Shown one piece after another: positions 1 to 64,000 of a stretch of 64,000 bases of DNA (position 1 is its first letter; the number at the start of each line of letters is the position of its first letter). The notes under the pieces are model-generated. The model did no database searches, was not told the DNA's origin, and was given only the letters and a program-made list of their open reading frames with translations. The position numbers and the translations under genes were made by a program. The stretch spans positions 245,332-309,331 of the forward strand of contig JAJYUZ010000002.1 of the NCBI GenBank assembly GCA_021792255.1, read 5' to 3'. The DNA comes from Thermoplasmata archaeon. GTDB taxonomy: Archaea > Thermoplasmatota > Thermoplasmata > Thermoplasmatales > GCA-001856825.

Positions 1-777
1 GTCAAATTGGACGAGATGAATTCAGGGAATGTCAACTTGAACGGTTATGTGGGTCTATATACGGAATCTGTAGTGAATCCGACTCTCGGAGTTTGCGATA
101 TCCAGCTACTTGGTAAAATGACGAATGAAGCTGGAATCCCGCTATTTGTAGACGCAACGTTTGCTACTCCATATAATCAGAATCCATCAAAACTGGGGGC
201 TGCTTTCACGCTTCACAGTGGAACCAAATATATTGGAGGGCATAGTGACATTTTGCTGGGACTTGCCGGCTTCGAAAGGAAGAACATGGAAGCAGTCTGG
301 GGAAAGAGAAAACTGCTTGGAGCTTCTCCGGATCCGATCCAAGCGTATCTGGGACTCAGAGGGTTAAAAACGCTGGGACTGAGGATGAAAGCTCACAACG
401 AGAATGCTTTTGAAATAGCCAAGTTCTTGTCGGACCACAAAAGAGTTGCAAAAGTTCTATACCCTGGTTTGGAAGGATTTGCGTATAACAAGATAGCGAA
501 GAGAAACTTGACTGGTTTCGGAGGCATGGTCTCTTTCGAACTTGCAGGAGGTTTGAATTCAGCCAGAGACATGGCTAAGAAACTCAGGCTCTTCTCCTAC
601 GCTCCGAGCCTCGGAGGAGTAGAATCTCTCCTCACCCTTCCTGCTGAAACTTCTCATCTAAGTCTGACTCCAGCGGAAAGAAAGGAGGCAGGGATAGCCG
701 ATGGTCTGGTTAGAATGTCCGTCGGGATCGAGAATAAAGAGGACCTTATAGAGGATCTCAAGATCGCACTTGGATGA
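1..777 (+). CDS. Cys/Met-metabolism PLP-dependent enzyme (cystathionine gamma-synthase/beta-lyase/methionine gamma-lyase family), 5'-partial
   Basis: Frame 1 is open from the window edge. The PLP-lysine motif HSGTKYIGGHSD and the C-terminal RMSVGIE are typical of this family. The N-terminus lies outside the window. Confidence 0.85.
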   Translation, partial: VKLDEMNSGNVNLNGYVGLYTESVVNPTLGVCDIQLLGKMTNEAGIPLFVDATFATPYNQNPSKLGAAFTLHSGTKYIGGHSDILLGLAGFERKNMEAVWGKRKLLGASPDPIQAYLGLRGLKTLGLRMKAHNENAFEIAKFLSDHKRVAKVLYPGLEGFAYNKIAKRNLTGFGGMVSFELAGGLNSARDMAKKLRLFSYAPSLGGVESLLTLPAETSHLSLTPAERKEAGIADGLVRMSVGIENKEDLIEDLKIALG

Positions 778-781
778 GCAA

Positions 782-2146
782 TTAACTCTGATCAAGCTTG
801 AATTCCGTGCCCACTTCTTCAAATATTTTCTTCTCTCTCTCAACTGCCACTGACAGACAACACTGTTTCGAGCTCTCGTATCCATTTTCTCCAAGTCTAT
901 CCGCAGCGTTGCCTATTGCTTTAAGGATCATTTCAGCGGCAGTTTCGAAATCTCCAGAAGGGAATACGTAACCATTTGAATCGTTCACGACGAGTTCACT
1001 GACCCCCGCTCCACTGCTGACGACGGCAGGCTTCTTGTTAGTCCATCCTTCTAGAACTGTTATTCCAAATCCTTCGAGGCTCGAGGTGAGTAAGACGACT
1101 GATGCCAGATTGTAAGCAGCTTTTAGCTCTTCCCGAGAGGAATGACCAAGGAAAATCACGTTTTCCACTAGGTTTAACTCTTTCACAAGTTTTTCAAGCT
1201 CTGATTTCCAAGATGCCCCTTTCCCAAATCCAAGACCGCCCCTAGAAGACGAAGAAAAACTGCCATTTCCTATTAATGCAAGCTTCATTTTTGCTTTCTT
1301 GCTCGCAATGGCAAATGCCTTTATCCCAACGTCTTGAGACTTTATTCTGTCCATTCTTGCTACTATTATTACTAATTTCTCATCTTCCTTGAGACCTATC
1401 TTTTTCCTCAGTTTTTCGACTTCTTCTGTTTCAGCAGGGTTAATCCAGTCTTTGGGATCGATGTAGGGGTAAAGTTGGTATGCTCTTCCTCTGTAGTCCG
1501 ATTTGATTAATCCTTCTAGGTCCCTTCTTGTGCTAACAACAACTGCATCGAAACTTTCCATGCCCTTCACTACTATTCTTCTCGCAAACTTACCCATTTT
1601 CTCTGGTACGAATGGAATGTGCCATCTTAGGACAGCAGGAGCTGCTGGACCTATGGCCGTACCAGTCATTAGAAGTTGGAAGTCCTGGACATAAAATAGG
1701 TCTATGTCCTTTATATATTCGAACATCTTCTTTGCGTTTTCCCAGTTATAGGTCGCGTATGCATTGAATTCATCCTGGGTAAATCTTGTCTTTCCGACAC
1801 CGTGAATCTCTGACCACAAACCCTCCTTGAATATTGTGTAATTTCTAAGAACTCTTTCATCTATTTCGACGTGAGAGATCATAAGGTTGCCTATGGAGAG
1901 GCGTGGCGGGTAGTTTATACCAAGAGAGACCCATATAACTCTGTCGAGAAATCCATCTTCCAGCATGCTCTTAACAGCAGGATAAAGCATGTTGGTTACT
2001 CCGCCCGGAGTGAACTCGTAATCTAAACCTTCTTCCAGACTCTGAATATCCAATGGGTCTGAAAGATTGCCATATTTCTCCAAGAGATCTTCGTAGCTCA
2101 GCTTAAATCTCACTACTGGAGTTTGGCTATCAACACAGATTTTCAT
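782..2146 (-). CDS. GT-B fold glycosyltransferase (OtsA/GT20-like N-half, GT4-like C-half)
   Basis: 454-aa ORF. LWSEIHG, YVQDFQLLM and LRWHIPF resemble trehalose-phosphate synthase-type motifs. The C-terminal EGFGITVLEG is an E-x7-E type sugar-donor motif. Confidence 0.6.
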   Translation of the reverse strand: MKICVDSQTPVVRFKLSYEDLLEKYGNLSDPLDIQSLEEGLDYEFTPGGVTNMLYPAVKSMLEDGFLDRVIWVSLGINYPPRLSIGNLMISHVEIDERVLRNYTIFKEGLWSEIHGVGKTRFTQDEFNAYATYNWENAKKMFEYIKDIDLFYVQDFQLLMTGTAIGPAAPAVLRWHIPFVPEKMGKFARRIVVKGMESFDAVVVSTRRDLEGLIKSDYRGRAYQLYPYIDPKDWINPAETEEVEKLRKKIGLKEDEKLVIIVARMDRIKSQDVGIKAFAIASKKAKMKLALIGNGSFSSSSRGGLGFGKGASWKSELEKLVKELNLVENVIFLGHSSREELKAAYNLASVVLLTSSLEGFGITVLEGWTNKKPAVVSSGAGVSELVVNDSNGYVFPSGDFETAAEMILKAIGNAADRLGENGYESSKQCCLSVAVEREKKIFEEVGTEFKLDQS

Positions 2147-2493
2147 CTGCTATAAATAAGAGAATTTATTAAAAGGTTATCCCCACTTCTTAATCGAAAT
2201 GTAGGTTTCGATGCTTTGATTGACTCGTAAGAGTCGTCGGAAACCCTATTTGCCCTCAAATTTTGTAAATTTTTTAGGGTGGCCCAACTTTAATGAGAAG
2301 CTTAGGAGTCGTGGTACATTTAACGAAGTTCGGTTTGGTTTGATCAAGAACTGCCATCACGTAATTGGCCCCTACTCCTATCTCCGCGGGACTGAAAATA
2401 TCCGTCAACCCGACTATTGAGTCGGAATATAATAATTTGAGTCAAGCTGCACTCTGAAGGTAAAGTTCTTTAGAGTAAATTGTTTGATACGCT

Positions 2494-3246
2494 ATGTGCA
2501 GGATGGTGCTGCTTTGGGGAGATTTCGAGAACGTTTTTGAGCCATTTTTCAGATCACTCTCGGACGTCGCTGAAAATGACTCCCTTGCAAGAAATGATAA
2601 TGAACCACTTTCCCACAAAGATGGTTGGGGGATATTGAATATTTCAAAGGAAAGAATAAAACTCGAACGCTACGGAAATCCGCTAACTCTCAGAGTCGAC
2701 CCTCCCGATACAAGAAAGGGTGTTGCCATAATACACGCTAGAGCAGCCGCAAAAGGAGAAGGAATGGGAATACTGAACGCTCATCCATTTCATTTACAGG
2801 ACGAAACTTATGATGTTTACATCACTCACAATGGGTGGTTTGACAAGTACAAAATCAACGAGTTGCTGAAACTAGGCTCGGTCAAGAATATGAACGACTC
2901 CGAGGTGTTCTTGAAGCTCGTAATGACCCAAAAAGGACCAATAGAAAACAGAGTCAGGACTGCATTAAAGCTATCGAGGAAGAATGGTTATATGAAGGGG
3001 GGAGCGAACGTCTACGTGGTCAGCATTAAACGGGGGACGAACAAAGTGTCCATAATTTACCATACCGATACCAGTCAGGAAAAAACTTATGGCGAGTACA
3101 ACAAGTTGTATCTCATGAAAGGTAGGACTTGGACCGGTGTCACCTCTAGCAGCTTAAGACTATCCAGGTATTTTCCAAAAAAGATAGAAATAGAAGAGCT
3201 CAGGAGGGGAAAAATCTACACTGCCAAAATGGAGCTTTCTAATTGA
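2494..3246 (+). CDS. class II (Ntn-type) glutamine amidotransferase domain protein
   Basis: Begins MCRM, with a nucleophile Cys directly after Met. HKDGWGI, IHARAA, NAHPF and THNG follow the GATase class II / YafJ-like pattern. Confidence 0.7.
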   Translation: MCRMVLLWGDFENVFEPFFRSLSDVAENDSLARNDNEPLSHKDGWGILNISKERIKLERYGNPLTLRVDPPDTRKGVAIIHARAAAKGEGMGILNAHPFHLQDETYDVYITHNGWFDKYKINELLKLGSVKNMNDSEVFLKLVMTQKGPIENRVRTALKLSRKNGYMKGGANVYVVSIKRGTNKVSIIYHTDTSQEKTYGEYNKLYLMKGRTWTGVTSSSLRLSRYFPKKIEIEELRRGKIYTAKMELSN

Positions 3247-3623
3247 ACGTTTTCGATTCACCTCCCTAAATATGCAGAAAACTGCTCAACTCACATTAGT
3301 AACCTCAAATCTTTCAGGGAGGAGACGCCTGGAAACAAAACCGCAAATGAAAACATAGCTAGAACAGGTTGAGCCCCGCACATGCTGAAAGACTCTTTGA
3401 ATTTGAATCACTACAGTGCCGATCCAGAAAGGCACAATTAAAGATCTAGCGGTCTAAGAACTGACCAAAACCCTCGGTACGATAAAGGTGATGATTAAGA
3501 CGGATCAAAGCAGGGAGTGAAATATATCTCAAATTCTACCACTCAAAAATCTGTTTCAGGCATCCAGTCAATTATCTGACCACGCGATGAAAAATATATA
3601 TATCGGAATTCTAAAGATAAGTA

Positions 3624-4238
3624 GTGCTAAACGACGATTTCTGGGATTATTTTGAAGACAAAGGTATTCCTGAATCCGAGGTCAATAGATTGCTCGAAGA
3701 GAGTAAGATAGTAGTGCAGTATGAGAGAAGTATGCTAAAGAATGGAAGATACTGGCAGATTTCAAAGGACGAGGTCAGATCCATATATTCAATTATTAGA
3801 CAGAGAAAGCCAAAAATAGTGATTGAAACGGGCATGGGTTCCGGGGTGTCCACAACGAGCATTCTTTCGGCACTTAAGCACGAGGGGAAATTGATTAGCA
3901 TAGATCCAGGGATTCCATACGGGAAGGGAGACAAGGAAGTCGGTTTCATCATACCGACTGAACTCAGATCCAATCTAGAATACGTCAAGGGTACGTCTTC
4001 AGAAAAGCTGAAAGAGGTCTTAAGTTCCTTGCAATCACTCGACGCATTCTTTCACGACTCTGATCATTCTTACGATAATGTAATGTTTGAGTTGAATTGC
4101 GTCTGGTCAAAGATAAGATCGGATCCTCTCATGCTGATTGATAATTATGACTGGTCGGAGGCCGCCAAAGATTTTGCAAAGAAGAAGCACTTAAAGCTGA
4201 GAAACCTTGCAGATGATCTTGCACTTTTATCTAAGTGA
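3624..4238 (+). CDS. class I SAM-dependent methyltransferase
   Basis: Motif I-like IVIETGMGSGVSTTS, LISIDP and FHDSDHSY, an O-methyltransferase/Methyltransf_24-like layout. GTG start. Confidence 0.65.
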   Translation: MLNDDFWDYFEDKGIPESEVNRLLEESKIVVQYERSMLKNGRYWQISKDEVRSIYSIIRQRKPKIVIETGMGSGVSTTSILSALKHEGKLISIDPGIPYGKGDKEVGFIIPTELRSNLEYVKGTSSEKLKEVLSSLQSLDAFFHDSDHSYDNVMFELNCVWSKIRSDPLMLIDNYDWSEAAKDFAKKKHLKLRNLADDLALLSK

Positions 4239-4259
4239 AATTGAATCTCAAGTACCAGT

Positions 4260-5033
4260 CTACCGTGCTTCCAGGAAATCGAGTGAATCGGTCAGTTCTC
4301 TTACGTCGTCGTTGATACCAGATAACCAGTAGAAGTCCTGAATGATTCTGGACCTAATGACGTTCAGATTTTTAGATTTGTAGCTGCGGAATTCAAATGG
4401 TGGACTTGTTCTTAAGAGGATCAGATTACTCGCTTTTCCCTTGTACACCGCCTTCTTTTTTCCAGTGAGTAGTTCTCTCCATTCTTCGTCCGATACCTTC
4501 CCCTCGCTCCTCCTTATGATCGTCTCTGCAGATATCCTCACGAAGTTCCATGAAAAAGACATTCCTTCAAAGAGAAGAAGGGTGTGAGTTTTCTTTATCA
4601 AAAACAGAACTCTCGAAAGTACCACCTTTTTCGCGGGGTCTCTTGAAAACGAAGTAAGTTCGCCACTCAAAAACTCTCTAATGGTCTTCTTCAACGACGT
4701 CTCATTCAGGGCCCTGTCACAAAAATAGAGGTATTCTTTTTTGAGGGACCTCCTAAGGTTTACAAAATTGTCGGTCTCATAGTACCCTCTAACCGCAATT
4801 CCTCTTATCGAGTCCACTATCTTGCAGACTTTCTGTGAATCTTCGTGCTGTACTTCTATAATGGAAGAAGATGATCTAACATGAGAGTCTGTCCTCGAAG
4901 AGCCATATATTTTCTTTATACCGATGGGTGATAGTGCTTTCAATATTTCTCCCTGAACAGTAGGTAAGTTGGGCTGGATCTGGAAACCGTAAAACGATTC
5001 ATCGTAGGCTATCTTGAGTAAGCAGTATTTCAT
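4260..5033 (-). CDS. truA: tRNA pseudouridine synthase A
   Basis: KIAYDESFYGFQIQP...TVQGEI and SSRTDSHV match the TruA catalytic Asp region (RTD-x-x-V). The ATG at 5033 is preceded by GGAGGT. The longest ORF extends to 5090. Confidence 0.7.
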   Translation of the reverse strand: MKYCLLKIAYDESFYGFQIQPNLPTVQGEILKALSPIGIKKIYGSSRTDSHVRSSSSIIEVQHEDSQKVCKIVDSIRGIAVRGYYETDNFVNLRRSLKKEYLYFCDRALNETSLKKTIREFLSGELTSFSRDPAKKVVLSRVLFLIKKTHTLLLFEGMSFSWNFVRISAETIIRRSEGKVSDEEWRELLTGKKKAVYKGKASNLILLRTSPPFEFRSYKSKNLNVIRSRIIQDFYWLSGINDDVRELTDSLDFLEAR

Positions 5034-5898
5034 CTCGATACCTCCTTGATAGTTTGTCGGCATATTTCGTTTGGGGGAAATGGGGCTCACTCTCCAGTAC
5101 TTTTATGCACTCTTTAAGACTCATTCCAAATCCCCTAGAAACGATGTATTTTCCCATCTTCTCACCAATCTTCTTGGTACCCAAAAAGATGCCATTTCCT
5201 TTCTCCGTACCTAGCAGCAAGCTCTTTGCAAGACCAATCGTTGCAGAATTCTTTGTAACCCCGACTAGAGTTGCGACGCCTCTCTGGTCCCTATGAAGAA
5301 TTCCGTTTCCATCTATCACGTTAATCAAATCTGTCTTGACCAAGGATTCAAAAATCTCACCTTCTCTTAAATAGAGATAATTTGGAATGTATGGCGATCT
5401 TGTCTCTTTTATAGAAATCTCGTAACTGATGGGTTCCTGAAAATCCACGGCGACTCCCACAGCTAATCTTCCCTTATAGGATACGTCCATAGCTCTCAAC
5501 CCTCCCGAGTGTTCCACTCTCTTGTTGATGTCTATCCTGCCTATTTCTTCCCTAAATCTCTTTAGTGGAAAATTTGATTTGAATTCTCCGAATCTTACCT
5601 TGTCAAGATTCTCCACCTTCCCTCTGGAAATTATGATACCATCTCTTTTGAGCCTTCGTACCTTTTCCTTGACTCCGTCTGGATTGGTATAACCACCAAG
5701 AGTACCATCTGACATAATGACCCTGTAGCACGGATAGGTGTCAGGATACTGATTCTCAGAGAGCATCTCTCCGACCGCTCTCGAAGCTATTACGTCTCCT
5801 AGCTGACGTGCCATGTCCCCATAGGTAGATACAAATCCTTCAGGGATCTGAGCAAGAAGCCTGTAGAATTCTTCGTAAATGTCAGGCTTGCTGATCAT
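4999..5898 (-). CDS. fusion protein: MGMT/ATL-like alkyltransferase DNA-binding domain + endonuclease V
   Basis: N-terminal ~85 aa: VSTYGDMA...RAVG...YPCYRVI (PCHRV-like). C-terminal part: MDVSY, SPYIPNYLYLREG, IDGNGILHRDQRGVATLVGV and GLAKS are EndoV motifs. Confidence 0.8.
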   Translation of the reverse strand: MISKPDIYEEFYRLLAQIPEGFVSTYGDMARQLGDVIASRAVGEMLSENQYPDTYPCYRVIMSDGTLGGYTNPDGVKEKVRRLKRDGIIISRGKVENLDKVRFGEFKSNFPLKRFREEIGRIDINKRVEHSGGLRAMDVSYKGRLAVGVAVDFQEPISYEISIKETRSPYIPNYLYLREGEIFESLVKTDLINVIDGNGILHRDQRGVATLVGVTKNSATIGLAKSLLLGTEKGNGIFLGTKKIGEKMGKYIVSRGFGMSLKECIKVLESEPHFPQTKYADKLSRRYRDEILLTQDSLR

Positions 5899-6805
5899 TA
5901 ATGCTAACTTCCATCTCCATCAGTTCATCTGCGGCTGTCACATTTGGAAAAATTGACCTTGCCTCTTCGACTATTGGTCCTATGTCGATGTACCTTGGAC
6001 TGAAATGAACCAAGACGAGTCTCTTAGTATTGGAATCTCTAGCTTGAATACCCGCATCTTTTCCAGTTGAGTGACCATAAGATATTACTTTGTTTTCGTT
6101 GCTCTTTTCTCCCGTGGACTCGTGAATCAGAATAGTGGAATTCCTGAAAAAATTTGTAAGGCTTTCGTCCTTCCTCGTGTCTCCGGAATATGATATTTTC
6201 CTTCCCTTTCTGACTCCCGCCGAAATGTCTTCGAGACGGATCGTCTTTCCGTTCACCTTAACGGCTCCTTCTCTTCTTATCTTTTCAAGCAGATTTCTTG
6301 GAACCTTCTGTTCTTGAATCTTTGCTTCTTCCAATTTCGCATAGTCCCTTTCAATCAAAGAATAGCTTAGGGCTGGAATGGTATGATTTGCCTTTGCATA
6401 GGCGATGGAATAGTCTCCGAAGTCCAGTGATGAATTTCCCCTCAGTTCTTCAATCCTGATTTCGAAATTTAGCGAGTAGTATCCTATCGACAACAGATTT
6501 CCCAGCACGGTTGATGCACCTACGGGACCGTAAATTTCAAGTGGATCTGTTCTTCCATAAAAGCTCATAGTCTGTATTAGTCCCGGCAACCCGAGAAAGT
6601 GATCGCCGTGGAAGTGAGTTATGAAAATTCTTTTTATCTTCATCAGCGAAAGAGAACTCTTCATCAGGGACGTTTGAGTGCTCTCTCCACAATCAAAGAG
6701 AATAGCTTCGTCGTTGATCCTTATTCCAATGCTGAGGGTATTTCTTTGAGGCGTTGGCCACGAACCTCCTGTCCCCAGAAAATAGACTCTAATGGAGGAT
6801 ATCAT
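5882..6805 (-). CDS. rnz: ribonuclease Z (tRNA 3' endonuclease)
   Basis: Metallo-beta-lactamase motif ITHFHGDHFLGLPGL, N-terminal FLGTGGS, and a length of ~307 aa. Confidence 0.85.
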   Translation of the reverse strand: MISSIRVYFLGTGGSWPTPQRNTLSIGIRINDEAILFDCGESTQTSLMKSSLSLMKIKRIFITHFHGDHFLGLPGLIQTMSFYGRTDPLEIYGPVGASTVLGNLLSIGYYSLNFEIRIEELRGNSSLDFGDYSIAYAKANHTIPALSYSLIERDYAKLEEAKIQEQKVPRNLLEKIRREGAVKVNGKTIRLEDISAGVRKGRKISYSGDTRKDESLTNFFRNSTILIHESTGEKSNENKVISYGHSTGKDAGIQARDSNTKRLVLVHFSPRYIDIGPIVEEARSIFPNVTAADELMEMEVSINDQQA

Positions 6806-7896
6806 CCTGATCTACCGAGTATCTTGAGTTCTACTTCGTTCATCTCTTCTGGGCTGCTCTTGGTTCTTGGTCTAGAGGGGAGGAAGTGACAGTCACACGA
6901 TGAGGTATCAGAAAGGAAGATGTCGAAAGCTCCAATTTTCTCCGAAAGTCTTTCGATTTCGATCTTGTCAAACCCGATTAGCGGTCTGAATACTGGGATA
7001 TTGACCTTCTCCTCTATTGTATTCAGGTTATCGAGGGTCTGACTTGCCACCTGACCTAAATCCTCTCCTGTTATAATCGCTTTCCCTCCGATTTCCCTTG
7101 CATAGTTTTCTCCCTCCTTGTACATCTCTCTCTTGCAGAAGATGCACGTCCACCTTTGCTCCTTGCTCTTCCTGAGTTCCATCACAGTCTTCCCGATCAT
7201 TTTTCTATGGTCCATGACCTTAATCTCAATAGGATAGGGGGAATACTGTTCCAGCAGTTCTTTGTTCCTGAATACCTTCTCGAGAGTTCTGGAACTCTGA
7301 AAATAGTGAATAAGATTCAGTTCCATTCCCCTCTTCATCATCATATACGCAGCTACAGGGGAGTCGATTCCCGCAGATATCAGAGCAACACCCTTGCCCT
7401 GGGATCTAACTGGCATTCCACCTACTCCTTGAACTGTCACTTCGTAAATATAAGTAAATCTCGATCCAATGTCAATTCCTATATTCTTCTCATAGTTGAA
7501 TAGGTCCACCTTCGCTCTGGGATTCGCATCAAGAACTAATTCGCCAAGTTTAGCAGAAAACTCTTGTGAAGTGATCGGAAAATTCTTATCTCTCCTATTA
7601 ACGGTGACTCGAAAACTCCCATTGACTTCGATTCTCACCACTCTCTTCACTATTTCTTCGACGCTGGATGGTATCCTCTCCACGGCAGAAAAGGAGGAGA
7701 TGCCAAATATTTTTGATAGCAAATGATCTACTCTTTCTTCTGATTCGACTATCAATCTGGATTCTTCCGTGTTCACGCGACCCTTGACAGAACTTTCGTT
7801 CAGTTTTGCCATGATATTTCTCGCAAGAAGCTCCTCGAAATAGTTCCTATTATCACCTTTAGTACCTATTTCTGAATATCTGACGAGGGTTAGCAC
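6802..7896 (-). CDS. thiI: tRNA 4-thiouridine synthase ThiI (THUMP + PP-loop)
   Basis: N-terminal RYSEIGTKGDNR and PP-loop SAGIDSPVAA. Overlaps rnz by 4 nt. Confidence 0.85.
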   Translation of the reverse strand: MLTLVRYSEIGTKGDNRNYFEELLARNIMAKLNESSVKGRVNTEESRLIVESEERVDHLLSKIFGISSFSAVERIPSSVEEIVKRVVRIEVNGSFRVTVNRRDKNFPITSQEFSAKLGELVLDANPRAKVDLFNYEKNIGIDIGSRFTYIYEVTVQGVGGMPVRSQGKGVALISAGIDSPVAAYMMMKRGMELNLIHYFQSSRTLEKVFRNKELLEQYSPYPIEIKVMDHRKMIGKTVMELRKSKEQRWTCIFCKREMYKEGENYAREIGGKAIITGEDLGQVASQTLDNLNTIEEKVNIPVFRPLIGFDKIEIERLSEKIGAFDIFLSDTSSCDCHFLPSRPRTKSSPEEMNEVELKILGRSG

Positions 7897-8076
7897 AAGG
7901 GTCTAAAGTATCCTATTTTATCAATCTTTCTTAGTTCTCTCACGCACTCGAAGTCACGAAAGAACCTATTAAATCCATCGCCGTTGTCGGACCCAAGAAT
8001 CGACATTTTTTCGACACGATTTGTTTTAAAAATCTCAAAATAAAGATTAATAGTGACGGCGCATATAAGCTAGAAA

Positions 8077-8688
8077 ATGATTCTCTCCGATGAGTTTCTA
8101 CACATAACGATAGAACTTTTTGTCGTAGTAGACCCATTTGCTGCAATGATTATGTTCATAACCTTTGCTCGGGGGGAGACAGAAAAGGAAAGGATGAGAC
8201 TAGCCAATGACGCCACTATATCGAGTTTCCTGATTCTCCTTTTCTTCGCGTTTGCAGGCTATTATATTCTCCTCTATTTTGGAATATCTATAGCGGCTCT
8301 GGAGATCGCTGGAGGTATCCTGATACTATTGACGAGTATAGAAATGGTCACCGAGGGAGACAAACCTTCAGGGAAAAAAGGTACGGGTGTGGAGGGATCT
8401 GAAAAGAGAGATGTCGGAATAGTTCCCCTGGGAACACCACTGCTGGCTGGACCAGGAGCAATATCACTGGTCATACTCTTAATGCACGATTACAATCCAG
8501 TACTAGTGGTACTGGCAATAGTTGTGGTATCTGCTATCACCTTCATTCTCTTCCTTTCTAGCTTTTACATTTACAAAATTATAAAAGAGAAGGGAGCGAG
8601 GGCTCTCACAAGAGTTTTCGGTATTTTGGTCGCAGGATTTGCCGTTCAATACATACTCACTGGAGCGCTTCATTTTTTTAACCTATGA
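8077..8688 (+). CDS. MarC family integral membrane protein (UPF0056)
   Basis: About 200 aa and 6 predicted TM segments. DPFAA near the N-terminus and PLGTPLLAGPGAIS are characteristic of the MarC family. Confidence 0.75.
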   Translation: MILSDEFLHITIELFVVVDPFAAMIMFITFARGETEKERMRLANDATISSFLILLFFAFAGYYILLYFGISIAALEIAGGILILLTSIEMVTEGDKPSGKKGTGVEGSEKRDVGIVPLGTPLLAGPGAISLVILLMHDYNPVLVVLAIVVVSAITFILFLSSFYIYKIIKEKGARALTRVFGILVAGFAVQYILTGALHFFNL

Positions 8689-8729
8689 ATTGTCCCAGTT
8701 TATTAACAAGGTAGAATTATGGTAATCTA

Positions 8730-9326
8730 ATGAGCGTCATCAAGGCAGATATCGCGAACGTGCAGACCATTGTAGACGCGATGGCAAGAGGACCAGTGGT
8801 TCTGCCGACCGAAACCCTATATGCCTTGGCGGTTCCGATAAGCAACAAATCAGGTTACGATGCGGTGTACAAGCTCAAGAACATAAAAATGCAGACAGCG
8901 AGTCCTATAGGCTTCTACGGTCTGAGAGATATGGAAAAATATTGTGTGATGGACGAAGGCGCAAAGAACATAGTCAGGAAGATTTTGCCAGGTCCGTTGA
9001 CGCTTATTCTGAGGTCTAAGATGGATGCTCACTGGGTGGTGAATGAACGGATTGCAGCAAGGATTTCCTCAAGTCTGCTCGTGAGAGAGATCGTAAGGAA
9101 AGTCGGACCCATCACTCTGGTTGGAGCAAACATAAGGGGATTCAGATCTTCATCAAACCTTCAAGAAATAATCGGACAGTTCGGGAACAAAATAGATCTC
9201 TATGTCAATGGAGGAGAGATCAGCGGTATTCCTTCCGCTATCTACGACTATACGATAAAGAAAATGCTGAGGGACGGAGTGATCACCCTCAAGTCGATAA
9301 AGGAGGCAGAACGTGGAATACGATGA
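8730..9326 (+). CDS. YrdC/Sua5-family L-threonylcarbamoyladenylate synthase-like protein
   Basis: LPTETLYAL, ILPGPLTLIL and ITLVGANIRG fit the YrdC domain pattern. It is a single domain of about 198 aa. Confidence 0.7.
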   Translation: MSVIKADIANVQTIVDAMARGPVVLPTETLYALAVPISNKSGYDAVYKLKNIKMQTASPIGFYGLRDMEKYCVMDEGAKNIVRKILPGPLTLILRSKMDAHWVVNERIAARISSSLLVREIVRKVGPITLVGANIRGFRSSSNLQEIIGQFGNKIDLYVNGGEISGIPSAIYDYTIKKMLRDGVITLKSIKEAERGIR

Positions 9327-10176
9327 TTATGTTCAGTCGGGAAAGGTAGCTTCAAAGGCAAGACGGGAAGGATACAAAATGATAGAGGAAGGCTTTGAGC
9401 TCAGAAAGCTTGCGGATTATCTCGAAGACCTCATAAGGAGCGAGGGAGCAAATATAGGATTTCCCGTCAATCTTTCCATCAACCACGAGGCAGCGCATTT
9501 TACCCCTGCCCCGGATACCGACGTGAGGTTTCAGCAAGGAGATCTGGTAAAGCTTGATCTGGGTGCGGAGATAAACGGATGTCTAGCAGATACGGCAGTG
9601 TCGAAAGAAGTGACTACCGATAAATGGACAAGCCTCATAAAGGCATCCGAAGAGGCCACGGAAAACGCAATCAAAAAGGTGAAGGTAGGGGCCTTAACCT
9701 CTGAAATAGGAAGGGAAGTGGAAGCAACGATCAAGAGATATGGATACAACCCAATTTACAACCTCACCGGTCACACTCTTGAAAAATATGTACTTCACGC
9801 AGGCACTCCTTTTCCAAATTATGACGATGGATCAAGGGTCAGATTGTATCCCGGAATGACGTTTGCGATTGAACCTTTTGCTACAACTGGTAAAGGAAGG
9901 GTCAAAGGTCTTGAATTTGGCAACATAATGCTCTGCCTGAAAGAGGACTCGGAGGACTCAATGAAGACTCTTAGGAAAGTGTCAAGAGGTCTACCATTCT
10001 CGATGAGGGACGCAGCAAGAACCTTTGAGAATTATGACTATGTGATAAAAGAGGCCCAGAAGAAGAAGTATCTTTATTTTTATCCCATACTGAAAGAGAC
10101 CAAGGGAGAAATGGTAGCGCAAACTGAACACTCCATCTTTCTAAGAGAAGACGGCCCAGTCATAACAACTTTGTAA
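9313..10176 (+). CDS. map: methionine aminopeptidase, type 2 (archaeal)
   Basis: Pita-bread fold motifs: GFPVNLSINHEAAHF, GDLVKLDLGAEINGCLAD, LTGHTL, FAIEPF and TEHSIF. Confidence 0.85.
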   Translation: MEYDDYVQSGKVASKARREGYKMIEEGFELRKLADYLEDLIRSEGANIGFPVNLSINHEAAHFTPAPDTDVRFQQGDLVKLDLGAEINGCLADTAVSKEVTTDKWTSLIKASEEATENAIKKVKVGALTSEIGREVEATIKRYGYNPIYNLTGHTLEKYVLHAGTPFPNYDDGSRVRLYPGMTFAIEPFATTGKGRVKGLEFGNIMLCLKEDSEDSMKTLRKVSRGLPFSMRDAARTFENYDYVIKEAQKKKYLYFYPILKETKGEMVAQTEHSIFLREDGPVITTL

Positions 10177-10741
10177 CCTGTCTGTCCACTTCAGCGTACA
10201 GCTGGTCCAAGCTCCCGTTGCTGTCCACGTACACAAGGTTGTGTATCTTTCCCTTAAGGCTGTAATAAAGATTTTGGACTCCCTCAAGGTACTCCTTCTT
10301 CTCAAACCTTGATGCTGCTCCTCGCCTCATCACTCTTCGAAGTGCTATTTCAACGTCACAGTACAGCACGAATACGTGAGTGGGCAATACGGGAAGCAGT
10401 TTAGCAGTGCTTACAAAGAACTCATAATAGTGGTCCACATCTTCAAACAGCCTGCTCAGGTAGTATCCCTGATAAGCGTAGCTGGAATAGAGCGATCGAT
10501 CAGATACGACATTTCCCGGACTCTTTTTATCCCTCAGCATGACCGCCCTGTCCGCCATGAATAAGAAGAAATCAGTCACAGGATCCCAGTTGTTTTCGGA
10601 TATCAGTGAACCAATACGACCTGTGGACGGCTCCTGTACAACGGAGAAATTAAACTTCTCAACAATGTGTTTAGCGACATACGTCTTTCCTGTTCCGTCA
10701 ATTCCTTCAATCGCGAGATAGATGCTAGAAGAACGAGTCAA
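10160..10741 (-). CDS. tmk: thymidylate kinase
   Basis: P-loop IAIEGIDGTGKTY, then DRSLYSSYAYQG, and a length of ~193 aa. Confidence 0.8.
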   Translation of the reverse strand: MTRSSSIYLAIEGIDGTGKTYVAKHIVEKFNFSVVQEPSTGRIGSLISENNWDPVTDFFLFMADRAVMLRDKKSPGNVVSDRSLYSSYAYQGYYLSRLFEDVDHYYEFFVSTAKLLPVLPTHVFVLYCDVEIALRRVMRRGAASRFEKKEYLEGVQNLYYSLKGKIHNLVYVDSNGSLDQLYAEVDRQVTKLL

Positions 10742-11735
10742 TGCTACGTTGCACCCCCTGCTTCCTGGCTTCTTTCACTCTGTTCAGGGCCGATGTGACT
10801 CTTTCCTGTGCGAAGTCGTGGCCCGTTACCAGAATGTCAATCACTTTTTGCTCATTCAGTTCCGGTATCCTTATGTGTCCAGGATCTACCACTTCAGGAT
10901 TCAAGAAAATGTTCCTAATCTCATCGTAATTCTCTATCTTAATATTGGATATGTTTTTTAGCGAACCATTCTTTTTTATTAGTTGATATGCCTTCTTGGG
11001 TCCAATCCCCTTTACGCCATCATTAAAATCGGTACCAATAAGAATCCCCATGTCTATCAGCTGTTCCCTGGTGATTCCCAGCTTCCTGAGAATTTCATCA
11101 TTCACTATTATCTCGGGCTTCACATCGATTAACCTGCCAGTTCTTCCGTATCTTCTCTTTCCGCTAATAGTGAGATTCCTGATAAGGCGTGGAGAGCCAA
11201 ACAAAAGTGAATCGTAGTCTTGAGATACGGCGGAATAGACGGATCCAAGTCTGCAGAGAAATGAGGCCTCTGCCTCTCCCTCCGAGGGGGCATCTATGAC
11301 CGCTATTCCTATGGAGTTGAGAAGTTCTTTGGACTCGGAAATCATCTCCCCAGTGAGTCTAGAAGTCCTGGACGCAAAGCTCTTCGCACGCTCATAATCT
11401 CCCATCGCCAATGAGAGACGGTATTCTTCTTCCGCCTTCTCCTTCAGCGCGATTCTTTCTTTTATTGTCTTATCTTTTAATGCTGGAGGCTTCCCATCGA
11501 AAACGTAAACTGGTATGACGCCTGTCTCCAAGAGACTAATGTTTCTGTAGAAGAGTCCGGAGAGGTGCGAAGTTATCTTGCCGTGTTTATCCTTTAGAGG
11601 ACTGCCGTCGTACTCCCTTATATTGCTCAAGAACTGGTATATAACATTGAAAGCGTCTATTGCCAGCATCCTTCCCTTGAGGGTCTTTAGATCGACTTCG
11701 CTCGATTCGAGCAGAGAAGAAATGTCTACTCCCAT
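10725..11735 (-). CDS. fen: flap endonuclease 1
   Basis: The XPG-N/I pattern is present: AIDAFNVIYQFL, VYVFDGKPP, APSEGEAEAS, SQDYDSLLFG and IGTDFN. The C-terminal QRSIDSFF is a PIP-box-like tail. Confidence 0.9.
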   Translation of the reverse strand: MGVDISSLLESSEVDLKTLKGRMLAIDAFNVIYQFLSNIREYDGSPLKDKHGKITSHLSGLFYRNISLLETGVIPVYVFDGKPPALKDKTIKERIALKEKAEEEYRLSLAMGDYERAKSFASRTSRLTGEMISESKELLNSIGIAVIDAPSEGEAEASFLCRLGSVYSAVSQDYDSLLFGSPRLIRNLTISGKRRYGRTGRLIDVKPEIIVNDEILRKLGITREQLIDMGILIGTDFNDGVKGIGPKKAYQLIKKNGSLKNISNIKIENYDEIRNIFLNPEVVDPGHIRIPELNEQKVIDILVTGHDFAQERVTSALNRVKEARKQGVQRSIDSFF

Positions 11736-11767
11736 CTGATTTATATAAGGAAATCAGGCTAAAAAAC

Positions 11768-12436
11768 CTATTCAATTCCCTTTTCGGTAATGATGAACGA
11801 GCATTTCACATCTTCTGAAATACTCCTATGTTTGACAACGACAAGCTCTCTCCTCCCACCGCCGAGTTTCTGTAACCTGAAAATTGCCTTCGCTATGTGT
11901 GATAACGCGCTTCCTCCAACCGGCTGCGCTTCGCTAGTGGTCCTGTCCATATAGACCTGGTTGACGAGAATCACAGGAATGTTCTTGGAGAGAGCTATGT
12001 TGTTTAGCATCTCAATCTGTGTAATGAGGGTGTTGGAAGTCTTCTTCCTGAGTTCTGCCCTTATCTCTCTTTCTACACGATAGTGAACGGTTATAGTGTC
12101 AAAGACAAGAAGGGCTACGTCGCTCATCGATTGGATTAAGTTAATAATTTTTGGAACCGATTCCAGCTGTTCTTCGTAACTCCTTATCCTGAAGAACTTT
12201 AGGTTGGAAAGAGAAGACTCCTCACCAGTCATTTGGGAGATCCTCTCAGTCGAAACTCCTTCAGTATCGATAAATATTACCTTTCCGACTTCGGTAGACT
12301 TGATTGACGTAAAAAGGACTAGATTTGTCTTTCCAGATCCCGGCTCTCCATAAATCTCGGTTATTATCCCTTTCTCAAAGCCACCCTCGATGCATTTGTC
12401 TAATCGTGCTAAACCCGTGGAAAGTCTATCTTTCAT
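11768..12436 (-). CDS. radB: DNA repair and recombination protein RadB
   Basis: A short RecA/RadA paralog of 222 aa with no N-terminal HhH domain. Walker A is GEPGSGKTN and Walker B-like is LLVFD. Confidence 0.85.
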   Translation of the reverse strand: MKDRLSTGLARLDKCIEGGFEKGIITEIYGEPGSGKTNLVLFTSIKSTEVGKVIFIDTEGVSTERISQMTGEESSLSNLKFFRIRSYEEQLESVPKIINLIQSMSDVALLVFDTITVHYRVEREIRAELRKKTSNTLITQIEMLNNIALSKNIPVILVNQVYMDRTTSEAQPVGGSALSHIAKAIFRLQKLGGGRRELVVVKHRSISEDVKCSFIITEKGIE

Positions 12437-13050
12437 TTTAGGTCTTTCAGAACTCTGGTCAGTTCCCGAAGGTCGTTACCACGTACTATGCAATCCACAA
12501 AATCAAAGTCAGAGTCGGAATTAAAAAGTATCGAATAATCTGAACTCTTGAACATATCCTTGTCCCACTCTGAATCTCCTACTGAAACTTTCTTACCGTC
12601 GTACTTCTCCAGGAATCGCCCCTTTTCATGCGGGTTCACGATTGCTTTTCCTCCCTTAAGAACGTCCTTTTCGAAGACCAAGGCGTTGGAGTATATATCA
12701 TCGAGGTCAAAATATTCCCTCGCCTTTGAAACAATGACGTCTATACCTCCAGAGATGGCTATCTTGTTTCCCTTGAACTCCTTCAGAAACTCCCTGAGAT
12801 ACTGAAAGTTTGGATTGGGCGCTATATCATTTGCGATCTTCTGAAAATCACTTCTCGTTATCTCTCTTTTCTTTCCAAGCCACAAGTTCACGTCACGGTC
12901 GATGAACTCCTGGTACTCTATGTCGCCATTCAAGAAAGCACGAAGCGATTCCTCATTTTCTACTCCGAAATAATTATGAATAGTGTTCCAGCTGCTCTTT
13001 GGTTTGAGAAGCACTCCGTCGACATCAAAAGCAATGAGGGAAGGCCGCAT
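12433..13050 (-). CDS. HAD-superfamily hydrolase (phosphoserine phosphatase-like)
   Basis: HAD motif I is IAFDVDGVLL. There is a SGG motif II region and a GDSEWD motif IV. Confidence 0.7.
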   Translation of the reverse strand: MRPSLIAFDVDGVLLKPKSSWNTIHNYFGVENEESLRAFLNGDIEYQEFIDRDVNLWLGKKREITRSDFQKIANDIAPNPNFQYLREFLKEFKGNKIAISGGIDVIVSKAREYFDLDDIYSNALVFEKDVLKGGKAIVNPHEKGRFLEKYDGKKVSVGDSEWDKDMFKSSDYSILFNSDSDFDFVDCIVRGNDLRELTRVLKDLK

Positions 13051-13092
13051 TGTTATGGCATAATTACTGGCTATAAGAATTTGCTATGAAGT

Positions 13093-13214
13093 GGAGGCGG
13101 CGAACCGCATTTCCCATGCCCTCGCGGAACACAGTACGCGTGCGGAACGTGGACGGGCTTAACCTTCGGGTTCGGAATGAGACCGGGTGTTTCCCCGTCG
13201 CTATGGCCGTCAAC
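13093..13214 (-). rRNA. rrf: 5S ribosomal RNA
   Basis: The minus strand reads GGUUGACGGCCAUAGCGACGGGGAAACACCCGGUCUCAUUCCGAACCCGAAGGUUAAGCC...CCGCGAGGGCAUGGGAAAUGCGG..GCCGCC. These are canonical 5S loop C/helix III and loop E segments. The ends are approximate, within a few nt. An AT-rich TATA-like AATAAAATA lies ~30 nt upstream. Confidence 0.85.
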
Positions 13215-13262
13215 CGACAAGACATAGGGAAAGACTATTTTATTCTTTCTTTTCCTCTGCAC

Positions 13263-14126
13263 TTAGACTCGAACGAAGGTATTCCTTAGCGTTCCCAGGC
13301 CTTCAATGCTCACATCCACATTGTCCCCGGGCTTCAACCAGTGGTCTTCTTTATCCTCCATTCCCAGTATCACGCCCTCTGGAGTTCCGGTCGAGATAAC
13401 GTCTCCTGGTTCTAGTGTCAAATAACGTGAAATGTACGAAATGAGCTTGCCAACCGAGAATATCATGTTAGCAGTGTTGGAGTCCTGTCTGGTCGATCCA
13501 TTTACCATCGTTTTGATCCAGAGATTCTGCGGATCCTCGATTTCGTCTCTCGTCACGATGGATGGACCATTTGGATAAAAGCCATCGAGAGTTTTTCCAA
13601 GGAGATATTGAGAGGTTCTGAACTGTAATTCCCTCGAGGATACGTCATTTCCTATGAAATAACCAAAGACGTATCTTTCGAAATCGCTACCTACGTCCTT
13701 TGCAAGTTTACCTATGATCACTCCTAGTTCACCCTCGTAATCCACCTTAAGATCAGACCCAAAAATCTTGATCTCATCTAAATGACCCGCAAGTGAATTA
13801 GAATATTTGCTGAAAAGGACTGGATATTCGGGCTTCTTTTTTCCTGTCTCCTCTATGTGCGACAGATAATTAAGACCGACGCAAATGATCTTACCGGGAT
13901 TACCGACTACGGGGGCGAATCCAAAGTTCTTTGACTCCAGATAAGAATAGTTCCCCTTTTTCAATTCTTCTTTGATTCGAGAAACTTGGGCAAAAACATC
14001 GGCCAGGTCAGTTTCGTTTTCCCGTTTGTTCAACAGTTCAGCCACTGAAACGTACTTTCCTTCAACCTCTACTGCTAAGGTCACTTTGCTACCAACTTTC
14101 AGACGAAAGAATCTCATGTAATTCAA
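13263..14126 (-). CDS. fumarylacetoacetate hydrolase (FAH) family protein
   Basis: ICVGLNY, DYEGELGVIIGK, LLGKTLDGF and GDVISTGTPEGV are hallmarks of the FAH / 2-keto-4-pentenoate hydratase-type domain. Confidence 0.85.
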   Translation of the reverse strand: MNYMRFFRLKVGSKVTLAVEVEGKYVSVAELLNKRENETDLADVFAQVSRIKEELKKGNYSYLESKNFGFAPVVGNPGKIICVGLNYLSHIEETGKKKPEYPVLFSKYSNSLAGHLDEIKIFGSDLKVDYEGELGVIIGKLAKDVGSDFERYVFGYFIGNDVSSRELQFRTSQYLLGKTLDGFYPNGPSIVTRDEIEDPQNLWIKTMVNGSTRQDSNTANMIFSVGKLISYISRYLTLEPGDVISTGTPEGVILGMEDKEDHWLKPGDNVDVSIEGLGTLRNTFVRV

Positions 14127-14263
14127 TGACTTAGTGCGTTCAAGATATAGAAATCATCGAGAACTGAGTAAATTGCCGGTCAGATCGCTGGTTATTTTTA
14201 ATGAATTGAGATAAGAAAATAAGAAAAACTCAACTCAGTAGGTACTCATCTCTACCGAATTTA

Positions 14264-15922
14264 CTACAGCCTCTTCCTCAATTCATCCTTCTGTGCTTTT
14301 CCAACGGGATTTCTTGGGATGGAGGTCACCTCTTCCACTCTCTCTGGCCACTTGTATATTGCAACGTCATTAGCCTTCATGATACCCTTAATTTCATCAA
14401 GTCCTAGCTTCTCGCCAGGCTTGGGAACGACAAAAAGACAGACTTTTTCTCCGAGTACCTCGTCAGGCAGAGGAACGGCAGCAGCATCAGCTATTCTCGG
14501 ATCCCTCTTTGCAATGTCCTCAATTTCTGCGGAACTTATGTTGAAACCTCCTCGAATAATGATATCTTTCAGTCTATCAAAAAAGGATATCCTGTCGTTA
14601 GACACGATGGTGAACAAATCACCCGTATGGAAAAATCCGTCTTTGTCGAACACGTGACTTGTCAGATTGGGCTGATTGAAGTATTCTGGAATTGTGAATG
14701 GGCTTCGGAAGCATAGCTCACCAATGCTACCTATTTTAGTGGTCTCTTTTCCCGTGTCCGGATCCACTATCTTTGTTTCCGTCGCCTTGAAGAAGGGTAT
14801 ATCTTCCATCTTTCCCGGTCCAGGCCAGGGAAAGCTTCTTGCTCTATCCGAGAGATCCCGGACACTGTCTTTAGTAGAGAAAAGTCCTGTCCCTTCATTC
14901 TGCCCCCATACGTTGATCGACTCTATCCCCCATCTCTTCTTGAATTCCAGGAAGGTCCATGGAGGTGGGGGAGCCGATCCTTGAACGAAAAATTCCGTTG
15001 CCTTCAAGTCAAACTTATCCACGTCCGGATGCTTGAGCATCGCCACTGCAACGGCAGGTGGGGCAAGGGTAAAGTTGACCTTTTCCCCTACCAGCTGTTT
15101 GAGGTACAAAACAGGGTCGAATGGGTGGTGAAGGACAAAGGTTCCCGATACCATCAACCAAGGAACGACTCCCACACCTATTCCCGTCATATTTACAAGG
15201 GGTGCTGGATTCATGATGATAGCGCCATCGCTGAGGATTCCGCCCTTGAATTCTTTCCTGTAAAAGAATCTCAGAAAACCCCAGTTGTTGTGGCTCATAG
15301 GACACGCCTTTGGTTCCTTCTCGGTCCCCGATGTCCATTCTATTACGGCGACATCGTTTCCCCGAATTTCGTTGGTAGCTCTGTCCAGATCGGATGAGAC
15401 TGGCTCATTTTTCATTGCTTCTCTAATTTCTTCAAGGGAGAACAAGTAGAGGCTTTTCGAGCTCCCAGTGTCCAGATTCTTAACCATATCAAGATGGTCA
15501 AAGTTTTTGAATTTTGTTGAAACAAAGGCCGAAGCCCTTGTGGTCTCCACGACGCTCTTTAGTTCGTGCGACCTCCACTGCATTGGCACGGGAGAAATTA
15601 TCCCCCCAAACCGCCACACTGCCAGATAGGTTATCAGTAGTTCGTTTATGTTCGGTAGCTGAATTACCACCACTTTGTCCTTTGTTAGACCCTTACGCAG
15701 GAAAAAGGAAGAAAGTCTGTCAACCCTTTCATTAAGTTCATGGTAGTTTATCCTTTCGGGCTTTATCCCAACAAGATCTTCCTTGTTTGGAGGATCCACT
15801 ATTGCAGTCCTGTTCGGATTTCTGGATGCGCTCTCAAGAAACCTTCCGATTAGCGTCCTGTCGTCCCACCATCCTTCCCTGCTGTATTTTTCGGCCCTCT
15901 CTTTTGAAACAAGAACAACCAT
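14264..15922 (-). CDS. AMP-dependent acyl-CoA synthetase/ligase
   Basis: AMP-binding motif IEWTSGTEKEPK, then TGDL, and GGFNISSAEIE...PRNPVGKAQK in the C-terminal lid. Confidence 0.85.
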   Translation of the reverse strand: MVVLVSKERAEKYSREGWWDDRTLIGRFLESASRNPNRTAIVDPPNKEDLVGIKPERINYHELNERVDRLSSFFLRKGLTKDKVVVIQLPNINELLITYLAVWRFGGIISPVPMQWRSHELKSVVETTRASAFVSTKFKNFDHLDMVKNLDTGSSKSLYLFSLEEIREAMKNEPVSSDLDRATNEIRGNDVAVIEWTSGTEKEPKACPMSHNNWGFLRFFYRKEFKGGILSDGAIIMNPAPLVNMTGIGVGVVPWLMVSGTFVLHHPFDPVLYLKQLVGEKVNFTLAPPAVAVAMLKHPDVDKFDLKATEFFVQGSAPPPPWTFLEFKKRWGIESINVWGQNEGTGLFSTKDSVRDLSDRARSFPWPGPGKMEDIPFFKATETKIVDPDTGKETTKIGSIGELCFRSPFTIPEYFNQPNLTSHVFDKDGFFHTGDLFTIVSNDRISFFDRLKDIIIRGGFNISSAEIEDIAKRDPRIADAAAVPLPDEVLGEKVCLFVVPKPGEKLGLDEIKGIMKANDVAIYKWPERVEEVTSIPRNPVGKAQKDELRKRL

Positions 15923-16002
15923 ACAATGAATATTAACTTCCTCAGGTTAATATCTTTTTGTGCGGCTAACTTCTCAAGACATTCCCAATATTTAGAGTGG
16001 AT

Positions 16003-17967
16003 TCACTTACCCGTCCACCTTGGCTTTCTCTTTTCAAGGAATGCTTTCTGTCCTTCTATAAAGTCGTTAGAGGAAACCAGGCCCGTAAGTGCCCTTTCAC
16101 CTGAGGAAATGTTTTGGGAGAAGTTATTTTTAACTCCATTCAGAGTTTCCTTGATTTTTTGAGATGAGAGGGGTGCAATCTTAGAGAATCTATCTGATAG
16201 CTCATTCATAATCACTGCAAGTTGCTCCTTGGGTACGACTATGTCGACGATACCGAGTTCCATTGCTTCATGAGCAGAAAATGACTCTCCTGTAAGCGCG
16301 AACCTGCCAAGCTTTCTGCTGATGGCTCCGACTCCATACGATGAGGCAATTGGTGGCATTGCACCTATCAGACCTTCGGGCAATGAGAAGACTGCGTCTT
16401 CGCTAGCCACTACTACGTCTAGAAGCATGTTGATTTCACACCCTCCTCCATAGGCCAGTCCGTTGACCAGTGAGACCACGGGTTTCGGGTAGTTCATGAT
16501 CTTGTTGATGAGAGGATGTGCATGCTTTTCCATCCAGGCATCTGCATCTTCCGGCCCGTTCCAGTTCTTCATCATTTCGATATCATCTCCTGCACTGAAT
16601 GCCCTGCCATTTCCCGTTATGAAAACTGACCGGACACTATCATCTTTAACGGCGTGCTCAAGACCATCCAGCATGCCCTTCCATGTAGCCTCGTTTAAAG
16701 CGTTCAATCTATCCGGTCTGTTGAGCATAAGCAGCACAAAATTTTCCATTTTCTTGTAATTCACTGGACCAAACGTTGTCTCCTCAAATTTCCATCTCTT
16801 GAAACCTTCTCCAGTTTTTCTACCCAGTTTCTTTCTATCCAGCATCTCTAGAAGGAGAGGGTCAGGATCATACCTGGACTCATCATAAGCGGAATGTCTC
16901 TTGTTCAGAACATCAACAACTTCGTCAAGTCCGAATTTATCGGCCATTGTAAATGGTCCGTCAGGCCAGTTCATTGCCTTCGTCATAGCCTTTTCGACAT
17001 CCTCCATGCTTGCCACTCCATTCCTGACGATCCAGGCAGCCTCATTAATTGCCAGACCGACCAATCTTACTGGATTAACTCTGTACATCCCCTCTGTCGG
17101 AATCAGTGGCGGACGTTCATACAAGTTCGGCCCAGAATATTTATAAAAACCTTCACCGCTCTTCATTCCAATTTTTCCCGATTCAACTTTCTCTTTCAAT
17201 ATACTAGATGACCTTGTATTGAATCCTCTGCTGATAAGTTCCTTGTTGGCTAGGTAGGCTGTATCGATGCCCACAAAATCTAGAAGTTCACACACACCCA
17301 TGGGAAAATTTAGTCTGAATCTTACCATTGCGTCAAGGTCTTCTTTCTTCACACCCTCCTCTAGAAACGTCATTGACTCCGTGATTACCCTATCATTCAG
17401 TCTGTTTATTACAAATCCCGGTACGTCCTTCTTGACGATTACATAATCTCTTCCAAGTGCTCTCACAAGGTCCTCTGTCCTTCGTACCGTGGCATCACCC
17501 GTTTTGTCACCCCTTATTATCTCTATGAGAGGCATCATAACAGGAGGATTCGAAAAATGAAGGCCAATGAACCTTTCCTCCTTCGTGGTCATGGATGCAA
17601 GTTCGGATATTGGAATGGTCGAAGTGTTTGAGGATATTATGCAATCTTCAGCGATGACTTCACTAAGTTTTTCCAACACAACCTTCTTGACACCTGAATC
17701 TTCTTTGACGGCTTCGATTAAATATTCTACGGACCTCAAATCTCTCAGGGTGGTGGTCGTTCTTATTCTGGAAAAGATATCGTTCGTGGCTTCTCTCAGG
17801 ACTTTCTTCTTTGAAAGACTCTCAAGACTCCATTTGATTTTCTGCCTAGCGTTTGAAAGGACTTCATCACTGATATCAGATAGAAGAACATCGAATCCAG
17901 CAATGGCACAGAGTTCAGCTATCCCATGACCCATAACTCCAGCGCCTACAACTCCGACTCTTTTCAT
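16003..17967 (-). CDS. fused 3-hydroxyacyl-CoA dehydrogenase (N) / enoyl-CoA hydratase (C)
   Basis: The N-terminus has the Rossmann motif VGVVGAGVMGHGIA and the HFSNPP motif. The C-terminal ~250 aa is crotonase-like (LNRPDRLNALN, FSAGDD, GLAYGGGCE). Confidence 0.85.
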   Translation of the reverse strand: MKRVGVVGAGVMGHGIAELCAIAGFDVLLSDISDEVLSNARQKIKWSLESLSKKKVLREATNDIFSRIRTTTTLRDLRSVEYLIEAVKEDSGVKKVVLEKLSEVIAEDCIISSNTSTIPISELASMTTKEERFIGLHFSNPPVMMPLIEIIRGDKTGDATVRRTEDLVRALGRDYVIVKKDVPGFVINRLNDRVITESMTFLEEGVKKEDLDAMVRFRLNFPMGVCELLDFVGIDTAYLANKELISRGFNTRSSSILKEKVESGKIGMKSGEGFYKYSGPNLYERPPLIPTEGMYRVNPVRLVGLAINEAAWIVRNGVASMEDVEKAMTKAMNWPDGPFTMADKFGLDEVVDVLNKRHSAYDESRYDPDPLLLEMLDRKKLGRKTGEGFKRWKFEETTFGPVNYKKMENFVLLMLNRPDRLNALNEATWKGMLDGLEHAVKDDSVRSVFITGNGRAFSAGDDIEMMKNWNGPEDADAWMEKHAHPLINKIMNYPKPVVSLVNGLAYGGGCEINMLLDVVVASEDAVFSLPEGLIGAMPPIASSYGVGAISRKLGRFALTGESFSAHEAMELGIVDIVVPKEQLAVIMNELSDRFSKIAPLSSQKIKETLNGVKNNFSQNISSGERALTGLVSSNDFIEGQKAFLEKRKPRWTGK

Positions 17968-18178
17968 AATGAAAGCACAAATGATGCATTGTTTCCTGCG
18001 ATATTAACGATTTTGGAGCCGTTATATTGGTCGATTACGATGGCGCGAGATCCTGGTTTAAGGAGAGGGAAGATAGGGAAAGAACATGAAAATGTGCAAT
18101 GTGGTTTTCCGAAGAGTAGCCAGTGCAAATCTGAAAAAGCACAGGAACGCTTAAGTAACCATCGGGATTTTAAAATTC

Positions 18179-19360
18179 ATGAAGAGGGAAATTTCAGAGG
18201 CTTACATTATTGATTCCATAAGAACTCCACTTGGAAAGAGAAATGGATCACTGAAAGATGTACATCCAGTAGATTTGCTTGCCGGTCAACTGAATGCGGT
18301 AGTCGCGAGAAATGGAATACAACCTGAGGCCATCGAGGACGTGATAATAGGCTGCGTTTCTCAGATAGGGGAACAGGGTGCTAATGTTGCAAGGAATGCT
18401 GTTCTTTCTGCTGGATTTCCTGAATCGATGCCCGGAACGACCGTAGATAGGCAGTGTGGTTCCAGCCTTCAAGGTATTCAATTTGCAGTTCAGGGGGTCC
18501 AATCAGGGTTCTATGATCTAGTGATAGCAGGCGGGGTAGAATCAATGAGTCGCATTCCGATTGGTAGCAACATATCTCCGGACAAAAACCCAATTACGAA
18601 GAGTATCGGAGAAAGATACTCCCTAAATGGTCAATGGTTCAGCCAAGCGTACGGTGCGCAGCTCATTGCCAAGAAGTATGAATTTAAGAGGGAAGAACTA
18701 GATACATTCAGTCTTAGGAGTCATCAGCTCGCCGCCAAGTCGCGGGATCATTTTCGCAAGGAGATAATACCGGTCACTGTAACCGGTAATTTGGGAAGCG
18801 AAGCCAAAGTGACGGAATTAGATTTTGACGAAGGAGTCCGTCCTAACACAACACTTGAGAAAATGATGAGTCTGCCTCCAGCTTTCAATGGACTCGATCT
18901 CATCACTGCGGGAAATTCCAGTCAGATAACGGACGGTGCTAGCGTCACACTGATAGCCTCGGAAAGGGCGGTAGCAAAGTATGGTCTTAGGCCTCTTGCA
19001 AGATTCCTTTCTTTCTCGGTTGTTGGTGTAGATCCCATTACAATGCTTACAGGCCCTATACCTGCAACCAGAAAGGCGCTGGACAGGGCTGGGGTAACGA
19101 AAGAACAGATAGATGTCTTCGAGGTCAACGAGGCATTTTCTCCGGTACCTCTTGCTTGGCTTCATGAATTCGATGTTCCAATCAATAAGCTGAATCCTCA
19201 CGGAGGGGCAATTGCGTTAGGGCATCCGCTTGGGGCGACGGGCTCCCGTCTCGTCGCTACAATCCTGAATGGTCTTCGATCTTCGGGAGGAAAGTTAGGT
19301 CTGATAGCAATTTGTGAAGGCGGTGGTATGGCAAATTCGGCAGTTCTGGAATTAGTATAA
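18179..19360 (+). CDS. acetyl-CoA C-acetyltransferase (thiolase II)
   Basis: VDRQCGSSLQ (active-site Cys), NPHGGAIALGHPLGATG and ICEGGGMA are thiolase signatures. Confidence 0.9.
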   Translation: MKREISEAYIIDSIRTPLGKRNGSLKDVHPVDLLAGQLNAVVARNGIQPEAIEDVIIGCVSQIGEQGANVARNAVLSAGFPESMPGTTVDRQCGSSLQGIQFAVQGVQSGFYDLVIAGGVESMSRIPIGSNISPDKNPITKSIGERYSLNGQWFSQAYGAQLIAKKYEFKREELDTFSLRSHQLAAKSRDHFRKEIIPVTVTGNLGSEAKVTELDFDEGVRPNTTLEKMMSLPPAFNGLDLITAGNSSQITDGASVTLIASERAVAKYGLRPLARFLSFSVVGVDPITMLTGPIPATRKALDRAGVTKEQIDVFEVNEAFSPVPLAWLHEFDVPINKLNPHGGAIALGHPLGATGSRLVATILNGLRSSGGKLGLIAICEGGGMANSAVLELV

Positions 19361-20032
19361 CCAGTCCAATAAGAGGAAGAAGGATTATTATTGAAAACAG
19401 TTCCCTCTTCCACTATCTTCTAACCAGCACACGGAAGTCAAGTCCGACCTAATGTGATGGATGCGAAGATAATGCCTGCTAGCAGTATCAGATGATTCCG
19501 GATAAAAGTTCGAACACATTTTATGATGATAGCGCCATACGTATCAGCAACTGCAATATTCCGTTCATTTCTGGCTGAAAGAGAGCTTAAGAACTCATTC
19601 GCTTGAATGCGTGATTTTGAAACAACCAAAGCGGTATGGACTTGTCCGAGTTTATACCGATTCAGGTATAAGTCCTTAACAAAAAAACCCTCCTTGACTA
19701 AACGTTACTCTAAGTCCCGAAGGTACGATGATCATTAAAAACAGCGTATGAAACCCTTTTAAGCTAGGAAAGAATTGGATGGTTCGTATAGGGAACTGAA
19801 ATTTCAAAAAAGTAGCTTAAGTCCGTGGACTGCAGATAACCCAGCAACGAATCACGACATAATTAAGCCACATATGGTTTGACTTGAGTTTTTTCGGATA
19901 TTTGTTGTCTTAATCCTGGGTGATAATGGCCGCAAAGGAATCTCCCATAACCATGAAACACTTTTAGGGCATCCTGCATTTGGAGAGTTTTACTGATTTC
20001 TCGTAAAACTATCATTTATAAATAAGTAAATT

Positions 20033-20950
20033 ATGATTATTATGTACGTATCCATGACATCCGTGACATACCAGATCAGTGACATGGAAAAAACCATACT
20101 GAAGACGATCTCTGAAGAAGAGGAGATATATGGGTACGACCTCTGGAAAAAACTTTCACTGAAAGGGATAAAGTGCCACACAAACCATCTCTACGTTGTT
20201 CTGAAAGAGATGGAAAAAAAAGGTATTTTAAAAGGAAGATGGGTGAATGAAGGCGGACATGGCGGTGCAAAGAGACATCTTTATTCCATAGGAAGTAAAG
20301 GGAGAGAAGCTATCAATTCCAGTCTAAAGGATTCCCTCAATCTTCTCATGACGGGCTACTTGAATCATATGCGTCAGGTGAAGGACTTTTCAGGATTTGT
20401 CAAAGTCTTGATACAGGCATCAACTCAGCTCAGCCTACCTGTTCCAGCCGAAGGAGATCGAATAGTACTCGCTGTTCCCTATCACGATCCTCTCACATGT
20501 TATCAGCTTATTTTTTCCATGACTGACTCCTTCCCTCTTAGCTCTGTTTACCTCGTAACACCGCCCAAAATGGAAATTTTTGAGCGGAGATCAAATATGA
20601 CAGTGCTTCACGGGTGGAGATATGATATGCCCCTTAGGGATGGATTTGCAGATTTCGTAATTCTAGAGGGTATACCTTCTCAAGCTTCAGAGGAGGAAAC
20701 GGTAAGAGAGTGCTGTAGGGTCTTACGAAAAGGAGGGAACTTCGTTGCTCAAATCAAGAATACGATGGTAGAAGAGAAAGTACCGGAATTTCCCTTTTTC
20801 TCCGAATACGTGGAAATGTTGTACTATGAGCTCTTTGAGCAGGATAGAAAGGTGAGCATTGAGAAGATGAGAACGATGCTATCAAAACATTTCGTGGGGG
20901 TAAGGGATATTGACATAAATGGAACAACGATGTTCTACGGGAAGACCTGA
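20033..20950 (+). CDS. PadR-like winged-helix domain fused to a methyltransferase-like domain
   Basis: The N-terminus has IYGYDLWKKL...HLYVVLKEMEKKGIL...KRHLYSI, a PadR pattern. The C-terminus has LRKGGNFV, a class I MTase post-I-like feature. The likely true start is the ATG at 20084. Confidence 0.55.
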   Translation: MIIMYVSMTSVTYQISDMEKTILKTISEEEEIYGYDLWKKLSLKGIKCHTNHLYVVLKEMEKKGILKGRWVNEGGHGGAKRHLYSIGSKGREAINSSLKDSLNLLMTGYLNHMRQVKDFSGFVKVLIQASTQLSLPVPAEGDRIVLAVPYHDPLTCYQLIFSMTDSFPLSSVYLVTPPKMEIFERRSNMTVLHGWRYDMPLRDGFADFVILEGIPSQASEEETVRECCRVLRKGGNFVAQIKNTMVEEKVPEFPFFSEYVEMLYYELFEQDRKVSIEKMRTMLSKHFVGVRDIDINGTTMFYGKT

Positions 20951-21255
20951 CACCCAAATATTAACTCAGGCAATCATTTTAACTTCAAAATTTTAAGCTG
21001 TTTCCTGAAATTTGGGAGAATTAGAAACATTCGCAGCGGCTTGAAAGAATTCTATACAATCAGAATTTCACTACTCGGACGACTATTTTTTTAAATGATT
21101 CAAGCAGGGTGAATTTGGTTGAAGAGTAATCTGTGTTTCTTGCAAAACCATTCATTCAGACAGCACATATGTAAGTCTATCGTACTCTGTGGCGTTTACT
21201 TATCAGGTTAATAACTACAAAAGAGTATAAACCTTGAAAATAGGAGAGACGGAAA

Positions 21256-21696
21256 TTGGAAAGTTCAACTAAGGGGAACGACACAAATGGCAAACAAATA
21301 CGGGCGGCAAGCGGTCAACTTATCGGGGACGGCAACATCGAGATTGCAGGAGCAGTTTTCGTTATGATAGTCTTTGGAATTATCAATGTTGTCTCTGCGG
21401 TTCAGTTCATGTATTTCTTCGGTTTTCATGGGCTTGCTCAGACGGGTATTCCAACTAGTATTGTTTTTGGGGCTTTGCTCTTTGTATCGGCTTATTTTGG
21501 TTTGAAATTTAAATTGTGGGCATTCGTGGTCCCGATAGTTCTAGGTGCGATAGACATAATGCTTACACCGGTTGTTGATGGCTTCAACAATAACATCCCT
21601 GTTTGGGATACTATCTTACTTGTAGCTGGATTCTTAACTTTTTACACAAGTTTTCTGGGATTAGTGAAAGTGCGATCACTACACTACCAGACTTAG
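21256..21696 (+). CDS. hypothetical membrane protein (4 TM)
   Basis: ORF with four hydrophobic segments. No recognisable family. Confidence 0.4.
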   Translation: MESSTKGNDTNGKQIRAASGQLIGDGNIEIAGAVFVMIVFGIINVVSAVQFMYFFGFHGLAQTGIPTSIVFGALLFVSAYFGLKFKLWAFVVPIVLGAIDIMLTPVVDGFNNNIPVWDTILLVAGFLTFYTSFLGLVKVRSLHYQT

Positions 21697-22157
21697 GAAA
21701 TTATATTTGGCTTAATTAATGAATTAGTACTACAATCTCGTTCTTATTACTTGAACAGAAGTTCCTTCAAGAAATGGAATACTCGATCGCAGAATTAGTA
21801 GAGTGGGCTTCACTAATTTTTCAGTTTCTAGTAATCTATAGAATATCTAACAACTCAATGGATTGTGCCCGTATCTCCTCCGGAATCAGCTCATCTTAAA
21901 AGGTAAAAGGATGGCGTAGCAGAAGGTATATTACAGGAAACAATCACAGGTTTCGAACTAGTTAAATCCAAGGAACTAGAGAGATATAATTGAAACGATG
22001 ATGGGACCTAGATTGAAAGGAGGCGGAAATAAGGTTCAATTGACGGACAAATAATTGGCCTATATGTAATCAGAACGTACTGATATCTCCTTACATACGA
22101 CGTTATAAACGAGCTGGAATTGATATTTTAGCAGCAAGACTGCAGGGATTGTGAAAG

Positions 22158-22631
22158 ATGCCAAAATTTACGAAGAGTATAGATATTTCAACATCCCCGG
22201 AAAGGGTGTTCGATTTTGTTTCCAAACTTGATTCTACAGAATATGCAAAGCTCAACATGATAGAGATGAAGGTAGAAAAGATCACTAAGGGAAAGACTGC
22301 AAAGGGAACAATATTCCATTTCTCAAATAAAGTACCAGGGATGTCTAAGAGTCTTGAACAGGACTCAGAAATGTTAGAGTGGGATCCTCCAAAGAAGTTT
22401 ACAACAATGGTCAAGAATGGGCCTCTCAAGGGGACAACGTTTGAATACAAGGTAGAAGAAAAGGGGAATGGAGGGACTAAATTTAAGGGGACAGTTGATT
22501 TCAAAATGAACGACAGCCTGGAGGGAATCTCTGAAAAAGATGCGTTTCAGCTACTGGATAAACAATGGGATGAATTCGTCAAGAGGCTGAAATCCGTCCT
22601 TGAGAAAAATAAGGAAAATGACAGACAATGA
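22158..22631 (+). CDS. SRPBCC (START/polyketide cyclase-like) domain protein
   Basis: About 157 aa. It begins K-x-I-x-I-x-x-S-P-E-R-V-F-D-F, which is typical of SRPBCC ligand-binding proteins, and has an alternating beta pattern. Confidence 0.55.
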   Translation: MPKFTKSIDISTSPERVFDFVSKLDSTEYAKLNMIEMKVEKITKGKTAKGTIFHFSNKVPGMSKSLEQDSEMLEWDPPKKFTTMVKNGPLKGTTFEYKVEEKGNGGTKFKGTVDFKMNDSLEGISEKDAFQLLDKQWDEFVKRLKSVLEKNKENDRQ

Positions 22632-23166
22632 GGCGGAAATAATGGAAAAAGGTTCGTTTCAAATTGGTCAATTGTATGGTAGGCGGTTTATAATAATTTC
22701 CCTTATCTACTTCATAATAGGCACTACCTGGATGGGACCTATAGGGACGATCTTGCCAGGACCATCAGGTGTGGCAGGAAATGTTTATGATACTGCGCAC
22801 TGGCATGTTGTTTTCGTGGGGTTTCTTGCATTCTTTATTCTCGGCTCCCTATATTACACCGCACCAAGGTTGGGTGGGAAGGATATGTACAGCAAAAGGC
22901 TTGCGTCCATTCACTTTTGGGGTTCAAACGTGTTGTTCCCAATGGCAGTTGTACTTTTCACGTGGATTGCGTTCGCTTTCGAGAACGTACTGAACTCGCC
23001 AACATTCAGTGTTTCTTCCATGCCTTCATCATTACTCTTAACATACTTCACTGTGCTCATCATAATGTTTGTAGGAATAGGACTTCAGGGTGTCATGGCT
23101 TACAACGTTTTCATGACCTTGAGAACTTTACTTCCAAGACAAGGAGAGCATGCAGTCACCAGATGA
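22600..23166 (+). CDS. small membrane protein resembling a 4-helix fragment of heme-copper oxidase subunit I
   Basis: TAHWHVVFVGFLAFFILGSLYYTAPRLGGKDMYSKRLASIHFWGSNVLF parallels the COX1 segment HFHYV...YYW-PK-tG....L...HFW. The real start is probably the ATG near 22642 (MEKGSF). Confidence 0.5.
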   Translation: MRKIRKMTDNEAEIMEKGSFQIGQLYGRRFIIISLIYFIIGTTWMGPIGTILPGPSGVAGNVYDTAHWHVVFVGFLAFFILGSLYYTAPRLGGKDMYSKRLASIHFWGSNVLFPMAVVLFTWIAFAFENVLNSPTFSVSSMPSSLLLTYFTVLIIMFVGIGLQGVMAYNVFMTLRTLLPRQGEHAVTR

Positions 23167-23539
23167 ATCAGCTTTCCACAATAGAAATGAAGAGTTCATT
23201 GAGAAGATAAGTCGCTACTCCGAATTCGTGATTTCGGATGAAATAAGCTATGTCCACAGGAAGGCTAGGATTTTGGGAGATGATGAGAAATTATTCTACG
23301 AAGTGCTGAATGCACTCTCCAACAAACTGCTAGACCCAATCATAGAATCCTTAAGAATAGGGGGCTCTCAGGACAATTTATTCGCAGAGAATTTAAGTGG
23401 GATAATCGACCGAAGATATCCTGAATACTTTAGGGATGTGGAAATTGAATTCCCTGAATCCGAACACCTAACAGCCGAGTTTGGGTCCAGAGAAGGCCGC
23501 AAAACGACGTTTCCCAATGGAACCGATGGTAGGGAATGA
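23150..23539 (+). CDS. hypothetical protein
   Basis: 129-aa soluble acidic ORF, translationally coupled between two membrane-protein genes. No family recognised. Confidence 0.4.
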   Translation: MQSPDESAFHNRNEEFIEKISRYSEFVISDEISYVHRKARILGDDEKLFYEVLNALSNKLLDPIIESLRIGGSQDNLFAENLSGIIDRRYPEYFRDVEIEFPESEHLTAEFGSREGRKTTFPNGTDGRE

Positions 23540-24021
23540 ACTACGTATCTCTTATATTACTCTGGCTCCACGTGTTTTTTGTAGTACTTTGGTTAGGAGG
23601 ATTTCTCTTTCAAATTATAGTCATATTTCCTGCGCTATCTTCCCTTTCCTCTCAGGGTAGAATGGAACTATTTCAGAAGGTTATTGGCAGGGGAGAAAGA
23701 GTGTTTGTGCCTGTTATGGGTTTAACACTACTGTTTGGTTTCATCCTTCTGGTAGCTATGTTCGGGTTGAATCTTAGAATCCTTCTTAACTCGAGGCCCT
23801 GGATATATCTGATCTCTGGGGGTTTGCTTGGACTCATTGCGTTTCTAAAGTTTATTTTCATAGACAGACGAGGGATAGTAGCCTTGACTTCTGGGAAGGG
23901 TGGAGAGGCAGCATTTTCTGGGTCGAGCAGACCGCCGCCATCAATGATAATCCTGCTTGTCATGCAGCTACTGTTGTTGATGGGTGCCTTTACCCTTATG
24001 ATAATAGGGGCAAATTTTTGA
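23536..24021 (+). CDS. CopD/HemJ-like 4-TM membrane protein
   Basis: The N-terminal helix LWLHVFFVVLWLGGFLF matches the H-x6-W-x-GG pattern seen in CopD-type and related metal/heme-binding membrane proteins. ATGA overlap with the upstream ORF. Confidence 0.45.
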   Translation: MNYVSLILLWLHVFFVVLWLGGFLFQIIVIFPALSSLSSQGRMELFQKVIGRGERVFVPVMGLTLLFGFILLVAMFGLNLRILLNSRPWIYLISGGLLGLIAFLKFIFIDRRGIVALTSGKGGEAAFSGSSRPPPSMIILLVMQLLLLMGAFTLMIIGANF

Positions 24022-24262
24022 GTATTCCTAGAGAAATCGGAGAGGGTGTACTTTGTACCCCTTCCTTTTAACGGGCTTAAGCTCCCTCTTGCACATGTTC
24101 TAATCAGACGGTCATCACTTTCACAAGAAATACACATCTGAAAACCTCTTTCTGTATCCCCGTACTACGGGCCCCCCTCAAGTATAGTGAGCAACCTGAA
24201 TATTCCGGAGAGTAGTTCTATAATTAAGGGGGAAATTATGTGAGCCTCTAGTCAAGCCCCTC

Positions 24263-24742
24263 TTATTGCCTAACAGGGTCAAGCGAGGCAGTCTCCCCCC
24301 GTCTTCCATTACCAGATTTAGATGACGACGTCCAACTCTTCACACTGAATATCGCCAGAAACACATCGACCGGCAATATAGCGAAATCACTGAAATCAGG
24401 GCGTCCGCCGCCCATCAGGATTATAGTCGGTACAAGTATAATGAGGGTAACAGAATAGAAGGTGGAAGCGATTAAACCTGCCCTACTCCGCTTCCATGTA
24501 AAGTACATTATCGGAACCCAGACTGCGGCTGCAATAACAAAGCGTAGTACTAACAAAAGACTCGGCATCTGTTCATGCGGTAAGTACTCAGAAATAGAAC
24601 CTGGTGAGAACATCACCACCAAATACCACGGAGCCAAGAGGAACTGCATCATGGCAACGAAAAACTGGAAAAAAAATGTAGCATGCAGCCAAGTTACATC
24701 TTGAGTGTATCGTCGTTGCAAGGTCTGAGCAGAGAACTCCAT
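24263..24742 (-). CDS. hypothetical membrane protein
   Basis: 159-aa ORF with 4 hydrophobic segments. No family recognised. Confidence 0.4.
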   Translation of the reverse strand: MEFSAQTLQRRYTQDVTWLHATFFFQFFVAMMQFLLAPWYLVVMFSPGSISEYLPHEQMPSLLLVLRFVIAAAVWVPIMYFTWKRSRAGLIASTFYSVTLIILVPTIILMGGGRPDFSDFAILPVDVFLAIFSVKSWTSSSKSGNGRRGETASLDPVRQ

Positions 24743-25000
24743 TGTTCTTTCTCGTGTTTATGATCCAGCGCAATAAATTTGTTTGCCGAGAAAAATTCGG
24801 GAAAACGTCTGCTTGTTTCTATATTCATCGAAAGAGATCCTTGGCTGTAACTCTAACGATCGCATTGCTCAAAAGTGGCTTTCGTATTGACAATTAGAGA
24901 AAAGAGAAAGGCTAACAAAATTGAGTTCCTTTGTCGATCTATAGTATATCAAATTTAGTCATATTTATAATCTTAATGTACATTTATTTGTGAAACTTGA

Positions 25001-25963
25001 ATGGATGATTTAGACATTAAGATACTGCGGGAATTCATTACAGATGTACCTAATAGGTGTCTTCAACCAGACGTTACGAAATCGTACATTGCAATATCGA
25101 AAAATGTGGGCACTACTGAGGATACGGTCAAGAACAGAGTGGATAAAATGTGCGAGAATGGGATACTCAGGGGATGGAAACTAGGGGTGAACCCGACATT
25201 GTTTCGGTATAGAACAGATTTCTTTTATTTCAGCACGTCTTCTTATAATGAAAAGGATAAAGTTATAGAGAAGCTCAAGTCTATATCTGGAGTCCTCTGG
25301 ATTGTTGACTACCTTGGAACATTTGTGGGAGTACTCATATCTTCCAGAGATGAGAAGATGCTTGAAAGAAAGATGTTGCCAATATTTAGCGTTATTAGTT
25401 CTAAGTCATTTGTCCGTGTCAGCAACCAGTTCCCTGAGGTCAAGAAATGTTTGACGACCACAGATTGGAAACTAATCCGAAGCTTAATGAATGATCCTCG
25501 TAAGAAATATTCTGATATCTCTAATGAGCTAGGAATTTCCTCTAGAATGGCTCGAAGAAAATTGAAAACGATGATTGAAGAGCATGCATTTTTTATGTTT
25601 CCAGATATCAATGTGAGGAAGATAGAGGGAAGGGTAGTAGTTACATACGCAATTTTTTACTCAGACGACGTGGGCAAAAAGGAATCGGAGAAAAATTTAC
25701 TGACAAAGTTTCGAAATTACTTTCTTGTCGCTCTACCCCCTGAAAATGCATACGCAGCCTATACATTCATACTTCCAAACCTATCGATAGCCGACAGGAT
25801 AATGGAATATGTGAATGCGTTGAATGGGGTTAGGACTTCTACCATGAGGCCAATCGTAGACTTTATAAACCTCCTAGACAGGACATTTAATAAGGAAATA
25901 AGGCAGAAAACCGTAGTAACTCCTCTTTCTCATTCCGCTTCAGGGCATCCTAATCGTTGCTGA
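25001..25963 (+). CDS. Lrp/AsnC-type transcription regulator with duplicated HTH modules
   Basis: LDIKILREF at the N-terminus and a second DWKLIRSLMNDPRKKYSDISNELGISSRMARRKLKTM at ~aa 165. Both are HTH_AsnC-like. Confidence 0.6.
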   Translation: MDDLDIKILREFITDVPNRCLQPDVTKSYIAISKNVGTTEDTVKNRVDKMCENGILRGWKLGVNPTLFRYRTDFFYFSTSSYNEKDKVIEKLKSISGVLWIVDYLGTFVGVLISSRDEKMLERKMLPIFSVISSKSFVRVSNQFPEVKKCLTTTDWKLIRSLMNDPRKKYSDISNELGISSRMARRKLKTMIEEHAFFMFPDINVRKIEGRVVVTYAIFYSDDVGKKESEKNLLTKFRNYFLVALPPENAYAAYTFILPNLSIADRIMEYVNALNGVRTSTMRPIVDFINLLDRTFNKEIRQKTVVTPLSHSASGHPNRC

Positions 25964-26250
25964 GAGATTTGCCCTCTTAAACAAGCCTTTTGCTCTCAAT
26001 ACACTAGTTCCAATAACGCAACGATAACCGTTGATGGAGGCAAAACATTCAATTATGCAAATAAATCATCAACTACTTTGCCCTGTACTTATTTCAAATC
26101 TGGCGCAAGATATCAGGTCATAATGAATGGAACAACAGTACCTTATTTCATTTCTGACGATGATATTATCGCCTCTTTAAACGGCTGTTTTGAGGCAGTA
26201 TCTTCGATTTGCTTTTAAATATGTTTTGGGGTTCAAATCTTCCTATATAT

Positions 26251-26324
26251 GGGCTTGTCCGGATTTGAACCGGAGTCTCCGACTCCCGAAGCCGAAAGGA
26301 TGGACCAATCTACCCCACAAGCCC
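26251..26324 (-). tRNA. tRNA-Pro (anticodon CGG)
   Basis: The minus strand reads GGGCUUGUGGGGUAGAUUGGUCCAUCCUUUCGGCUUCGGGAGUCGGAGACUCCGGUUCAAAUCCGGACAAGCCC. A cloverleaf was folded by hand. The anticodon loop is UU-CGG-GA and the T-loop is UUCAAAU. No intron and no encoded CCA. Confidence 0.9.
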
Positions 26325-26436
26325 TTGTTGTGGAATTTCAAAGGATTTAAAAACGTTTACTCAATTCCATTCTGTGAAGAGTAACAGATTTCCCTCTTCA
26401 GACGCCCTCATTTTTAACGTATCAGGAGAGATTGTT

Positions 26437-27072
26437 ATGTCCAGCGACCCAGGCAAGACCATAAAGAAGTGGAGGGAAGAGTTCAACGTGACCCAGAAAG
26501 AGCTCTCGGCCAGAATGGGAATGAACACTTCGGTGATAAGCGACTATGAAACGGGTCGGAGAAAGTCTCCAGGGGCTCAATTCTTGAAGAGTCTGGTGAC
26601 AGCCCTCGTTGAAATAGACGGAGAAAGGGGGAATCCGGTCGTATGGAAATATTCACTGGGTACAGAGAAAGACGTGATAATTGACATCAAGGAATTCTTC
26701 TACGACGTAGACATCAAAAAGTTCATCAGGATGATCGAAGGAAAAGAGGTCAGTCATCTGGATATCAAGAGAAGCATAAGGGGATACACGATTCTCGACT
26801 CTCTAAATGCTATACTTAAACTCACCTCCTTTGACTACTTTAGAGTATATGGCTGGACTTCAGAAAGAGCCCTATTTTTCACAAATGTCGAATTTGGAAG
26901 ATCGCCCATGATTGCCGTGCGAGTCCATCCAATAAAGCCTGCGGTAGTTGTTTACATCAAACCAAAGAGGATAGACCCTCTTGCAATCAAGCTTGCTGAA
27001 ATTGAGGGAATTCCGTTGATAACCACTGAACTCTCACCAAACGAAATTAAGGAAAAGATGAAGTCAATCTAG
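26437..27072 (+). CDS. XRE-family HTH transcription regulator with archaeal C-terminal domain
   Basis: IKKWREEFNVTQKELSARMGMNTSVISDYETGRR is a Cro/C1-type HTH. The longest ORF starts at GTG 26374, but the ATG at 26437 is more plausible. Confidence 0.7.
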   Translation: MSSDPGKTIKKWREEFNVTQKELSARMGMNTSVISDYETGRRKSPGAQFLKSLVTALVEIDGERGNPVVWKYSLGTEKDVIIDIKEFFYDVDIKKFIRMIEGKEVSHLDIKRSIRGYTILDSLNAILKLTSFDYFRVYGWTSERALFFTNVEFGRSPMIAVRVHPIKPAVVVYIKPKRIDPLAIKLAEIEGIPLITTELSPNEIKEKMKSI

Positions 27073-27995
27073 TTCAGCAATCTGTTCAGATACCAGTCGA
27101 GACTGAACTGAACTAGATCTGAATAGGTCTGCCCAGTTCCGATGTAGAGAATTGGTTTCTTCGTCTCCGAAAGGAGGGATATCACGCACCCACCCTTTGC
27201 ATCAGCATCGATCTTGGTGACAATGTATCCGTTTATCCCAACGGCTTCATCGAACAGCTTTGCCTGAGTCAGTACATCAGTTCCCGATAGGGCATCGAGC
27301 GTGAGGAGAATCAGATCAGGACTTGAAATTCTCTTTATCTTCTTCATCTCTTCTAGGAGGTTCTTGTTGTTTTGCATCCTTCCTGCGGTATCGATCAGTA
27401 CGACAGACTTTTCGATCTTTGAGGCGTGCTTTACAGCATCGAATGAGACCGCTGCAGGATCGCCTCCTGCCTGGTGCTTTATAACTTTCACTCCAATCTT
27501 TTCACCGTGGAGGGCGATCTGTTCTATGGCTCCTGCCCTGAAAGTATCGGAAGCAGCTATTACCACGTAGTATCCTTTTTCTTTGAAATTTTCAGCGATT
27601 TTTGCAATCGATGTCGTCTTGCCAGTCCCGTTCATACCCACGAACATCACGACGAAAGGTGACTTCTTGCTTGCCATCTCTACCAGGTCAATAGGTGTCA
27701 CAGCAGCAATTTCCTTTAACGTAGTCCGGACAGCCTCCTTGAAGACTGCATTCCTATCGCCCTTCAACCTTACGCTCTTGTCGTCAAGTTTCTTCAGTAG
27801 TATGTTTGAGATCCTGTCCGCAACGGGCAGAGCGACGTCCGCCTCGATTAAAGAGATCTTGAGGTTTGCTGCGATCTCATTTAAGTCCTTGGAGGAAGTG
27901 CCAATGCTGTCCGCAATCCCGCCATCGTCTCTAGTTACCGTCGGAGTTTCGTCCTTCTTCGAGAGCCCTAGTTTTTCCTTGAGCTTTTCAAACAT
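27069..27995 (-). CDS. ftsY: signal recognition particle receptor FtsY
   Basis: SRP54-type GTPase motifs: GMNGTGKTTS, DTFRAGA, DTAGR and TKIDADAKGG. Confidence 0.9.
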   Translation of the reverse strand: MFEKLKEKLGLSKKDETPTVTRDDGGIADSIGTSSKDLNEIAANLKISLIEADVALPVADRISNILLKKLDDKSVRLKGDRNAVFKEAVRTTLKEIAAVTPIDLVEMASKKSPFVVMFVGMNGTGKTTSIAKIAENFKEKGYYVVIAASDTFRAGAIEQIALHGEKIGVKVIKHQAGGDPAAVSFDAVKHASKIEKSVVLIDTAGRMQNNKNLLEEMKKIKRISSPDLILLTLDALSGTDVLTQAKLFDEAVGINGYIVTKIDADAKGGCVISLLSETKKPILYIGTGQTYSDLVQFSLDWYLNRLLN

Positions 27996-27999
27996 TCAT

Positions 28000-28404
28000 T
28001 CACTTTTTGTAAACTTTGTTTAAATAATCTTCTAACTGAGCGTACCTCTGCTGGAGATCTTCTTCCGATTTCCGACTGCTCTCTAAGGCCTTTGCGGCAT
28101 CATTTTTCCTCTCTTCCAAGATGCTGAGGGCATCTTTCACAGTGGCCTTTTTGTAGGCATTGGAGCCTATATTCACCACGACTCTTTCCTTGTTCTTTAC
28201 CTCTCCCTCTATATAGAGTCCCCTCCCGATTGGTATGAGGGAATCACCCTCTACTTGAGACATATTTTTCAAGAAGTCAGTCGTACTGACCAAATCCTGA
28301 AGAATTACGGCTAGAGACTGGATCTGTCCTTCTATCTCCTCTAACTGCTGTCTGATTACTTCCATGCTGTACACAATCTGGTCGATCTTTGCGTCCTGTG
28401 TCAT
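28000..28404 (-). CDS. pfdA: prefoldin subunit alpha
   Basis: 134 aa with coiled-coil ends and a central LIPIGRGLYIEGEV...VVVNIGSNAYKKATV double beta-hairpin region. Conserved neighbour of ftsY in archaea. Confidence 0.8.
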   Translation of the reverse strand: MTQDAKIDQIVYSMEVIRQQLEEIEGQIQSLAVILQDLVSTTDFLKNMSQVEGDSLIPIGRGLYIEGEVKNKERVVVNIGSNAYKKATVKDALSILEERKNDAAKALESSRKSEEDLQQRYAQLEDYLNKVYKK

Positions 28405-29652
28405 TTATTCTCCTCCAAATTTTTTCTTAGAAACCATCAACGATTCTATCCCCGGCATGGGCTCACCAGCAAGATAGCTAATGAGGGCCCCCCCTCCAGT
28501 TGATATGTGGTCTATATCGCTCCCGTTAATGCCCATTTTCTCAAGGGCAGCAAGAGTGTGTCCTCCGCCGGCGACCTTGTAGCCCGAAGATTTAGCTACC
28601 ATAGAGAAAATTTCCTCAGTGCCCGCTGTGAATTCCTCCAGTTCGAAGACTCCCATCGGCCCATTCAGCATTATGGCATCTGAATTCTTAATCTGAGATG
28701 CATATGATGCTATCGTATCCACTCCAATGTCCATTGCAGGTAGATCCCTCCTGAAATCATCGATCTTGTAGTGCTTGACTTTTCCATTCTCATTACCCAG
28801 AAAGTCGATAGGCATTAGGATAGAATCCCCGTAACCCCCAAGCAAGATTTCGGCTTCCTTCAGAACAGCGTCGTAATTGCTTACTTCCTTCCTCAACACT
28901 TCCTCATTCTTCTTCCCTAGATCCATTCCATTCGCAGAAAGGAAAACGTGTCCAACGAGTCCTCCAGTCATGACTTTGTCCAGTTTCCCTTCTTTTAGCA
29001 TTTTGCCTATGATCTTGATGGAGTCGTCAGCCTTGGCACCGCCAAATATGCCAATCCTGTTCCTGCCTTTTATTGCAAAGAACCTCTCTATACCGAGGAT
29101 TTCGTTCTCCATAAGCTTTCCAGCAATGTTTGGCATCATTTCACTGAAGCCTACAAGAGTTACGTTACTCCTATGAGCCGCTGCAAATGCATCGTTGACG
29201 AAGTACTCCGCACGACTCGCGAGGTTCCTGACTATGTGTGTCTTTTTCATCACTTCTAGCTTCTCTTCTGCCAGGACCACTTCTTCCGAAAAGAACCTCG
29301 TATTTTCCAGCATTAGGATGTCCCCAGGTTCAGAGGCATCTATCTCCTCTAAGGTCTGGTCGTCGAACACTCCGTTCAGGAACTTTACCCTCCGCTTCAG
29401 CATGTTCGAAAGGTGAGAGGCATGGGCTCTCAGGCTTACGAAATCGTTCTTTCCTGGTCTACTCTGGTGGGCGAGAATAGTGACTTTCGACTTTGAAAGT
29501 GCGTCGATGGTCTCCTGGTGTGCTCTGAAGCGCGAATCGTCGAGTATGTTTCCAGTCTTGGGATCGATAGGAGAGTTGATGTCGATTCTCAGGAGAATGG
29601 ACTTGCCTGCTAGGTCAAAATCGTTTAAAGTGAAGAAGGGAAGCTGGGTCAT
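28405..29652 (-). CDS. pgk: phosphoglycerate kinase
   Basis: LLRIDINSP, HQSRPG, LENTRF, AFAAAHR and STGGGA are PGK motifs. Confidence 0.9.
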   Translation of the reverse strand: MTQLPFFTLNDFDLAGKSILLRIDINSPIDPKTGNILDDSRFRAHQETIDALSKSKVTILAHQSRPGKNDFVSLRAHASHLSNMLKRRVKFLNGVFDDQTLEEIDASEPGDILMLENTRFFSEEVVLAEEKLEVMKKTHIVRNLASRAEYFVNDAFAAAHRSNVTLVGFSEMMPNIAGKLMENEILGIERFFAIKGRNRIGIFGGAKADDSIKIIGKMLKEGKLDKVMTGGLVGHVFLSANGMDLGKKNEEVLRKEVSNYDAVLKEAEILLGGYGDSILMPIDFLGNENGKVKHYKIDDFRRDLPAMDIGVDTIASYASQIKNSDAIMLNGPMGVFELEEFTAGTEEIFSMVAKSSGYKVAGGGHTLAALEKMGINGSDIDHISTGGGALISYLAGEPMPGIESLMVSKKKFGGE

Positions 29653-29665
29653 ACTACCTGATTTT

Positions 29666-30850
29666 TTAGTGCCTTAAAGCAGTTTCTGAAGTGCTCCTAA
29701 TGTCTCTCCCGTTGACGATGACCCTCTCTATAGGATCCTCTCCGAATGTGTACCCGAGCCTGTTGAAATGGTCCTTAAGGACTATTATGTTCGCCTCCTT
29801 TCCCGGATGGATAGAGCCCGTCTTGTCGGATAGAGAAAGGGAATGGCTCGAATTGATTGTACTCATGTTGATCAGATTCTCTATGGTGAAGGGAAACAAC
29901 TGTCTGCCTAAGGCAATAGCCAACGGGAAAGACGTGATGTAGGTGTTTGGCGATATATCAGAACCCATCGCAAGCACTTTCCCACGACTCTTCATTTTCG
30001 AAAATATGGATACCCCTTTCCTCAGACTGATGGCAGTGAAAGGAAGAACTGTTATCGTGCTCTCTATCATATCAATCTCGTCTTCTCTTGTCTCTATCAT
30101 GTGATCGTACGATCTGATGTCCAGACCTTTGAAGAGCTTCACTCCATCCAGATTGCGCAGCTCGTTGAGGTGGATCCGTCCCGGTACACCAAGGGAGTTT
30201 GCGTGTTGAATTGCTTCCTTGGCAAAAGGAGGAGAAAACGCGCCTTCATCGACGAAGACATCAACGAAATCTATACGTTTCCTGAATTCTTCGGTCATTT
30301 CCATAAACGTCCTGAGGTAAGAGGCTTCACTCATCCCCTTGGGAATAACGTGAGCAAGGAGCGTCTTCTTCATTCTCATCTTGAGATCCTTTTCTATTCT
30401 CTCCATAACTTTGAGCATCTTCTCTTCTGTTTCTGCGTCACCGCCATAACCAGTTTTTGATTCGAATACGGCGGTACCATTTCTCATCATGCTGAGGACT
30501 CTCTCTCTCGATTCCTGATAAAGAATATCCTCGTCGCATTCCGTGGTCGCCTTAATAGTGCGATAGATGCCCCCTCCGCTCTTCAGGACGCCCTCATATC
30601 CCAGGGTCTTCTTCAGGTCTATCTCGTTTTCCCTCGTTCCGCAGAAAACCACGTGTGTGTGGGGATCACTGAATGCTGGAATGACCCATCTGCTTTCTTT
30701 AGGTCCACCGGACGTCGGAGTTATGCTCTCTATCAACCCATTGGTTATCCTGATGTCCTGGTGCTCCAGGAACTCTAGCTCGTCAAAAGAAGATCCCGAT
30801 GCGAACTTTTTGTTAAACGGAGATGCTATGTTTACGTTCTCAACGAGCAT
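29666..30850 (-). CDS. imidazolonepropionase-like amidohydrolase
   Basis: PAFSDPHTHVVFCGTRENE matches the HutI-type metal-binding HxH segment. GRIHLNEL, and GSD near the C-terminus. Confidence 0.65.
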   Translation of the reverse strand: MLVENVNIASPFNKKFASGSSFDELEFLEHQDIRITNGLIESITPTSGGPKESRWVIPAFSDPHTHVVFCGTRENEIDLKKTLGYEGVLKSGGGIYRTIKATTECDEDILYQESRERVLSMMRNGTAVFESKTGYGGDAETEEKMLKVMERIEKDLKMRMKKTLLAHVIPKGMSEASYLRTFMEMTEEFRKRIDFVDVFVDEGAFSPPFAKEAIQHANSLGVPGRIHLNELRNLDGVKLFKGLDIRSYDHMIETREDEIDMIESTITVLPFTAISLRKGVSIFSKMKSRGKVLAMGSDISPNTYITSFPLAIALGRQLFPFTIENLINMSTINSSHSLSLSDKTGSIHPGKEANIIVLKDHFNRLGYTFGEDPIERVIVNGRDIRSTSETALRH

Positions 30851-31850
30851 TATTCAGGTATAGGTCCCTGTAACAAGAATCTGCCGCTATGGCACCATCA
30901 GATGCTGCCACCACTATCTGTGCAAAGGATCCTGCCACGTCTCCTGCAGCATAAACCCTTTCCACATTGGTCCTGCCGCTTCTGTCTATTTTGATGTACC
31001 CTCTGTCTGTAACTTCCACTCCTAGGCTCTTAGAGAGTTCCGATTGAGGTTCCAGTCCAACATAAATGAACACACCGTCAAAACTTTCTTCGTATTCCTT
31101 GCCATTAATCCTGTCCCTGAATTTTACGGTCTTGACCAGTCTTCCTTCTCCTTTAATTTCAATGACCTGAACGTTTTGTCTGTAATCAATCCCCATCGAC
31201 TGTATCTGTTTGACGTACGCGTCTTCACACATGTACCTAGGCATAAATTCAAAGATCTTCACTTCAGACACTATGTTCTTCATAGAAATCGCGGCAATTG
31301 CCCCCGAATTTCCTCCTCCTATTACGAGTACCTTCTTGTTCTTGTAGAGCCAACCATCACAGGTGCTGCAGTACGAGACTCCCTTCCCGTAGTACTCTTT
31401 CTCTCCGGGAATGCCTAGGTGTTTGTGTTTCGTTCCAGTAGCGAAAATGATTGCCTTTGAATGGAATTCTCCCTTCTCGGTTTCCAGCAAAAATCCGTTC
31501 TCCTTTCTGATGGAAATTACCATGTTGTTGTCAACTATCTTGGTATAGTTTCGTGCGTGCTCCAGGAACTCTTTTGCCAGATCAGTTCCCGCGATCTCGG
31601 TGAATCCGAGATAGTTCTCAACTAGAGGTGCTTCCAGCGTCAATCCCCCAGCCGTAGTTCCATCGATCACGACGTTAGAGAGTCCTGCTCGAGTCGCATA
31701 GACAGCCGCAGAAAGCCCGGCTGCCCCAGCTCCTATAATGACAAGATCAAAGTCTCTTTTTTCTAACTCTTGTCTCTCTTCTCCTAAGATGAGCTCCAAT
31801 AGGAATCCCCCTTTACATCGGAGGCATTCCGCCCATACCTTCAGGGCCAC
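30840..31850 (-). CDS. trxB: thioredoxin reductase
   Basis: FAD motif LVIIGAGAAG, redox-active CSTCDG, NAD(P)H motif VIGGGNSG, and AAGDVA. The ATG at 31850 overlaps the thermosome 3' end. A TTG at 31799 is an alternative start that avoids the overlap. Confidence 0.85.
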   Translation of the reverse strand: MALKVWAECLRCKGGFLLELILGEERQELEKRDFDLVIIGAGAAGLSAAVYATRAGLSNVVIDGTTAGGLTLEAPLVENYLGFTEIAGTDLAKEFLEHARNYTKIVDNNMVISIRKENGFLLETEKGEFHSKAIIFATGTKHKHLGIPGEKEYYGKGVSYCSTCDGWLYKNKKVLVIGGGNSGAIAAISMKNIVSEVKIFEFMPRYMCEDAYVKQIQSMGIDYRQNVQVIEIKGEGRLVKTVKFRDRINGKEYEESFDGVFIYVGLEPQSELSKSLGVEVTDRGYIKIDRSGRTNVERVYAAGDVAGSFAQIVVAASDGAIAADSCYRDLYLNNAR

Positions 31851-33462
31851 CCATTCCCGGAGGCATGCCTCCAGGCGGGCCCTCGCTCTTTGATTTCCTA
31901 GATGAGATTACGTCGTCAATCCTCAGTATCATTGTTGCGACTTCGGTTGCGCTTTCGATAGCGTGACTCTTCACTCTGACCGGCTCTAATACGTTCTTCT
32001 TGAAGAGATCGCCGACAGTTCCGTCCATCGCATCAATTCCCACATTCTTGTTTCCTGTCTGGTGTTCCGATCTCAGTTTGAGCAGCGAATCAATTGGATC
32101 CATACCTGCGTTTTCAGCCAGAGTTCTAGGGACTATCTCGAGTGCATTTGCGAATGTTTCAATGGCCAGCTGCTCTCTTCCGCCCACAGTCGGGGCATAC
32201 TTCTTTAGTTGATACGCTAGCTCTGCCTCTATCGCTCCTCCACCCGTCACAAAAGATTGATCCTCAATTGCCACACCTACTACCTTGAGTGCGTCGTGGA
32301 GTGCCCTTTCAACTTCGTCTATAGTGTGCTGCGTCCCTCCCCTTATAAGAATTGAAACCGCTTTAGGATACTTGCATCCGGTGATGAAAGTCAACTTGTC
32401 GTCCCCAATCTTTCTCTCCTCGGTCTTCTCTGCGTTTCCCAGATCTTTCGAAGTAAGATCATCAAGATTTGTAACGATCTTTGCCCCAGTTGCTTTTGCA
32501 ATCTTTTCCATATCGCTCTTCTTGACTCTCCTGACCGCATATATGCCTTCCTTTGCAAGGAAGTGCTGTGCAAGATCGTCAACTCCCTTCTGGCTCATTA
32601 GAACGTTTGCGCCAGACTTCTTGACTTTATCTACCATCGCCCTGAGGGTTTCTTCTTCTTGGTCGAGGAATGCCTGAATCTTGGATGGATCCGTAATTTG
32701 AACCTTGGCATCGATCTCAGTTTTCTTGATTTCCAGACCGGAATCGATAAGTGCTATCTTAGAGCTCTTAACTTCATTCGGCATTCTCGGATGAACCTTT
32801 TCTTTGTCTATGACAACTCCTTCTATTAGCTCAGAATCTGTGATTCCTCCCCCGAACTTTTTCTGGATGAGTATGTTGTCAACATCCACAATCTTTTTTC
32901 CGTCTCTCTCTTCGACGATACTCTTGACAGCCTTCATTGCCATCTTTGCAAGAAAATCGGTCACACCACCAACGTTCTTTCCTGTCATAGCGGTCAGTGC
33001 AACGTTCTTAAGAACTTCATCACTAATTTTCTTCTCAGATATGCTAGACAGAATCTCAGCGGTCTTATTGGACGCCAACTTATATCCGTTGGCTATGACG
33101 GTTGGATGGACGTTCTGATCTAGTAATAGCTCAGCCTGTTTCAGTAATTCTCCGGCAATAACCACTGCAGTAGTCGTACCATCTCCCACTTCTTGATCCT
33201 GTCCTTTTGCAATTTCAATAATCATTTTTGCGGTGGGATGATCGACATCCATCTGCTTCATTATGGTAGCCCCATCATTAGATATGGTAATATCTCCCAG
33301 CGAATCTACTAACATCTTGTCCATTCCTTTCGGGCCAAGTGCCGATTTGACTGTATCTGCAATAGCCTTGGCGGCCTCAATATTATTTCTTTGAGCATCT
33401 TTTCCAGATTCCCTGGTCGAACCTTCTTTCAAAACTAGGATAGGGATTTGTCCCGATAACAT
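31813..33462 (-). CDS. ths: thermosome subunit (group II chaperonin)
   Basis: LGPKGMDKML, ITNDGATI, VGDGTTT and VTGGGAIE, with a C-terminal GGMPPGMGGPEGMGGMPPM tail. Confidence 0.95.
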   Translation of the reverse strand: MLSGQIPILVLKEGSTRESGKDAQRNNIEAAKAIADTVKSALGPKGMDKMLVDSLGDITISNDGATIMKQMDVDHPTAKMIIEIAKGQDQEVGDGTTTAVVIAGELLKQAELLLDQNVHPTVIANGYKLASNKTAEILSSISEKKISDEVLKNVALTAMTGKNVGGVTDFLAKMAMKAVKSIVEERDGKKIVDVDNILIQKKFGGGITDSELIEGVVIDKEKVHPRMPNEVKSSKIALIDSGLEIKKTEIDAKVQITDPSKIQAFLDQEEETLRAMVDKVKKSGANVLMSQKGVDDLAQHFLAKEGIYAVRRVKKSDMEKIAKATGAKIVTNLDDLTSKDLGNAEKTEERKIGDDKLTFITGCKYPKAVSILIRGGTQHTIDEVERALHDALKVVGVAIEDQSFVTGGGAIEAELAYQLKKYAPTVGGREQLAIETFANALEIVPRTLAENAGMDPIDSLLKLRSEHQTGNKNVGIDAMDGTVGDLFKKNVLEPVRVKSHAIESATEVATMILRIDDVISSRKSKSEGPPGGMPPGMGGPEGMGGMPPM

Positions 33463-33496
33463 CTAAATTTCACCCTAAAACGGTAATTCGTTCTTC

Positions 33497-33504
33497 TATA
33501 TAAA
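33497..33504 (-). promoter_or_regulatory. TATA-box-like element upstream of the thermosome gene
   Basis: The minus strand reads TTTATATA about 35-40 nt upstream of the ATG at 33462. Confidence 0.35.
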
Positions 33505-33708
33505 TGTTGTAAGCTCAGGTTCTGTTAATATGACGGTTGATAAATTTGGTTGTAAATTTTCGGTTGGTGAAAAGTGCAAAAGGAAACACAATTTGATTCT
33601 AAAGATAGGAGGGGCAACAAAGTGCGTATAAATCTATCAGAAACAAAAAGTCAGGGGCTTGAGTGTGATGTCTGCCGTTTTCACGACCGAATAATCAGGA
33701 TGCACCTT

Positions 33709-34101
33709 TCATGACTTCGAACTTAGAGTATGTTCCTTGGCCCTCACTAAATGTTTCAGTTTTATGAAATATAATATAGCAGTCAGTATACTGCCGACAA
33801 TCATAGATATCTGAAATGCAGCCATAAAATGCTCTCCACCTACTACTTGTGGTGTATCGAAAATTTTGGGGTTTCCGTTGTAGATCACGGGAAGCTCCCA
33901 ATAAGCATGGAAATATGTCTCAAGAATGTAATTCACTCCTGGAAGATAGCTGTAATGAGGAGGGCCTAACCCAGTTGTATAGACGAAGTCCCACAGTGCC
34001 ACCAGATAGTACAAGATAGCTCCCTCTACGACTGCAAAGATAACAGTAACACTTACTATTTTATGAGAGCTTTTCATAGTGTCAAGAGCCTGAGCTCCCA
34101 T
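33709..34101 (-). CDS. small membrane protein coupled to the G1 peptidase gene
   Basis: The ORF overlaps the upstream protease gene stop by 20 nt. It has two clear TM helices flanking an aromatic-rich loop. No family recognised. Confidence 0.5.
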   Translation of the reverse strand: MGAQALDTMKSSHKIVSVTVIFAVVEGAILYYLVALWDFVYTTGLGPPHYSYLPGVNYILETYFHAYWELPVIYNGNPKIFDTPQVVGGEHFMAAFQISMIVGSILTAILYFIKLKHLVRAKEHTLSSKS

Positions 34102-35380
34102 ATAAGTTATACTTGGAGTTTACCCATGTCATATTCGGTTCCATATATCCGCTTTGAGTCGTGATTGCATCATTTATGTTTTGATTCACATTTCCCCACG
34201 ATTGATTTAGTATGTATTTGTTGTAATATCCATTGTTCAGCAATGTGTTAAGGTTGCTATAGCCATTAATAGTCAGGACTGATGGTGAAACAAAGGTAAC
34301 TGCAGGACTAAATACGGCCAGTTGTGAGATTACATAGATCCCAGATCCGGCTTGATCCGTTTCCGGTGTTTCTATAATATACTGTGCATACTTAGGCGAA
34401 TTGTAATATGGAGTGGTAACAGTGTAGGTGTAATAATTGTTCAGAGTAATAGCGACATATGTCGCGATATCATTCGAATTGTAGACTATTGAAAATTCTA
34501 TGCTTGTTCCACTTGAAGGAGCTGGCATTCCAGGATACCCCCCGGAGTAGGCAGGCGATGTTCCATTAGACCAAGTCTGGTACCATATAGTATATGCACC
34601 CCAGTTATATCCTCCAGTCCATGAATCATACCAGAAGATTCTTTGGAATCCCGTTTGTACTATGTTTGTAGCATTAGAATTGCTTGGATCGCTGCCTCCA
34701 ACATATGGAGAGATGCCGATCCATCCGTTCATTGCTTCATTATATCCCGATGGATGGGAAGAAAGTGTTATAGAAGGGATCGTAAGGGAAGCAGTATTCT
34801 GTGTTATAGAATAACTTGGATCGTAACACTCATATCCAGCCCAGTTTTCGTTGTATTGGGTGGTTGAAGAGTATACAATTGGCCCCACTGAGATTTCTGG
34901 ACCGTAGACTGTCTCATTCAAAGAGGAGTATCCGTAGGTATAACAAGTCTGATTTACGTTCCCTTGTACAGTCATAACAAGATAAACGTTGTAACTTTGG
35001 TTCACAAAGTCATAGCTTTCTCCTTGAGTAAAGTAGATTTCATTATACTGTTCGTAGGAATTATAACCTTCCTGAAAGACGGCGCTATTCTCGATGTCGT
35101 GAAGAGCTTCTATAGAATCTCTCTCCAACGCACTAAGGGAATTGCTATATTTGAAATTCCACTCGTGACTTACTGCCACTTCTTCTATTGCCAGTACACT
35201 AGAATTTGTAACGCCATCAGAAAGCGAATTGAAATTCAGTAGCGCATTGTAAGAAGTTGAATGTAGCCCACCCTGTACACCTTCGGTACTGCCGAGCAAT
35301 GAAACATTGACAGAAAGCATGACTAAAGAAATAAAAATGCTTATCATCACTTTCTTCTTGAAATTTTTCATATTATCCAT
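34082..35380 (-). CDS. secreted glutamic peptidase, family G1 (eqolisin-like) with N-terminal pro-region
   Basis: Signal/TM segment KKVMISIFISLVMLSV. The collinear G1 landmarks are all present: ENWAGY, WIGISP...IVQTGF (catalytic Gln position), YTIWYQTW, AQYIIETPE (catalytic Glu position) and LAVFSPAVTF. Many N-x-S/T sequons. Confidence 0.75.
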   Translation of the reverse strand: MDNMKNFKKKVMISIFISLVMLSVNVSLLGSTEGVQGGLHSTSYNALLNFNSLSDGVTNSSVLAIEEVAVSHEWNFKYSNSLSALERDSIEALHDIENSAVFQEGYNSYEQYNEIYFTQGESYDFVNQSYNVYLVMTVQGNVNQTCYTYGYSSLNETVYGPEISVGPIVYSSTTQYNENWAGYECYDPSYSITQNTASLTIPSITLSSHPSGYNEAMNGWIGISPYVGGSDPSNSNATNIVQTGFQRIFWYDSWTGGYNWGAYTIWYQTWSNGTSPAYSGGYPGMPAPSSGTSIEFSIVYNSNDIATYVAITLNNYYTYTVTTPYYNSPKYAQYIIETPETDQAGSGIYVISQLAVFSPAVTFVSPSVLTINGYSNLNTLLNNGYYNKYILNQSWGNVNQNINDAITTQSGYMEPNMTWVNSKYNLYGSSGS

Positions 35381-35624
35381 CCAAAATGACTATATTTCCA
35401 TATCACTTAACCTTACCGGAGAATTAATTCAAAATAAGTGAATTAACTACCTTTAATCACTTAAAGTCGACAAAAAGTTGTAAATATCGCTTCCTAAGAC
35501 AATGGGTTTATTCAGACACACTTTTAGACTCTATAGTGTCGGGTTAAATCTTAAATGGTTTAGCAGGAATATTCTTTGCAGATCGTTAGAATTTGATATT
35601 TAGTACTCGCTTTCTGGGACTACA

Positions 35625-35717
35625 ACTATCACCATTTTGTTATCACTAATTTGGACTGAAGGAAAAGCAACGGTTGAATTGGACGATTGAAGTTAAAGAT
35701 AACAAAATGGTGATAGT
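35625..35717. repeat. 93-bp element with perfect 20-bp terminal inverted repeats
   Basis: ACTATCACCATTTTGTTATC (35625-35644) and its exact reverse complement GATAACAAAATGGTGATAGT (35698-35717), separated by 53 nt. It sits in the 484-bp gap between two protease genes. Confidence 0.8.
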
Positions 35718-35864
35718 AATAACTCTTGAAATTACTTAGTTGATAGCCCTTAGCTCGTAACTTTGAGTTGATGGCTCTAAGCAGGTACTCTATTTTTCTA
35801 GGAACTTTGGAAAAATGAAAGAATTGAAAAAGAAATAAATAAAGTATAAAAATGAATCTTATCG

Positions 35865-36278
35865 TCAGGTCTTTATGTCTAGTAAGAAGCCGTTATCTAT
35901 GAAATCATTAACCCCGTTTGTCACCACATCAAACACTTTGATTTGTTTTTCGACCATACTCACGGTAGAAACGTTAACCCAAGTGTTATTTACTGGATTG
36001 AACAGTTGATCTCCAACAGTGAGATTTTCAGGGTTTTTCAGCCAACCCGTAAAGGTGGAGTTTCTGATGTAAATGGGTTGATCAGTTGGGGTCAATAACA
36101 ATGCGCCGCCATTTACGATTACCTCTTGAGATACTTCTGTCTTGTTGTTAAATAGAAGAGTTCCTATGAACATACTTCCATTTTGAAGATTATACTCTTC
36201 AACTTTTCCCCCCTGTTTCAGGTCTTGAATTGGTATATAACCGTTTGGCGTCAGGATTAGACTTCCCCAGGCAACACA
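35865..36278 (-). other. C-terminal Hint-like (Hedgehog/intein-type) domain, copy B
   Basis: TSGGG-C(36276-36278)VAWGSLILTPNGYIPIQDLKQGG ... LLLTPTDQPIYI ... VFDVVTNGVNDFIDNGFLLDIKT-stop. About 35-40 percent identical by eye to copy A. Confidence 0.6.
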
Positions 36279-37716
36279 GCCTCCTCCAGAAGTAGAGACA
36301 TCAACATAGAATTGACTTTGTGTGACGGAATAGTCATCAGTTACCGACATTGTAAGTCGATAACTTCCAGTGCTTGCACTACTCGGAACCTCAATATTGA
36401 CGTAGAAAGAGAATGGCGGAGACCCGCTTGAAGGCACAAAGCCATAAGTCCAGCCATTAGGGAGGTTTACCATACTGAGAAAGACATCACTGCCTCCACT
36501 ATACGCCTGGTAGGTATTTCCATATATCTCGACGCCTGAGCCAGGAGAGACAGCTGTAGAACCTAGGTAGCCCGCGCCAAGATCCACTCCGATAGTGGAC
36601 AAGAACCATTCATTGGCAATAGTTACATCGTTTCCGCTCGTTAGGACTCTAGTTGTGATATTTGATGGCAGCGGACCCGTAGAAAAGGCTGACCAACCAG
36701 ATTCCGTATTCCCAGTAAAATTAAAGTTCCAATACGGCCAGTACTGAGTTGTGGTATCGTACACCTCTTCCCAGTCCGTGTAATCATAATATCCATCATA
36801 CGTTGACTGTGCTACGAATTCAGTCCCTCCTGTATGATACCACTTTATAAAGATAGGATAGGGATTTACGCCTTGTCCTGTGTATGCTGAAAACTCTACT
36901 GTGCCATTGCTATTCGTGCTCATTACAAAGGTATAATATTGGTTTTCTTCAAGGTTGTAAGCGTCAGGATTGTAGACATAAGTTTGATTGGTCCATCCAA
37001 CGGACCAAGTTAGCCCCCAAGAACCATAATCTCCAGAGAAACCAATCTGGTCATACGCATTGCTGTTATCCCAAATGGAGAGGATTACATAATAGAAATC
37101 TGTTGGGGCCTGAATTCGATTCTGGGGTTAATATGGTGACCTGTACCTGAGTGAGCGTGGTTGAACCTCCCCATGATGCCCCTTCCACATATGAAACATT
37201 GGAAGAGTATCTAGGAGGAAAAGAGGCAGACGGAAAGCTGGCATTACTAGACACCGAAACTTTGTGCATGGTAGGAGGAGGTAGGTTTCCGCTGTACGTA
37301 CTGGGCGATGTGATATAATACTTGATAATAAGTAAAGTTACTTCTTTAGTACCTGACCATTCAATACCGACGTAATTGTCTGGAGAGAGCCAAGTCTTAA
37401 GAGATGGGCTCGGTATACCACTGATGGATATAGAATAATTTGTTCCATTCGTTTCAACCACCCAACCCTTCAATCCCGTACCTGCAGGAGAATATAGGTT
37501 GACTCCAAATAATGTAAAACTCACAAAGTGAAAGATGAAAGTTTGTGTGGAAGTGGTATTCCCTCCGAGGAAAGATAATGCAAGAGTTACATTTTCAGAA
37601 AAATAGTTATTGAGATTCGGAGTGGCCCGATCGTTCGAATAAAGCGCTAAGCTCATAGAAGACGTTGCAGTTATAATAGAAACTATTATCACAAGACTTT
37701 TTAAGTTCATGTTCAA
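35865..37716 (-). pseudogene. frameshifted gene for a secreted G1-like beta-sandwich protein with C-terminal Hint-like domain
   Basis: ORF 37066..37716 carries a signal peptide (MNLKSLVIIVSIITATSS). The frame of ORF 35865..36923 stays open upstream to 37127 and overlaps the tail of the first ORF. The two frames differ by 1 nt at a C4 run (37125-37128). The joined product would be ~616 aa, with SWGGS, ILSIWDN..YDQIGF and YTDWEEVYD collinear with G1 landmarks. Confidence 0.6.
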
Positions 37717-37754
37717 ACATCTCCTGCTTTAAATGAGTTGAACACATTTTACCG

Positions 37755-37775
37755 TTTCCCAGACAGTCTGGGAAA
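37755..37775. promoter_or_regulatory. perfect 21-bp palindrome (candidate operator) in divergent promoter region
   Basis: TTTCCCAGAC-A-GTCTGGGAAA, with 10-nt arms and a 1-nt centre. Its 3' edge lies 3 nt upstream of a TTAAATA box, which is ~25 nt upstream of the GTG start at 37807. Confidence 0.6.
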
Positions 37776-37806
37776 TCATTAAATACGGTTTATTTCTGGT
37801 ATAGTT

Positions 37807-38337
37807 GTGAGGAAGGACGGCCTAGTCTTGGTTATCACGATAGGTATCTCTCTTGCGAACTCCATATTCTCAATAGTTTTCGTTTTGCTAATTCTCACTT
37901 CAAATATTCCACCAGTTAAGGGGTCGCCTGGAATGGTAAAGGTACCTGGTTATTCAGTTGCAGCAATTCCAATTTCAACTGCGGCACTTGGTTGGTTAAT
38001 TATCTGCTATGAATTGATATCGCATAGAAAGAACGATATTTCGAAGATTCTGAGGAAAAGACTATCAGAAAAATGGGATAACCGAGCACTGTACGATGCA
38101 TTTAGGGGGAGGGGCGGACCGAGAAGGCTTTCAATAATGGAGAGCTTGGGTACACCGAAGATGAGAAATGAAATAGCCCAGCTCACTGGCACTGACTGGA
38201 AAGAGGTCGATAGGAATATAAGAATTCTTGAGTCAATTGATTTAGTAAGAATACAATACAACCACGGCACGGTATCAGTATACGAATTAACTGGTAAAGG
38301 AAAAGAGTTCCTGAACCTTGTCGAAACAGAGATTTAG
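37807..38337 (+). CDS. membrane-tethered winged-helix (ArsR-like) transcription regulator
   Basis: Two N-terminal TM helices are followed by GRGGPRRLSIMESLGTPKMRNEIAQLTGTDWKEVDRNIRILESIDLVRI...VYELTGKG, an ArsR/HTH_20-like wHTH. Confidence 0.65.
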   Translation: MRKDGLVLVITIGISLANSIFSIVFVLLILTSNIPPVKGSPGMVKVPGYSVAAIPISTAALGWLIICYELISHRKNDISKILRKRLSEKWDNRALYDAFRGRGGPRRLSIMESLGTPKMRNEIAQLTGTDWKEVDRNIRILESIDLVRIQYNHGTVSVYELTGKGKEFLNLVETEI

Positions 38338-39007
38338 GCTCGGGCGTTTCGTTAAGGGGTTTCGCACGCTACTCTGTCACCTCCATTTGTTCGCTTTGAA
38401 TGTACATTGTTGTAAGGGCCCAAGTGCAAGTCTTATGATAATCTAGACAACGGAGGATCTTTAGGTACTGCGCAACATACTTCTCTATTACCGTATCTTA
38501 ATACAAACTTACTCAGCTCTTATCTCATAAGTTGATTTCCTATTAAATTAAGGGTGATACATGTCACACCCGAAACAGGGTTCTGTTAACTTGCTGGATG
38601 CTGGACATGGTTGTTAATTATCGGATGCTACCAAAGACATTAAAATTCGGATCTTAACCATAGAAACTAAGACAAGGCACTGGTTTAAATCATCAAAGAT
38701 GTTTTGATTTTTAGACCAATTTTAAGAAAGGCAAATAATGAGCTCATCAGAAAGAGACCAATTTCTAAAGAAGAGTGATTCGTTGGTTTTGGCAGAGTTA
38801 GGAATATCAGCCTATAGGTCCCTAGTATTTACCGTCGTAAATCTCTCAATCACTATTTCAACAGCAAAGTCTTCACTGATGACTGGAACTGCGACAACAT
38901 TTCTAACCATTCCTCTCGTATTCGATTTACTTGTTATTTCCTTTTGACGAGCACTAAGAGAGATAATTAGACTGAATGCTAAAACTGATTGATTTCTTCT
39001 TGTTGGC

Positions 39008-39319
39008 TTAACTGTAGCTAATTCTGCGATGTATCACTAGGACTACACCAGTTGCAGGGAGCAGGAATATCAAGAAATCTAAAAATAATGCGAGAAAATC
39101 TATAACCCCTATGGTAAAGATAGCGTGATTGCCTTGATAAATTCCCCAAGCATAAGGAAAAGGAAAACCTCTCTGCCAGGTTGTCCAGAGAATCCCGGCT
39201 GTATGAACTACTTTAAAGTAGAGATAGCTGAGCAATGTTAGTCCCACTGAGATTAGAACAGAATATATGGTCAGCAAGAATGCCCTCCTATACTCTGTTT
39301 TTATCATTTTAACCTCCAC
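39008..39319 (-). CDS. small membrane protein coupled to the S53 protease gene
   Basis: 103-aa ORF with 3 TM segments, starting 15 nt after the protease stop codon. No family recognised. Confidence 0.5.
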   Translation of the reverse strand: MEVKMIKTEYRRAFLLTIYSVLISVGLTLLSYLYFKVVHTAGILWTTWQRGFPFPYAWGIYQGNHAIFTIGVIDFLALFLDFLIFLLPATGVVLVIHRRISYS

Positions 39320-39334
39320 GCCTCCTTTAATCTC

Positions 39335-39778
39335 TCAAGTCTTCACATCCAAAAGTATTCCATTAGCAATGTAGCTGCTTCTGAGATATCCATCTTGGTA
39401 GAACAATTTGGACCCTTGGATGTCATAAACAGTGAAATTTCCATTGGTCATCTGTATTGAAGTGACTTGTATCCAAGTGTTATTTAAAGGATCAAATATG
39501 GCGTCTGATGTATTCAGATAACCGACCATTATCCATTCTACTGTTCCGTTTGAAAGTTTTACATAGATGGGTTGATCGCGTGCACCTGAAACGAACAGTA
39601 ATCCGTTATCAATATTGATTATTGAATTTACGTTTGTGACATTAATTTCAGTAACTTCCTCTTCAACAAAGTTGCCTCCGATTGGATCATAGGAAAGTAT
39701 TTGATCTCCCACTTTTAGATCTTGAACTTGGATGGTCTTGTTCAAAGAAGTCTGAATAAGAGTTCCATTCAAAACACA
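39335..39778 (-). other. C-terminal Hint-like (Hedgehog/intein-type) domain, copy A
   Basis: SSGGGGG-C(39776-39778)VLNGTLIQTSLNKTIQVQDLKVGDQIL ... LFVSGARDQPIYV ... VYDIQG...YIANGILLDVKT-stop. Confidence 0.6.
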
Positions 39779-41563
39779 ACCGCCACCACCTCCACTTGAG
39801 GTATAATAGTTGCGAAGGGCTTGAACAAAATTATATGCATTAACGCTGCCAATGCCAGTAACATAATCCCATCCGCTTCCCGCCGACATTCCGTTATTTC
39901 CAGTTGTTATGTCCGTGTATGCTCCTGACGAGTAGCCTATGCTGTAAATCCCTTTATTTATGAAACCGTAAACATCCCCCGTCCCATTGAGGTAAGTATC
40001 AGCTATTATACCTGCCATCATTGGAGTAGCGTAACTAGTACCATCTACACCGCCATAGAAGGTGCCATCGAAGTATACCACGATAGATGGCGCCGCGGCA
40101 AAAGAGATGTCCGGAATGTCTCTGTACCCATTGTTAGGCGCAACGCCACTTTGGTATGAAGGTTGGGAGAATATGGGATTATTAGTCACGTATCCTCTTC
40201 CACTTCCACTCCAGCCACTTTGGCCGCTGATATCTGAACTCGTCAAAGATAAAGTTACACCTCCAACTGCTATTGAGTTAGGGTCCAATGCAACCATATC
40301 TATGTTATTGCCACTTGACGAGTATCCATTGTCTCCTGTGGCAGCCACAATCGTAATTCCTTCAGTAGTTGCCTGAGCAAGAAAATCATGGATATTATCA
40401 ACTTCGCTAGTACTTATGGAGTTGTAAGTTGGCGCAATGCTAAAGCTCATCACAACGGGAACTAAAGTATTGACCATATAACTAAGCTCTTGATCAAATT
40501 CGTATTCGAATCCAGTATCCCCTCCAGATGGAGCGCTATAAATGACATCGTCGATAGTGGCGCCTGGAGCAATAGTACCTGCCCACTCAACGTCAAGAGT
40601 CTCCTCTAGACTAGCTCGATTATTCCCCCACGGTGGTAGCCCTCCTCCACCGATTATTATTTGCGTATCGGATGGATAATAACTCTGACCATTGTAGGTG
40701 TATTTTATGTTGTAATGTTCCCAGAAATTTTGGGGATCTGTCCCGTAATACCTCCAGTCAGGATAACCTATCAATCCAATTGTTATCCACTTTCCATCAT
40801 ACCCATTTTGTAATAAAGGAGTAATATTGAAGTATGGGTTTATATCATAGGGGTTTGCCGTTAGCACTGTCTGTCCTGGTAAGCCCCCATAGACTTGATC
40901 CCACTCAGTATAAACAAATGGAGTATTATTTACTAACTCAGCTCCGTAATCGTTTAGACCACTGATTGTAGTTATCTCGTTGACTATGTTGTTTGGAATA
41001 ATGGGATCATTGGAATTTGCATAAAAGTAGGTTCCATTGAGTTCATAATTGATCAAGGTAATTCTCAATAATTGTTCCACGAATCCAGCTGTCTCTTCAA
41101 AGGAGATTTCTCTTCCGTTAGAGAAATTCATTTCTTTCACTCCAGAAGAACTCAGCCAGTCCTCCACAGAACTTATCGCGCCTGCCATTGGTCCAAATTT
41201 TGACATGAACTCAGATGGAGTCAAGAACTTGTGAAAGAGGCTGCTGCTTGTATTTGAAACTAACTGCGAATAACTCGTTGCTGCAGAAATATCAATCGAA
41301 AGATATATTTCCAAAGATAGTTCAGTAGTATTGTTCAGTTGAGATAGGTCCATAGCTTGGGAAAGAAAAGGAAGAGTATCATTCAATGGCACTTCTAGTA
41401 CCTCGTTTACCATGGGTGGGGTGCTTGTTCCGTCTAAATAGGATATCCCAGCTATTGAGGAGCTAGATAACAAACTGAAAGAAATCGCTGATACGAGAAC
41501 AAAAAGTCCGTACTTTTCAAAAATAGCTTTTACTAGGACTCTGAAATTCATACTTTGTATCAT
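39335..41563 (-). CDS. sedolisin-type serine-carboxyl pro-peptidase (S53) with C-terminal Hint-like domain
   Basis: N-terminal TM/signal segment, then a pro-domain (FLTPSEF..FGP), then the catalytic EETLDVEWAG (Glu/Asp) and DGTSYATPMMAG (Ser). A GGGGG-Cys junction and a 147-aa Hint-like tail follow. An alternative ATG is at 41551. Confidence 0.8.
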   Translation of the reverse strand: MIQSMNFRVLVKAIFEKYGLFVLVSAISFSLLSSSSIAGISYLDGTSTPPMVNEVLEVPLNDTLPFLSQAMDLSQLNNTTELSLEIYLSIDISAATSYSQLVSNTSSSLFHKFLTPSEFMSKFGPMAGAISSVEDWLSSSGVKEMNFSNGREISFEETAGFVEQLLRITLINYELNGTYFYANSNDPIIPNNIVNEITTISGLNDYGAELVNNTPFVYTEWDQVYGGLPGQTVLTANPYDINPYFNITPLLQNGYDGKWITIGLIGYPDWRYYGTDPQNFWEHYNIKYTYNGQSYYPSDTQIIIGGGGLPPWGNNRASLEETLDVEWAGTIAPGATIDDVIYSAPSGGDTGFEYEFDQELSYMVNTLVPVVMSFSIAPTYNSISTSEVDNIHDFLAQATTEGITIVAATGDNGYSSSGNNIDMVALDPNSIAVGGVTLSLTSSDISGQSGWSGSGRGYVTNNPIFSQPSYQSGVAPNNGYRDIPDISFAAAPSIVVYFDGTFYGGVDGTSYATPMMAGIIADTYLNGTGDVYGFINKGIYSIGYSSGAYTDITTGNNGMSAGSGWDYVTGIGSVNAYNFVQALRNYYTSSGGGGGCVLNGTLIQTSLNKTIQVQDLKVGDQILSYDPIGGNFVEEEVTEINVTNVNSIINIDNGLLFVSGARDQPIYVKLSNGTVEWIMVGYLNTSDAIFDPLNNTWIQVTSIQMTNGNFTVYDIQGSKLFYQDGYLRSSYIANGILLDVKT

Positions 41564-41584
41564 GGCATCCAGTTCATTTATTGA

Positions 41585-41605
41585 TTTCCCAGAATTTCTG
41601 GGAAA
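41585..41605. promoter_or_regulatory. perfect 21-bp palindrome (candidate operator), second copy
   Basis: TTTCCCAGAA-T-TTCTGGGAAA. It lies between a TATA-like CATTTATT (41575-41582, minus-strand AATAAATG) for the protease gene and TTATATATA (41609-41617), which is ~25 nt upstream of the ATG at 41638. Confidence 0.6.
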
Positions 41606-41637
41606 TTGTTATATATAGATTACCGCTAATTTGAGCA

Positions 41638-42411
41638 ATGGGAAAAAGAAACTACGTCATTATTCTTCTACTCACGTTATCAATAGTTAGTTCTGCATAT
41701 TCCGTATTTCTTTTCCTAAGTTCATATTTTTCTCAGTCCATTTTTTTTGTTTATACTTCTAAGGCAATCCTAGCATATCCATATAACATACTTCCTGTAT
41801 CCTCCGCAATGTTCGGCTGGGTCTTGTTAAGTTATCAACTGATTTACAATAATAGGAGACATATTGCTACAATTATTAGAAAAGAGATTTCTGGTAAGTC
41901 AGATGATTGGACTATTTATTATGCCTTTAAGGGCAAAGGAGGTGCAAGGAGACTAACGATAATGGAAGCCCTAACCTCACCCAGACTGAGGAACGAAGAG
42001 GAAATGCTTAGGGAACTAGAACTCCCATACAGAGTCGTGATGCTGAGTTCAGGAGATATGGGTGTCAGAGATTTCAAGCAGTTAGATCTTGAGGTATTCA
42101 TGCCCTACCAGGCAAAGTACAGGGAAGTAATGTCCAACGACAACTGTACGGACTGGATATCCAGGAGATCTGGCATTAGACTTACTGACGCAGAAGGCAA
42201 CAAGATCTTCGCTCATACAGTAGACGCAACAGGACTTGCAATTCAACGTACCATCAAGTCTATACTGGAAGTACACCAGAGGAAAGACGGGACTGTCCGT
42301 GTACCTGAGCCCTTGGTGAAGTTTACGGAATTCTCGACCATCAGAACAAGGATAAGAAATAAAGATGTGTTGACCCTTGATGATCAGCAGTCTTGGGATT
42401 CAATTCTTTGA
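41638..42411 (+). CDS. chimeric ORF: N-terminal part of a membrane-tethered wHTH paralog fused in frame to a seryl-tRNA synthetase C-terminal fragment
   Basis: aa 1-120 parallel the 37807 regulator (2 TM, then GKGGARRLTIMEALTSPRLRNE versus GRGGPRRLSIMESLGTPKMRNE). The sequence then switches to LELPYRVVMLSSGDMG..LDLEVFMP..YREVMSNDNCTDW..RRSGIR...HTVDATGLAIQRTIKSILE, which is the SerRS class II core downstream of motif 2, including motif 3. Confidence 0.6.
   Translation: MGKRNYVIILLLTLSIVSSAYSVFLFLSSYFSQSIFFVYTSKAILAYPYNILPVSSAMFGWVLLSYQLIYNNRRHIATIIRKEISGKSDDWTIYYAFKGKGGARRLTIMEALTSPRLRNEEEMLRELELPYRVVMLSSGDMGVRDFKQLDLEVFMPYQAKYREVMSNDNCTDWISRRSGIRLTDAEGNKIFAHTVDATGLAIQRTIKSILEVHQRKDGTVRVPEPLVKFTEFSTIRTRIRNKDVLTLDDQQSWDSIL
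41998..42411 (+). pseudogene. seryl-tRNA synthetase 3' fragment (about 135 codons)
   Basis: Only the segment from after motif 2 to the C-terminus is present. The N-terminal coiled coil, motif 1 and motif 2 are absent, so it cannot be a functional SerRS by itself. Confidence 0.6.
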
Positions 42412-43028
42412 TACAGGACGTAAAATTTCCTATCGTTGAAATAGAACCTGACTATTCTGTAGCCCTTGAAAAAAGTCCTCAATTCCCTCTCTGTAAAGTA
42501 GTGATAATAGCTGCCGTCCTTATGGATGTATGTTCCTCTCTCTGATGTGCGGGTTTGACCCCAGTGCTTTCTCTGTGACCATATAGTCCTTTGGTCGCTC
42601 TCCAGGTACAGGTACCCTCTCAACCTCGTAACTCTTCTGATCTCTTCAATGTCCTCTCTGATTCGTTGAATATCGGCTTGATAGATCGCTCTCACTGCGA
42701 TAACTGCGTCATAATATCCATCTTCATATGGAAGGGCGTGCTGATAGTTGAATATCTGGAACGAGGCGCTGCTTTTGGCATTTCGCTGACCTTCGATCGC
42801 CTTTTCTATTGCCATCTTTGATCCATCGAAGCCGGTCAGTTCAAATCCTTGGTTCGACAAGAATATTGAATTTCTCCCAGCCCCACAGTAGAAGTCAAGT
42901 ATTCTCTTGACAGTATTCGCCTTGAAGAATATGCTCAACTTTTTCATGCTCCGTGATGGAGATTGTTGCCCCAGAAAGTTTCCTTCATAATATGCTTGAT
43001 AAGGATCTCTTGACGCTTCTTTGTCCAT
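42384..43028 (-). CDS. class I SAM-dependent methyltransferase
   Basis: Motif I is ILDFYCGAGRNSIFL. An acidic post-I residue and a DAVIAVRA motif II region are present. Converges on and overlaps the chimeric ORF by 28 nt. Confidence 0.7.
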   Translation of the reverse strand: MDKEASRDPYQAYYEGNFLGQQSPSRSMKKLSIFFKANTVKRILDFYCGAGRNSIFLSNQGFELTGFDGSKMAIEKAIEGQRNAKSSASFQIFNYQHALPYEDGYYDAVIAVRAIYQADIQRIREDIEEIRRVTRLRGYLYLESDQRTIWSQRKHWGQTRTSERGTYIHKDGSYYHYFTERELRTFFKGYRIVRFYFNDRKFYVLYQRIESQDC

Positions 43029-43177
43029 TCCGACTCACTGGTATTTCCTCCTCGTATTCCATTATTGCTATTGAAATTGATTGCGTATCTAGCTTCCCAC
43101 CGAGTTTCGAATATTCCAAATTGCTTCGCGTGACCGTTGTTGGTAATGATTAAGTACCGAGCCGTTTTTTGAATTTT

Positions 43178-43591
43178 ATGAGATTCCTTGCGTGGCATGT
43201 GGGGAGGTTTAGAGCGGTTCCTTCGGAAAAGGGAAGGTCTCCTATAGTTGAGGATGCGAGAACGGTTGAAACGGAGAACGCCATCTTGGTATTTGCAAAC
43301 TTCGAGAAGAGTGACGAATCGCATCAACCCGAAATAGTTGCAAAAGCATCCACCGAGATGTCCTCCATAGCTAGCAACCTGAAGGTTGGAAACATCGTAC
43401 TCAATCCATTTGCCCACCTATTCGCCGAGTCGTCCACTCCAGAGTCTGCAGTCTCTATGTTAAGGGCTCTTGAGACATCTCTTGCAGCGGACGGCTTTCA
43501 AGTTCAAAGGCTCGCCTTTGGAATGTTCTACGAGTTGGAGCTAACAGCTAAAGGTCACCGCTATTCAAGGATCGCAAGAAGGGTCGACTAG
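43178..43591 (+). CDS. free-standing archaeal ThrRS-type (DTD-like fold) editing domain protein
   Basis: About 138 aa: MRFLAWHV..., AILVFANFEKSDE, LNPFAHLFAESSTPESAVSMLRALE, FGMFYELELTAKGH..SRIARRV. It is collinear with the N-terminal editing domain of archaeal threonyl-tRNA synthetases. No catalytic or anticodon-binding domain follows. Confidence 0.7.
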   Translation: MRFLAWHVGRFRAVPSEKGRSPIVEDARTVETENAILVFANFEKSDESHQPEIVAKASTEMSSIASNLKVGNIVLNPFAHLFAESSTPESAVSMLRALETSLAADGFQVQRLAFGMFYELELTAKGHRYSRIARRVD

Positions 43592-43722
43592 TAGAACTGA
43601 TCCTCCCACAATGGTCTGATGTCGCACTTGCTAAAGAATTTCAGCGAACCGATACAGGAACTTATCTTGTAGTCCTACCTTCAGGTACCTCGGGTAGGGC
43701 GTCCGTGAAGCCTGAGATGCGT

Positions 43723-44115
43723 CTAAACCAAGTGCTTTATCTTGCTCTCTTTTATTTTATTTGTGAACATTCTCATCTTTTCTGACAGATCATCATCAAT
43801 GAAGTGCTCAAAGAAGCAAGCTCTTTCCTTTGCCGTTTCCTCATCACATCCCATCAGAGTCAGCAGCTCATAGATAGACTTCTCTTTTCTGTTCAGATTC
43901 TCGAGCAGTTCCATTCCCTTCTCTGAAAGAGTCATTCCCCTATATTTCTGATAATTGATTAGCCCATCCTCTGACAGCTTGCTGAGCATCTGAGATACAG
44001 ATGCAGGGGTTACCTTAAGGAACTGGGCAACCTCTAGGGGCCTTGCGTAACCCTTTTCCCTTATGAAATGGTCGATCGATTCCAAATATTTCTCTCTGTC
44101 TTCACTGCTTTTCAT
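43723..44115 (-). CDS. DtxR/MntR-family metal-dependent transcription repressor
   Basis: EKYLESI..., the HTH ARPLEVAQFLKVTPASVSQMLSKLSEDGLI, and a dimerisation/metal-site helix region. About 130 aa with no SH3-like domain. Confidence 0.8.
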   Translation of the reverse strand: MKSSEDREKYLESIDHFIREKGYARPLEVAQFLKVTPASVSQMLSKLSEDGLINYQKYRGMTLSEKGMELLENLNRKEKSIYELLTLMGCDEETAKERACFFEHFIDDDLSEKMRMFTNKIKESKIKHLV

Positions 44116-44272
44116 TCTACCTAAATAATTTCGGCGAGGTATATCTTTTTTTGTGCACGTATTTGCACATCCTGGCGCCTTTCGATCTAACAGAGCAAGT
44201 TGCGGACGTGGGATCGTTAAGAATCACAGTATTGAGTCCCAATTATTTAATATCGCAAATCATTCAACGAAG

Positions 44273-44557
44273 ATGAGAAAATATCCTTGCAGACAGGAAA
44301 TCACTGAGCAGCTGCTTGAATCCAAGATGAAGGACATTTTCGGTAAGACGGTGAAAAGAGAGAATCACTACATTTCTTCTTACTCAGAATCCCTGGAAGT
44401 AATTGCCGAAATTACAGGAAAGAAAGAGATATCCGTCGAAACCAAGTCCACTCCAGGAACGGATCAAGAAATGATCGTAAAGCTCTACAACAAATTTCTT
44501 GAGGATGTCACTGGCTACAACGCAAAGGAAAGAAAAAAGATGGTGTCCAAGGGATGA
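44273..44557 (+). CDS. hypothetical protein co-transcribed with ADP-forming acetyl-CoA synthetase
   Basis: The ATG at 44273 is preferred over the longest ORF start at 44153. The stop overlaps the next start (ATGA). No family recognised. Confidence 0.4.
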   Translation: MRKYPCRQEITEQLLESKMKDIFGKTVKRENHYISSYSESLEVIAEITGKKEISVETKSTPGTDQEMIVKLYNKFLEDVTGYNAKERKKMVSKG

Positions 44558-45942
44558 GCATCGACCTCTTCTCGGTAAACTCGGTATGTCTCATCGGCGC
44601 TTCACGAGAAGAAGGCAAAGTAGGGAGTATAATACTGAAGAACCTGAAGAGAAGTTTCAAGGGAGAAATTTTGCTAGTTCATCCGACCGCGGATGAAATA
44701 GATGGAATCAAGTGTTTCAGGAACGTAGAGGAGATACCCCACAAGATTGATCTTGGGATCATCTCACTTCCATCCAAGAAGGCAGTCGATGCAGTCAAAT
44801 CTCTATCGGTAAAAGGATGCAAGATATGCATACCCGTTGCCGGCGGGTTTGGGGAACAGGGAGAAGAAGGAAAGCAACTAGAAATGGTAATGAAAGAGTT
44901 GGCCTCAAAGTATGGGTCCAGAATAATCGGACCTAATTGTGTTGGCGTCATAATTCCGAGGATAGGACTTAACACCGCCTTGACCAGTGAGGAGAAGAGC
45001 AGGTTTCCTTCCGATGGTCCCGTTGGATTTGTTTCTCAGAGCGGCGCACTGGGGCTGCTGACGATAGACGAATTTTCCGATTTCGGAGTAGGGTTTTCAT
45101 CTTTTATTTCGCTGGGTAACGAAATAGACGTAGACGAAACGGATGCAATTGAGACATTGGGAATGGACGATGGAACAAAGTCCATTGCCCTTTACATAGA
45201 GAAGATTGCAAGAATAGATGACTTCCTGAAAGCGTGCAAGAAAGTCTCTCCGAGCAAAGGCATAGTCACGCTCAAGGGTGGACAGACAGATTCTGGGAAC
45301 AGAGCGACTTCACTCCACACGGGCTCACTTCTCAAGACAAGTTTTTCTCTAAACGGTATTTTCAGGCAAAATGGAATTATACAGGCGTCAAATGAAATAG
45401 AACTGATGGATTACGCGTCCGTATTAGCGCTTGGGAAACCAATATGGGGAAAGAGAGTAGCAGTAGTCTCCTCTGCAGGAGGAGTAGGCGTGATCGCCAC
45501 AGATACGCTAGAAAACCAGGGCTTCAAGGTGGGCAGAACCTCAGACGAACTTGCGTCTGAGATAAGGTCTAAAATCTCCCCGATTGGTTCGCCTTATAAC
45601 CCAATTGATATGACCGCCGAAGCTACCAACTTCCAGTATGAAAGCGTGATTAATCAAATAGACAAATCCGGCGAATTCGATTCAATTTTAGCTTTTGTTT
45701 TGTTCCAGACGTTTGGGGTCACTGAGGATATCATCGAATTTCTGAAAAGTTACAACAAGACAGGGAATACTCCTATCGTGATTGGAGCAGTGGGGGGAGA
45801 ATACACGAGGAAAACAATGAGGAAGATGATCGAGAACGGAGTTCCAACGTATCCATCAATTTCAAGAAGCGTTGCCGCTCTAAAAACTCTGGAGGAAAGG
45901 GGAGAGTACCTTAGGAGATTCGAAAATGCCAGTAGTTCCTGA
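44554..45942 (+). CDS. acdA: acetyl-CoA synthetase (ADP-forming), alpha subunit
   Basis: CoA-binding N-terminus (VCLIGASREEGKVG), GPNCVG, SQSGAL, and the phospho-His loop ATSLHTGSL. Confidence 0.85.
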   Translation: MSIDLFSVNSVCLIGASREEGKVGSIILKNLKRSFKGEILLVHPTADEIDGIKCFRNVEEIPHKIDLGIISLPSKKAVDAVKSLSVKGCKICIPVAGGFGEQGEEGKQLEMVMKELASKYGSRIIGPNCVGVIIPRIGLNTALTSEEKSRFPSDGPVGFVSQSGALGLLTIDEFSDFGVGFSSFISLGNEIDVDETDAIETLGMDDGTKSIALYIEKIARIDDFLKACKKVSPSKGIVTLKGGQTDSGNRATSLHTGSLLKTSFSLNGIFRQNGIIQASNEIELMDYASVLALGKPIWGKRVAVVSSAGGVGVIATDTLENQGFKVGRTSDELASEIRSKISPIGSPYNPIDMTAEATNFQYESVINQIDKSGEFDSILAFVLFQTFGVTEDIIEFLKSYNKTGNTPIVIGAVGGEYTRKTMRKMIENGVPTYPSISRSVAALKTLEERGEYLRRFENASSS

Positions 45943-46531
45943 ATTGGAATTCAAAACTATGCTAGATAAGATGGGCTTCCACCAACCAAAGCGCTTCTTG
46001 ATAAACGACCGGGAGGATTACAAGGGAGAATTTCCCTCAGTCCTCAAAGTTAGTTCGGAAACAATAACTCACAAAACAGAGATCGGAGCAGTGGTTGGAG
46101 ACATCAAGACAAGACAGGACTTCAAGGAAGTTCTGAAGGATATGAAGAGAAAGTTTCCGGGGGAAACACTTTATGCAGAAGAAATGGCTAAGAAAGGAGT
46201 TGAGCTCATTATTGGGCTCATAAAGGATCCGATGTTCGGAAAGCTCTTGTTATTTGGAGTGGGCGGTTTCTATTCAGAGCTCATAAGGGACGTGACATTT
46301 AAGAGAGTTCCAATAGACAGATATGATGCTGAGGATCTTCTCGGAGAGTTGAAATTTAACAGAGTATTTGATGGCTACAGAGGCCACAAGGTAAACAAGG
46401 AAATCCTGATAGACCTCCTCCTGAAAATCTCAGATTTTTCTATCAAGAATGAGTTCTCGCAGATAGATTTCAACCCAGTTTTTCTGTACGAGGACGGGTA
46501 CCTTATCATAGATGCCAAATTGGTAGTTTAG
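45926..46531 (+). CDS. acdB: acetyl-CoA synthetase (ADP-forming), beta subunit (ATP-grasp)
   Basis: VLKVSSETITHKTEIGAV, DPMFGKLLLFGVGG, and DFNPVF at the C-terminus. Overlaps the alpha subunit gene. Confidence 0.8.
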   Translation: MPVVPELEFKTMLDKMGFHQPKRFLINDREDYKGEFPSVLKVSSETITHKTEIGAVVGDIKTRQDFKEVLKDMKRKFPGETLYAEEMAKKGVELIIGLIKDPMFGKLLLFGVGGFYSELIRDVTFKRVPIDRYDAEDLLGELKFNRVFDGYRGHKVNKEILIDLLLKISDFSIKNEFSQIDFNPVFLYEDGYLIIDAKLVV

Positions 46532-46636
46532 TACTATTGGAAAACCCGTCCGTGAATTATTCACTTTCCATAAAGGGTTGAAAATTTGACTGACCAAGAA
46601 GCATAGGCCGCTTATCCAACTAGTTCTCTCTACTTC

Positions 46637-47602
46637 TTAACTCTCGTCTTTTGCAAACTTCAGAAGTACCCTTCCGTCTCTATTTCCATATTCCGCTATT
46701 GCTTTTTCATATTCTTTGAAATCATACACTTTCCAGAGCCTACTTTTGATGCGATTCTCAGAGACCAGTTTTATCAGTTCTGTGAATTCTTTTCTGGTGC
46801 CTCCGGTCGATCCAATGATCGATCGCTCTCCCGTATACAGGTGAGCGAGATTCACTTTCACTTCTCTCCCAGTGAGTGTTCCGAAAGTAACAATCCTCCC
46901 ATTAGTTTCCAAATAATCCACGTACGGCTCCCAAGCCTCGGCACCCATTGAATTGACTATCACATCCACTTTCTCCTGCTTCCATTCAGATGCATTGGTT
47001 TCAGCGACCCATTTCTTTCTAGAGACGTAGTATACTGTTGCACCCATCAGTTTTCCAAGGACGACGGAATACCATCCAGTATTTCCAGATGCACCAATTA
47101 CCAGCAGTTTTTCACCGCTCTTCACACCTACCCTCTTGAGTGCGTGATAAGCGGTCAGGCCACCCACCGGGATCGAAACTGCATCCTCAAAGCTCAAGGA
47201 ATCGGGGAGAAGTTCCAGATGAGCTTCGTCAGTTCCATAGAATTCAGAAAATCCTCCATTTTCTCCCACCCCCAAAACTCCTCCAGTCTTGCATAGCTCC
47301 TCCATTCCAGATCTGCATCTTTCACACGTTCCATCATAGATTCGAGGATAGATCAGAACCCTATCACCGACCTTGAATTTCTTGGATGAGGAAACACTCT
47401 TTACAACTCCAACGAACTCTGCTCCTGGTATATGGGGATATGGAGCTATGTTGTAGTTCACCTTACCAAGTATTACATTTATGTCCACCGGGTTCAAGCC
47501 AGCGTAAACGACCTTTACTACCACTGGACTCTTTGGGTTCTCTACCTCCTCTACCTTCGTATTCTCTAGTCCTCCGGGTCTCCTTAGCAATAATGCCTTC
47601 AC
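46637..47602 (-). CDS. medium-chain (zinc-type) alcohol dehydrogenase / quinone oxidoreductase family protein
   Basis: GroES-like N-terminus with HIPGAEFVG, structural-zinc-like CERCRSGMEELC, and the Rossmann motif VIGASGNTG. Confidence 0.8.
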   Translation of the reverse strand: MKALLLRRPGGLENTKVEEVENPKSPVVVKVVYAGLNPVDINVILGKVNYNIAPYPHIPGAEFVGVVKSVSSSKKFKVGDRVLIYPRIYDGTCERCRSGMEELCKTGGVLGVGENGGFSEFYGTDEAHLELLPDSLSFEDAVSIPVGGLTAYHALKRVGVKSGEKLLVIGASGNTGWYSVVLGKLMGATVYYVSRKKWVAETNASEWKQEKVDVIVNSMGAEAWEPYVDYLETNGRIVTFGTLTGREVKVNLAHLYTGERSIIGSTGGTRKEFTELIKLVSENRIKSRLWKVYDFKEYEKAIAEYGNRDGRVLLKFAKDES

Positions 47603-47759
47603 CGTTTTTTATCAAATTGTGGTTAATTAGACCTTTGCTGTGAGAGAGTGTTCGAAAGAATAGAACCCAGGTAGCTACCAAAAGCTCCCAAGACTGCAGG
47701 AGCCTAATTTATAATTAGCACATCAGCAAAAACTTAAACCATGGAGACATTAACTTTTC

Positions 47760-49085
47760 ATGGTATATGACGCACAAGAAATCATCAAGATTTCAGAGCA
47801 AAAGGATTTGAAATATTTTTATCTCCAGTTCACAGATATTCGCGGGACACCAAAGTCAGTCATGCTTCCAAGAAACAGGTTAGAAAAAATCCTGGAGGAG
47901 GGAGTGCTTTTTGATGGCTCTTCAATCCTTGGTTATGCCACAATTGAAGAAAGTGACATGAGGGCGTTTCCGGATTACTCCTCCTTTGAAATTCTACCTT
48001 GGGCTGTAGATGGAGGTAGGGCTGCCAGATTCGTGTGTTCAATAATGAAACCAGATGGAACTCCCTTTAAAGGGGATCCGCGTTACATCCTCCAGCAACA
48101 ACTCTCGAGAATAGAAAAGAAGGGGATGCAATTCTTTGTCGGCCCCGAGTTTGAGTTTTTTTTGCTAGAGCAAAAGGATGGGAAGTACCAGCCACACGAT
48201 ACGGGAGGCTACTTCACGTTCGGTCCTCTCGACAAGGGAGAAATAGTGAAGAAGGAGATACTCAATTATCTGGATTTCTTGGGTTACATGCCAGAGGCAG
48301 CCCATCACGAAGTATCTCCAGGGCAACACGAAATAGATTTGAGATACGCTCCAGCTCTTTTTATGGCCGATAGAATCATAACGATGAGAACAGCAATAAA
48401 GACGGTAGCGGCAAGATTCGGTCTCTATGCTACTTTTATGCCCAAACCGTTCTTTGGCATAAATGGCACTGGAATGCATATACATCAAAGCTTGATGACA
48501 TCTTCAGAAGATCAGAACTTCTTCTGGGATGAAAAAGACAAGAACGGGCTGTCTGAAATGGCGTACCATTATCTCGCGGGTGTGCTTTCTCACGCGGTTG
48601 AACTCTCACCGATATTTGCCTCTTGGGTAAACTCCTACAAGAGATTGGTGCCAGGGTATGAGGCCCCAGTCTACATAGCGTGGGGCACTAAGAACAGATC
48701 TGCGCTCATAAGAATTCCTGCAGGCGACAAGATCAAGAAGCGTTTCGAATTCAGGGCTCCTGACTCAGCGGGAAATCCGTACCTGCAGTTTGCCACTATA
48801 CTGGCAGCCGGACTGGATGGCATAGAGAAGAAGAAAGAATGCCCGGATCCGACCGAGCTGGACATCTTCCACCTTTCACAGAAACAGAGAGATTCGATGG
48901 GAATTGGCTCGCTGCCTGAATCTCTGGGAGAGGCGCTTCATCATCTTAGAAATAGCGAATTCATGAGGGAAGTGCTGGGAGAACATATCTACAACAATTT
49001 CCTTTACATAAAACAGAAAGAGTGGGACGAATTCAGGTCGTACGTGACCGACTGGGAGATCAACAATCTGCTCCCCATCCTTTGA
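47760..49085 (+). CDS. glnA: glutamine synthetase type I
   Basis: FTDIRG, GPEFEFF, HHEVSPGQHEI, KPFFGINGTGMHIH, NSYKRLVPGYEAP and RFEFRAPD. Confidence 0.95.
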   Translation: MVYDAQEIIKISEQKDLKYFYLQFTDIRGTPKSVMLPRNRLEKILEEGVLFDGSSILGYATIEESDMRAFPDYSSFEILPWAVDGGRAARFVCSIMKPDGTPFKGDPRYILQQQLSRIEKKGMQFFVGPEFEFFLLEQKDGKYQPHDTGGYFTFGPLDKGEIVKKEILNYLDFLGYMPEAAHHEVSPGQHEIDLRYAPALFMADRIITMRTAIKTVAARFGLYATFMPKPFFGINGTGMHIHQSLMTSSEDQNFFWDEKDKNGLSEMAYHYLAGVLSHAVELSPIFASWVNSYKRLVPGYEAPVYIAWGTKNRSALIRIPAGDKIKKRFEFRAPDSAGNPYLQFATILAAGLDGIEKKKECPDPTELDIFHLSQKQRDSMGIGSLPESLGEALHHLRNSEFMREVLGEHIYNNFLYIKQKEWDEFRSYVTDWEINNLLPIL

Positions 49086-49134
49086 AGTCTTCGGGGAGTA
49101 GTTAACATTAATATCCTTCATAAATTCAGATTGA

Positions 49135-49207
49135 GGGCTCGTGGTCTAGCGGCTATGACGTCGCCCTTACAAGGCGGAGACCGCCGGTTCGAATCCGGCC
49201 GGGCCCA
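49135..49207 (+). tRNA. tRNA-Val (anticodon UAC)
   Basis: GGGCUCGUGGUCUAGCGGCUAUGACGUCGCCCUUACAAGGCGGAGACCGCCGGUUCGAAUCCGGCCGGGCCCA. A cloverleaf was folded by hand. The anticodon loop is CU-UAC-AA and the T-loop is UUCGAAU. Confidence 0.9.
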
Positions 49208-49520
49208 TCTGTCATTTGATGATTGAAACTCCGGACCATAGCAAGAGACGAATGACTTACCAAGTCCAATTAGTCCTTTCAGTCTTTGTTGGGCCTGAAA
49301 TCCCGAGCACACAGTCGAGTGCAATAGATTCCCGTTAGAAAGAGCCGTACTAAGACGGACGAGGGGGAACTGCAAACTTACGATGCCTCTCTGGCTATCG
49401 ACGTGATCTGATTTTGCATGGAGAATTCTCGACCTATCTTTTTTCTTAAAACTCGTTATTTGTCTCCAAATTAGCTACTAATCACACTATTTGACGGTTT
49501 CAAAAACCTTCCAGCCTATC

Positions 49521-49743
49521 TTATTCTTCTTTGTCTTTTTGACTTCCCATCACTGATGGCAGGGGTAACTTCGTTCCTATTATGATCTTTCTTACCCTTT
49601 CTGGATCTCCCTTCGTCTTGAGCAGTGTTTCTTTTGCCGTCTGCCACAACTCACCCTTGCTTGTGGGACAGAAGTTTGGAAGTTCCTGATATTTCAGTGC
49701 GTCTCATATCCACTCATCGGGATTGAGTTCAGGGGAATATACA
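49521..49743 (-). pseudogene. IS630/Tc1-mariner-like transposase C-terminal remnant
   Basis: Minus-strand translation gives YSPELNPDEWI*DALKYQELPNFCPTSKGELWQTAKETLLKTKGDPERVRKIIIGTKLPLPSVMG. The YSPELNP-E motif is the last acidic residue region of DDE(D) transposases. There is an in-frame TGA where Trp is expected, and the N-terminal two thirds are missing. Confidence 0.6.
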
Positions 49744-49885
49744 GGAATTAGCCAATTTCTGTCCAACAAGTGAAGAAGAACTTACAACAGCTGTCACAAA
49801 CACGATGACCAAGCTGAAGAATGATCCTGAGAGGATCAGGAGGGCAATAAGGGGATCGAAACTTCCTCTACCTGCCTTAACGTGA
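49739..49885 (+). pseudogene. second, inverted C-terminal fragment of an IS630-like transposase
   Basis: IQELANFCPTSEEELTTAVTNTMTKLKNDPERIRRAIRGSKLPLPALT* parallels the last ~48 aa of the minus-strand remnant, head to head with it. Confidence 0.5.
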
Positions 49886-49997
49886 ATAGATTAAACCAAA
49901 GTGGAACAATATGAGATTGCCTATTACAAGTAGTTTGTCTTTAAGATTTCAATTACGCTTTCAGTCTTAACACAGTTTTCTTTCCCTATAAAATCAG

Positions 49998-50294
49998 TTA
50001 ATAATGATAGACCCTGATTGAGATCATTGCAAGAAGGATTATCGTTACCAGAATCAGAGTCAGGGTAAGTATACCCACAGTGTGAAGATGCCTGCTCTTC
50101 CTTAATAAAAAATAAAGCATAAAGAACATTATAGCGATGATCAATAAACCTACTACTTCAATATTTAAGTACCCTTGGTTACCAGAGAAAGGGAGTATAA
50201 ATAGTGAAGAAGCTACAACCCAAGCTAGAATAGAGAAAATAGGGTAGAAAAGGAAAAAAATCTTACGATTTCCAGCCGAAGAGTTTCTGTACAT
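49998..50294 (-). CDS. small membrane protein coupled to a G1 peptidase gene
   Basis: 98-aa ORF with 3 TM segments, starting 6 nt after the protease stop codon. No family recognised. Confidence 0.5.
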   Translation of the reverse strand: MYRNSSAGNRKIFFLFYPIFSILAWVVASSLFILPFSGNQGYLNIEVVGLLIIAIMFFMLYFLLRKSRHLHTVGILTLTLILVTIILLAMISIRVYHY

Positions 50295-50300
50295 GATAAC

Positions 50301-51521
50301 CTATCCATTTACGTACGTCCAGTTGTAATAGGAATTTGACCATGTGACTTCTGGGTAATTTCCATTATCGCTTATCCATCCTTCCTGTGTATTGTAATCG
50401 TTGTTAGAGTTTTGAAGAAGGGTGTATTGATTATAGTATCCAGTCGTATAAAGCGTCCAGAGACTTGATCCTGCTGAGTTTTGGAGGAAATATCCAGAGG
50501 ACAGGAACTCCGATTCTGAAAACTCTGGGATCTGCACTATCCAGGTTTTAAGGTCTTGTGTTATTGTTGGCGCTTCAGTAATGAACTCAATATAGTAGGG
50601 TACAAACGTAGGGTCGCTGGAAGACGTACTGACCGCGTACTCCGTACTTGTATTGTAGATGTAAGCCTCAAATTCAAACCCAGGATTGCCATAGAATACG
50701 TAGAAGTTTATATCCCATCCCGGGTTCAGATTGGGCGCACCTGGGTAATTGTACGAAGCTGCAGGATAATCTTCGTACCATATGTAGTAAGGACCCCATG
50801 ACGGCCCCTCAAAAAGGTTTCCGAAATAGTTTCTTTCGTACCAAGTTTGAGCTAGCCCTGTAACTCCGTTTCCATTTCCTCCCGGTCCTGGTGCCAATGA
50901 GTCCCATGTCGCATCAGACTCGTAATTGTTATTCGGGTTTTGGCCGGTGGGGGGAGATTCTATCGTAGAAACTGGTGTTTCTGCGTACACATAAGAGATT
51001 GCTTCATGCGATGGGTCATAGAATTCCCATCCGGACCAGTTTGTTGACGTGCTTGTATACTGATATGTTTCGTGAAAGAAGCTGACGTTCGCAGATTTGG
51101 CCAACCAGCCTTGATTGCTTGCACCCCATTCGAGTTCCATTATTGTCCCATTATGAACACTGACCAGTCTAACATAAACTGATAGATTACTGTCGCTGAA
51201 GTTGTAGGAAATTCCCCACTGAAAATTCGTAGTTAAATTCCTGTTGTTGTAATTGTTTAGGAAGGAAGAATTAAGCAAAGTCGAAGTTGTAGAAACTACT
51301 TCCGAGTACAGTGTTCGATTGTCGAGATTAATTCCTAATCTACTGGCTTGTGTTGTAATAGCGCCCACATTATTTTCAATTTGGTGATTGCCTAGCAAGG
51401 CAGTCACGCCAACAGAAGTTTCCTGCGCGTGAGTGACAGAGGCAACGGAAGCAGAAAAAATAAAAATCAGTGCTAAGACAAAGACTAAAAGCATCCTTAG
51501 CAACTTAATCATAACTAACAA
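50301..51521 (-). CDS. secreted glutamic peptidase, family G1 (eqolisin-like)
   Basis: Signal/TM segment LRMLLVFVLALIFIFSASVA. The G1 landmarks are STNWSGWEF, GLAQTWYE (Gln position), YYIWYEDYP, YYIEFITEAP (Glu position) and IPEFSESEF. The C-terminal region resembles the 34082 gene product (YYNQYTLLQNS... versus YYNKYILNQS...). Confidence 0.7.
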   Translation of the reverse strand: MLVMIKLLRMLLVFVLALIFIFSASVASVTHAQETSVGVTALLGNHQIENNVGAITTQASRLGINLDNRTLYSEVVSTTSTLLNSSFLNNYNNRNLTTNFQWGISYNFSDSNLSVYVRLVSVHNGTIMELEWGASNQGWLAKSANVSFFHETYQYTSTSTNWSGWEFYDPSHEAISYVYAETPVSTIESPPTGQNPNNNYESDATWDSLAPGPGGNGNGVTGLAQTWYERNYFGNLFEGPSWGPYYIWYEDYPAASYNYPGAPNLNPGWDINFYVFYGNPGFEFEAYIYNTSTEYAVSTSSSDPTFVPYYIEFITEAPTITQDLKTWIVQIPEFSESEFLSSGYFLQNSAGSSLWTLYTTGYYNQYTLLQNSNNDYNTQEGWISDNGNYPEVTWSNSYYNWTYVNG

Positions 51522-51583
51522 TTTCTAACAAACTAATGAATCTGTCGGACTTCTGCCATAGCGGGTTAAAAGACGCCTGAATT

Positions 51584-52503
51584 GTGAAGAAATTAAACAA
51601 AAGTGGAATAGATACGATAGAGAAGAGAGATAAAAAAAAGTTTGGAGCAAGTACAATCCGTCACTCGTCAGGAGGATAGACATCCTCACGGACACATCTT
51701 TCCTTGATTCCTGGAACGATGACGTAGAGAGGGAGAACGATGGCAAGGTAGGCCACCCTTATGAATATCCGAAAGAATTCTTCGTCTTCCTCTCGAAGGC
51801 GAGGGAACTGTGGAACATCCCGTTCAGGGAGCTGGAGGGGTTCGTGAGGAAATTGTCAGAACTCACTGGGAAGTTCAAGCCGTTGAGCTACGTCGCCATA
51901 TTCCAGCGCATAAGGGGTATCCCCATTTCAGGTATGATAGAGGAGATCAACGGTTCCTCAAGGGACGGGATGACCGTTATAATCGACTCCTCCGGGTTGA
52001 AGATCACACAGAGGGGCGATTGGCTGACCAACAAGTGGCATACGAAGAGGAAAGGGTGGCTGAAGATTCACGTCGCTATAGATGCGGAGAGGATGAACGT
52101 CGTCTCACTCACGGTAAGTAAGGAGTTTGCACATGACACGAAGGAGTTCCGCAAACTCCTCTACCCTGTGGCGGGTAGAGCATCGTCAGTCTACGGGGAT
52201 GGAGCGTACGGCAGCAGGGGAATCGGGGCGGTGATACCACCACGCAGCGGTTCAAGGTCGCTCTCCAGGAGTGGAGGTCCGGCAAGAGGCAGGGTGGTGA
52301 GGCGCATCAGGAAGATCGGTCTTGAAGAGTGGAAGAAGGAGGTGCAGTACGGCAAGAGGTGGAGGGTGGAAATATTCTTCTCAGCCTTAAAGCGCACCGT
52401 TGGAGAGATCATAATGGCAAACAAGCTGGTCTACCAGATACAGGAAGCTGTGATGAAGATATACGCATATTTCCTGATGAAAAAGAACACCGTGGTGAGT
52501 TGA
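51584..52503 (+). mobile_element. IS5-family-like DDE transposase gene, interrupted at or slipping on an A8G run
   Basis: The main frame is open from 51634 and reads WSKYNPSLVRR...GHPYEYPKEFFVFL...PFRELEGF...IIDSSGLKI...GWLKIHVAID...VYGDGAYGS...YGKRWRVEIFFSALKR. It has no start codon before the GTG at 51844. A short ORF starting at GTG 51584 (VKKLNKSGIDTIEKRDKKK) ends in the run AAAAAAAAG (51632-51640), and a -1 shift there joins it to the main frame. The ends of the element are not defined. Confidence 0.6.
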
Positions 52504-52588
52504 GTTGATTGTCATTTACAATTGCTTAACACACTTTTTCTATGCATAAAGTTAATAATTATTATTTGAATAAGACGGAGCGATTAAT

Positions 52589-52975
52589 ATGGTCTCAAAA
52601 AGAACCATGAGGTATCAGAACAAGAACAGGAATTTGAATGAGCTCTCACAGCAGATAGAACAACAACTACAGAGCGAAAGGTACAAAGTTCAATCGAAGC
52701 AGCTCCCGACCGGTAACGTGATCCAAGCCCAGAAGGCAGGTATCCTGCGAGACATAATAACCGCAGATAGGGCATTTACAATAGCGCTTGAGGGTCAGCC
52801 AGACGATTTCACCGTGACAGTCGGAATCGGGAAATTCATCCAGAATATAGCGGTTGCAGCCGTGGAAGCGATTTTACTTTCCGAGCTATTTCTTGTGGTC
52901 GATGTACCAGAAATGTTGTGGACGGAACACGTGGAAAAAGGAATAATAAAAGAAATAAACACAATCGTTGGATGA
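52589..52975 (+). CDS. hypothetical protein
   Basis: 128-aa ORF with a polar N-half and a hydrophobic C-terminal segment. No family recognised. Confidence 0.4.
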   Translation: MVSKRTMRYQNKNRNLNELSQQIEQQLQSERYKVQSKQLPTGNVIQAQKAGILRDIITADRAFTIALEGQPDDFTVTVGIGKFIQNIAVAAVEAILLSELFLVVDVPEMLWTEHVEKGIIKEINTIVG

Positions 52976-53075
52976 AAAGCCTATAAGCACTCAATCATGA
53001 AATGCTTGAAGGATCCGGTCTCAAGAATATAAACAAGAGTCCAATGGAGCTATTCAGGAAAGCGCAAATTAATTT

Positions 53076-53309
53076 ATGGAAGGTCATTATACCCCTCAAA
53101 TGAAGTTCACCGGAAACTACGTAATGCAGTACCTATCATTCGCCCTTTTACTAGGTGCAGTAGCGTTCTATGTTGGATGGTCTATAGCGTACGGTGACTG
53201 GAACGATATTGGATTGTATTCAGTTTCTGTAATACTGATACTCTTTGGAATACTGGGAACAGCTCTGTTTCATTTTAAGATAAAGCAAGAGGAATCGAAC
53301 TTAAAATAG
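53076..53309 (+). CDS. small 2-TM membrane protein
   Basis: 77-aa ORF with two clear TM helices. No family recognised. Confidence 0.35.
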   Translation: MEGHYTPQMKFTGNYVMQYLSFALLLGAVAFYVGWSIAYGDWNDIGLYSVSVILILFGILGTALFHFKIKQEESNLK

Positions 53310-53415
53310 ATAAGAGCACTAGCAGATGTACAAGTTTCATCGACAATACGCTGGTAAGACTGGAACATAATATTTTTTATTCAAGACTTGCTCAAGTAAG
53401 AAAAGCGGTGGTTCC

Positions 53416-54864
53416 TTGGAGACAGAGCAAAAAAAATATTTACTCACAGCAAAGAAGAGCGAAAACATCACAGACTGGTACACACAGGTGATAGTCAACT
53501 CCGAGTTTGTCGATTATAGTGCTGTATCGGGTATGATGGTCTATCGGCCGGACTCCTATTTTGCATGGGACACGATAAAGGAGGCCACTGACAAATTGTT
53601 CAAGGAAGCGGGGGTGCAGGACGTGTACTTCCCGCTGTTCATCCCAGAACGTTTTCTGATGAAGGAAAGCGAGCACGTCAAGGGATTCTCACCAGAAGTA
53701 GCATGGATTACCCACGCAGGGCAGTCTCAGCTTTCGGAGCGCCTAGCAGTCCGCCCAACTTCGGAGACAATAATGTACGACAGTTTCTCCAGATGGATTC
53801 GTTCTTGGAGAGACCTCCCTATAAAGTTCAATATATGGGCAAGTGTGGTTCGCTGGGAATTCAAGCACCCTACCCCGCTGCTCAGGAGCAGAGAATTTCT
53901 GTGGAACGAGGGACACAGCGCATTTGCCACGCTCGAGGAGGCAGAAGCAGAGCGTAAAATAATTCTCGATATCTATGAGAAGATTTTGCGTGAATATCTT
54001 GCCATTCCTGGAATAAGAGGGAGAAAGACGGACAACGAGAAGTTTGCAGGCGCTGTAGCGTCTTACAGTATAGAACACCTCATGCCAGATGGCTGGGTAC
54101 TTCAGGGACCGGATCACCATAGCGATGGTCAGAACTTTGCGAGAGCGTTTGACATAAGATTCATAGACAAAGATGGACAGAGGAAGTACGTTTATCAGAA
54201 CACCTATGCCATAAGTACGAGAGAACTCGGTGCTATGGTGCTTACGCACGGAGACGACAAGGGGCTCGTACTGCCGCCAAAGCTTGCAAGGATACAGATC
54301 GTACTTGTGCCAATATACAACGACTTGAAGAAGGAAGAAGTCCTGAGATATTCCAGATCTGTGTACGAGTCGTTAAGGAGCAATTTCCGCACGTATCTAG
54401 ATGATCGCGATGAATACTCTCCAGGATGGAAGTACAATGAATGGGAGTTCAAGGGTGTACCAGTGCGCTTAGAGATTGGACAACGTGAGGTAGATTCAAA
54501 TTCCGTGACTACCGTGCGCCGTGACACTGGAAGGAAAGAGGGCATGAAACTTGAACAACTTAGAGATTCCCTGGTTTCACTTCTGGAAGACATACACACA
54601 AATCTGTACACTAGAGCCTTGAAATTCCTCGAGTCCCACACATTTGCCGTTAAGAGTTATGAACAACTGAAGAAGTTGGTTGGCAACGGTATCGCGCAGG
54701 CACCCTGGTGTGGATCATATGAATGTGAGGCAAAGATCAACGAAGAGACTGGCGCAAAGATAACAAATCTTCCCTCAAGTGAGGAGGAGAATGTCAAGGG
54801 ACAAATGTGCATTTACTGCGGAAAAGAGGCGAAGTATATCGCTAATTTTGCTAGATCATACTAG
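53416..54864 (+). CDS. proS: proline-tRNA ligase (archaeal/eukaryal type)
   Basis: Class II motifs FSPEVAWIT, RPTSET and VVRWEF, the anticodon-binding region, and the Zn-binding C-terminal domain ending in Tyr (CGSYECE...CIYCGK...ARSY). TTG start. Confidence 0.95.
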   Translation: METEQKKYLLTAKKSENITDWYTQVIVNSEFVDYSAVSGMMVYRPDSYFAWDTIKEATDKLFKEAGVQDVYFPLFIPERFLMKESEHVKGFSPEVAWITHAGQSQLSERLAVRPTSETIMYDSFSRWIRSWRDLPIKFNIWASVVRWEFKHPTPLLRSREFLWNEGHSAFATLEEAEAERKIILDIYEKILREYLAIPGIRGRKTDNEKFAGAVASYSIEHLMPDGWVLQGPDHHSDGQNFARAFDIRFIDKDGQRKYVYQNTYAISTRELGAMVLTHGDDKGLVLPPKLARIQIVLVPIYNDLKKEEVLRYSRSVYESLRSNFRTYLDDRDEYSPGWKYNEWEFKGVPVRLEIGQREVDSNSVTTVRRDTGRKEGMKLEQLRDSLVSLLEDIHTNLYTRALKFLESHTFAVKSYEQLKKLVGNGIAQAPWCGSYECEAKINEETGAKITNLPSSEEENVKGQMCIYCGKEAKYIANFARSY

Positions 54865-55077
54865 CGTATCGGAAAAGGCGCCTTGGTAGAAATCAGCAAG
54901 AGAACCAAACTCGCAAAGACGGTACCCTCTTAGACTTAATACTCTCGTACTGAAGAGGAATAAGGTGGACTGTCGATTGGGGCTCTCACCGGTAATGATC
55001 TCTAATATTCCGCAGCAAAGCTTTCTTTAAACCAAATTGAATAGCACTGTCTGCGTTTGGGAAAAGGTGTGCGAGGT

Positions 55078-55848
55078 CTAATCGGCCTCGCTCAGAAAAT
55101 CCTTTACTTCTTCTATTTTTGATTCAAAGAACTCAGTTCCAGTTCCCTTTGCGACAAATTTTCCGTCGTAGATCAAGTTCGTATAATCCGATACCTTCCT
55201 CGTGAGATTCATGTCGTGAGTGACCAGTACGACGGTGTACTTCTGTTTCAGAGACCTTATCAAATCAACGATCTTTCCTTTAGCTATAGGATCAAGGGCA
55301 CTCGTAGGTTCGTCAAGCATCAGTACCTTTGGTCTTAGCACTAGGGCTCTTGCAATGCACAATCTCTGTTGCTGTCCTCCCGATAGAGATGTTCCCATCT
55401 GTTTCAAGTTTCCCCCCAGTTCCTCGTAAAGATCTGCGTCCTCTAAGGCTTGAACTATAACCTTGTCCATTTCCTCCCTCTTCAGTTTCTTACCCTGGAT
55501 CCTCAGTCCGAAGGCTACATTGTCATATACCGACATTGGAAAGGGATTTGGTTTCTGGAATACCAGACCTATCTCCCTTCTCAACTCTACAGGATCGAAG
55601 TCCCTGATGTTTCTTTTTTCGAAGAGAATATCTCCGGTGACTTCCATAGCAGGATCCATCTCAAGGAGCCTGTTAAGAGACCTCAACAAAGTGCTCTTTC
55701 CGCTCCCAGACGGACCAACAATGGTGTTAACGTTGTTTCTGAATATGTTTAGATCCACTCTGTCAAGTATCACCTTGTTCTTTGTCTTAATCTTCAGTTT
55801 CTCTATCTCAATTACTTTCTCAACTTTTTCGACACTTTTTTCTTCCAT
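55078..55848 (-). CDS. pstB: phosphate ABC transporter ATP-binding protein
   Basis: Walker A is GPSGSGKST. PstB-typical VFQKPNPFPMSVYDNV, the signature LSGGQQQRL, and Walker B LMLDEPTSALD. Confidence 0.95.
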   Translation of the reverse strand: MEEKSVEKVEKVIEIEKLKIKTKNKVILDRVDLNIFRNNVNTIVGPSGSGKSTLLRSLNRLLEMDPAMEVTGDILFEKRNIRDFDPVELRREIGLVFQKPNPFPMSVYDNVAFGLRIQGKKLKREEMDKVIVQALEDADLYEELGGNLKQMGTSLSGGQQQRLCIARALVLRPKVLMLDEPTSALDPIAKGKIVDLIRSLKQKYTVVLVTHDMNLTRKVSDYTNLIYDGKFVAKGTGTEFFESKIEEVKDFLSEAD

Positions 55849-55850
55849 CT

Positions 55851-56720
55851 CTATTTCCTCCTGACAATATACTTTGAAATCAAAATCAGGGCAGTTACGC
55901 TCAGTACGAGTATCATGGCCGACACGAATGCCAGATCGTGAGAGTAGGTAGTTGGCTCGTTAATTCCAGTCCATACAACGTATGTTAAATACGCTACCTG
56001 AGAGTGCAAGAATCCCGTCGGAAGTGCATTGTTGAACCCCGCTGAATAGATAAGCTGTGCAGTCTCTCCCGCAGATATGCTGACTGCAAGAAGTATTCCG
56101 GACAGAATACCGACCTTTGCTTGTGGAAGGTATATTCTTGATGCAACTCTTATGTCGTCCGCCCCCAGTGCATAAGCGTTCTCTATCTGTTCCTTTGGGA
56201 TGTTCTTGAAGGAAATTTCTATGATTCTCAGTAGATATGGGAGCATCATCACTGATAGCGCAAGACCACCCGCGATCAGCGAAAACCCCATGTGATATCT
56301 TATCACTAGAACCAGGTACGCAAATAGACCTATTACTATGGAAGGAACGCTCGTAAGAACATCAGTAAAGAGACGAGCCGCAGAAGATATTGTACCATTT
56401 GATTTGGCGTTGACTATGTAGAGTGCCCCAAGGAGGCTGGGTGGGAGGGAAAACACAAGTCCCATCCCGACTAGCATCCAAGTCCCAACAATTGCATTTA
56501 GTACCCCTCCTGAAGACGTATTTCCAAACGTGCTCAGAATTTTCCAGGTTATATGTGTAGCTCCAGCATTGAGGACGTAGATGAAGATCGAAATCAGGAT
56601 TACTATCATTGTGCCAAGGACCACGAAGCTAAGTGCATTAGCTACCTTGTCCTTGACCCTCCTCGTACTGACACTCTTCCACTTCAATTCTGTCTGATCC
56701 TTGGCATAAGAGTTAGTCAC
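55851..56720 (-). CDS. pstA: phosphate ABC transporter permease PstA
   Basis: Six-TM permease with the EAA-loop region ENAYALGADDIRVASRIYLP. Its position is between pstC and pstB. Confidence 0.85.
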   Translation of the reverse strand: MTNSYAKDQTELKWKSVSTRRVKDKVANALSFVVLGTMIVILISIFIYVLNAGATHITWKILSTFGNTSSGGVLNAIVGTWMLVGMGLVFSLPPSLLGALYIVNAKSNGTISSAARLFTDVLTSVPSIVIGLFAYLVLVIRYHMGFSLIAGGLALSVMMLPYLLRIIEISFKNIPKEQIENAYALGADDIRVASRIYLPQAKVGILSGILLAVSISAGETAQLIYSAGFNNALPTGFLHSQVAYLTYVVWTGINEPTTYSHDLAFVSAMILVLSVTALILISKYIVRRK

Positions 56721-57690
56721 TTTCGTACCCCCTTAGTGCCCCTCTCCCTGCGATCTTTCTTCCAATGACGCTCGCGGCGAGGGCAATTAACATCAGAACC
56801 ATTGCCAGCTCTGCGAGTGCGGCAAGATTCATTCCAGTCGAGTCAGTGAATGCGCTGTCCAAGAGGGATGCGATTGCAGCTGCCATAGTATTGGTTGCTG
56901 AATATAGGTTACTAGGCAGAACATTGGTTACTGCGCCGCTGACCATAAGGACGGCCATAGTTTCTCCAAGTGCTCTCCCGATTCCGAGGAGAGTTCCACC
57001 TACGGTAGAAGCCCTGGAATAGCGGGTAATCAAGTATTTGCCGACCTCCCATTTTGTTGCACCCAAAGAAAAAAGGCCGTCCTTGACTTCCTTGGGTACT
57101 GTGTCGAACGAATTCACTATGACCGAGGTGACGATTGGTGTTATCATGAAGCTAAGGATGATTCCCGAAGCTATCAGTCCCGCACCGCTGTATATCTCTC
57201 CCTTGAATCCAGGGATAAAAGAGAGGTGCTGTGCCATCCACGGTTCTATATTGTTGAAGAGCAAGGGTTCAAGAACGATTATTCCCCACAGTCCGTAAAC
57301 GACGCTAGGAATTCCAGCGAACAGCTCAATCATAGACACCACGAATTTCTTTATCCTAGCTGGAAGATATAGCTCAACGTTCAGTGACACCAGGAAGCTA
57401 ACAGGGAAAGCGATAAATATGGCCAAAGCAGACGTGCTCAGGGTCCCTAAAAGGAATAAGTCCAAACCGAAGGATGATCCAGCCGGGGCAGGCACTCCGT
57501 GTCTTATTATGGGGGCCTGGAATTGGAATCCGGGATTCCACAGATAGGTCGTAAAGAATGAAATTCCGTTGTACTTTATAGATGGTATTGAGTAGTATAC
57601 TACAAAAACGATAATGGAAATGAGGACCACCGCTGGTACGGCGGCCATCAGTAGAGTAAGAAAATTGAAAAATTTATTAGACGTTTTCAT
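56713..57690 (-). CDS. pstC: phosphate ABC transporter permease PstC
   Basis: Permease with the EAA-loop KDGLFSLGATKWEV, and GRALGETMAV is typical of PstC. It lies directly downstream of pstS. Confidence 0.85.
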   Translation of the reverse strand: MKTSNKFFNFLTLLMAAVPAVVLISIIVFVVYYSIPSIKYNGISFFTTYLWNPGFQFQAPIIRHGVPAPAGSSFGLDLFLLGTLSTSALAIFIAFPVSFLVSLNVELYLPARIKKFVVSMIELFAGIPSVVYGLWGIIVLEPLLFNNIEPWMAQHLSFIPGFKGEIYSGAGLIASGIILSFMITPIVTSVIVNSFDTVPKEVKDGLFSLGATKWEVGKYLITRYSRASTVGGTLLGIGRALGETMAVLMVSGAVTNVLPSNLYSATNTMAAAIASLLDSAFTDSTGMNLAALAELAMVLMLIALAASVIGRKIAGRGALRGYESD

Positions 57691-57699
57691 TCGCTGCCT

Positions 57700-60642
57700 C
57701 TATCCCGTTATCTTGTTTACCATTGGGTCCACTATCTGCTGGACAACCGAAGATGGTAGAGCAACCAGATTGAAAGACTGAAGGTACGTCGCCGCTGCTC
57801 CTCCGTTAGGGCTCACCGCCCACTGTATGAAAGCCTGAAGTGCAGATGCAACTGCTGCACTGGTCTGATTCTGTTTAACGATGATGTACTCCATGTCCGC
57901 TATTGGATACGAGTAGTTACCTGGTGCATACTGAAGTCTTACGGTTCCGTTAGAAGGTATCTGTGATAGATAGTGTGAAGCTGCATTAGACACATTTTGA
58001 ACCGTGGGAGCAACGAACTGGCCCTGCTGATCTTCGAGGTTGGCTACTCCAAAGTGGTCTGCGACAACCGAGCTTTGGTATGTGGCAGCTATGTAGCTTA
58101 TAGAGTAGGGTGTCGAGGCCATTGTTGATATGATGCCAGAGTTTCCATTTCCCGTTTCGGATCCTGCAACCGATGGCCAGTTCACTGCCGTTCCATATGA
58201 GACTCTATTGTTCCAGGTCGCATTCGAGTAACTCAGGAACGAAGTGAACATGAACGTGTCTCCGCTCCCATCCGATCTATGTACGGGTACTATCGTGTGA
58301 TTCGGTAGTGTGACTCCTGGATTCAATGCCGCAATCGCAGGACTGTCCCAGTTGGTTATTGTTCCCATGTATATTCCCGAAATCACGTTTCCGTTGAGAT
58401 TCAACGAGGTATTCAGTCCAGGTACATTGTATGCAACGTACTGGTACGATATCATTATCGGAATATTCATTGCCCATGGGTCCTTCTGGGCCAGGCTGGG
58501 CGGCATGTATGCATCAGAGGCACCTATGACTACAGTCCCTGCGATAGCACTAGAAATTCCGGTCCCACTTCCTGTCGCTAGAGTCGTTATGGTGGAACCG
58601 GTGTAGTTGGCAGACCACGAGTTGAACACAGGATATAGTAGAGTGGACCCGGACTCCGAAAGTGTCACGAGCTGAGCCGAAGATATAGACGTCGAGATTT
58701 GGTTCACTAATGGCTCTACGACTTTTGCTATAACGCTGGAAGGTAGAGGCACAAGGTTGAACTCACTCAGATACTTTGCCTCAGCGCCTCCATTTGCTCC
58801 TACCGCCCAGAGTATGAAATTCTTTAGTGCTGTAGCCGTAGCCAGGTTGGTCTGATTTTGCTTGACGATTATGTACTCCATATCAGATATTGGGTATGAG
58901 TTGTTACCCGGGGCATATTGGAGTCGGACCGTACCATTCGCAGGTATCTCCGTGAGATAGTGTGAGGCTGCAAGAGAAACATTCTGGACTGTCGGCGCTA
59001 CAAACTGGCCGTTCTGGTTCTCAAGGTTTGCAACGTGGAATCCAGCCGAATTGACCTGAGTCTCGTAGGTCGCCGCGATGTAACCTATTGAATATGGTGT
59101 GGTAGACATTGTGCTTATAATCCCAGAGTTTCCATTGCCCGTCACTGAACCCGCTATAGAGGGCCAATTGACAGAGGTACCGTACGAAACCTTACTGTTC
59201 CAAGTAGAATTTGAGTAACTCAAGAACGAGGTGAACATGAAAGTGTCGCCACTGCCGTCAGACCTGTGTACGGGAATGATCGTATGGTCTGGTAGTGTGA
59301 CGCCAGGATTCAGACCTTGAATTGCGGGGTCGTTCCACTTTGTGATAGTCCCCATGTATATTCCAGCAAGCACATTTCCGTTAAGATTCAGAGACGTATT
59401 TACACCCGGAATATTGTAAGCTACATATTGGTAAGATATCATTATGGGTACATTCATAACCCAAGGATATTTTTGAGCAATGCTGTACGGCATATAGGCG
59501 TCAGATGCCCCAATTATAACGGTTCCAGAGATGGCACTCGATATTCCAGTACCGCTTCCTGTGGCTATCGTCGTAATGGTGTTATTGGTGTAATTTCCAG
59601 CCCACGCATTGAATACGGGATACAAGAGAGTCGATCCGGACTCGGAAAGAGTTACTAGAGTTGCTCCAGATATGGATGTGGATATCTGACCTACCAGTGG
59701 AACTACAACCTTCGTGACAACATTTGAAGGTATGGCTACAAGGTTGAACGCACTCAGATACCTGTCAGCTGCTCCTCCGTTCGGACTTACTGCCCAGGTG
59801 ATGAACGCCTTTAGGGCATTAGCTACTGCTGCACTGGTCTGATTCTGTTTTACAACAATGTACTCCATATCCGCTATTGGATAAGAGTTGTTTCCTGGTG
59901 CATATTGAAGAGCTACCGTTCCATTCGCTGGTATCTCGGTGAGATAGTGGGAAGCAGCAGTCGAAACGTTAGCAACTGTTGGGGCAACGAATTGTCCCAC
60001 TTGGTTTTCCAATTTAGCTGTGTGGAAGCCAGCTGCATTGACCTGGGTCTGGTAAGTCGCAGCAATGTATCCAATGGAATATGGCGTGGAGTTCATCGTG
60101 CTGATGATCCCTGCATTCTGTTCTCCTGTACGTGCTGCTGGTACCGATGGCCAGTTAACGCTGGTTGCAAATCCAACTTGCTTTGCCCAGGTAGAATTTG
60201 ATTTGCTAAGGAACGAAGTGAACATGAACGTGTCTCCGCTCCCATCCGATCTATGTACGGGTACTATCGTGTGATTCGGTAGTGTGACTCCTGGATTCAA
60301 TGCCGCAATCGCAGGACTGTCCCAGTTGGTTATTGTTCCTAAGAAGATTCCTGCTATGACGTTTCCATTGAGGTTTAGAGTAGCCGCAAAACTAGGAATA
60401 TTGTAAGCAATATACTGGTACGATATCATTATCGGAATGTTCATTGCCCACGAATTTTGGTTGGCTACGCTATAGGGCATGTACGCATCCGAAGCACCAA
60501 TAACCACAGTCCCCGCAAGGGCGCTCGATATTCCGGTTCCACTTCCTGTTGATAGTGTCGTAATCGTAGCGTTAGTATAGTTACCAGCCCAGGCATTGAA
60601 AACTGGATACAACAAGGACGATCCAGACTCTGAGAGAGTGAC
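57700..60642 (-). repeat. three in-frame tandem copies of a ~987-bp pstS unit
   Basis: Unit boundaries are at roughly 60642, 59655 and 58670 (VTLSESG codons). The copies have diverged, apart from a 111-bp perfect match between units 1 and 3. Confidence 0.85.
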
Positions 60643-60753
60643 CTTTGCTGGCTGTGTGTTGTGGTGTTCCGAAAGGACCACCGTAGCTACGGCTCCGACA
60701 ACAACAATTAAGACGACTGCAACTGCAATAATTGCTATTGTTGATCTATTCAT
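57700..60753 (-). CDS. pstS: phosphate-binding protein with three tandem PstS domains and an N-terminal membrane anchor
   Basis: 1017 aa with a TM anchor at aa 5-27. There are three ~329-aa units, each starting VTLSESGS-LLYPVFN-W and containing TGSGTGISS, GASDAYM and PVHRSDGSGDTFMFTSFLS, the PstS phosphate-binding motifs. Confidence 0.85.
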   Translation of the reverse strand: MNRSTIAIIAVAVVLIVVVGAVATVVLSEHHNTQPAKVTLSESGSSLLYPVFNAWAGNYTNATITTLSTGSGTGISSALAGTVVIGASDAYMPYSVANQNSWAMNIPIMISYQYIAYNIPSFAATLNLNGNVIAGIFLGTITNWDSPAIAALNPGVTLPNHTIVPVHRSDGSGDTFMFTSFLSKSNSTWAKQVGFATSVNWPSVPAARTGEQNAGIISTMNSTPYSIGYIAATYQTQVNAAGFHTAKLENQVGQFVAPTVANVSTAASHYLTEIPANGTVALQYAPGNNSYPIADMEYIVVKQNQTSAAVANALKAFITWAVSPNGGAADRYLSAFNLVAIPSNVVTKVVVPLVGQISTSISGATLVTLSESGSTLLYPVFNAWAGNYTNNTITTIATGSGTGISSAISGTVIIGASDAYMPYSIAQKYPWVMNVPIMISYQYVAYNIPGVNTSLNLNGNVLAGIYMGTITKWNDPAIQGLNPGVTLPDHTIIPVHRSDGSGDTFMFTSFLSYSNSTWNSKVSYGTSVNWPSIAGSVTGNGNSGIISTMSTTPYSIGYIAATYETQVNSAGFHVANLENQNGQFVAPTVQNVSLAASHYLTEIPANGTVRLQYAPGNNSYPISDMEYIIVKQNQTNLATATALKNFILWAVGANGGAEAKYLSEFNLVPLPSSVIAKVVEPLVNQISTSISSAQLVTLSESGSTLLYPVFNSWSANYTGSTITTLATGSGTGISSAIAGTVVIGASDAYMPPSLAQKDPWAMNIPIMISYQYVAYNVPGLNTSLNLNGNVISGIYMGTITNWDSPAIAALNPGVTLPNHTIVPVHRSDGSGDTFMFTSFLSYSNATWNNRVSYGTAVNWPSVAGSETGNGNSGIISTMASTPYSISYIAATYQSSVVADHFGVANLEDQQGQFVAPTVQNVSNAASHYLSQIPSNGTVRLQYAPGNYSYPIADMEYIIVKQNQTSAAVASALQAFIQWAVSPNGGAAATYLQSFNLVALPSSVVQQIVDPMVNKITG

Positions 60754-60923
60754 ATACTCTCAAATCAGCGAGCCACTGTCAATATTAATTTAAATTCCAA
60801 TGAGTTTACGCTAAGTCACCAAATGAAAGTAGCGGCACTTACAATACGTAGCCGACAGTACTCTCTATACTACTATTTTCTCTAAGGTCACAAAGAAGTT
60901 AACGCATCATAGGGTTGATAACT

Positions 60924-62363
60924 ATGAGTACCAGCGTATTCAAAGACTTAGACAATACTCCGCTGGGGATGAACCATCTCAAGGTCTGGTTCACCTCAGG
61001 CATGGGCTTTTTCACAGACGCATATGACCTTTTCATCATAGGCATTGTTCTGTTGCTATTGGAAGGAAGCTTGCCGACCTCTTTTCATATAGCCTCGGGC
61101 AACGCTTTTATCGGCGCAGGACTCCTCGGATCGTCTGCGATAATAGCAGCAATCTTCGGCCAAGTGATCTGGGGTACTCTAGCAGATAAGCTAGGTAGAA
61201 AGTCAATTTATGGAATAGAGGCGGCTATTCTCGCCACGGGAGCGCTGCTCAGCGCATTCGCCTGGAGTTATTGGTCACTCTTTTTGTTCAGATTCATACT
61301 CGGATTTGGAATCGGAGGAGACTACCCCATAAGTGCTACGATTATGAGCGAATACTCGAATTCAAAAGACAGAGGGAAATTGGTAGCGTTAACCTTTGCT
61401 AATCAGGGAATTGGATCGGTAGCAGCAGTTCTAGTCGGCCTGGTGGCAGTCACTATTTTGCCTCCTGAGTTCGCATGGAGATTCATGCTGGGCTTTGGAG
61501 CAATTCCAGCACTATTAGTTGTATACTTGAGAAGGAAACTCCCAGAAACACCAAGGTTCTCAGCCCTTGTTAAGAACAACGGCGCCGGAGCAAACAAGGC
61601 AGCGAAATTCATAAACAAGGACGCTAAAATAGATACTTCCGCCAAATCCAGTGTATCTTCGATCAGGACGTTCTTCAGCAACTATTGGTCGATGTTGATT
61701 GTTACTGCAGGCAGCTGGTTCCTTCTAGATATGGCTTTTTATGGTACCGGAATTTTCTCAGGACCAATTACCAGTCAAATCTTACCGACTTCGTCACTAG
61801 CAGGAAAAATCGTAATCGCAGGGATTCCTTTCATGGTAGGGTTTTTCGGTTACTTCACATCAGTTGGCCTGATGGATAGGGCGGGGCGAAAGACCCTTCA
61901 AATTGCAGGATTCATAGGCATGGCAGTACTGTACTTTGCTGTTGCTTCACTGATGTTGACCAAAGGAACAAAGATTACAGGTTTTCTCCTACCCTCTACA
62001 CTGATGCTAGCTCTGTACGCTTTGACCTACTTCTTTATAGACATGGGACCAAACACAACGACATTTGTAGTGCCAGCCGAAATATATCCAGTAAAGTACA
62101 GAACGACGGGCCACGGTATATCGGCCGCATCAGGAAAGATCGGTGCTGCAATCACCACTTTCTTCTTCGTTGATCTACTTGCATCCGTTGGTCTGAGAGA
62201 AGTTCTTTTCCTACTTGCAGGCGTCTCAGTAGTTGGAGCGTTGCTCTCAATATTCCTTAAGGAGACCAAGCACCTGAGCTTGGAAGACGCTTCTTCAGAT
62301 AGAATAGTGGAGAACAAGAAACTCGACTCTGAACCTTCGGTTCCAACCCCAACCAGTGAGTAA
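60924..62363 (+). CDS. MFS inorganic phosphate:H+ symporter (Pho84/PHS family)
   Basis: 12-TM MFS protein with GTLADKLGRK, GFGIGGDYPISATIMSEYSNSKDRGK, PETPRF and AGRK. The longest ORF starts at TTG 60915. Confidence 0.85.
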   Translation: MSTSVFKDLDNTPLGMNHLKVWFTSGMGFFTDAYDLFIIGIVLLLLEGSLPTSFHIASGNAFIGAGLLGSSAIIAAIFGQVIWGTLADKLGRKSIYGIEAAILATGALLSAFAWSYWSLFLFRFILGFGIGGDYPISATIMSEYSNSKDRGKLVALTFANQGIGSVAAVLVGLVAVTILPPEFAWRFMLGFGAIPALLVVYLRRKLPETPRFSALVKNNGAGANKAAKFINKDAKIDTSAKSSVSSIRTFFSNYWSMLIVTAGSWFLLDMAFYGTGIFSGPITSQILPTSSLAGKIVIAGIPFMVGFFGYFTSVGLMDRAGRKTLQIAGFIGMAVLYFAVASLMLTKGTKITGFLLPSTLMLALYALTYFFIDMGPNTTTFVVPAEIYPVKYRTTGHGISAASGKIGAAITTFFFVDLLASVGLREVLFLLAGVSVVGALLSIFLKETKHLSLEDASSDRIVENKKLDSEPSVPTPTSE

Positions 62364-62387
62364 TTTTTTTCTATTTTCTTTTTTTTT
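62364..62387 (+). terminator. oligo-T terminator after the MFS phosphate transporter gene
   Basis: TTTTTTTCTATTTTCTTTTTTTTT lies immediately after the TAA stop. Archaeal terminators are typically oligo-T tracts. Confidence 0.45.
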
Positions 62388-62501
62388 GAAAATTTTAAGT
62401 TCACGATTTCTGTCAATCAGTTGGATAGTTGAAAAGACCCAATGTCTAAAAGATAATTACCAAAAGGTAAAGATTTTATCACGTCTCTAATATGATGGTG
62501 C

Positions 62502-63956
62502 ATGGAACTTACCAATGGAGAAAAGAAGCTCATAAAATATCTGACGGGGAAGGGGTATGTCCTAACAGACGATCTCTTCAAGGTATATGACAAGAATGAA
62601 GTTACGAGTTCCATCTCGTGGTTAAGAGAAAAAAAGATAATCAGCGTCATAGAGAAACCTATCACTTACTTTTCCATTGGACCCGAAGGAATTAAGGTAA
62701 TGGCGTCAGGTCTTCCAGAAGAGAGGCTTCTACAGCTTTACAATTCTGGACAGAGGAAGACGATCGAGCTGGAAAGCATAATGGGGGACGACTTGAGGTA
62801 CGGTCTCGCTCAGGTGTTCAAGAACGGAGGAAGGGTGGTGAACGGAGAACTGTTCATCGAGGGAGATCAAAAGATTCAAGATCAAATCTCGCGGACTAAG
62901 CATGCTCTGGAAATGGCAAAGGAAGGAAAGCTGAATAGTCAAGATGCTCAACTCCTCAAGCCCAGGAAGGGCTTCATCAGCGAGAAAGTGAGGATGGAGA
63001 GAACGATCAAGTTGACCGCCTTAGGCGAACAGATTGCACCTGAATTGCTGGAGGAAAGCGAGGAAATTAGTCAGATTACTCCCGAGATCATAGAGAAGTT
63101 CGATTCCAGCATGCGTCTTAGACCCTATGATCCCACCCTATATGCTCCGAGATACCTGCCGGGGAAGATACATCCACTATCGGAATTCATAGAAGAAGTG
63201 CGAGCGGTCATGCTGGAGATGGGATTTAAGGAGCTCAAAGGGCAGATAGTAGAGACGGCTTTCTGGAACATGGACATGCTCTTCATTCCACAGGATCATC
63301 CTGCTCGGGACATGCAGGATACGCTGTACGTTAAAGGAAATGGTGAGATAGACCCAGTACTCGCAAGAAAGGTAAAGAGAGTCCACGAAAAGGGAATAGC
63401 GGGTTCCAAGGGATGGCAGTATAAATGGTCTAAAAAAGAAGCCGAGAAGCTACTCCTGAGGACACATACCACAGTGAATACCATCAGATATATCGTTGAA
63501 CATCCCGAGGAAGAATGCAAGATATTCTCGGTGGAAAAGATCTTCAGGAGAGAAAATCTGGATGCGAAGCATCTTGCAGAATTTGCACAAGTCGAGGGAG
63601 TAATTTCAGGAAAGGGTGTGACATTCGGGGTGTTAATCGACACTCTTGAGTCGTTCTATCACAGACTCGGTGTCAAAGACGTGTGGGTCAAACCCAGTTA
63701 CTTCCCATACACGGAACCTTCGCTAGAAGTTCACGGGACCTTCAGAGGAAAGGACATGGAGCTAGGAGGTGCGGGGATGTTCAGACCAGAAATTCTAAGA
63801 CCGTGGGGTATCAAGTACAACGTCGCAGCTTGGGGACTTGGCCTGGAGAGGCTTCTGATGACGGTACTGAACCTAGAAGATATCAGGGACATATACAGGA
63901 ATGACCTCTCTTTTCTTAAAGAAAGAAAGATTCTGAAGAATCTGTTCGAAGTCTAG
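62502..63956 (+). CDS. pheS: phenylalanine-tRNA ligase alpha subunit (archaeal type)
   Basis: An N-terminal winged-helix repeat region, then the class II core: HPLSEF, PQDHPARDMQDT, LRTHTT, FRRE, and GAGMFRPE...AWGLGLERL (motif 3). Confidence 0.95.
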   Translation: MELTNGEKKLIKYLTGKGYVLTDDLFKVYDKNEVTSSISWLREKKIISVIEKPITYFSIGPEGIKVMASGLPEERLLQLYNSGQRKTIELESIMGDDLRYGLAQVFKNGGRVVNGELFIEGDQKIQDQISRTKHALEMAKEGKLNSQDAQLLKPRKGFISEKVRMERTIKLTALGEQIAPELLEESEEISQITPEIIEKFDSSMRLRPYDPTLYAPRYLPGKIHPLSEFIEEVRAVMLEMGFKELKGQIVETAFWNMDMLFIPQDHPARDMQDTLYVKGNGEIDPVLARKVKRVHEKGIAGSKGWQYKWSKKEAEKLLLRTHTTVNTIRYIVEHPEEECKIFSVEKIFRRENLDAKHLAEFAQVEGVISGKGVTFGVLIDTLESFYHRLGVKDVWVKPSYFPYTEPSLEVHGTFRGKDMELGGAGMFRPEILRPWGIKYNVAAWGLGLERLLMTVLNLEDIRDIYRNDLSFLKERKILKNLFEV

Positions 63957-64000
63957 AGTACGTTTTCAAGTTCCTTTTGAATTCCTTTCTTCTCTCTCTT

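Follow-up and report, generated by a model that had tools for sequence, protein, structure and literature searches.

A candidate transmembrane regulator and its predicted operator in an IS6-shaped patch encoding secreted acid peptidases in Thermoplasmatales

Relatives of the regulator

Transmembrane transcription regulators (TTRs) are one-component proteins that unite transmembrane (TM) segments with a DNA-binding domain; ToxR and CadC are bacterial examples, ArnR and ArnR1 are TTRs of Sulfolobus. In archaea, such regulators are common (PMC10269533) and include the membrane-bound ArnR and ArnR1 (PMC6396743). The 176-residue protein described here is encoded in a 64-kb stretch of DNA from a Thermoplasmata archaeon (the window), and carries two predicted TM segments and a profile-predicted DNA-binding domain in a single polypeptide. 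Like other TTRs, it would act from the membrane on genes for surface or secreted products. However, compared to ToxR, CadC and ArnR the order is reversed, the TM hairpin lying at the N-terminus and the winged helix-turn-helix (wHTH) at the C-terminus. It further differs from described TTRs in lacking a sensor domain in its predicted outside loop of about 20 residues, in having an ArsR-like DNA-binding domain and acid-protease genes as predicted targets, and in belonging to a family that is restricted to a few Thermoplasmatales lineages.

Hydropathy places hydrophobic segments at residues 4-38 and 49-71, with basic residues after the second TM helix. The wHTH was called from sub-threshold Pfam matches and a single profile match, in which residues 92-160 match ArsR/CzrA structures (E=0.002). 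Three HTH matches, among them the weak HTH_20 and HTH_45, all stay below threshold, and the curated ArsR/SmtB score is not reached (HTH_20 15.8 bits vs a cut-off of 27). The likeness to the ArsR family, as judged from this alignment of about 70 residues with CzrA (PDB 1r1u/2kjb/6cda), is real and remote. The candidate operator is a dyad in the regulator's own promoter, as would be expected for a dimer; unlike ArsR/SmtB repressors, the present protein is membrane-anchored. Homologues occur in MAGs of Thermoplasmatales/Thermoplasmata only (five clusters among 5.8 billion proteins; 4 of 185,579 genomes). The open reading frame is intact in every lineage, down to 41% identity, and the predicted recognition region, TDWKEVDRN, is identical in all homologues with a wHTH, i.e., in all except a truncated copy in the window.

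Composition and mobility of the patch

The regulator gene lies in a patch (33463-41991) flanked by a thermosome gene and a methyltransferase gene (Table 1). It is the 8.5-kb stretch with the lowest GC content in the window, and both GC and GC3 step at its edges, GC3 being 0.32-0.42 within the patch vs 0.49-0.52 in flanking genes. A preliminary description of this DNA had placed the flanks and every listed open reading frame correctly. The low GC content that it noted is real as well, but the contrast (39.9% vs 44.4% elsewhere in the window) is smaller than the 35-42% vs 48% that it gave. The patch is best explained as an IS6-shaped accessory region of a Thermoplasmatales genome that encodes secreted acid peptidases. 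Acidophiles typically carry S53 and G1 peptidases, and the host is an acid-loving archaeon without a cell wall.

Table 1. Features of the patch, in coordinates of the window.
Feature	Position	Strand	Basis or remark
IS6 terminal-inverted-repeat-like remnant (GGTTCTGTTAA...), left patch edge	33518..33566	+	49-nt repeat D2; BLASTN E=1e-4
Small 2-TM membrane protein, 130 aa	33709..34101	-	ORF; hydropathy segments 12-40, 91-119
Secreted G1 (eqolisin)-like glutamic peptidase, 432 aa	34082..35380	-	BLASTP; aligned Q/E motifs; N-terminal hydrophobic segment
28-nt inverted repeat, 89% complementary, 37-nt loop	35625..35717	.	Left boundary of mobile module
(Pseudo)gene, secreted protein with C-terminal Hint domain	35865..37716	-	ORFs; L005 alignment; Hint HMM
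Candidate operator palindrome 1, TTTCCCAGAcagTCTGGGAAA	37755..37775	.	Between divergent TATA-like boxes
Predicted transmembrane transcription regulator, intact, 176 aa; 2 TM, then C-terminal ArsR-type wHTH	37807..38337	+	Hydropathy; profile match
Second IS6-type inverted-repeat remnant	38579..38627	+	Repeat and BLASTN; L005 homology ends exactly at 38578
Small 2-TM membrane protein, 103 aa	39008..39319	-	ORF; hydropathy; 15 nt downstream of S53 gene
Secreted S53 (sedolisin/kumamolisin-type) pro-protease, Gly5 linker, C-terminal Hint	39335..41563	-	Pfam, AF2, Foldseek
Third, imperfect palindrome-like site, TTCCCAGAAATTTTGGGGA, 2 mismatches	40718..40736	.	Inside S53 coding region
Candidate operator palindrome 2, TTTCCCAGAattTCTGGGAAA	41585..41605	.	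Divergent intergenic region
Truncated regulator paralogue, residues 1-118: TM hairpin, linker, first wHTH helix	41638..41991	+	GC3 0.32
In-frame C-terminal third of atypical SerRS-like paralogue	41992..42411	+	PF00587 3e-8; P0160

The G1 protease announced in the preliminary description is borne out as G1-like. It matches the G1 protein of a related locus, L001, which is itself PF01828-positive at 1.2e-10, in BLASTP (6e-8) with NWAGYE, VQTG and AQYIIE aligned, and the catalytic Gln and Glu of G1 are conserved between the two in VQTG and AQ(Y/F)(I/V)(I/V)E. While these Q/E motifs are shared with eqolisin, the protein is too divergent for PF01828 (Peptidase_A4): nothing in Pfam was matched at E<=0.1, and a PDB sequence search gave no match. 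A homologue that bears a Hint tail (P0015) is found by BLASTP at 7e-10; the window protein has no such tail and ends in a linker, YNLYGSSGS. The gene for the 130-aa membrane protein, which had no match in family searches, overlaps the G1 gene stop by 20 nt. No relationship is detectable between this protein and the 103-aa one.

The Hint-tailed S53 protease was likewise identified correctly. Besides Pro-kuma_activ (PF09286, E=2e-22) and Peptidase_S8 (PF00082, 2.8e-7) matches, the active-site motifs EETLDVEW, ATGDNG and GTSYATP are legible and intact in its translation. The protein resembles sedolisin/kumamolisin in its activation domain and these motifs, and differs in its C-terminal Hint domain (39335-39778, beginning at Cys596); its true start is likely the ATG at 41551. 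For the other Hint-tailed gene the earlier reading stands in part. The reading frame and the Hint domain (35865-36278; Hint HMM 1.8e-56) are present, with the ATG at 37710 as likely true start, but the gene is a pseudogene. The orthologue of L005 is intact (614 aa); relative to it, one additional C near 37108 splits the window gene into 37066-37716 and 35865-37127, and the lesion is also present in a second assembly (L004). That it encodes a protease is not established: hhalign against the G1 pair gives a probability of 0.1%, and a low-confidence model (pLDDT 58) matches 2ifr/2ifw in Foldseek at E=3-5e-4 with a TMt of 0.47-0.48.

Elements of the IS6 family generate an 8-bp target duplication and have a characteristic inverted-repeat start. 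The window segment 35650-38578 matches 5840-8772 of L005, a MAG, at 84.5% nucleotide identity. L005 contains a 4.57-kb element (4352-8921) with inverted IS6-type ends at 4352 and 8921, an IS240/IS6 DDE transposase (PF13610, DDE_Tnp_IS240; 8e-12) and a bracketing 8-bp direct repeat, CATACATA, as target duplication; its cargo consists of the Hint-tailed protein, the palindrome and the regulator. Transposase, GGnnCTGT... inverted ends and duplication are those of the IS26/IS240 type, from which the element differs by its passenger genes, and this combination was found in L005 only. The 64-kb window holds no transposase. Its two remnants are solo and in the same orientation and bound the units; the D2 repeat has the sequence of the inverted ends of the L005 element, and the homology to L005 starts within the inverted repeat downstream of the Hint-tailed gene. 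As read from these sequences, the module of regulator, palindrome and secreted-protein gene is mobile.

The candidate operator and its divergent partners

The palindrome of the preliminary description is real; as TTTCCCAGA-N3-TCTGGGAAA, it is perfect in each of the two divergent intergenic regions of the patch. A search of the whole 64-kb window for its 19-nt core, TTCCCAGA-N3-TCTGGGAA, with up to two mismatches gave three matches compared to 0.06 expected, all within the patch. All regulator homologues that were recovered have the palindrome upstream, in nine non-redundant contexts from about nine Thermoplasmatales loci (two in the window, L001, L005/L006, L007, L008, L009, L010 and L011), some of which are close relatives. 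In all loci, this 9-3-9 dyad stands 30-32 nt from the regulator start, with an A/T-rich TATA-like box 2-4 nt past it. The half-sites are fixed while the spacer varies (cag, att, tat, ttt, aag, ggt, gat, aca, gaa), and in L008 both arms bear the same change (TTTCCCATA..TATGGGAAA). Apart from a copy before the neighbouring gene of L001, encoding a 267-aa protein, and the weak third site in the window, the flanks are free of it. The geometry is not uniform on the target side: in L001 only 9 nt separate the palindrome from the start annotated for the G1 gene, in the window 44 nt separate it from the Hint-gene ATG.

The gene divergent to the regulator encodes, without exception, a protein that is secreted or anchored in the membrane. 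In the window the partners are the S53 protease (palindrome 2) and the frameshifted Hint-tailed protein (palindrome 1). Elsewhere they are a G1 protease (L001; PF01828 1e-10), a G1-type protein (L011; 4e-14), a Hint-tailed protein (L005/L006) or a 267/270-aa secreted protein of unassigned function (L007, L008 and L009). Acid proteases are thus partners in three lineages. The joint occurrence with the regulator gene, the fixed geometry and the secreted or membrane-anchored partner constitute strong comparative evidence that the palindrome is the cognate operator of the regulator for a small secreted-protein regulon, although the binder could be an unlinked factor. The idea of a tight functional pairing is weakened in that the gene next to the intact regulator, its own target, has become a pseudogene here and that the orthologue of this gene is truncated in L006.

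According to the preliminary description, a unit of Hint-tailed protease gene, palindrome and membrane regulator gene occurs twice in the same arrangement, but each copy has one dead half. The supposed second regulator aligns with the first at residues 1-119 only (35% identity), stops short of the recognition helix and is fused, at a shared Asn-Glu (LRNE|EEML), to a SerRS-like fragment that is 73% identical to P0160, with SNDNCTDWISRRS common to both. The GC3 of 0.49 of this fragment marks it as flanking core-like DNA. Given the frameshift on one side and this truncation on the other, there is one complete unit and one partial unit rather than two equal copies: on the present reading frames, the regulator of the former is live but its target gene dead, whereas in the latter it is the protease that is live and the regulator that is dead. 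Of the three parts expected to travel together, palindrome and regulator do so in every locus, but the Hint-tailed gene is not constant. The conserved unit, as defined by comparison of the loci, is the 2-TM ArsR-type wHTH regulator with its predicted 9-3-9 operator and compact bidirectional promoter; the Hint tail does not belong to it. The idea that the regulator reads an extracytoplasmic signal is not supported either, its short predicted outside loop being poorly conserved.

We consider it fairly likely that a transmembrane regulator with its own predicted operator controls itself and a few secreted, mostly acid-protease genes from an accessory patch. With both ends of the protein in the cytoplasm, its two TM helices would expose the loop outside and leave the ArsR-type wHTH at the cytoplasmic side. 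The bidirectional promoter would span about 75-95 bp, with the operator between two outward-facing TATA-like boxes; these boxes and the BRE position were identified by eye. A regulator dimer, for which we infer DNA binding, would sit at approximately -33 to -53 of the regulator gene, which is probably leaderless. On either side it would reach into the BRE position and would then control the regulator gene and the divergent secreted-protein gene jointly. Repression by exclusion of TFB/TBP, relieved by a membrane or envelope cue, is slightly favoured over activation. The single intact regulator would serve both window operators in trans, with the live S53-Hint protease, next to which the regulator copy lacks a recognition helix, among its targets.

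Three other readings have to be weighed. Firstly, the patch might be a decaying mosaic of IS-mobilised pseudogenes without current regulation, its arrangements reflecting duplication and transposition history only. The frameshifted gene, the truncated fusion, the solo remnants, the loss of the transposase from the window and the broken Hint gene of L006 all fit such decay, but the regulator has stayed intact across all lineages with its recognition region and operator unchanged, the S53 catalytic motifs are preserved, and history alone does not explain a spacing that is conserved despite differing partner genes; we regard this reading as unlikely. Secondly, and slightly less likely again, the palindrome could be the paired BRE/TATA of a bidirectional promoter or the site of an unlinked factor, the membrane protein not being the binder. 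Nine fixed bases per arm exceed a BRE, the 19-nt pattern is found nowhere else in the promoter-rich window, and the palindrome accompanies the regulator in every locus and even moves with it inside the IS6 element; this outweighs the weak wHTH evidence and the GGGAAA (by eye) that ends the outer arm where a purine-rich BRE is expected beside the TATA-like boxes. Lastly, the twice-repeated, self-contained module of the preliminary description, with a tethered sensor in control of a cognate autoprocessing protease and the Hint tail as integral part, fits both window copies and the L005/L006 copy but is the least probable and largely refuted by the comparative data. The partners in L001, L007, L008 and L009 lack the tail, and neither regulator nor palindrome is near the homologue of the S53-Hint gene in L014, a contig of 443 kb. 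The tail is moreover widespread on unrelated passenger domains (see below), and in the window one Hint gene is frameshifted and one regulator cut off before its recognition helix.

The C-terminal Hint tails

The block-B His is regarded as a key catalytic residue of Hint domains, e.g., H69 in BIL2 (PMC8616854). The two window tails are homologous to each other (2e-16), which together with their fold upholds their earlier recognition as Hint domains. For the AF2 model of the S53 tail (pLDDT 80.7), the best Foldseek match is BIL2 (6y75; E=8.5e-10, TM 0.74), and the best 50 matches are all BIL, intein or Hedgehog, including 2lwy (E=2.8e-8) and Hedgehog 6tyy/1at0 (4e-5 to 1e-4). A profile of the tail also matches 2lwy (E=4.3e-9); no curated Pfam or NCBIfam model scores above threshold. 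By model and profile, the tails have a true Hint fold that is closest to BIL domains.

Besides the fold, the tails share with BIL and Hedgehog Hint domains their occurrence on secreted proteins and a Cys after Gly, as at the Hedgehog Gly-Cys site. This domain-initial Cys (C216 and C596 in the window tails) is present in 119 of 132 family members, and 117 of the 132 have one or more Gly in front of it. Unlike in BIL2, the His of the block-B TxxH is replaced by Gln: xQP is found in 141 of 149 members, alignments A2 and A3 have Gln throughout, and DQP aligns with DHP of 2lwy, with Gln opposite His. Blocks F/G resemble the ...VYD...ANGxL... pattern of inteins, but the family has neither the intein-type terminal (His-)Asn nor a C-extein. 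The domain ends in ...ANGxLLDxK followed by 0-6 residues at the C-terminus (0-3 residues in 142 of 149 members). At this extreme C-terminal position without C-extein, splicing is therefore excluded and only N-terminal cleavage or transfer is possible. In contrast to Hedgehog, nothing follows the Hint module, the sterol-recognition region being absent.

The family comprises 4,411 protein clusters in which unrelated passenger domains, belonging to diverse secreted proteins, carry the tail. The Hint tail stands apart from the regulatory unit and is a general trait of secreted Thermoplasmata-type proteins. The BIL/Hedgehog-like domain most likely self-cleaves, as we infer, at the junction of the Gly run and the Cys after export. 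A further step, which we hold to be rather improbable, is that the tail with GGGG-C...DQP...ANGxLLDxK is a His-independent, acid-adapted Hedgehog/BIL-type domain that transfers its passenger to a membrane-lipid, glycan or protein nucleophile. A thioester would then form after Sec export at very low pH, with proteases and Ig-like surface proteins as passengers, and surface proteins of wall-less Thermoplasmata would be anchored or conjugated independently of sortase and archaeosortase. Alternatively, the tail could be a self-removing export or folding aid. It may also be speculated that the exposed loop of the regulator is clipped by the proteases under its control, which would close a feedback loop.

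To our knowledge, little is known about the regulation and handling of secreted acid proteases in wall-less extreme acidophiles, and an operator has been predicted for very few transmembrane regulators of archaea. For S53 and G1 protease genes of archaea, the locus offers a directly testable pair of predicted regulator and operator, seen moving as cargo within an IS6 element. It moreover reveals a very large, uncurated C-terminal Hint family without the canonical block-B histidine. Should these tails be active, they would add a new catalytic variant to Hint chemistry and suggest that archaeal surface proteins generally pass through a maturation or anchoring step of this kind; self-cleaving tags for low pH could also be derived from them.

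Layout, limits and mobility of the patch

The genes between the thermosome and methyltransferase genes are listed in the table. As the preliminary description had it, the region is low in GC and the ORF list confirms the gene order, but its first Hint-tailed gene is broken and its second wHTH ORF is a chimera. The stretch 33463-41991 has 39.9% GC compared to 44.4% elsewhere in the window; no other 8.5-kb segment of the window is lower in GC. GC3 is 0.32-0.42 in the patch genes and 0.49-0.52 in the flanking genes. A further lower-GC stretch (0.38-0.43) is present at 20001-26000, upstream of tRNA-Pro (26250-26324).

Features of the patch and its surroundings (genes from the ORF list; window coordinates)
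Feature	Position	Strand	Remark
Thermosome gene	31813-33462	-	left flank
49-nt repeat, first copy	from 33518		same orientation as second copy
Small membrane protein	33709-34101	-	
432-aa secreted protein	34082-35380	-	G1-like
Inverted repeat	35625-35717		28 nt, 37-nt loop
Two adjacent ORFs	35865-36923 and 37066-37716	-	one broken Hint-tailed gene
Palindrome, copy 1	37755-37775		perfect
176-aa protein	37807-38337	+	regulator
49-nt repeat, second copy	from 38579		
Small membrane protein	39008-39319	-	
742-aa protein	39335-41563	-	S53, Hint-tailed
Palindrome-like site	40718-40736		2 mismatches
Palindrome, copy 2	41585-41605		perfect
257-aa ORF	41638-42411	+	chimera; SerRS-like part 41992-42411
Methyltransferase gene	42384-43028	-	right flank
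ThrRS editing-domain protein	43169-43591		

The right edge of the patch is located inside the 257-aa ORF, which had been taken for a second wHTH regulator paralogue. Residues 1-119 are indeed a paralogue of the 176-aa regulator (35% identical), but the match ends at ...SPRLRNE, ahead of the recognition helix and wing. The rest corresponds to the last, C-terminal third of a SerRS-like protein of class II (PF00587, 3e-8), which is of an atypical type with SNDNCTDWISRRS and HTVDATGLA (compare L013, 25-1118). Since GC3 steps from 0.32 to 0.49 exactly at this junction, the junction marks the edge. The truncated paralogue would be either dead or, at most, a membrane partner that does not bind DNA. 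The closest relatives found for the SerRS-like fragment are themselves short, SerRS-like ORFs. One of these, P0160 (177 aa, 73% identical), also has SNDNCTDWISRRS and is preceded by an overlapping 187-aa ORF. No second SerRS or full SerRS-like gene is present in the 64-kb window. Near the fragment, adjoining the methyltransferase gene, a free-standing archaeal ThrRS editing-domain protein is encoded (PF08915, 5e-26).

Comparison with the related locus L005 reveals how the regulator region moved. Window 35650-38578 and L005 5840-8772 share nucleotide homology of 84.5% over 2.9 kb, which ends exactly where the second copy of the 49-nt repeat (GGTTCTGTTAA...) starts. In L005, an element of 4.57 kb (4352-8921) has this repeat at both ends in inverted orientation; the element holds an IS240/IS6-family DDE transposase (PF13610, 8e-12), has the 8-bp direct repeat CATACATA on both sides as a target duplication, and carries an intact 614-aa Hint-tailed gene, the palindrome and the regulator as cargo. 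This structure indicates that the module was transposed as IS6 cargo. An IS66-family transposase gene (2904-4265) lies just outside the L005 element. In the window, the two repeat remnants are present without any IS6 or IS66 transposase remnant. Where the homology to the L005 module ends on the left, there is an inverted repeat between the Hint-tailed and G1-like genes, possibly a terminator or else the scar of a recombination. Known RNAs were not found at the patch edges, as Rfam gave no match over 30-46 kb of the window, nor is there a tRNA at these edges, the only tRNAs of the window being at 26 kb and 49 kb. Altogether, the patch in its entirety is accessory DNA of a mobile kind.

Secreted proteins and the Hint tail

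By its Pfam match (PF09286, 2e-22), the 742-aa protein is a peptidase of pro-kumamolisin/S53 type, and its translation keeps the active-site motifs EETLDVEW, ATGDNG and GTSYATP intact. Its homologue on the 443-kb contig L014 has a TIR-domain protein gene directly upstream (4700-5371). The 432-aa protein has no match in Pfam and PDB sequence searches, but aligns at 6e-8 to a PF01828-positive G1 peptidase of locus L001 with NWAGYE, VQTG and AQYIIE in register, which justifies the label G1-like. It stops in the Gly/Ser linker YNLYGSSGS, exactly where its tail-bearing homologue P0015 (7e-10) runs on into a Hint tail, suggesting that the tail was lost from the window protein or gained elsewhere. 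The overlapping small membrane-protein gene begins at this linker end. Both small membrane proteins of the window contain two hydrophobic segments; kinship between them is not detectable, and no homology was found to the 162-aa gene that follows the S53 gene of L014.

The third secreted protein is the Hint-tailed one of the two adjacent ORFs. These ORFs are a single gene in two frames, and alignment to the intact orthologue (L005, 6060-7904) places a single extra C at approximately 37108. The broken gene, including the lesion, is base-for-base identical in a second assembly (L004), and the Hint gene of L006 is both truncated and split. The motifs YDQIG and DYTDYEE had raised the suspicion that this protein is a G1 peptidase as well; hhalign gave this a probability of 0.1%, a poor AF2 model (pLDDT 58) gave a weak Foldseek match, and the protein was left unassigned.

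The tails of the frameshifted and S53 proteins are 32% identical to each other (2e-16). An AlphaFold model of the tail with eight homologues is confident (pLDDT 80.7), and its best PDB matches are Tetrahymena BIL2 (E=8.5e-10, TM 0.74) and a Clostridium thermocellum BIL domain, with numerous inteins and the autoprocessing domain of Hedgehog ranking below them. A profile from a second tail set matches the C. thermocellum BIL sequence as well (E=4.3e-9), with T-x-T-D-Q-P of the tail aligned on T-T-F-D-H-P. The first residue is Cys in 119 of 132 members, preceded by at least one Gly in 117 of the 132. The block-B His (H69 in BIL2), considered a key residue in the N-S acyl shift (PMC8616854), is replaced by Gln in 141 of the best 149 members. 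In 142 of the same 149, the tail ends 0-3 residues from the C-terminus. Neither a C-extein nor a terminal Asn is present, which rules out splicing; the tail may instead undergo N-terminal cleavage in the style of Hedgehog or BIL-A, or hand its passenger over to another nucleophile.

An exhaustive profile search yielded 4,411 representative tail clusters at E≤1e-3, 261 of them at E≤1e-30. The name of one of ten clusters checked bore a taxon, Thermoplasmata archaeon. Passengers in 71 members include CarboxypepD_reg, InlB-type repeats, PKD, S53, thermopsin, G1 and reprolysin. A few tail-family members (P0014, P0018, P0041 and P0059) have two to eight Hint-like stretches, some internal rather than C-terminal; in P0014, two stand in tandem, the second being a Pfam Hint_2 match at 1e-12. 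No curated family matches the tail, the regulator or the small membrane proteins above threshold, and literature searches found no description of this tail or this regulator. The fold of the tail is a known one, of which the tail would represent a new catalytic variant, and its family is very large and uncharacterised.

The membrane regulator and its candidate operator

The regulator has hydrophobic segments at residues 4-38 and 49-71, the second followed by a basic stretch. The predicted loop outside the membrane is short and varies between homologues, whereas TM2 contains invariant G, W and Y residues. Approximately 70 residues of its C-terminal domain align to the ArsR/CzrA wHTH (profile E=0.002; Pfam HTH matches are sub-threshold). 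The predicted recognition region, TDWKEVDRN, is identical in every homologue possessing the wHTH. By these features, the protein is best read as a transmembrane transcription regulator.

Its candidate operator is the palindrome TTTCCCAGA-N3-TCTGGGAAA, perfect in both divergent intergenic regions of the window. The 19-nt core TTCCCAGA-N3-TCTGGGAA with at most two mismatches gives three matches in 64 kb versus 0.06 expected. The third, TTCCCAGAAATTTTGGGGA, falls within the S53 coding sequence, about 830 nt in; it is present in L004 as well, and may have arisen by chance or serve as a secondary site of binding. In every locus recovered, the palindrome is just upstream of the regulator gene, 30-32 nt from its start codon in all loci, and a TATA-like, A/T-rich box follows the palindrome at a distance of 2-4 nt. 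This geometry would fit a leaderless transcript, with the dyad at about -33 to -53. The arms are constant while the spacer varies freely, and L008 has the identical substitution in both arms. On the opposite side of the dyad, the start of the divergent gene in most cases lies at a distance of about 28-36 nt, and an A/T-rich box belonging to that gene adjoins the arm. Two loci deviate: L001, with 9 nt to the annotated G1 start, and window copy 1, with 44 nt.

The divergent partner differs between loci. It is the S53-Hint gene at window copy 2, and at window copy 1, L004, L005 and L006 a Hint-tailed protein whose N-terminal part has no assigned function. In L001 it is a G1 peptidase without Hint tail, a second palindrome standing before a 267-aa secreted protein, and in L011 a G1-type protein related to the window G1-like protein (4e-14). 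Homologues of the 267-aa protein are the partners in L007, L008 and L009. This membrane-anchored, beta-rich family of 267/270 aa (L001:4613-5416, L007:7070-7882, L009:3-407, L008:3-401) has no match in Pfam and NCBIfam and no homologue found in the window. It is the commonest partner at palindromes, under predicted control of the regulator, in more distant lineages. Near the S53-Hint homologue of L014 neither regulator nor palindrome is present. The conserved unit is therefore regulator, operator and a secreted-protein gene, often for an acid protease, and the Hint tail is incidental. The preliminary description is partly confirmed in what it observed, and its proposal of a tethered regulator with a cognate Hint protease is partly supported, namely for the predicted regulator-operator pair and its divergent secreted partner.

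A regulator dimer would bind the dyad, which lies centrally in a bidirectional promoter, and would control both its own gene and the divergent one; in the window, the intact regulator would serve the S53 promoter in trans. We lean towards repression, because the arms extend as far as the BRE position, ArsR-type proteins typically repress, and the L001 dyad overlaps the G1 core promoter. In archaea, activation from a site directly ahead of BRE/TATA occurs too, so control could also be positive.

The regulator family comprises 5 clusters among 5.8 billion proteins, with homologues in 4 Thermoplasmatales/Thermoplasmata MAGs among 185,579 genomes and on one further metagenome contig; a search of viral contigs gave none. 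Transmembrane transcription regulators are common in archaea (PMC10269533), ArnR and ArnR1 being examples (PMC6396743). Within this known class, the regulator and its predicted operator would be a new, narrowly distributed pair.

Follow-up and report, generated by a model that had tools for sequence, protein, structure and literature searches.

Hint families described so far comprise the inteins, the Hog proteins, Vint and the bacterial and ciliate BILs, and no description of a comparable archaeal family was found. The canonical histidine of block B is thought to protonate the leaving amine. This residue is held to be essential for the first step of inteins, its mutants usually being inactive precursors (PMC7765530, PMC6333167), and N-to-S transfer is driven by acid that protonates the released amine, with Gly-Cys as a favourable junction (PMC5458133). 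The Tko CDC21-1 intein is active despite lacking the block-B histidine, since a lysine stabilises its tetrahedral intermediate, and A-type BILs are recognised by a conserved C-terminal His-Asn (PMC7765530). Hog proteins combine a Hint domain with an SRR or ARR region and their N-termini evolve modularly (PMC2362128). A Gly-Gly/Cys junction is also found in BUBL, where BIL2 conjugates the N-terminal cargo (ubl4) to lysine amines via a GG/C thioester without ATP (PMC8616854).

The window analysed here (a stretch of 64,000 nucleotides from a host that is, in agreement with the preliminary description, a Thermoplasmatales-type archaeon, acid-loving and probably wall-less) encodes an acid protease with a Hint domain at its C-terminus. 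On balance, this tail is probably a BIL-like autoprocessing module of a secreted protease, in which an acyl shift at a Gly-Cys junction would detach the cargo. The gene and its parts are the following:

39335..41563, minus strand: pre-pro-sedolisin (S53) gene with C-terminal Hint domain, 742 aa
41444..41563, minus strand: putative signal peptide or anchor region, spanning about aa 1-40 and recognised in the sequence itself
40949..41359, minus strand: Pro-kumamolisin activation domain, aa 69-205 (Pfam PF09286, E 2e-22)
39815..40663, minus strand: S53 catalytic domain, aa 301-583 (alignment to kumamolisin-As, 1SIO, E 4e-16)
39779..39802, minus strand: linker T588-S-S-G-G-G-G-G595, Gly595 being position -1 of the predicted scissile bond
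39338..39778, minus strand: Hint-fold domain, aa 596-742 (147 aa; profile, AF2, Foldseek, hhalign)
39776..39778, minus strand: Cys596, Cys1 of the Hint domain and predicted nucleophile, aligned to BIL2 position 1
39572..39574, minus strand: Gln664 (domain Gln69), at the position of the block-B catalytic histidine according to alignments
39422..39424, minus strand: Asp714 (domain Asp119) in the VYD motif, assigned to block F
39341..39349, minus strand: Asp739-Val740-Lys741 (D144-x-K146), aligned to the His-Asn-(+1 Lys) of canonical BIL repeats
39335..39337, minus strand: stop codon of the S53 gene

Gene callers place the start at Met5 (41551), which gives 738 aa. The putative signal region has the hydrophobic core GLFVLVSAISFSLL followed by SSSSIAG. 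The cargo is a sedolisin by its pro-kumamolisin domain and by the motifs of the Glu/Asp/Ser triad and oxyanion Asp, which align with kumamolisin-As as EETLDVEW (E-x3-D), TGDNG (GD-x-G) and GTSYATP (GTS-x-x-P). As first described, the sedolisin does continue into a poly-Gly-Cys tail that runs to the stop codon: the tail of the ORF reads NYYTSSGGGGG-C596-VLNGTLIQT...RDQPIYV...VYDIQG...YIANGILLDVKT-stop, and the Cys596 codon begins with position 39778. Cys596 is the sole cysteine of the 742-aa protein, which ends one residue past Lys146 of the Hint domain. The gene is identical in four independent metagenome assemblies, with 99.95-100% identity over all assemblies found. The nearest relative that bears a name is Thermoplasmatales archaeon IK54, at 84.5% nt identity along 2.9 kb. 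Additionally, a second Hint-tailed copy, split by a frameshift, sits 2.4 kb from the S53 gene:

35865..36923, minus strand: second Hint-tailed ORF, 352 aa, with the C-terminal end LLDIKT-stop
35868..36278, minus strand: Hint domain of the 352-aa ORF
36276..36278, minus strand: Cys216, sole cysteine of the 352-aa ORF
36078..36080, minus strand: Gln282, block-B glutamine of the 352-aa ORF
37066..37716, minus strand: 216-aa ORF with signal/TM segment, N-terminal part of the gene at 35865..36923

A single inserted nucleotide, in a C-run near 37108, separates the 216-aa from the 352-aa ORF, and an intact 614-aa ortholog of the split gene is present elsewhere (L011). The two tails of the window are 33% identical (E 5e-21).

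Single sequences gave only sub-threshold matches, and a family profile was therefore needed to place the domain. The S53 tail alone reached 0.058 for Hint and 0.082 for Intein_splicing in Pfam, the tail of the 352-aa ORF reached 0.0026 for PT-HINT and 0.0068 for Hint_2, and a single-sequence NCBIfam scan of the tails gave no above-threshold Hint-clan match. A profile of 48 tails searched against PDB sequences matched BIL2 (6TMM/6Y75) at 2.8e-10 over profile positions 5-141 of 146 and the BIL 2LWY at 1.6e-9, followed by the DnaX, VMA, DnaB and KlbA inteins. The search against Hint models proposed in the preliminary description thus fails with one sequence and is significant with the family. The S53 tail matches its own family profile at E 5e-60, and hhalign against a canonical BIL-type repeat (P0022) gave 98.9% with an E-value of 1.9e-17. 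The AlphaFold (AF2) model of the tail has a pLDDT of 93.7 and a pTM of 0.87, and Foldseek found 58 PDB matches at E<=1e-3, all 50 listed being BIL, intein or HhC, with TMq among the matches listed from 0.78 down to 0.57. The tail combines the all-beta horseshoe fold of the Hint superfamily, profile similarity over the whole domain and a nucleophilic residue at position 1. The agreement of predicted structure, Foldseek and family profile confirms, at the level of sequence and model, that it is a genuine Hint-fold domain, as had been proposed. A lipobox or a sortase/archaeosortase-type signal was considered for this tail and rejected, as it has no TM helix or basic tail and folds as a globular Hint domain.

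A word-indexed search with the tail alone recovered only 2 relatives, and it took an exhaustive HMMER search to see the family: at E<=1e-30 it numbers 140 cluster representatives, largely from Thermoplasmata. Rather than a one-off protease fusion, the protein is thus one member of a large modular family found on diverse secreted cargoes (CarboxypepD_reg, thermopsin, peptidase A4, fn3, sedolisin and beta-sandwich repeats). In 145 of the 150 top-scoring matches, no more than 10 aa separate the end of the Hint domain from the C-terminus, and 0-4 residues follow Lys146 in family members, which are about 35-50% identical overall. At least one member is already labelled 'Hint domain-containing protein' at NCBI; Pfam Hint_2 matches 8 of 88 members at E<=1e-3 and PF01079 matches one of 88 at the same threshold. 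Searches of the open-access literature yielded no account of a Hint domain from Thermoplasmata or joined to a thermopsin or sedolisin, and this extracellular C-terminal family is apparently undescribed. A locus search with a 4-sequence alignment used two peptide patterns, so that absence from cultured Thermoplasmatales is not inferable from it. The Hint tail is missing from the closest sedolisin, P0180, and from the neighbouring paralog of 432 aa, both of which stop at the domain boundary or the linker. A conserved partner gene was looked for near family members and none was found, which suggests that the Hint domain is autonomous; a 103-aa membrane protein located 3' of the S53 gene was rejected as a partner since it has no homolog beside other family members; nor is it related to the 130-aa membrane protein that follows the 432-aa paralog. 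The sub-threshold Pfam scores of single sequences would fit a decayed intein remnant, a gene-fusion artefact or a chance similarity, but this explanation deserves practically no credence: it is refuted by the paralog in the same window, the presence of the gene in four assemblies, the 140 cluster representatives with the same architecture and a confident fold model of a domain that is never inserted inside a host protein.

Among described systems, the BILs of C. thermocellum (2LWY) and of Tetrahymena BUBL (BIL2, 6TMM/6Y75) are the best matches by both profile and fold (TM 0.75-0.82); A-type-like tandem repeats such as those of P0022 belong to the same group. The archaeal family shares with them motifs of blocks A, B, F and G (DxPIY, NTW, (Y/F)(I/V)ANG-hLh and a lysine at +1), a Cys1 that follows Gly-Gly, a non-mobile distribution on variable secreted or modular proteins and a presumed action at the N-terminal junction. 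It differs from BILs by its archaeal origin (Thermoplasmata), its location at the extreme C-terminus and its extracellular setting in an acidophile, as well as by an invariant glutamine in place of the block-B histidine and an Asp-x in place of the C-terminal His-Asn that characterises A-type BILs. With respect to the B-type BIL/Hint_2 model (PF13403), the window tails score 15.3 and 17.2 bits against a cut-off of 28.4 and the block-B histidine is absent. The preliminary description had called the tail Hedgehog-style, and this stands for the layout: like Hedgehog/Hog proteins (HhC; 1AT0, 6TYY), the family joins a secreted variable cargo with a modular N-terminus to a C-terminal Hint domain through Gly-Gly/Cys. 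The nearest relatives, however, are BILs and not HhC, which resembles the tail in fold (TM 0.69-0.73) and comes after the BILs and inteins in both searches; the S53 tail scores 13.4 bits with Pfam Hint (PF01079) against a cut-off of 29.7. This prokaryotic domain is not a Hog domain, because it lacks the SRR/ARR sterol or adduct-recognition region and the block-B (TxxH) histidine. Mini-inteins (Ssp and Npu DnaB, Spl DnaX, TvoVMA, KlbA) resemble the family in fold and in recognisable blocks A, F and G. The earlier statement that the tail is not an intein is borne out by the lack of a C-extein, a terminal Asn and an endonuclease; splicing is impossible since there is also no +1 nucleophile (+1 is a lysine) and the domain does not interrupt a conserved host protein. 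Tko CDC21-1 offers a precedent for an N-terminal junction activated in the absence of the block-B histidine. The archaeal family likewise has a lysine, the near-invariant K146 at the end of the active site, but the compensating lysine of Tko CDC21-1 occupies another position, and Tko CDC21-1 is a true splicing intein. PT-HINT and Hint_2 (PF13403) are likewise prokaryotic Hint modules of secreted multidomain proteins, but PT-HINT precedes and releases a C-terminal toxin whereas nothing follows the archaeal domain.

Conservation is concentrated at the junction and in the active site. Cys1 is present in 141 of 141 aligned members and is the only cysteine in 123 of 139 family tails; it is replaced by Ser1 in two divergent members (P0162/P0163) and by tyrosine in another (P0036). 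The Ser1 variants fit the role of a nucleophile, as a disulfide or a metal ligand would not tolerate serine. Glycine precedes Cys1 in a poly-Gly run (position -1, 136/141; -2, 120/141; -3, 115/141). The position of the block-B histidine is occupied by glutamine in all 141 members (DQP in the S53 protein, as noted earlier and recovered here by three separate alignments), and the block-B threonine at -3 is not conserved in the family. Asp119 is kept as aspartate in 129 of 141 members, Asp144 in 121 and Lys146 in 137. From the DnaB-intein motif VFDLTV...HNFVAND, we take Asp119 to belong to block F; its column in the tool alignments faces a histidine in BIL2 and an asparagine in the P0022 repeat. 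The Asn-cyclisation set (G:6 His, G:7 Asn and F:13 His) has been lost, which would be expected where no sequence follows the domain, and the Asn position varies between members. Additionally, the sequence signatures of the tails mark them as extracellular and acid-exposed, with 3.0-4.8 N-glycosylation sequons per 100 aa and charged residues about half as frequent as in cytoplasmic proteins, where sequons number 0-0.8 per 100 aa.

These substitutions raise the possibility that autoprocessing was lost with the change from histidine to glutamine and that the domain stays on the cargo as a folded cap, an oligomerisation module or a binding module. The absence of all three canonical histidines and of the terminal Asn, the complete lack of histidine in both window tails, the normal requirement for the block-B histidine (PMC7765530) and a sequon-rich surface, as a stable exposed module would have, all agree with such inertness. 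An inert module, on the other hand, would hardly keep a lone Cys1 with an occasional Ser1, a glycine at -1 (96%), Gln69 in every member and Asp119, Asp144 and Lys146 at an overall identity of about 35-50%, and we regard this explanation as somewhat unlikely. The suggestion that the replaced histidine makes the chemistry non-standard or lost thus holds in its first part: the family-wide conservation of the glutamine together with the other active-site positions argues for a non-standard chemistry and against decay.

The strict joint invariance of Cys1/Ser1 and Gln69, which no other pair of positions shares, could also be accounted for by a thioester between their side chains (a Ser-Gln ester in the Ser1 variants), which would attach the whole uncleaved protein covalently to a target. 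Cys-Gln thioesters and Thr-Gln esters occur in bacterial adhesins, those with thioester domains being Gram-positive. In solved inteins, the block-B side chain adjoins residue 1 (PMC5458133). Such an internal warhead leaves the strong conservation of glycine from -1 to -3 unexplained, has no precedent in the Hint fold and would depend on a thiolate chemistry that is disfavoured at very low pH; it is accordingly given very little weight.

For the favoured reading, autoprocessing at the Gly-Cys junction, we infer the following chemistry. The N-terminal signal peptide would direct export of the pre-pro-protein, whose Hint domain would fold outside the cell, in acid. Cys596 would then attack the carbonyl of Gly595 (N-S acyl shift) to generate a thioester joining the protease and the Hint domain. 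A nucleophile, water by default, would resolve this thioester, so that a protease ending in ...SSGGGGG parts from the Hint domain. The active site would be lined by Asp119, Asp144 and Lys146, with the invariant glutamine in the place of the block-B histidine, and at pH 1-3 the solvent acid could protonate and trap the released amine, which makes a His-free site chemically reasonable. No reaction is expected at the C-terminus because the terminal Asn and both C-terminal histidines are gone and nothing follows the domain. In the unprocessed protein, the Gly-Cys junction is spanned by the tryptic peptide NYYTSSGGGGGCVLNGTLIQTSLNK, whereas cleavage is predicted to leave CVLNGTLIQTSLNK as the N-terminal peptide of the Hint domain; the NGT sequon may carry a glycan.

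Self-release or tethering of the cargo, as suggested in the preliminary description, is plausible. The gain from a domain whose sole effect is its own removal is not evident, however, which suggests that part of the story is missing. The missing part might be a covalent tethering of the cargo to the cell surface, if the Gly-thioester were attacked by a hydroxyl of a tetraether lipid or lipoglycan or by the lysine amine of a surface protein. Among solved structures, BIL2, the conjugating domain of BUBL, matches best in both sequence and fold, and the presence of the same module on many secreted cargoes points to a common fate such as retention at the surface. In most Thermoplasmatales there is neither wall nor S-layer, and these organisms rely on S53 and thermopsin peptidases that they secrete (PMC5155288); to keep such enzymes at the cell would therefore pay off. 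Nevertheless, there is no adduct-recognition region past the Hint module, the protein ending just after Lys146, and no acceptor-binding feature or conserved partner gene was found; the tail-less paralogs, moreover, presumably work as free enzymes. Tethering is for these reasons unlikely, and equally doubtful is its wider implication, an enzyme-independent surface anchoring of archaeal acid proteases and beta-sandwich surface proteins at very low pH as the prokaryotic counterpart of Hedgehog cholesteroylation and BUBL conjugation. If it were true, such anchoring would explain how wall-less Thermoplasmatales retain their exoenzymes.

If the domain were inert, a sizeable unannotated family would still have been uncovered, most of whose members, including the S53 protein, are missed by Pfam and NCBIfam. 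If it is active, the block-B histidine would be replaceable across a whole family by a glutamine with Asp/Lys partners, the proton probably being supplied by the ambient acid; this would bear on the mechanism of inteins, and acid-triggered thermostable tags that cleave themselves or generate thioesters could follow. The family provides a prokaryotic parallel to the Hedgehog/Hog design of a secreted cargo plus a C-terminal Hint domain, and the Hint tail suggests a testable solution to the question of how extreme acidophiles without a wall process, set free or keep the secreted acid proteases on which they live.

The S53-Hint gene consists of the following parts:

39335..41563 (-), S53-Hint ORF, 742 aa
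N-terminal hydrophobic segment, signal or anchor
Pro-kumamolisin activation domain (PF09286, E 2e-22)
Catalytic domain, aligned to kumamolisin-As (E 4e-16)
Linker T588-SSGGGGG-595, C-terminal to the catalytic domain
39776..39778 (-), codon of Cys596, directly after Gly595
146 residues C-terminal to Cys596, ending ...YIANGILLDVKT; stop codon 39335..39337 (-)

The sedolisin motifs are in register with kumamolisin-As, namely EETLDVEW (Glu/Asp), TGDNG (oxyanion Asp) and GTSYATP (Ser), and Cys596, whose codon is where the preliminary description began the feature, is the sole cysteine of the protein. The layout proposed there (sedolisin, poly-Gly, Cys, terminal domain, stop) is borne out as written in the ORF, the motifs and the coordinates, while the existing precomputed annotation gives Pro-kuma_activ and Peptidase_S8 only. 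The gene is 99.95-100% identical across four independent metagenome assemblies and is thus not an assembly artefact.

The C-terminal 147 residues (aa 596-742, the tail) are recognisable as a Hint domain only at the profile level. As a single sequence the tail stays below threshold (Hint 0.058, Intein_splicing 0.082), its matches being nearly all of the Hint clan besides one weak Kelch_6 match. A second ORF at 35865..36923 (-), 2.4 kb off, has a tail homologous to it (33% identity, E 5e-21), and this sister tail is likewise sub-threshold (PT-HINT 0.0026, Hint_2 0.0068, intein_Nterm 0.098). Family profiles, on the other hand, are significant: a 4-tail profile matched the solved Clostridium thermocellum bacterial intein-like domain (BIL) 2LWY at 6.9e-9, and a 48-tail profile matched Tetrahymena BIL2 (6TMM/6Y75, 2.8e-10) and 2LWY (1.6e-9) along its entire length, followed by the true mini-inteins Spl DnaX (3.6e-5), TvoVMA, NpuDnaB and KlbA. 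The AlphaFold2 model built from the 48-tail alignment is all-beta and very confident (mean pLDDT 93.7, pTM 0.87); Foldseek against the PDB returned 58 matches at E<=1e-3, and among the matches listed 50 of 50 were Hint domains, with TMq of 0.76-0.78 for BIL2, 0.75 for 2LWY, 0.73 for TvoVMA, 0.70 for DnaB and 0.69 for Hedgehog HhC (1AT0/6TYY). The Hint-like identity first read from the sequence therefore holds in both profile matches and model fold, and the tail is almost certainly a Hint-fold domain of a distinct clade.

HMMER, run exhaustively against 1.84 billion cluster representatives, gave 2223 matches at E<=1e-3, of which 560 reached <=1e-10 and 140 reached <=1e-30, and the Hint domain ended at most 10 residues from the protein C-terminus in 145 of the 150 best. 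Cargoes are varied and extracellular in character: Pfam recognised CarboxypepD_reg (19), CarbopepD_reg_2 (9), thermopsin (5), fn3, Big_1 and peptidase A4 among 88 full-length members, the majority having zero Pfam matches, and at least six other family representatives carry a sedolisin-type cargo. Existing Hint models miss most members (Hint_2 catches 8/88 and Intein_splicing 8/88); the NCBI name of one is 'Hint domain-containing protein [Thermoplasmata archaeon]'. Thirteen of 15 related loci in species-representative genomes belong to Thermoplasmata MAGs, among them those of Ca. Sysuiplasma superficiale and a Thermoplasmataceae archaeon; the others are a 'Crenarchaeote' single-cell genome and a weak, probably spurious Nitrosocosmicus match. 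Among sedolisins elsewhere, the closest (P0180, 40% identity) terminates where its catalytic domain does. Similarly, a secreted paralog of the tailed proteins at 34082..35380 (-), 432 aa with a signal peptide and 27-28% identity to the cargoes of several tailed family members, ends at the linker (...LYGSSGS-stop); it has no Pfam match, and we take its NENWAGY, WIGI and IVQTG motifs to be reminiscent of G1/A4 acid peptidases. These two tail-less proteins show the tail to be a detachable add-on, one member of a large modular family. Of the preliminary description, domain identity and layout stand; the family assignment shifts from Hedgehog to BIL-like, and the fusion is no lone degenerate case, its family being widespread and its Gln invariant. 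A decayed intein, an artefact and chance similarity are all ruled out by the sister tail, the HMMER family, the confident fold model and the recurring assemblies. Tandem arrangements also occur: in P0005 a pair of family Hint domains adjoin directly (...LLDRK/CVAQGT...), and P0022 (1285 aa) and P0078 (1207 aa) have four to eight canonical BIL-type repeats in a row (DHP ... VHNK/GGCF), the C-terminal tail of P0022 being Pro-rich and collagen-like.

In the second Hint-tailed gene the reading frame is broken into a signal-bearing 216-aa ORF (37066..37716, -) and the 352-aa ORF (35865..36923, -). Their counterpart in Thermoplasmatales archaeon IK54 (L011, 4579-6423; 84.5% identity to the window over 2.9 kb) is a single uninterrupted gene of 614 aa. 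The split lies near 37108, at a 1-nt insertion in a C-run (GGCCCC vs GG-CTC). Since the 214-aa and 352-aa gene calls are seen again in L017-L019, three independent assemblies, and L016 shows additional disruption of the upstream ORF, the gene is a genuine pseudogene, unless the frameshift is a programmed one, which is possible. The secreted-protein block at ~34000..42000 has a GC of 0.38-0.43, against mostly 0.42-0.48 in most of the remaining window, and nucleotide synteny with IK54 covers only 35650..38578, leaving the S53-Hint gene outside; the block has the appearance of accessory, variable DNA. Flanked by the two Hint-tailed genes, 37807..38337 (+) encodes a 176-aa protein (92% identity in IK54) with an N-terminal membrane segment, no Pfam match and a C-terminal part that by eye resembles a winged-helix DNA-binding domain. 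Closely downstream of each secreted-protease gene lies a small multi-pass membrane protein (39008..39319, -, 103 aa; 33709..34101, -, 130 aa); the two are not homologous (E 0.5) and neither is conserved beside other family members. The following landmarks are consistent with an archaeal chromosome:

13092..13214 (-), 5S rRNA
26250..26324 (-), tRNA-Pro(CGG)
31813..33462 (-), thermosome subunit (Cpn60_TCP1, E 8e-186)
49135..49207 (+), tRNA-Val(TAC)

Conservation over 141 C-terminal members, numbered with Cys596 as 1, is as follows:

Position -3, Gly 115/141
Position -2, Gly 120/141
Position -1, Gly 136/141
Position 1, Cys in all aligned members
Position 69, Gln 141/141
Position 70, Pro 138/141
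Position 102, Trp 138/141
Position 119, Asp 129/141
Position 140, Gly 132/141
Position 144, Asp 121/141
Position 146, Lys 137/141

The Gly run ahead of Cys1 is typically 3-7 in these members, and 0 to 4 residues follow Lys146 in the family. In three independent alignments Gln69 falls on the catalytic block-B His of BIL2 (His69), of 2LWY (DHP) and of the P0022 repeat (TPDHPIY), so the replacement of this His claimed earlier extends to every member counted. Hhalign of the family with the P0022 repeat (98.9%, E 1.9e-17) pairs LLD-x-K with LVH-N-K, so that the penultimate His has become Asp and the terminal Asn is variable, with the +1 Lys retained; the C-terminal cleavage machinery is thus gone, as expected with nothing downstream of the domain. 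The same residue pattern recurs in independent sequence sets. Two divergent members (P0162, P0163) have Ser for Cys1 (GGGGGG-S-V) and a divergent block B (PAQKLY) and retain the invariant Gln. A single cysteine is also found in the 352-aa ORF and in 123 of 139 tails. In 32/139 another Cys precedes Cys1 by 3-8 residues (e.g. GCGGGGC, CSGGGGC); it could form a disulfide with Cys1 as a redox trap, of the type described for some inteins. The N-terminal nucleophile and its surroundings are thus strongly constrained, with a non-canonical residue set. An inert structural or binding module would agree with the loss of all His residues (the window tails contain zero histidine) and agrees poorly with the lone invariant Cys1, the Gly at -1, the alternation of Cys with Ser and the conservation at active-site positions; we consider it unlikely. 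An internal Cys1-Gln69 thioester is very improbable, leaving the poly-Gly unexplained and finding no precedent in the Hint fold, even if such bonds occur in bacterial thioester adhesins.

We lean towards the tail being an active N-terminal autoprocessing module. By analogy with experimentally characterised Hint domains that have Cys1 (inteins, HhC, BILs and BIL2), Cys596 would attack the Gly595 carbonyl to give a thioester, which a nucleophile would then resolve, parting the cargo from the Hint domain, the only possible outcome with no C-extein and no Asn. The main objection is the missing block-B His, since this residue is normally essential (PMC7765530, PMC6333167). Its role would be proton donation to the leaving amine; in acid, protonation of the released amine drives N-to-S transfer, with Gly-Cys among the most favourable junctions (PMC5458133), and an intein without this His employs Lys in its place (PMC7765530). 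Together these points would make a His-free site (Gln69, Asp119, Asp144, Lys146) chemically reasonable at pH 1-3, and the poly-Gly linker would withstand acid endopeptidases of the same milieu. Tails have 3.0 N-glycosylation sequons per 100 aa, the window's own two reaching 4.8 and 4.4, vs 0-0.8 in cytoplasmic proteins of the window, and low charge (13.5-15% vs 23-28% charged residues); taken with the N-terminal signal peptide and acid-active cargoes (S53, thermopsin), this puts the Hint domain outside the cell, in acid. Hydrolysis would be the default resolution of the thioester and leaves the module's benefit unexplained. Transfer to an acceptor, tethering the cargo, is attractive and yet rather unlikely for a tail with no adduct-recognition region and no conserved partner gene found beside family members; in its favour, BIL2, the best solved match, conjugates a cargo ending in GG to lysines and needs no ATP to do so (PMC8616854), and retention of exoenzymes would be of advantage to wall-less cells. 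The Thermoplasmatales are extreme acidophiles, mostly lacking a wall or S-layer, that scavenge protein via secreted S53 and A5 peptidases (PMC5155288).

With Hog proteins and BILs the module shares a secreted cargo followed by GG/C and a terminal Hint domain. It differs from Hog in having no SRR/ARR and no block-B His, PF01079 being below threshold, from A-type BILs in lacking His-Asn, and from Hint_2 or B-type BILs in scoring below threshold, with Gln for His. It is not an intein, as previously argued; it has no C-extein, no terminal Asn and no host insertion. Searches of open-access texts gave no prior description of the family, and we regard the tail as representing a separate archaeal clade within the Hint superfamily, apparently undescribed, with BILs as its nearest relatives.
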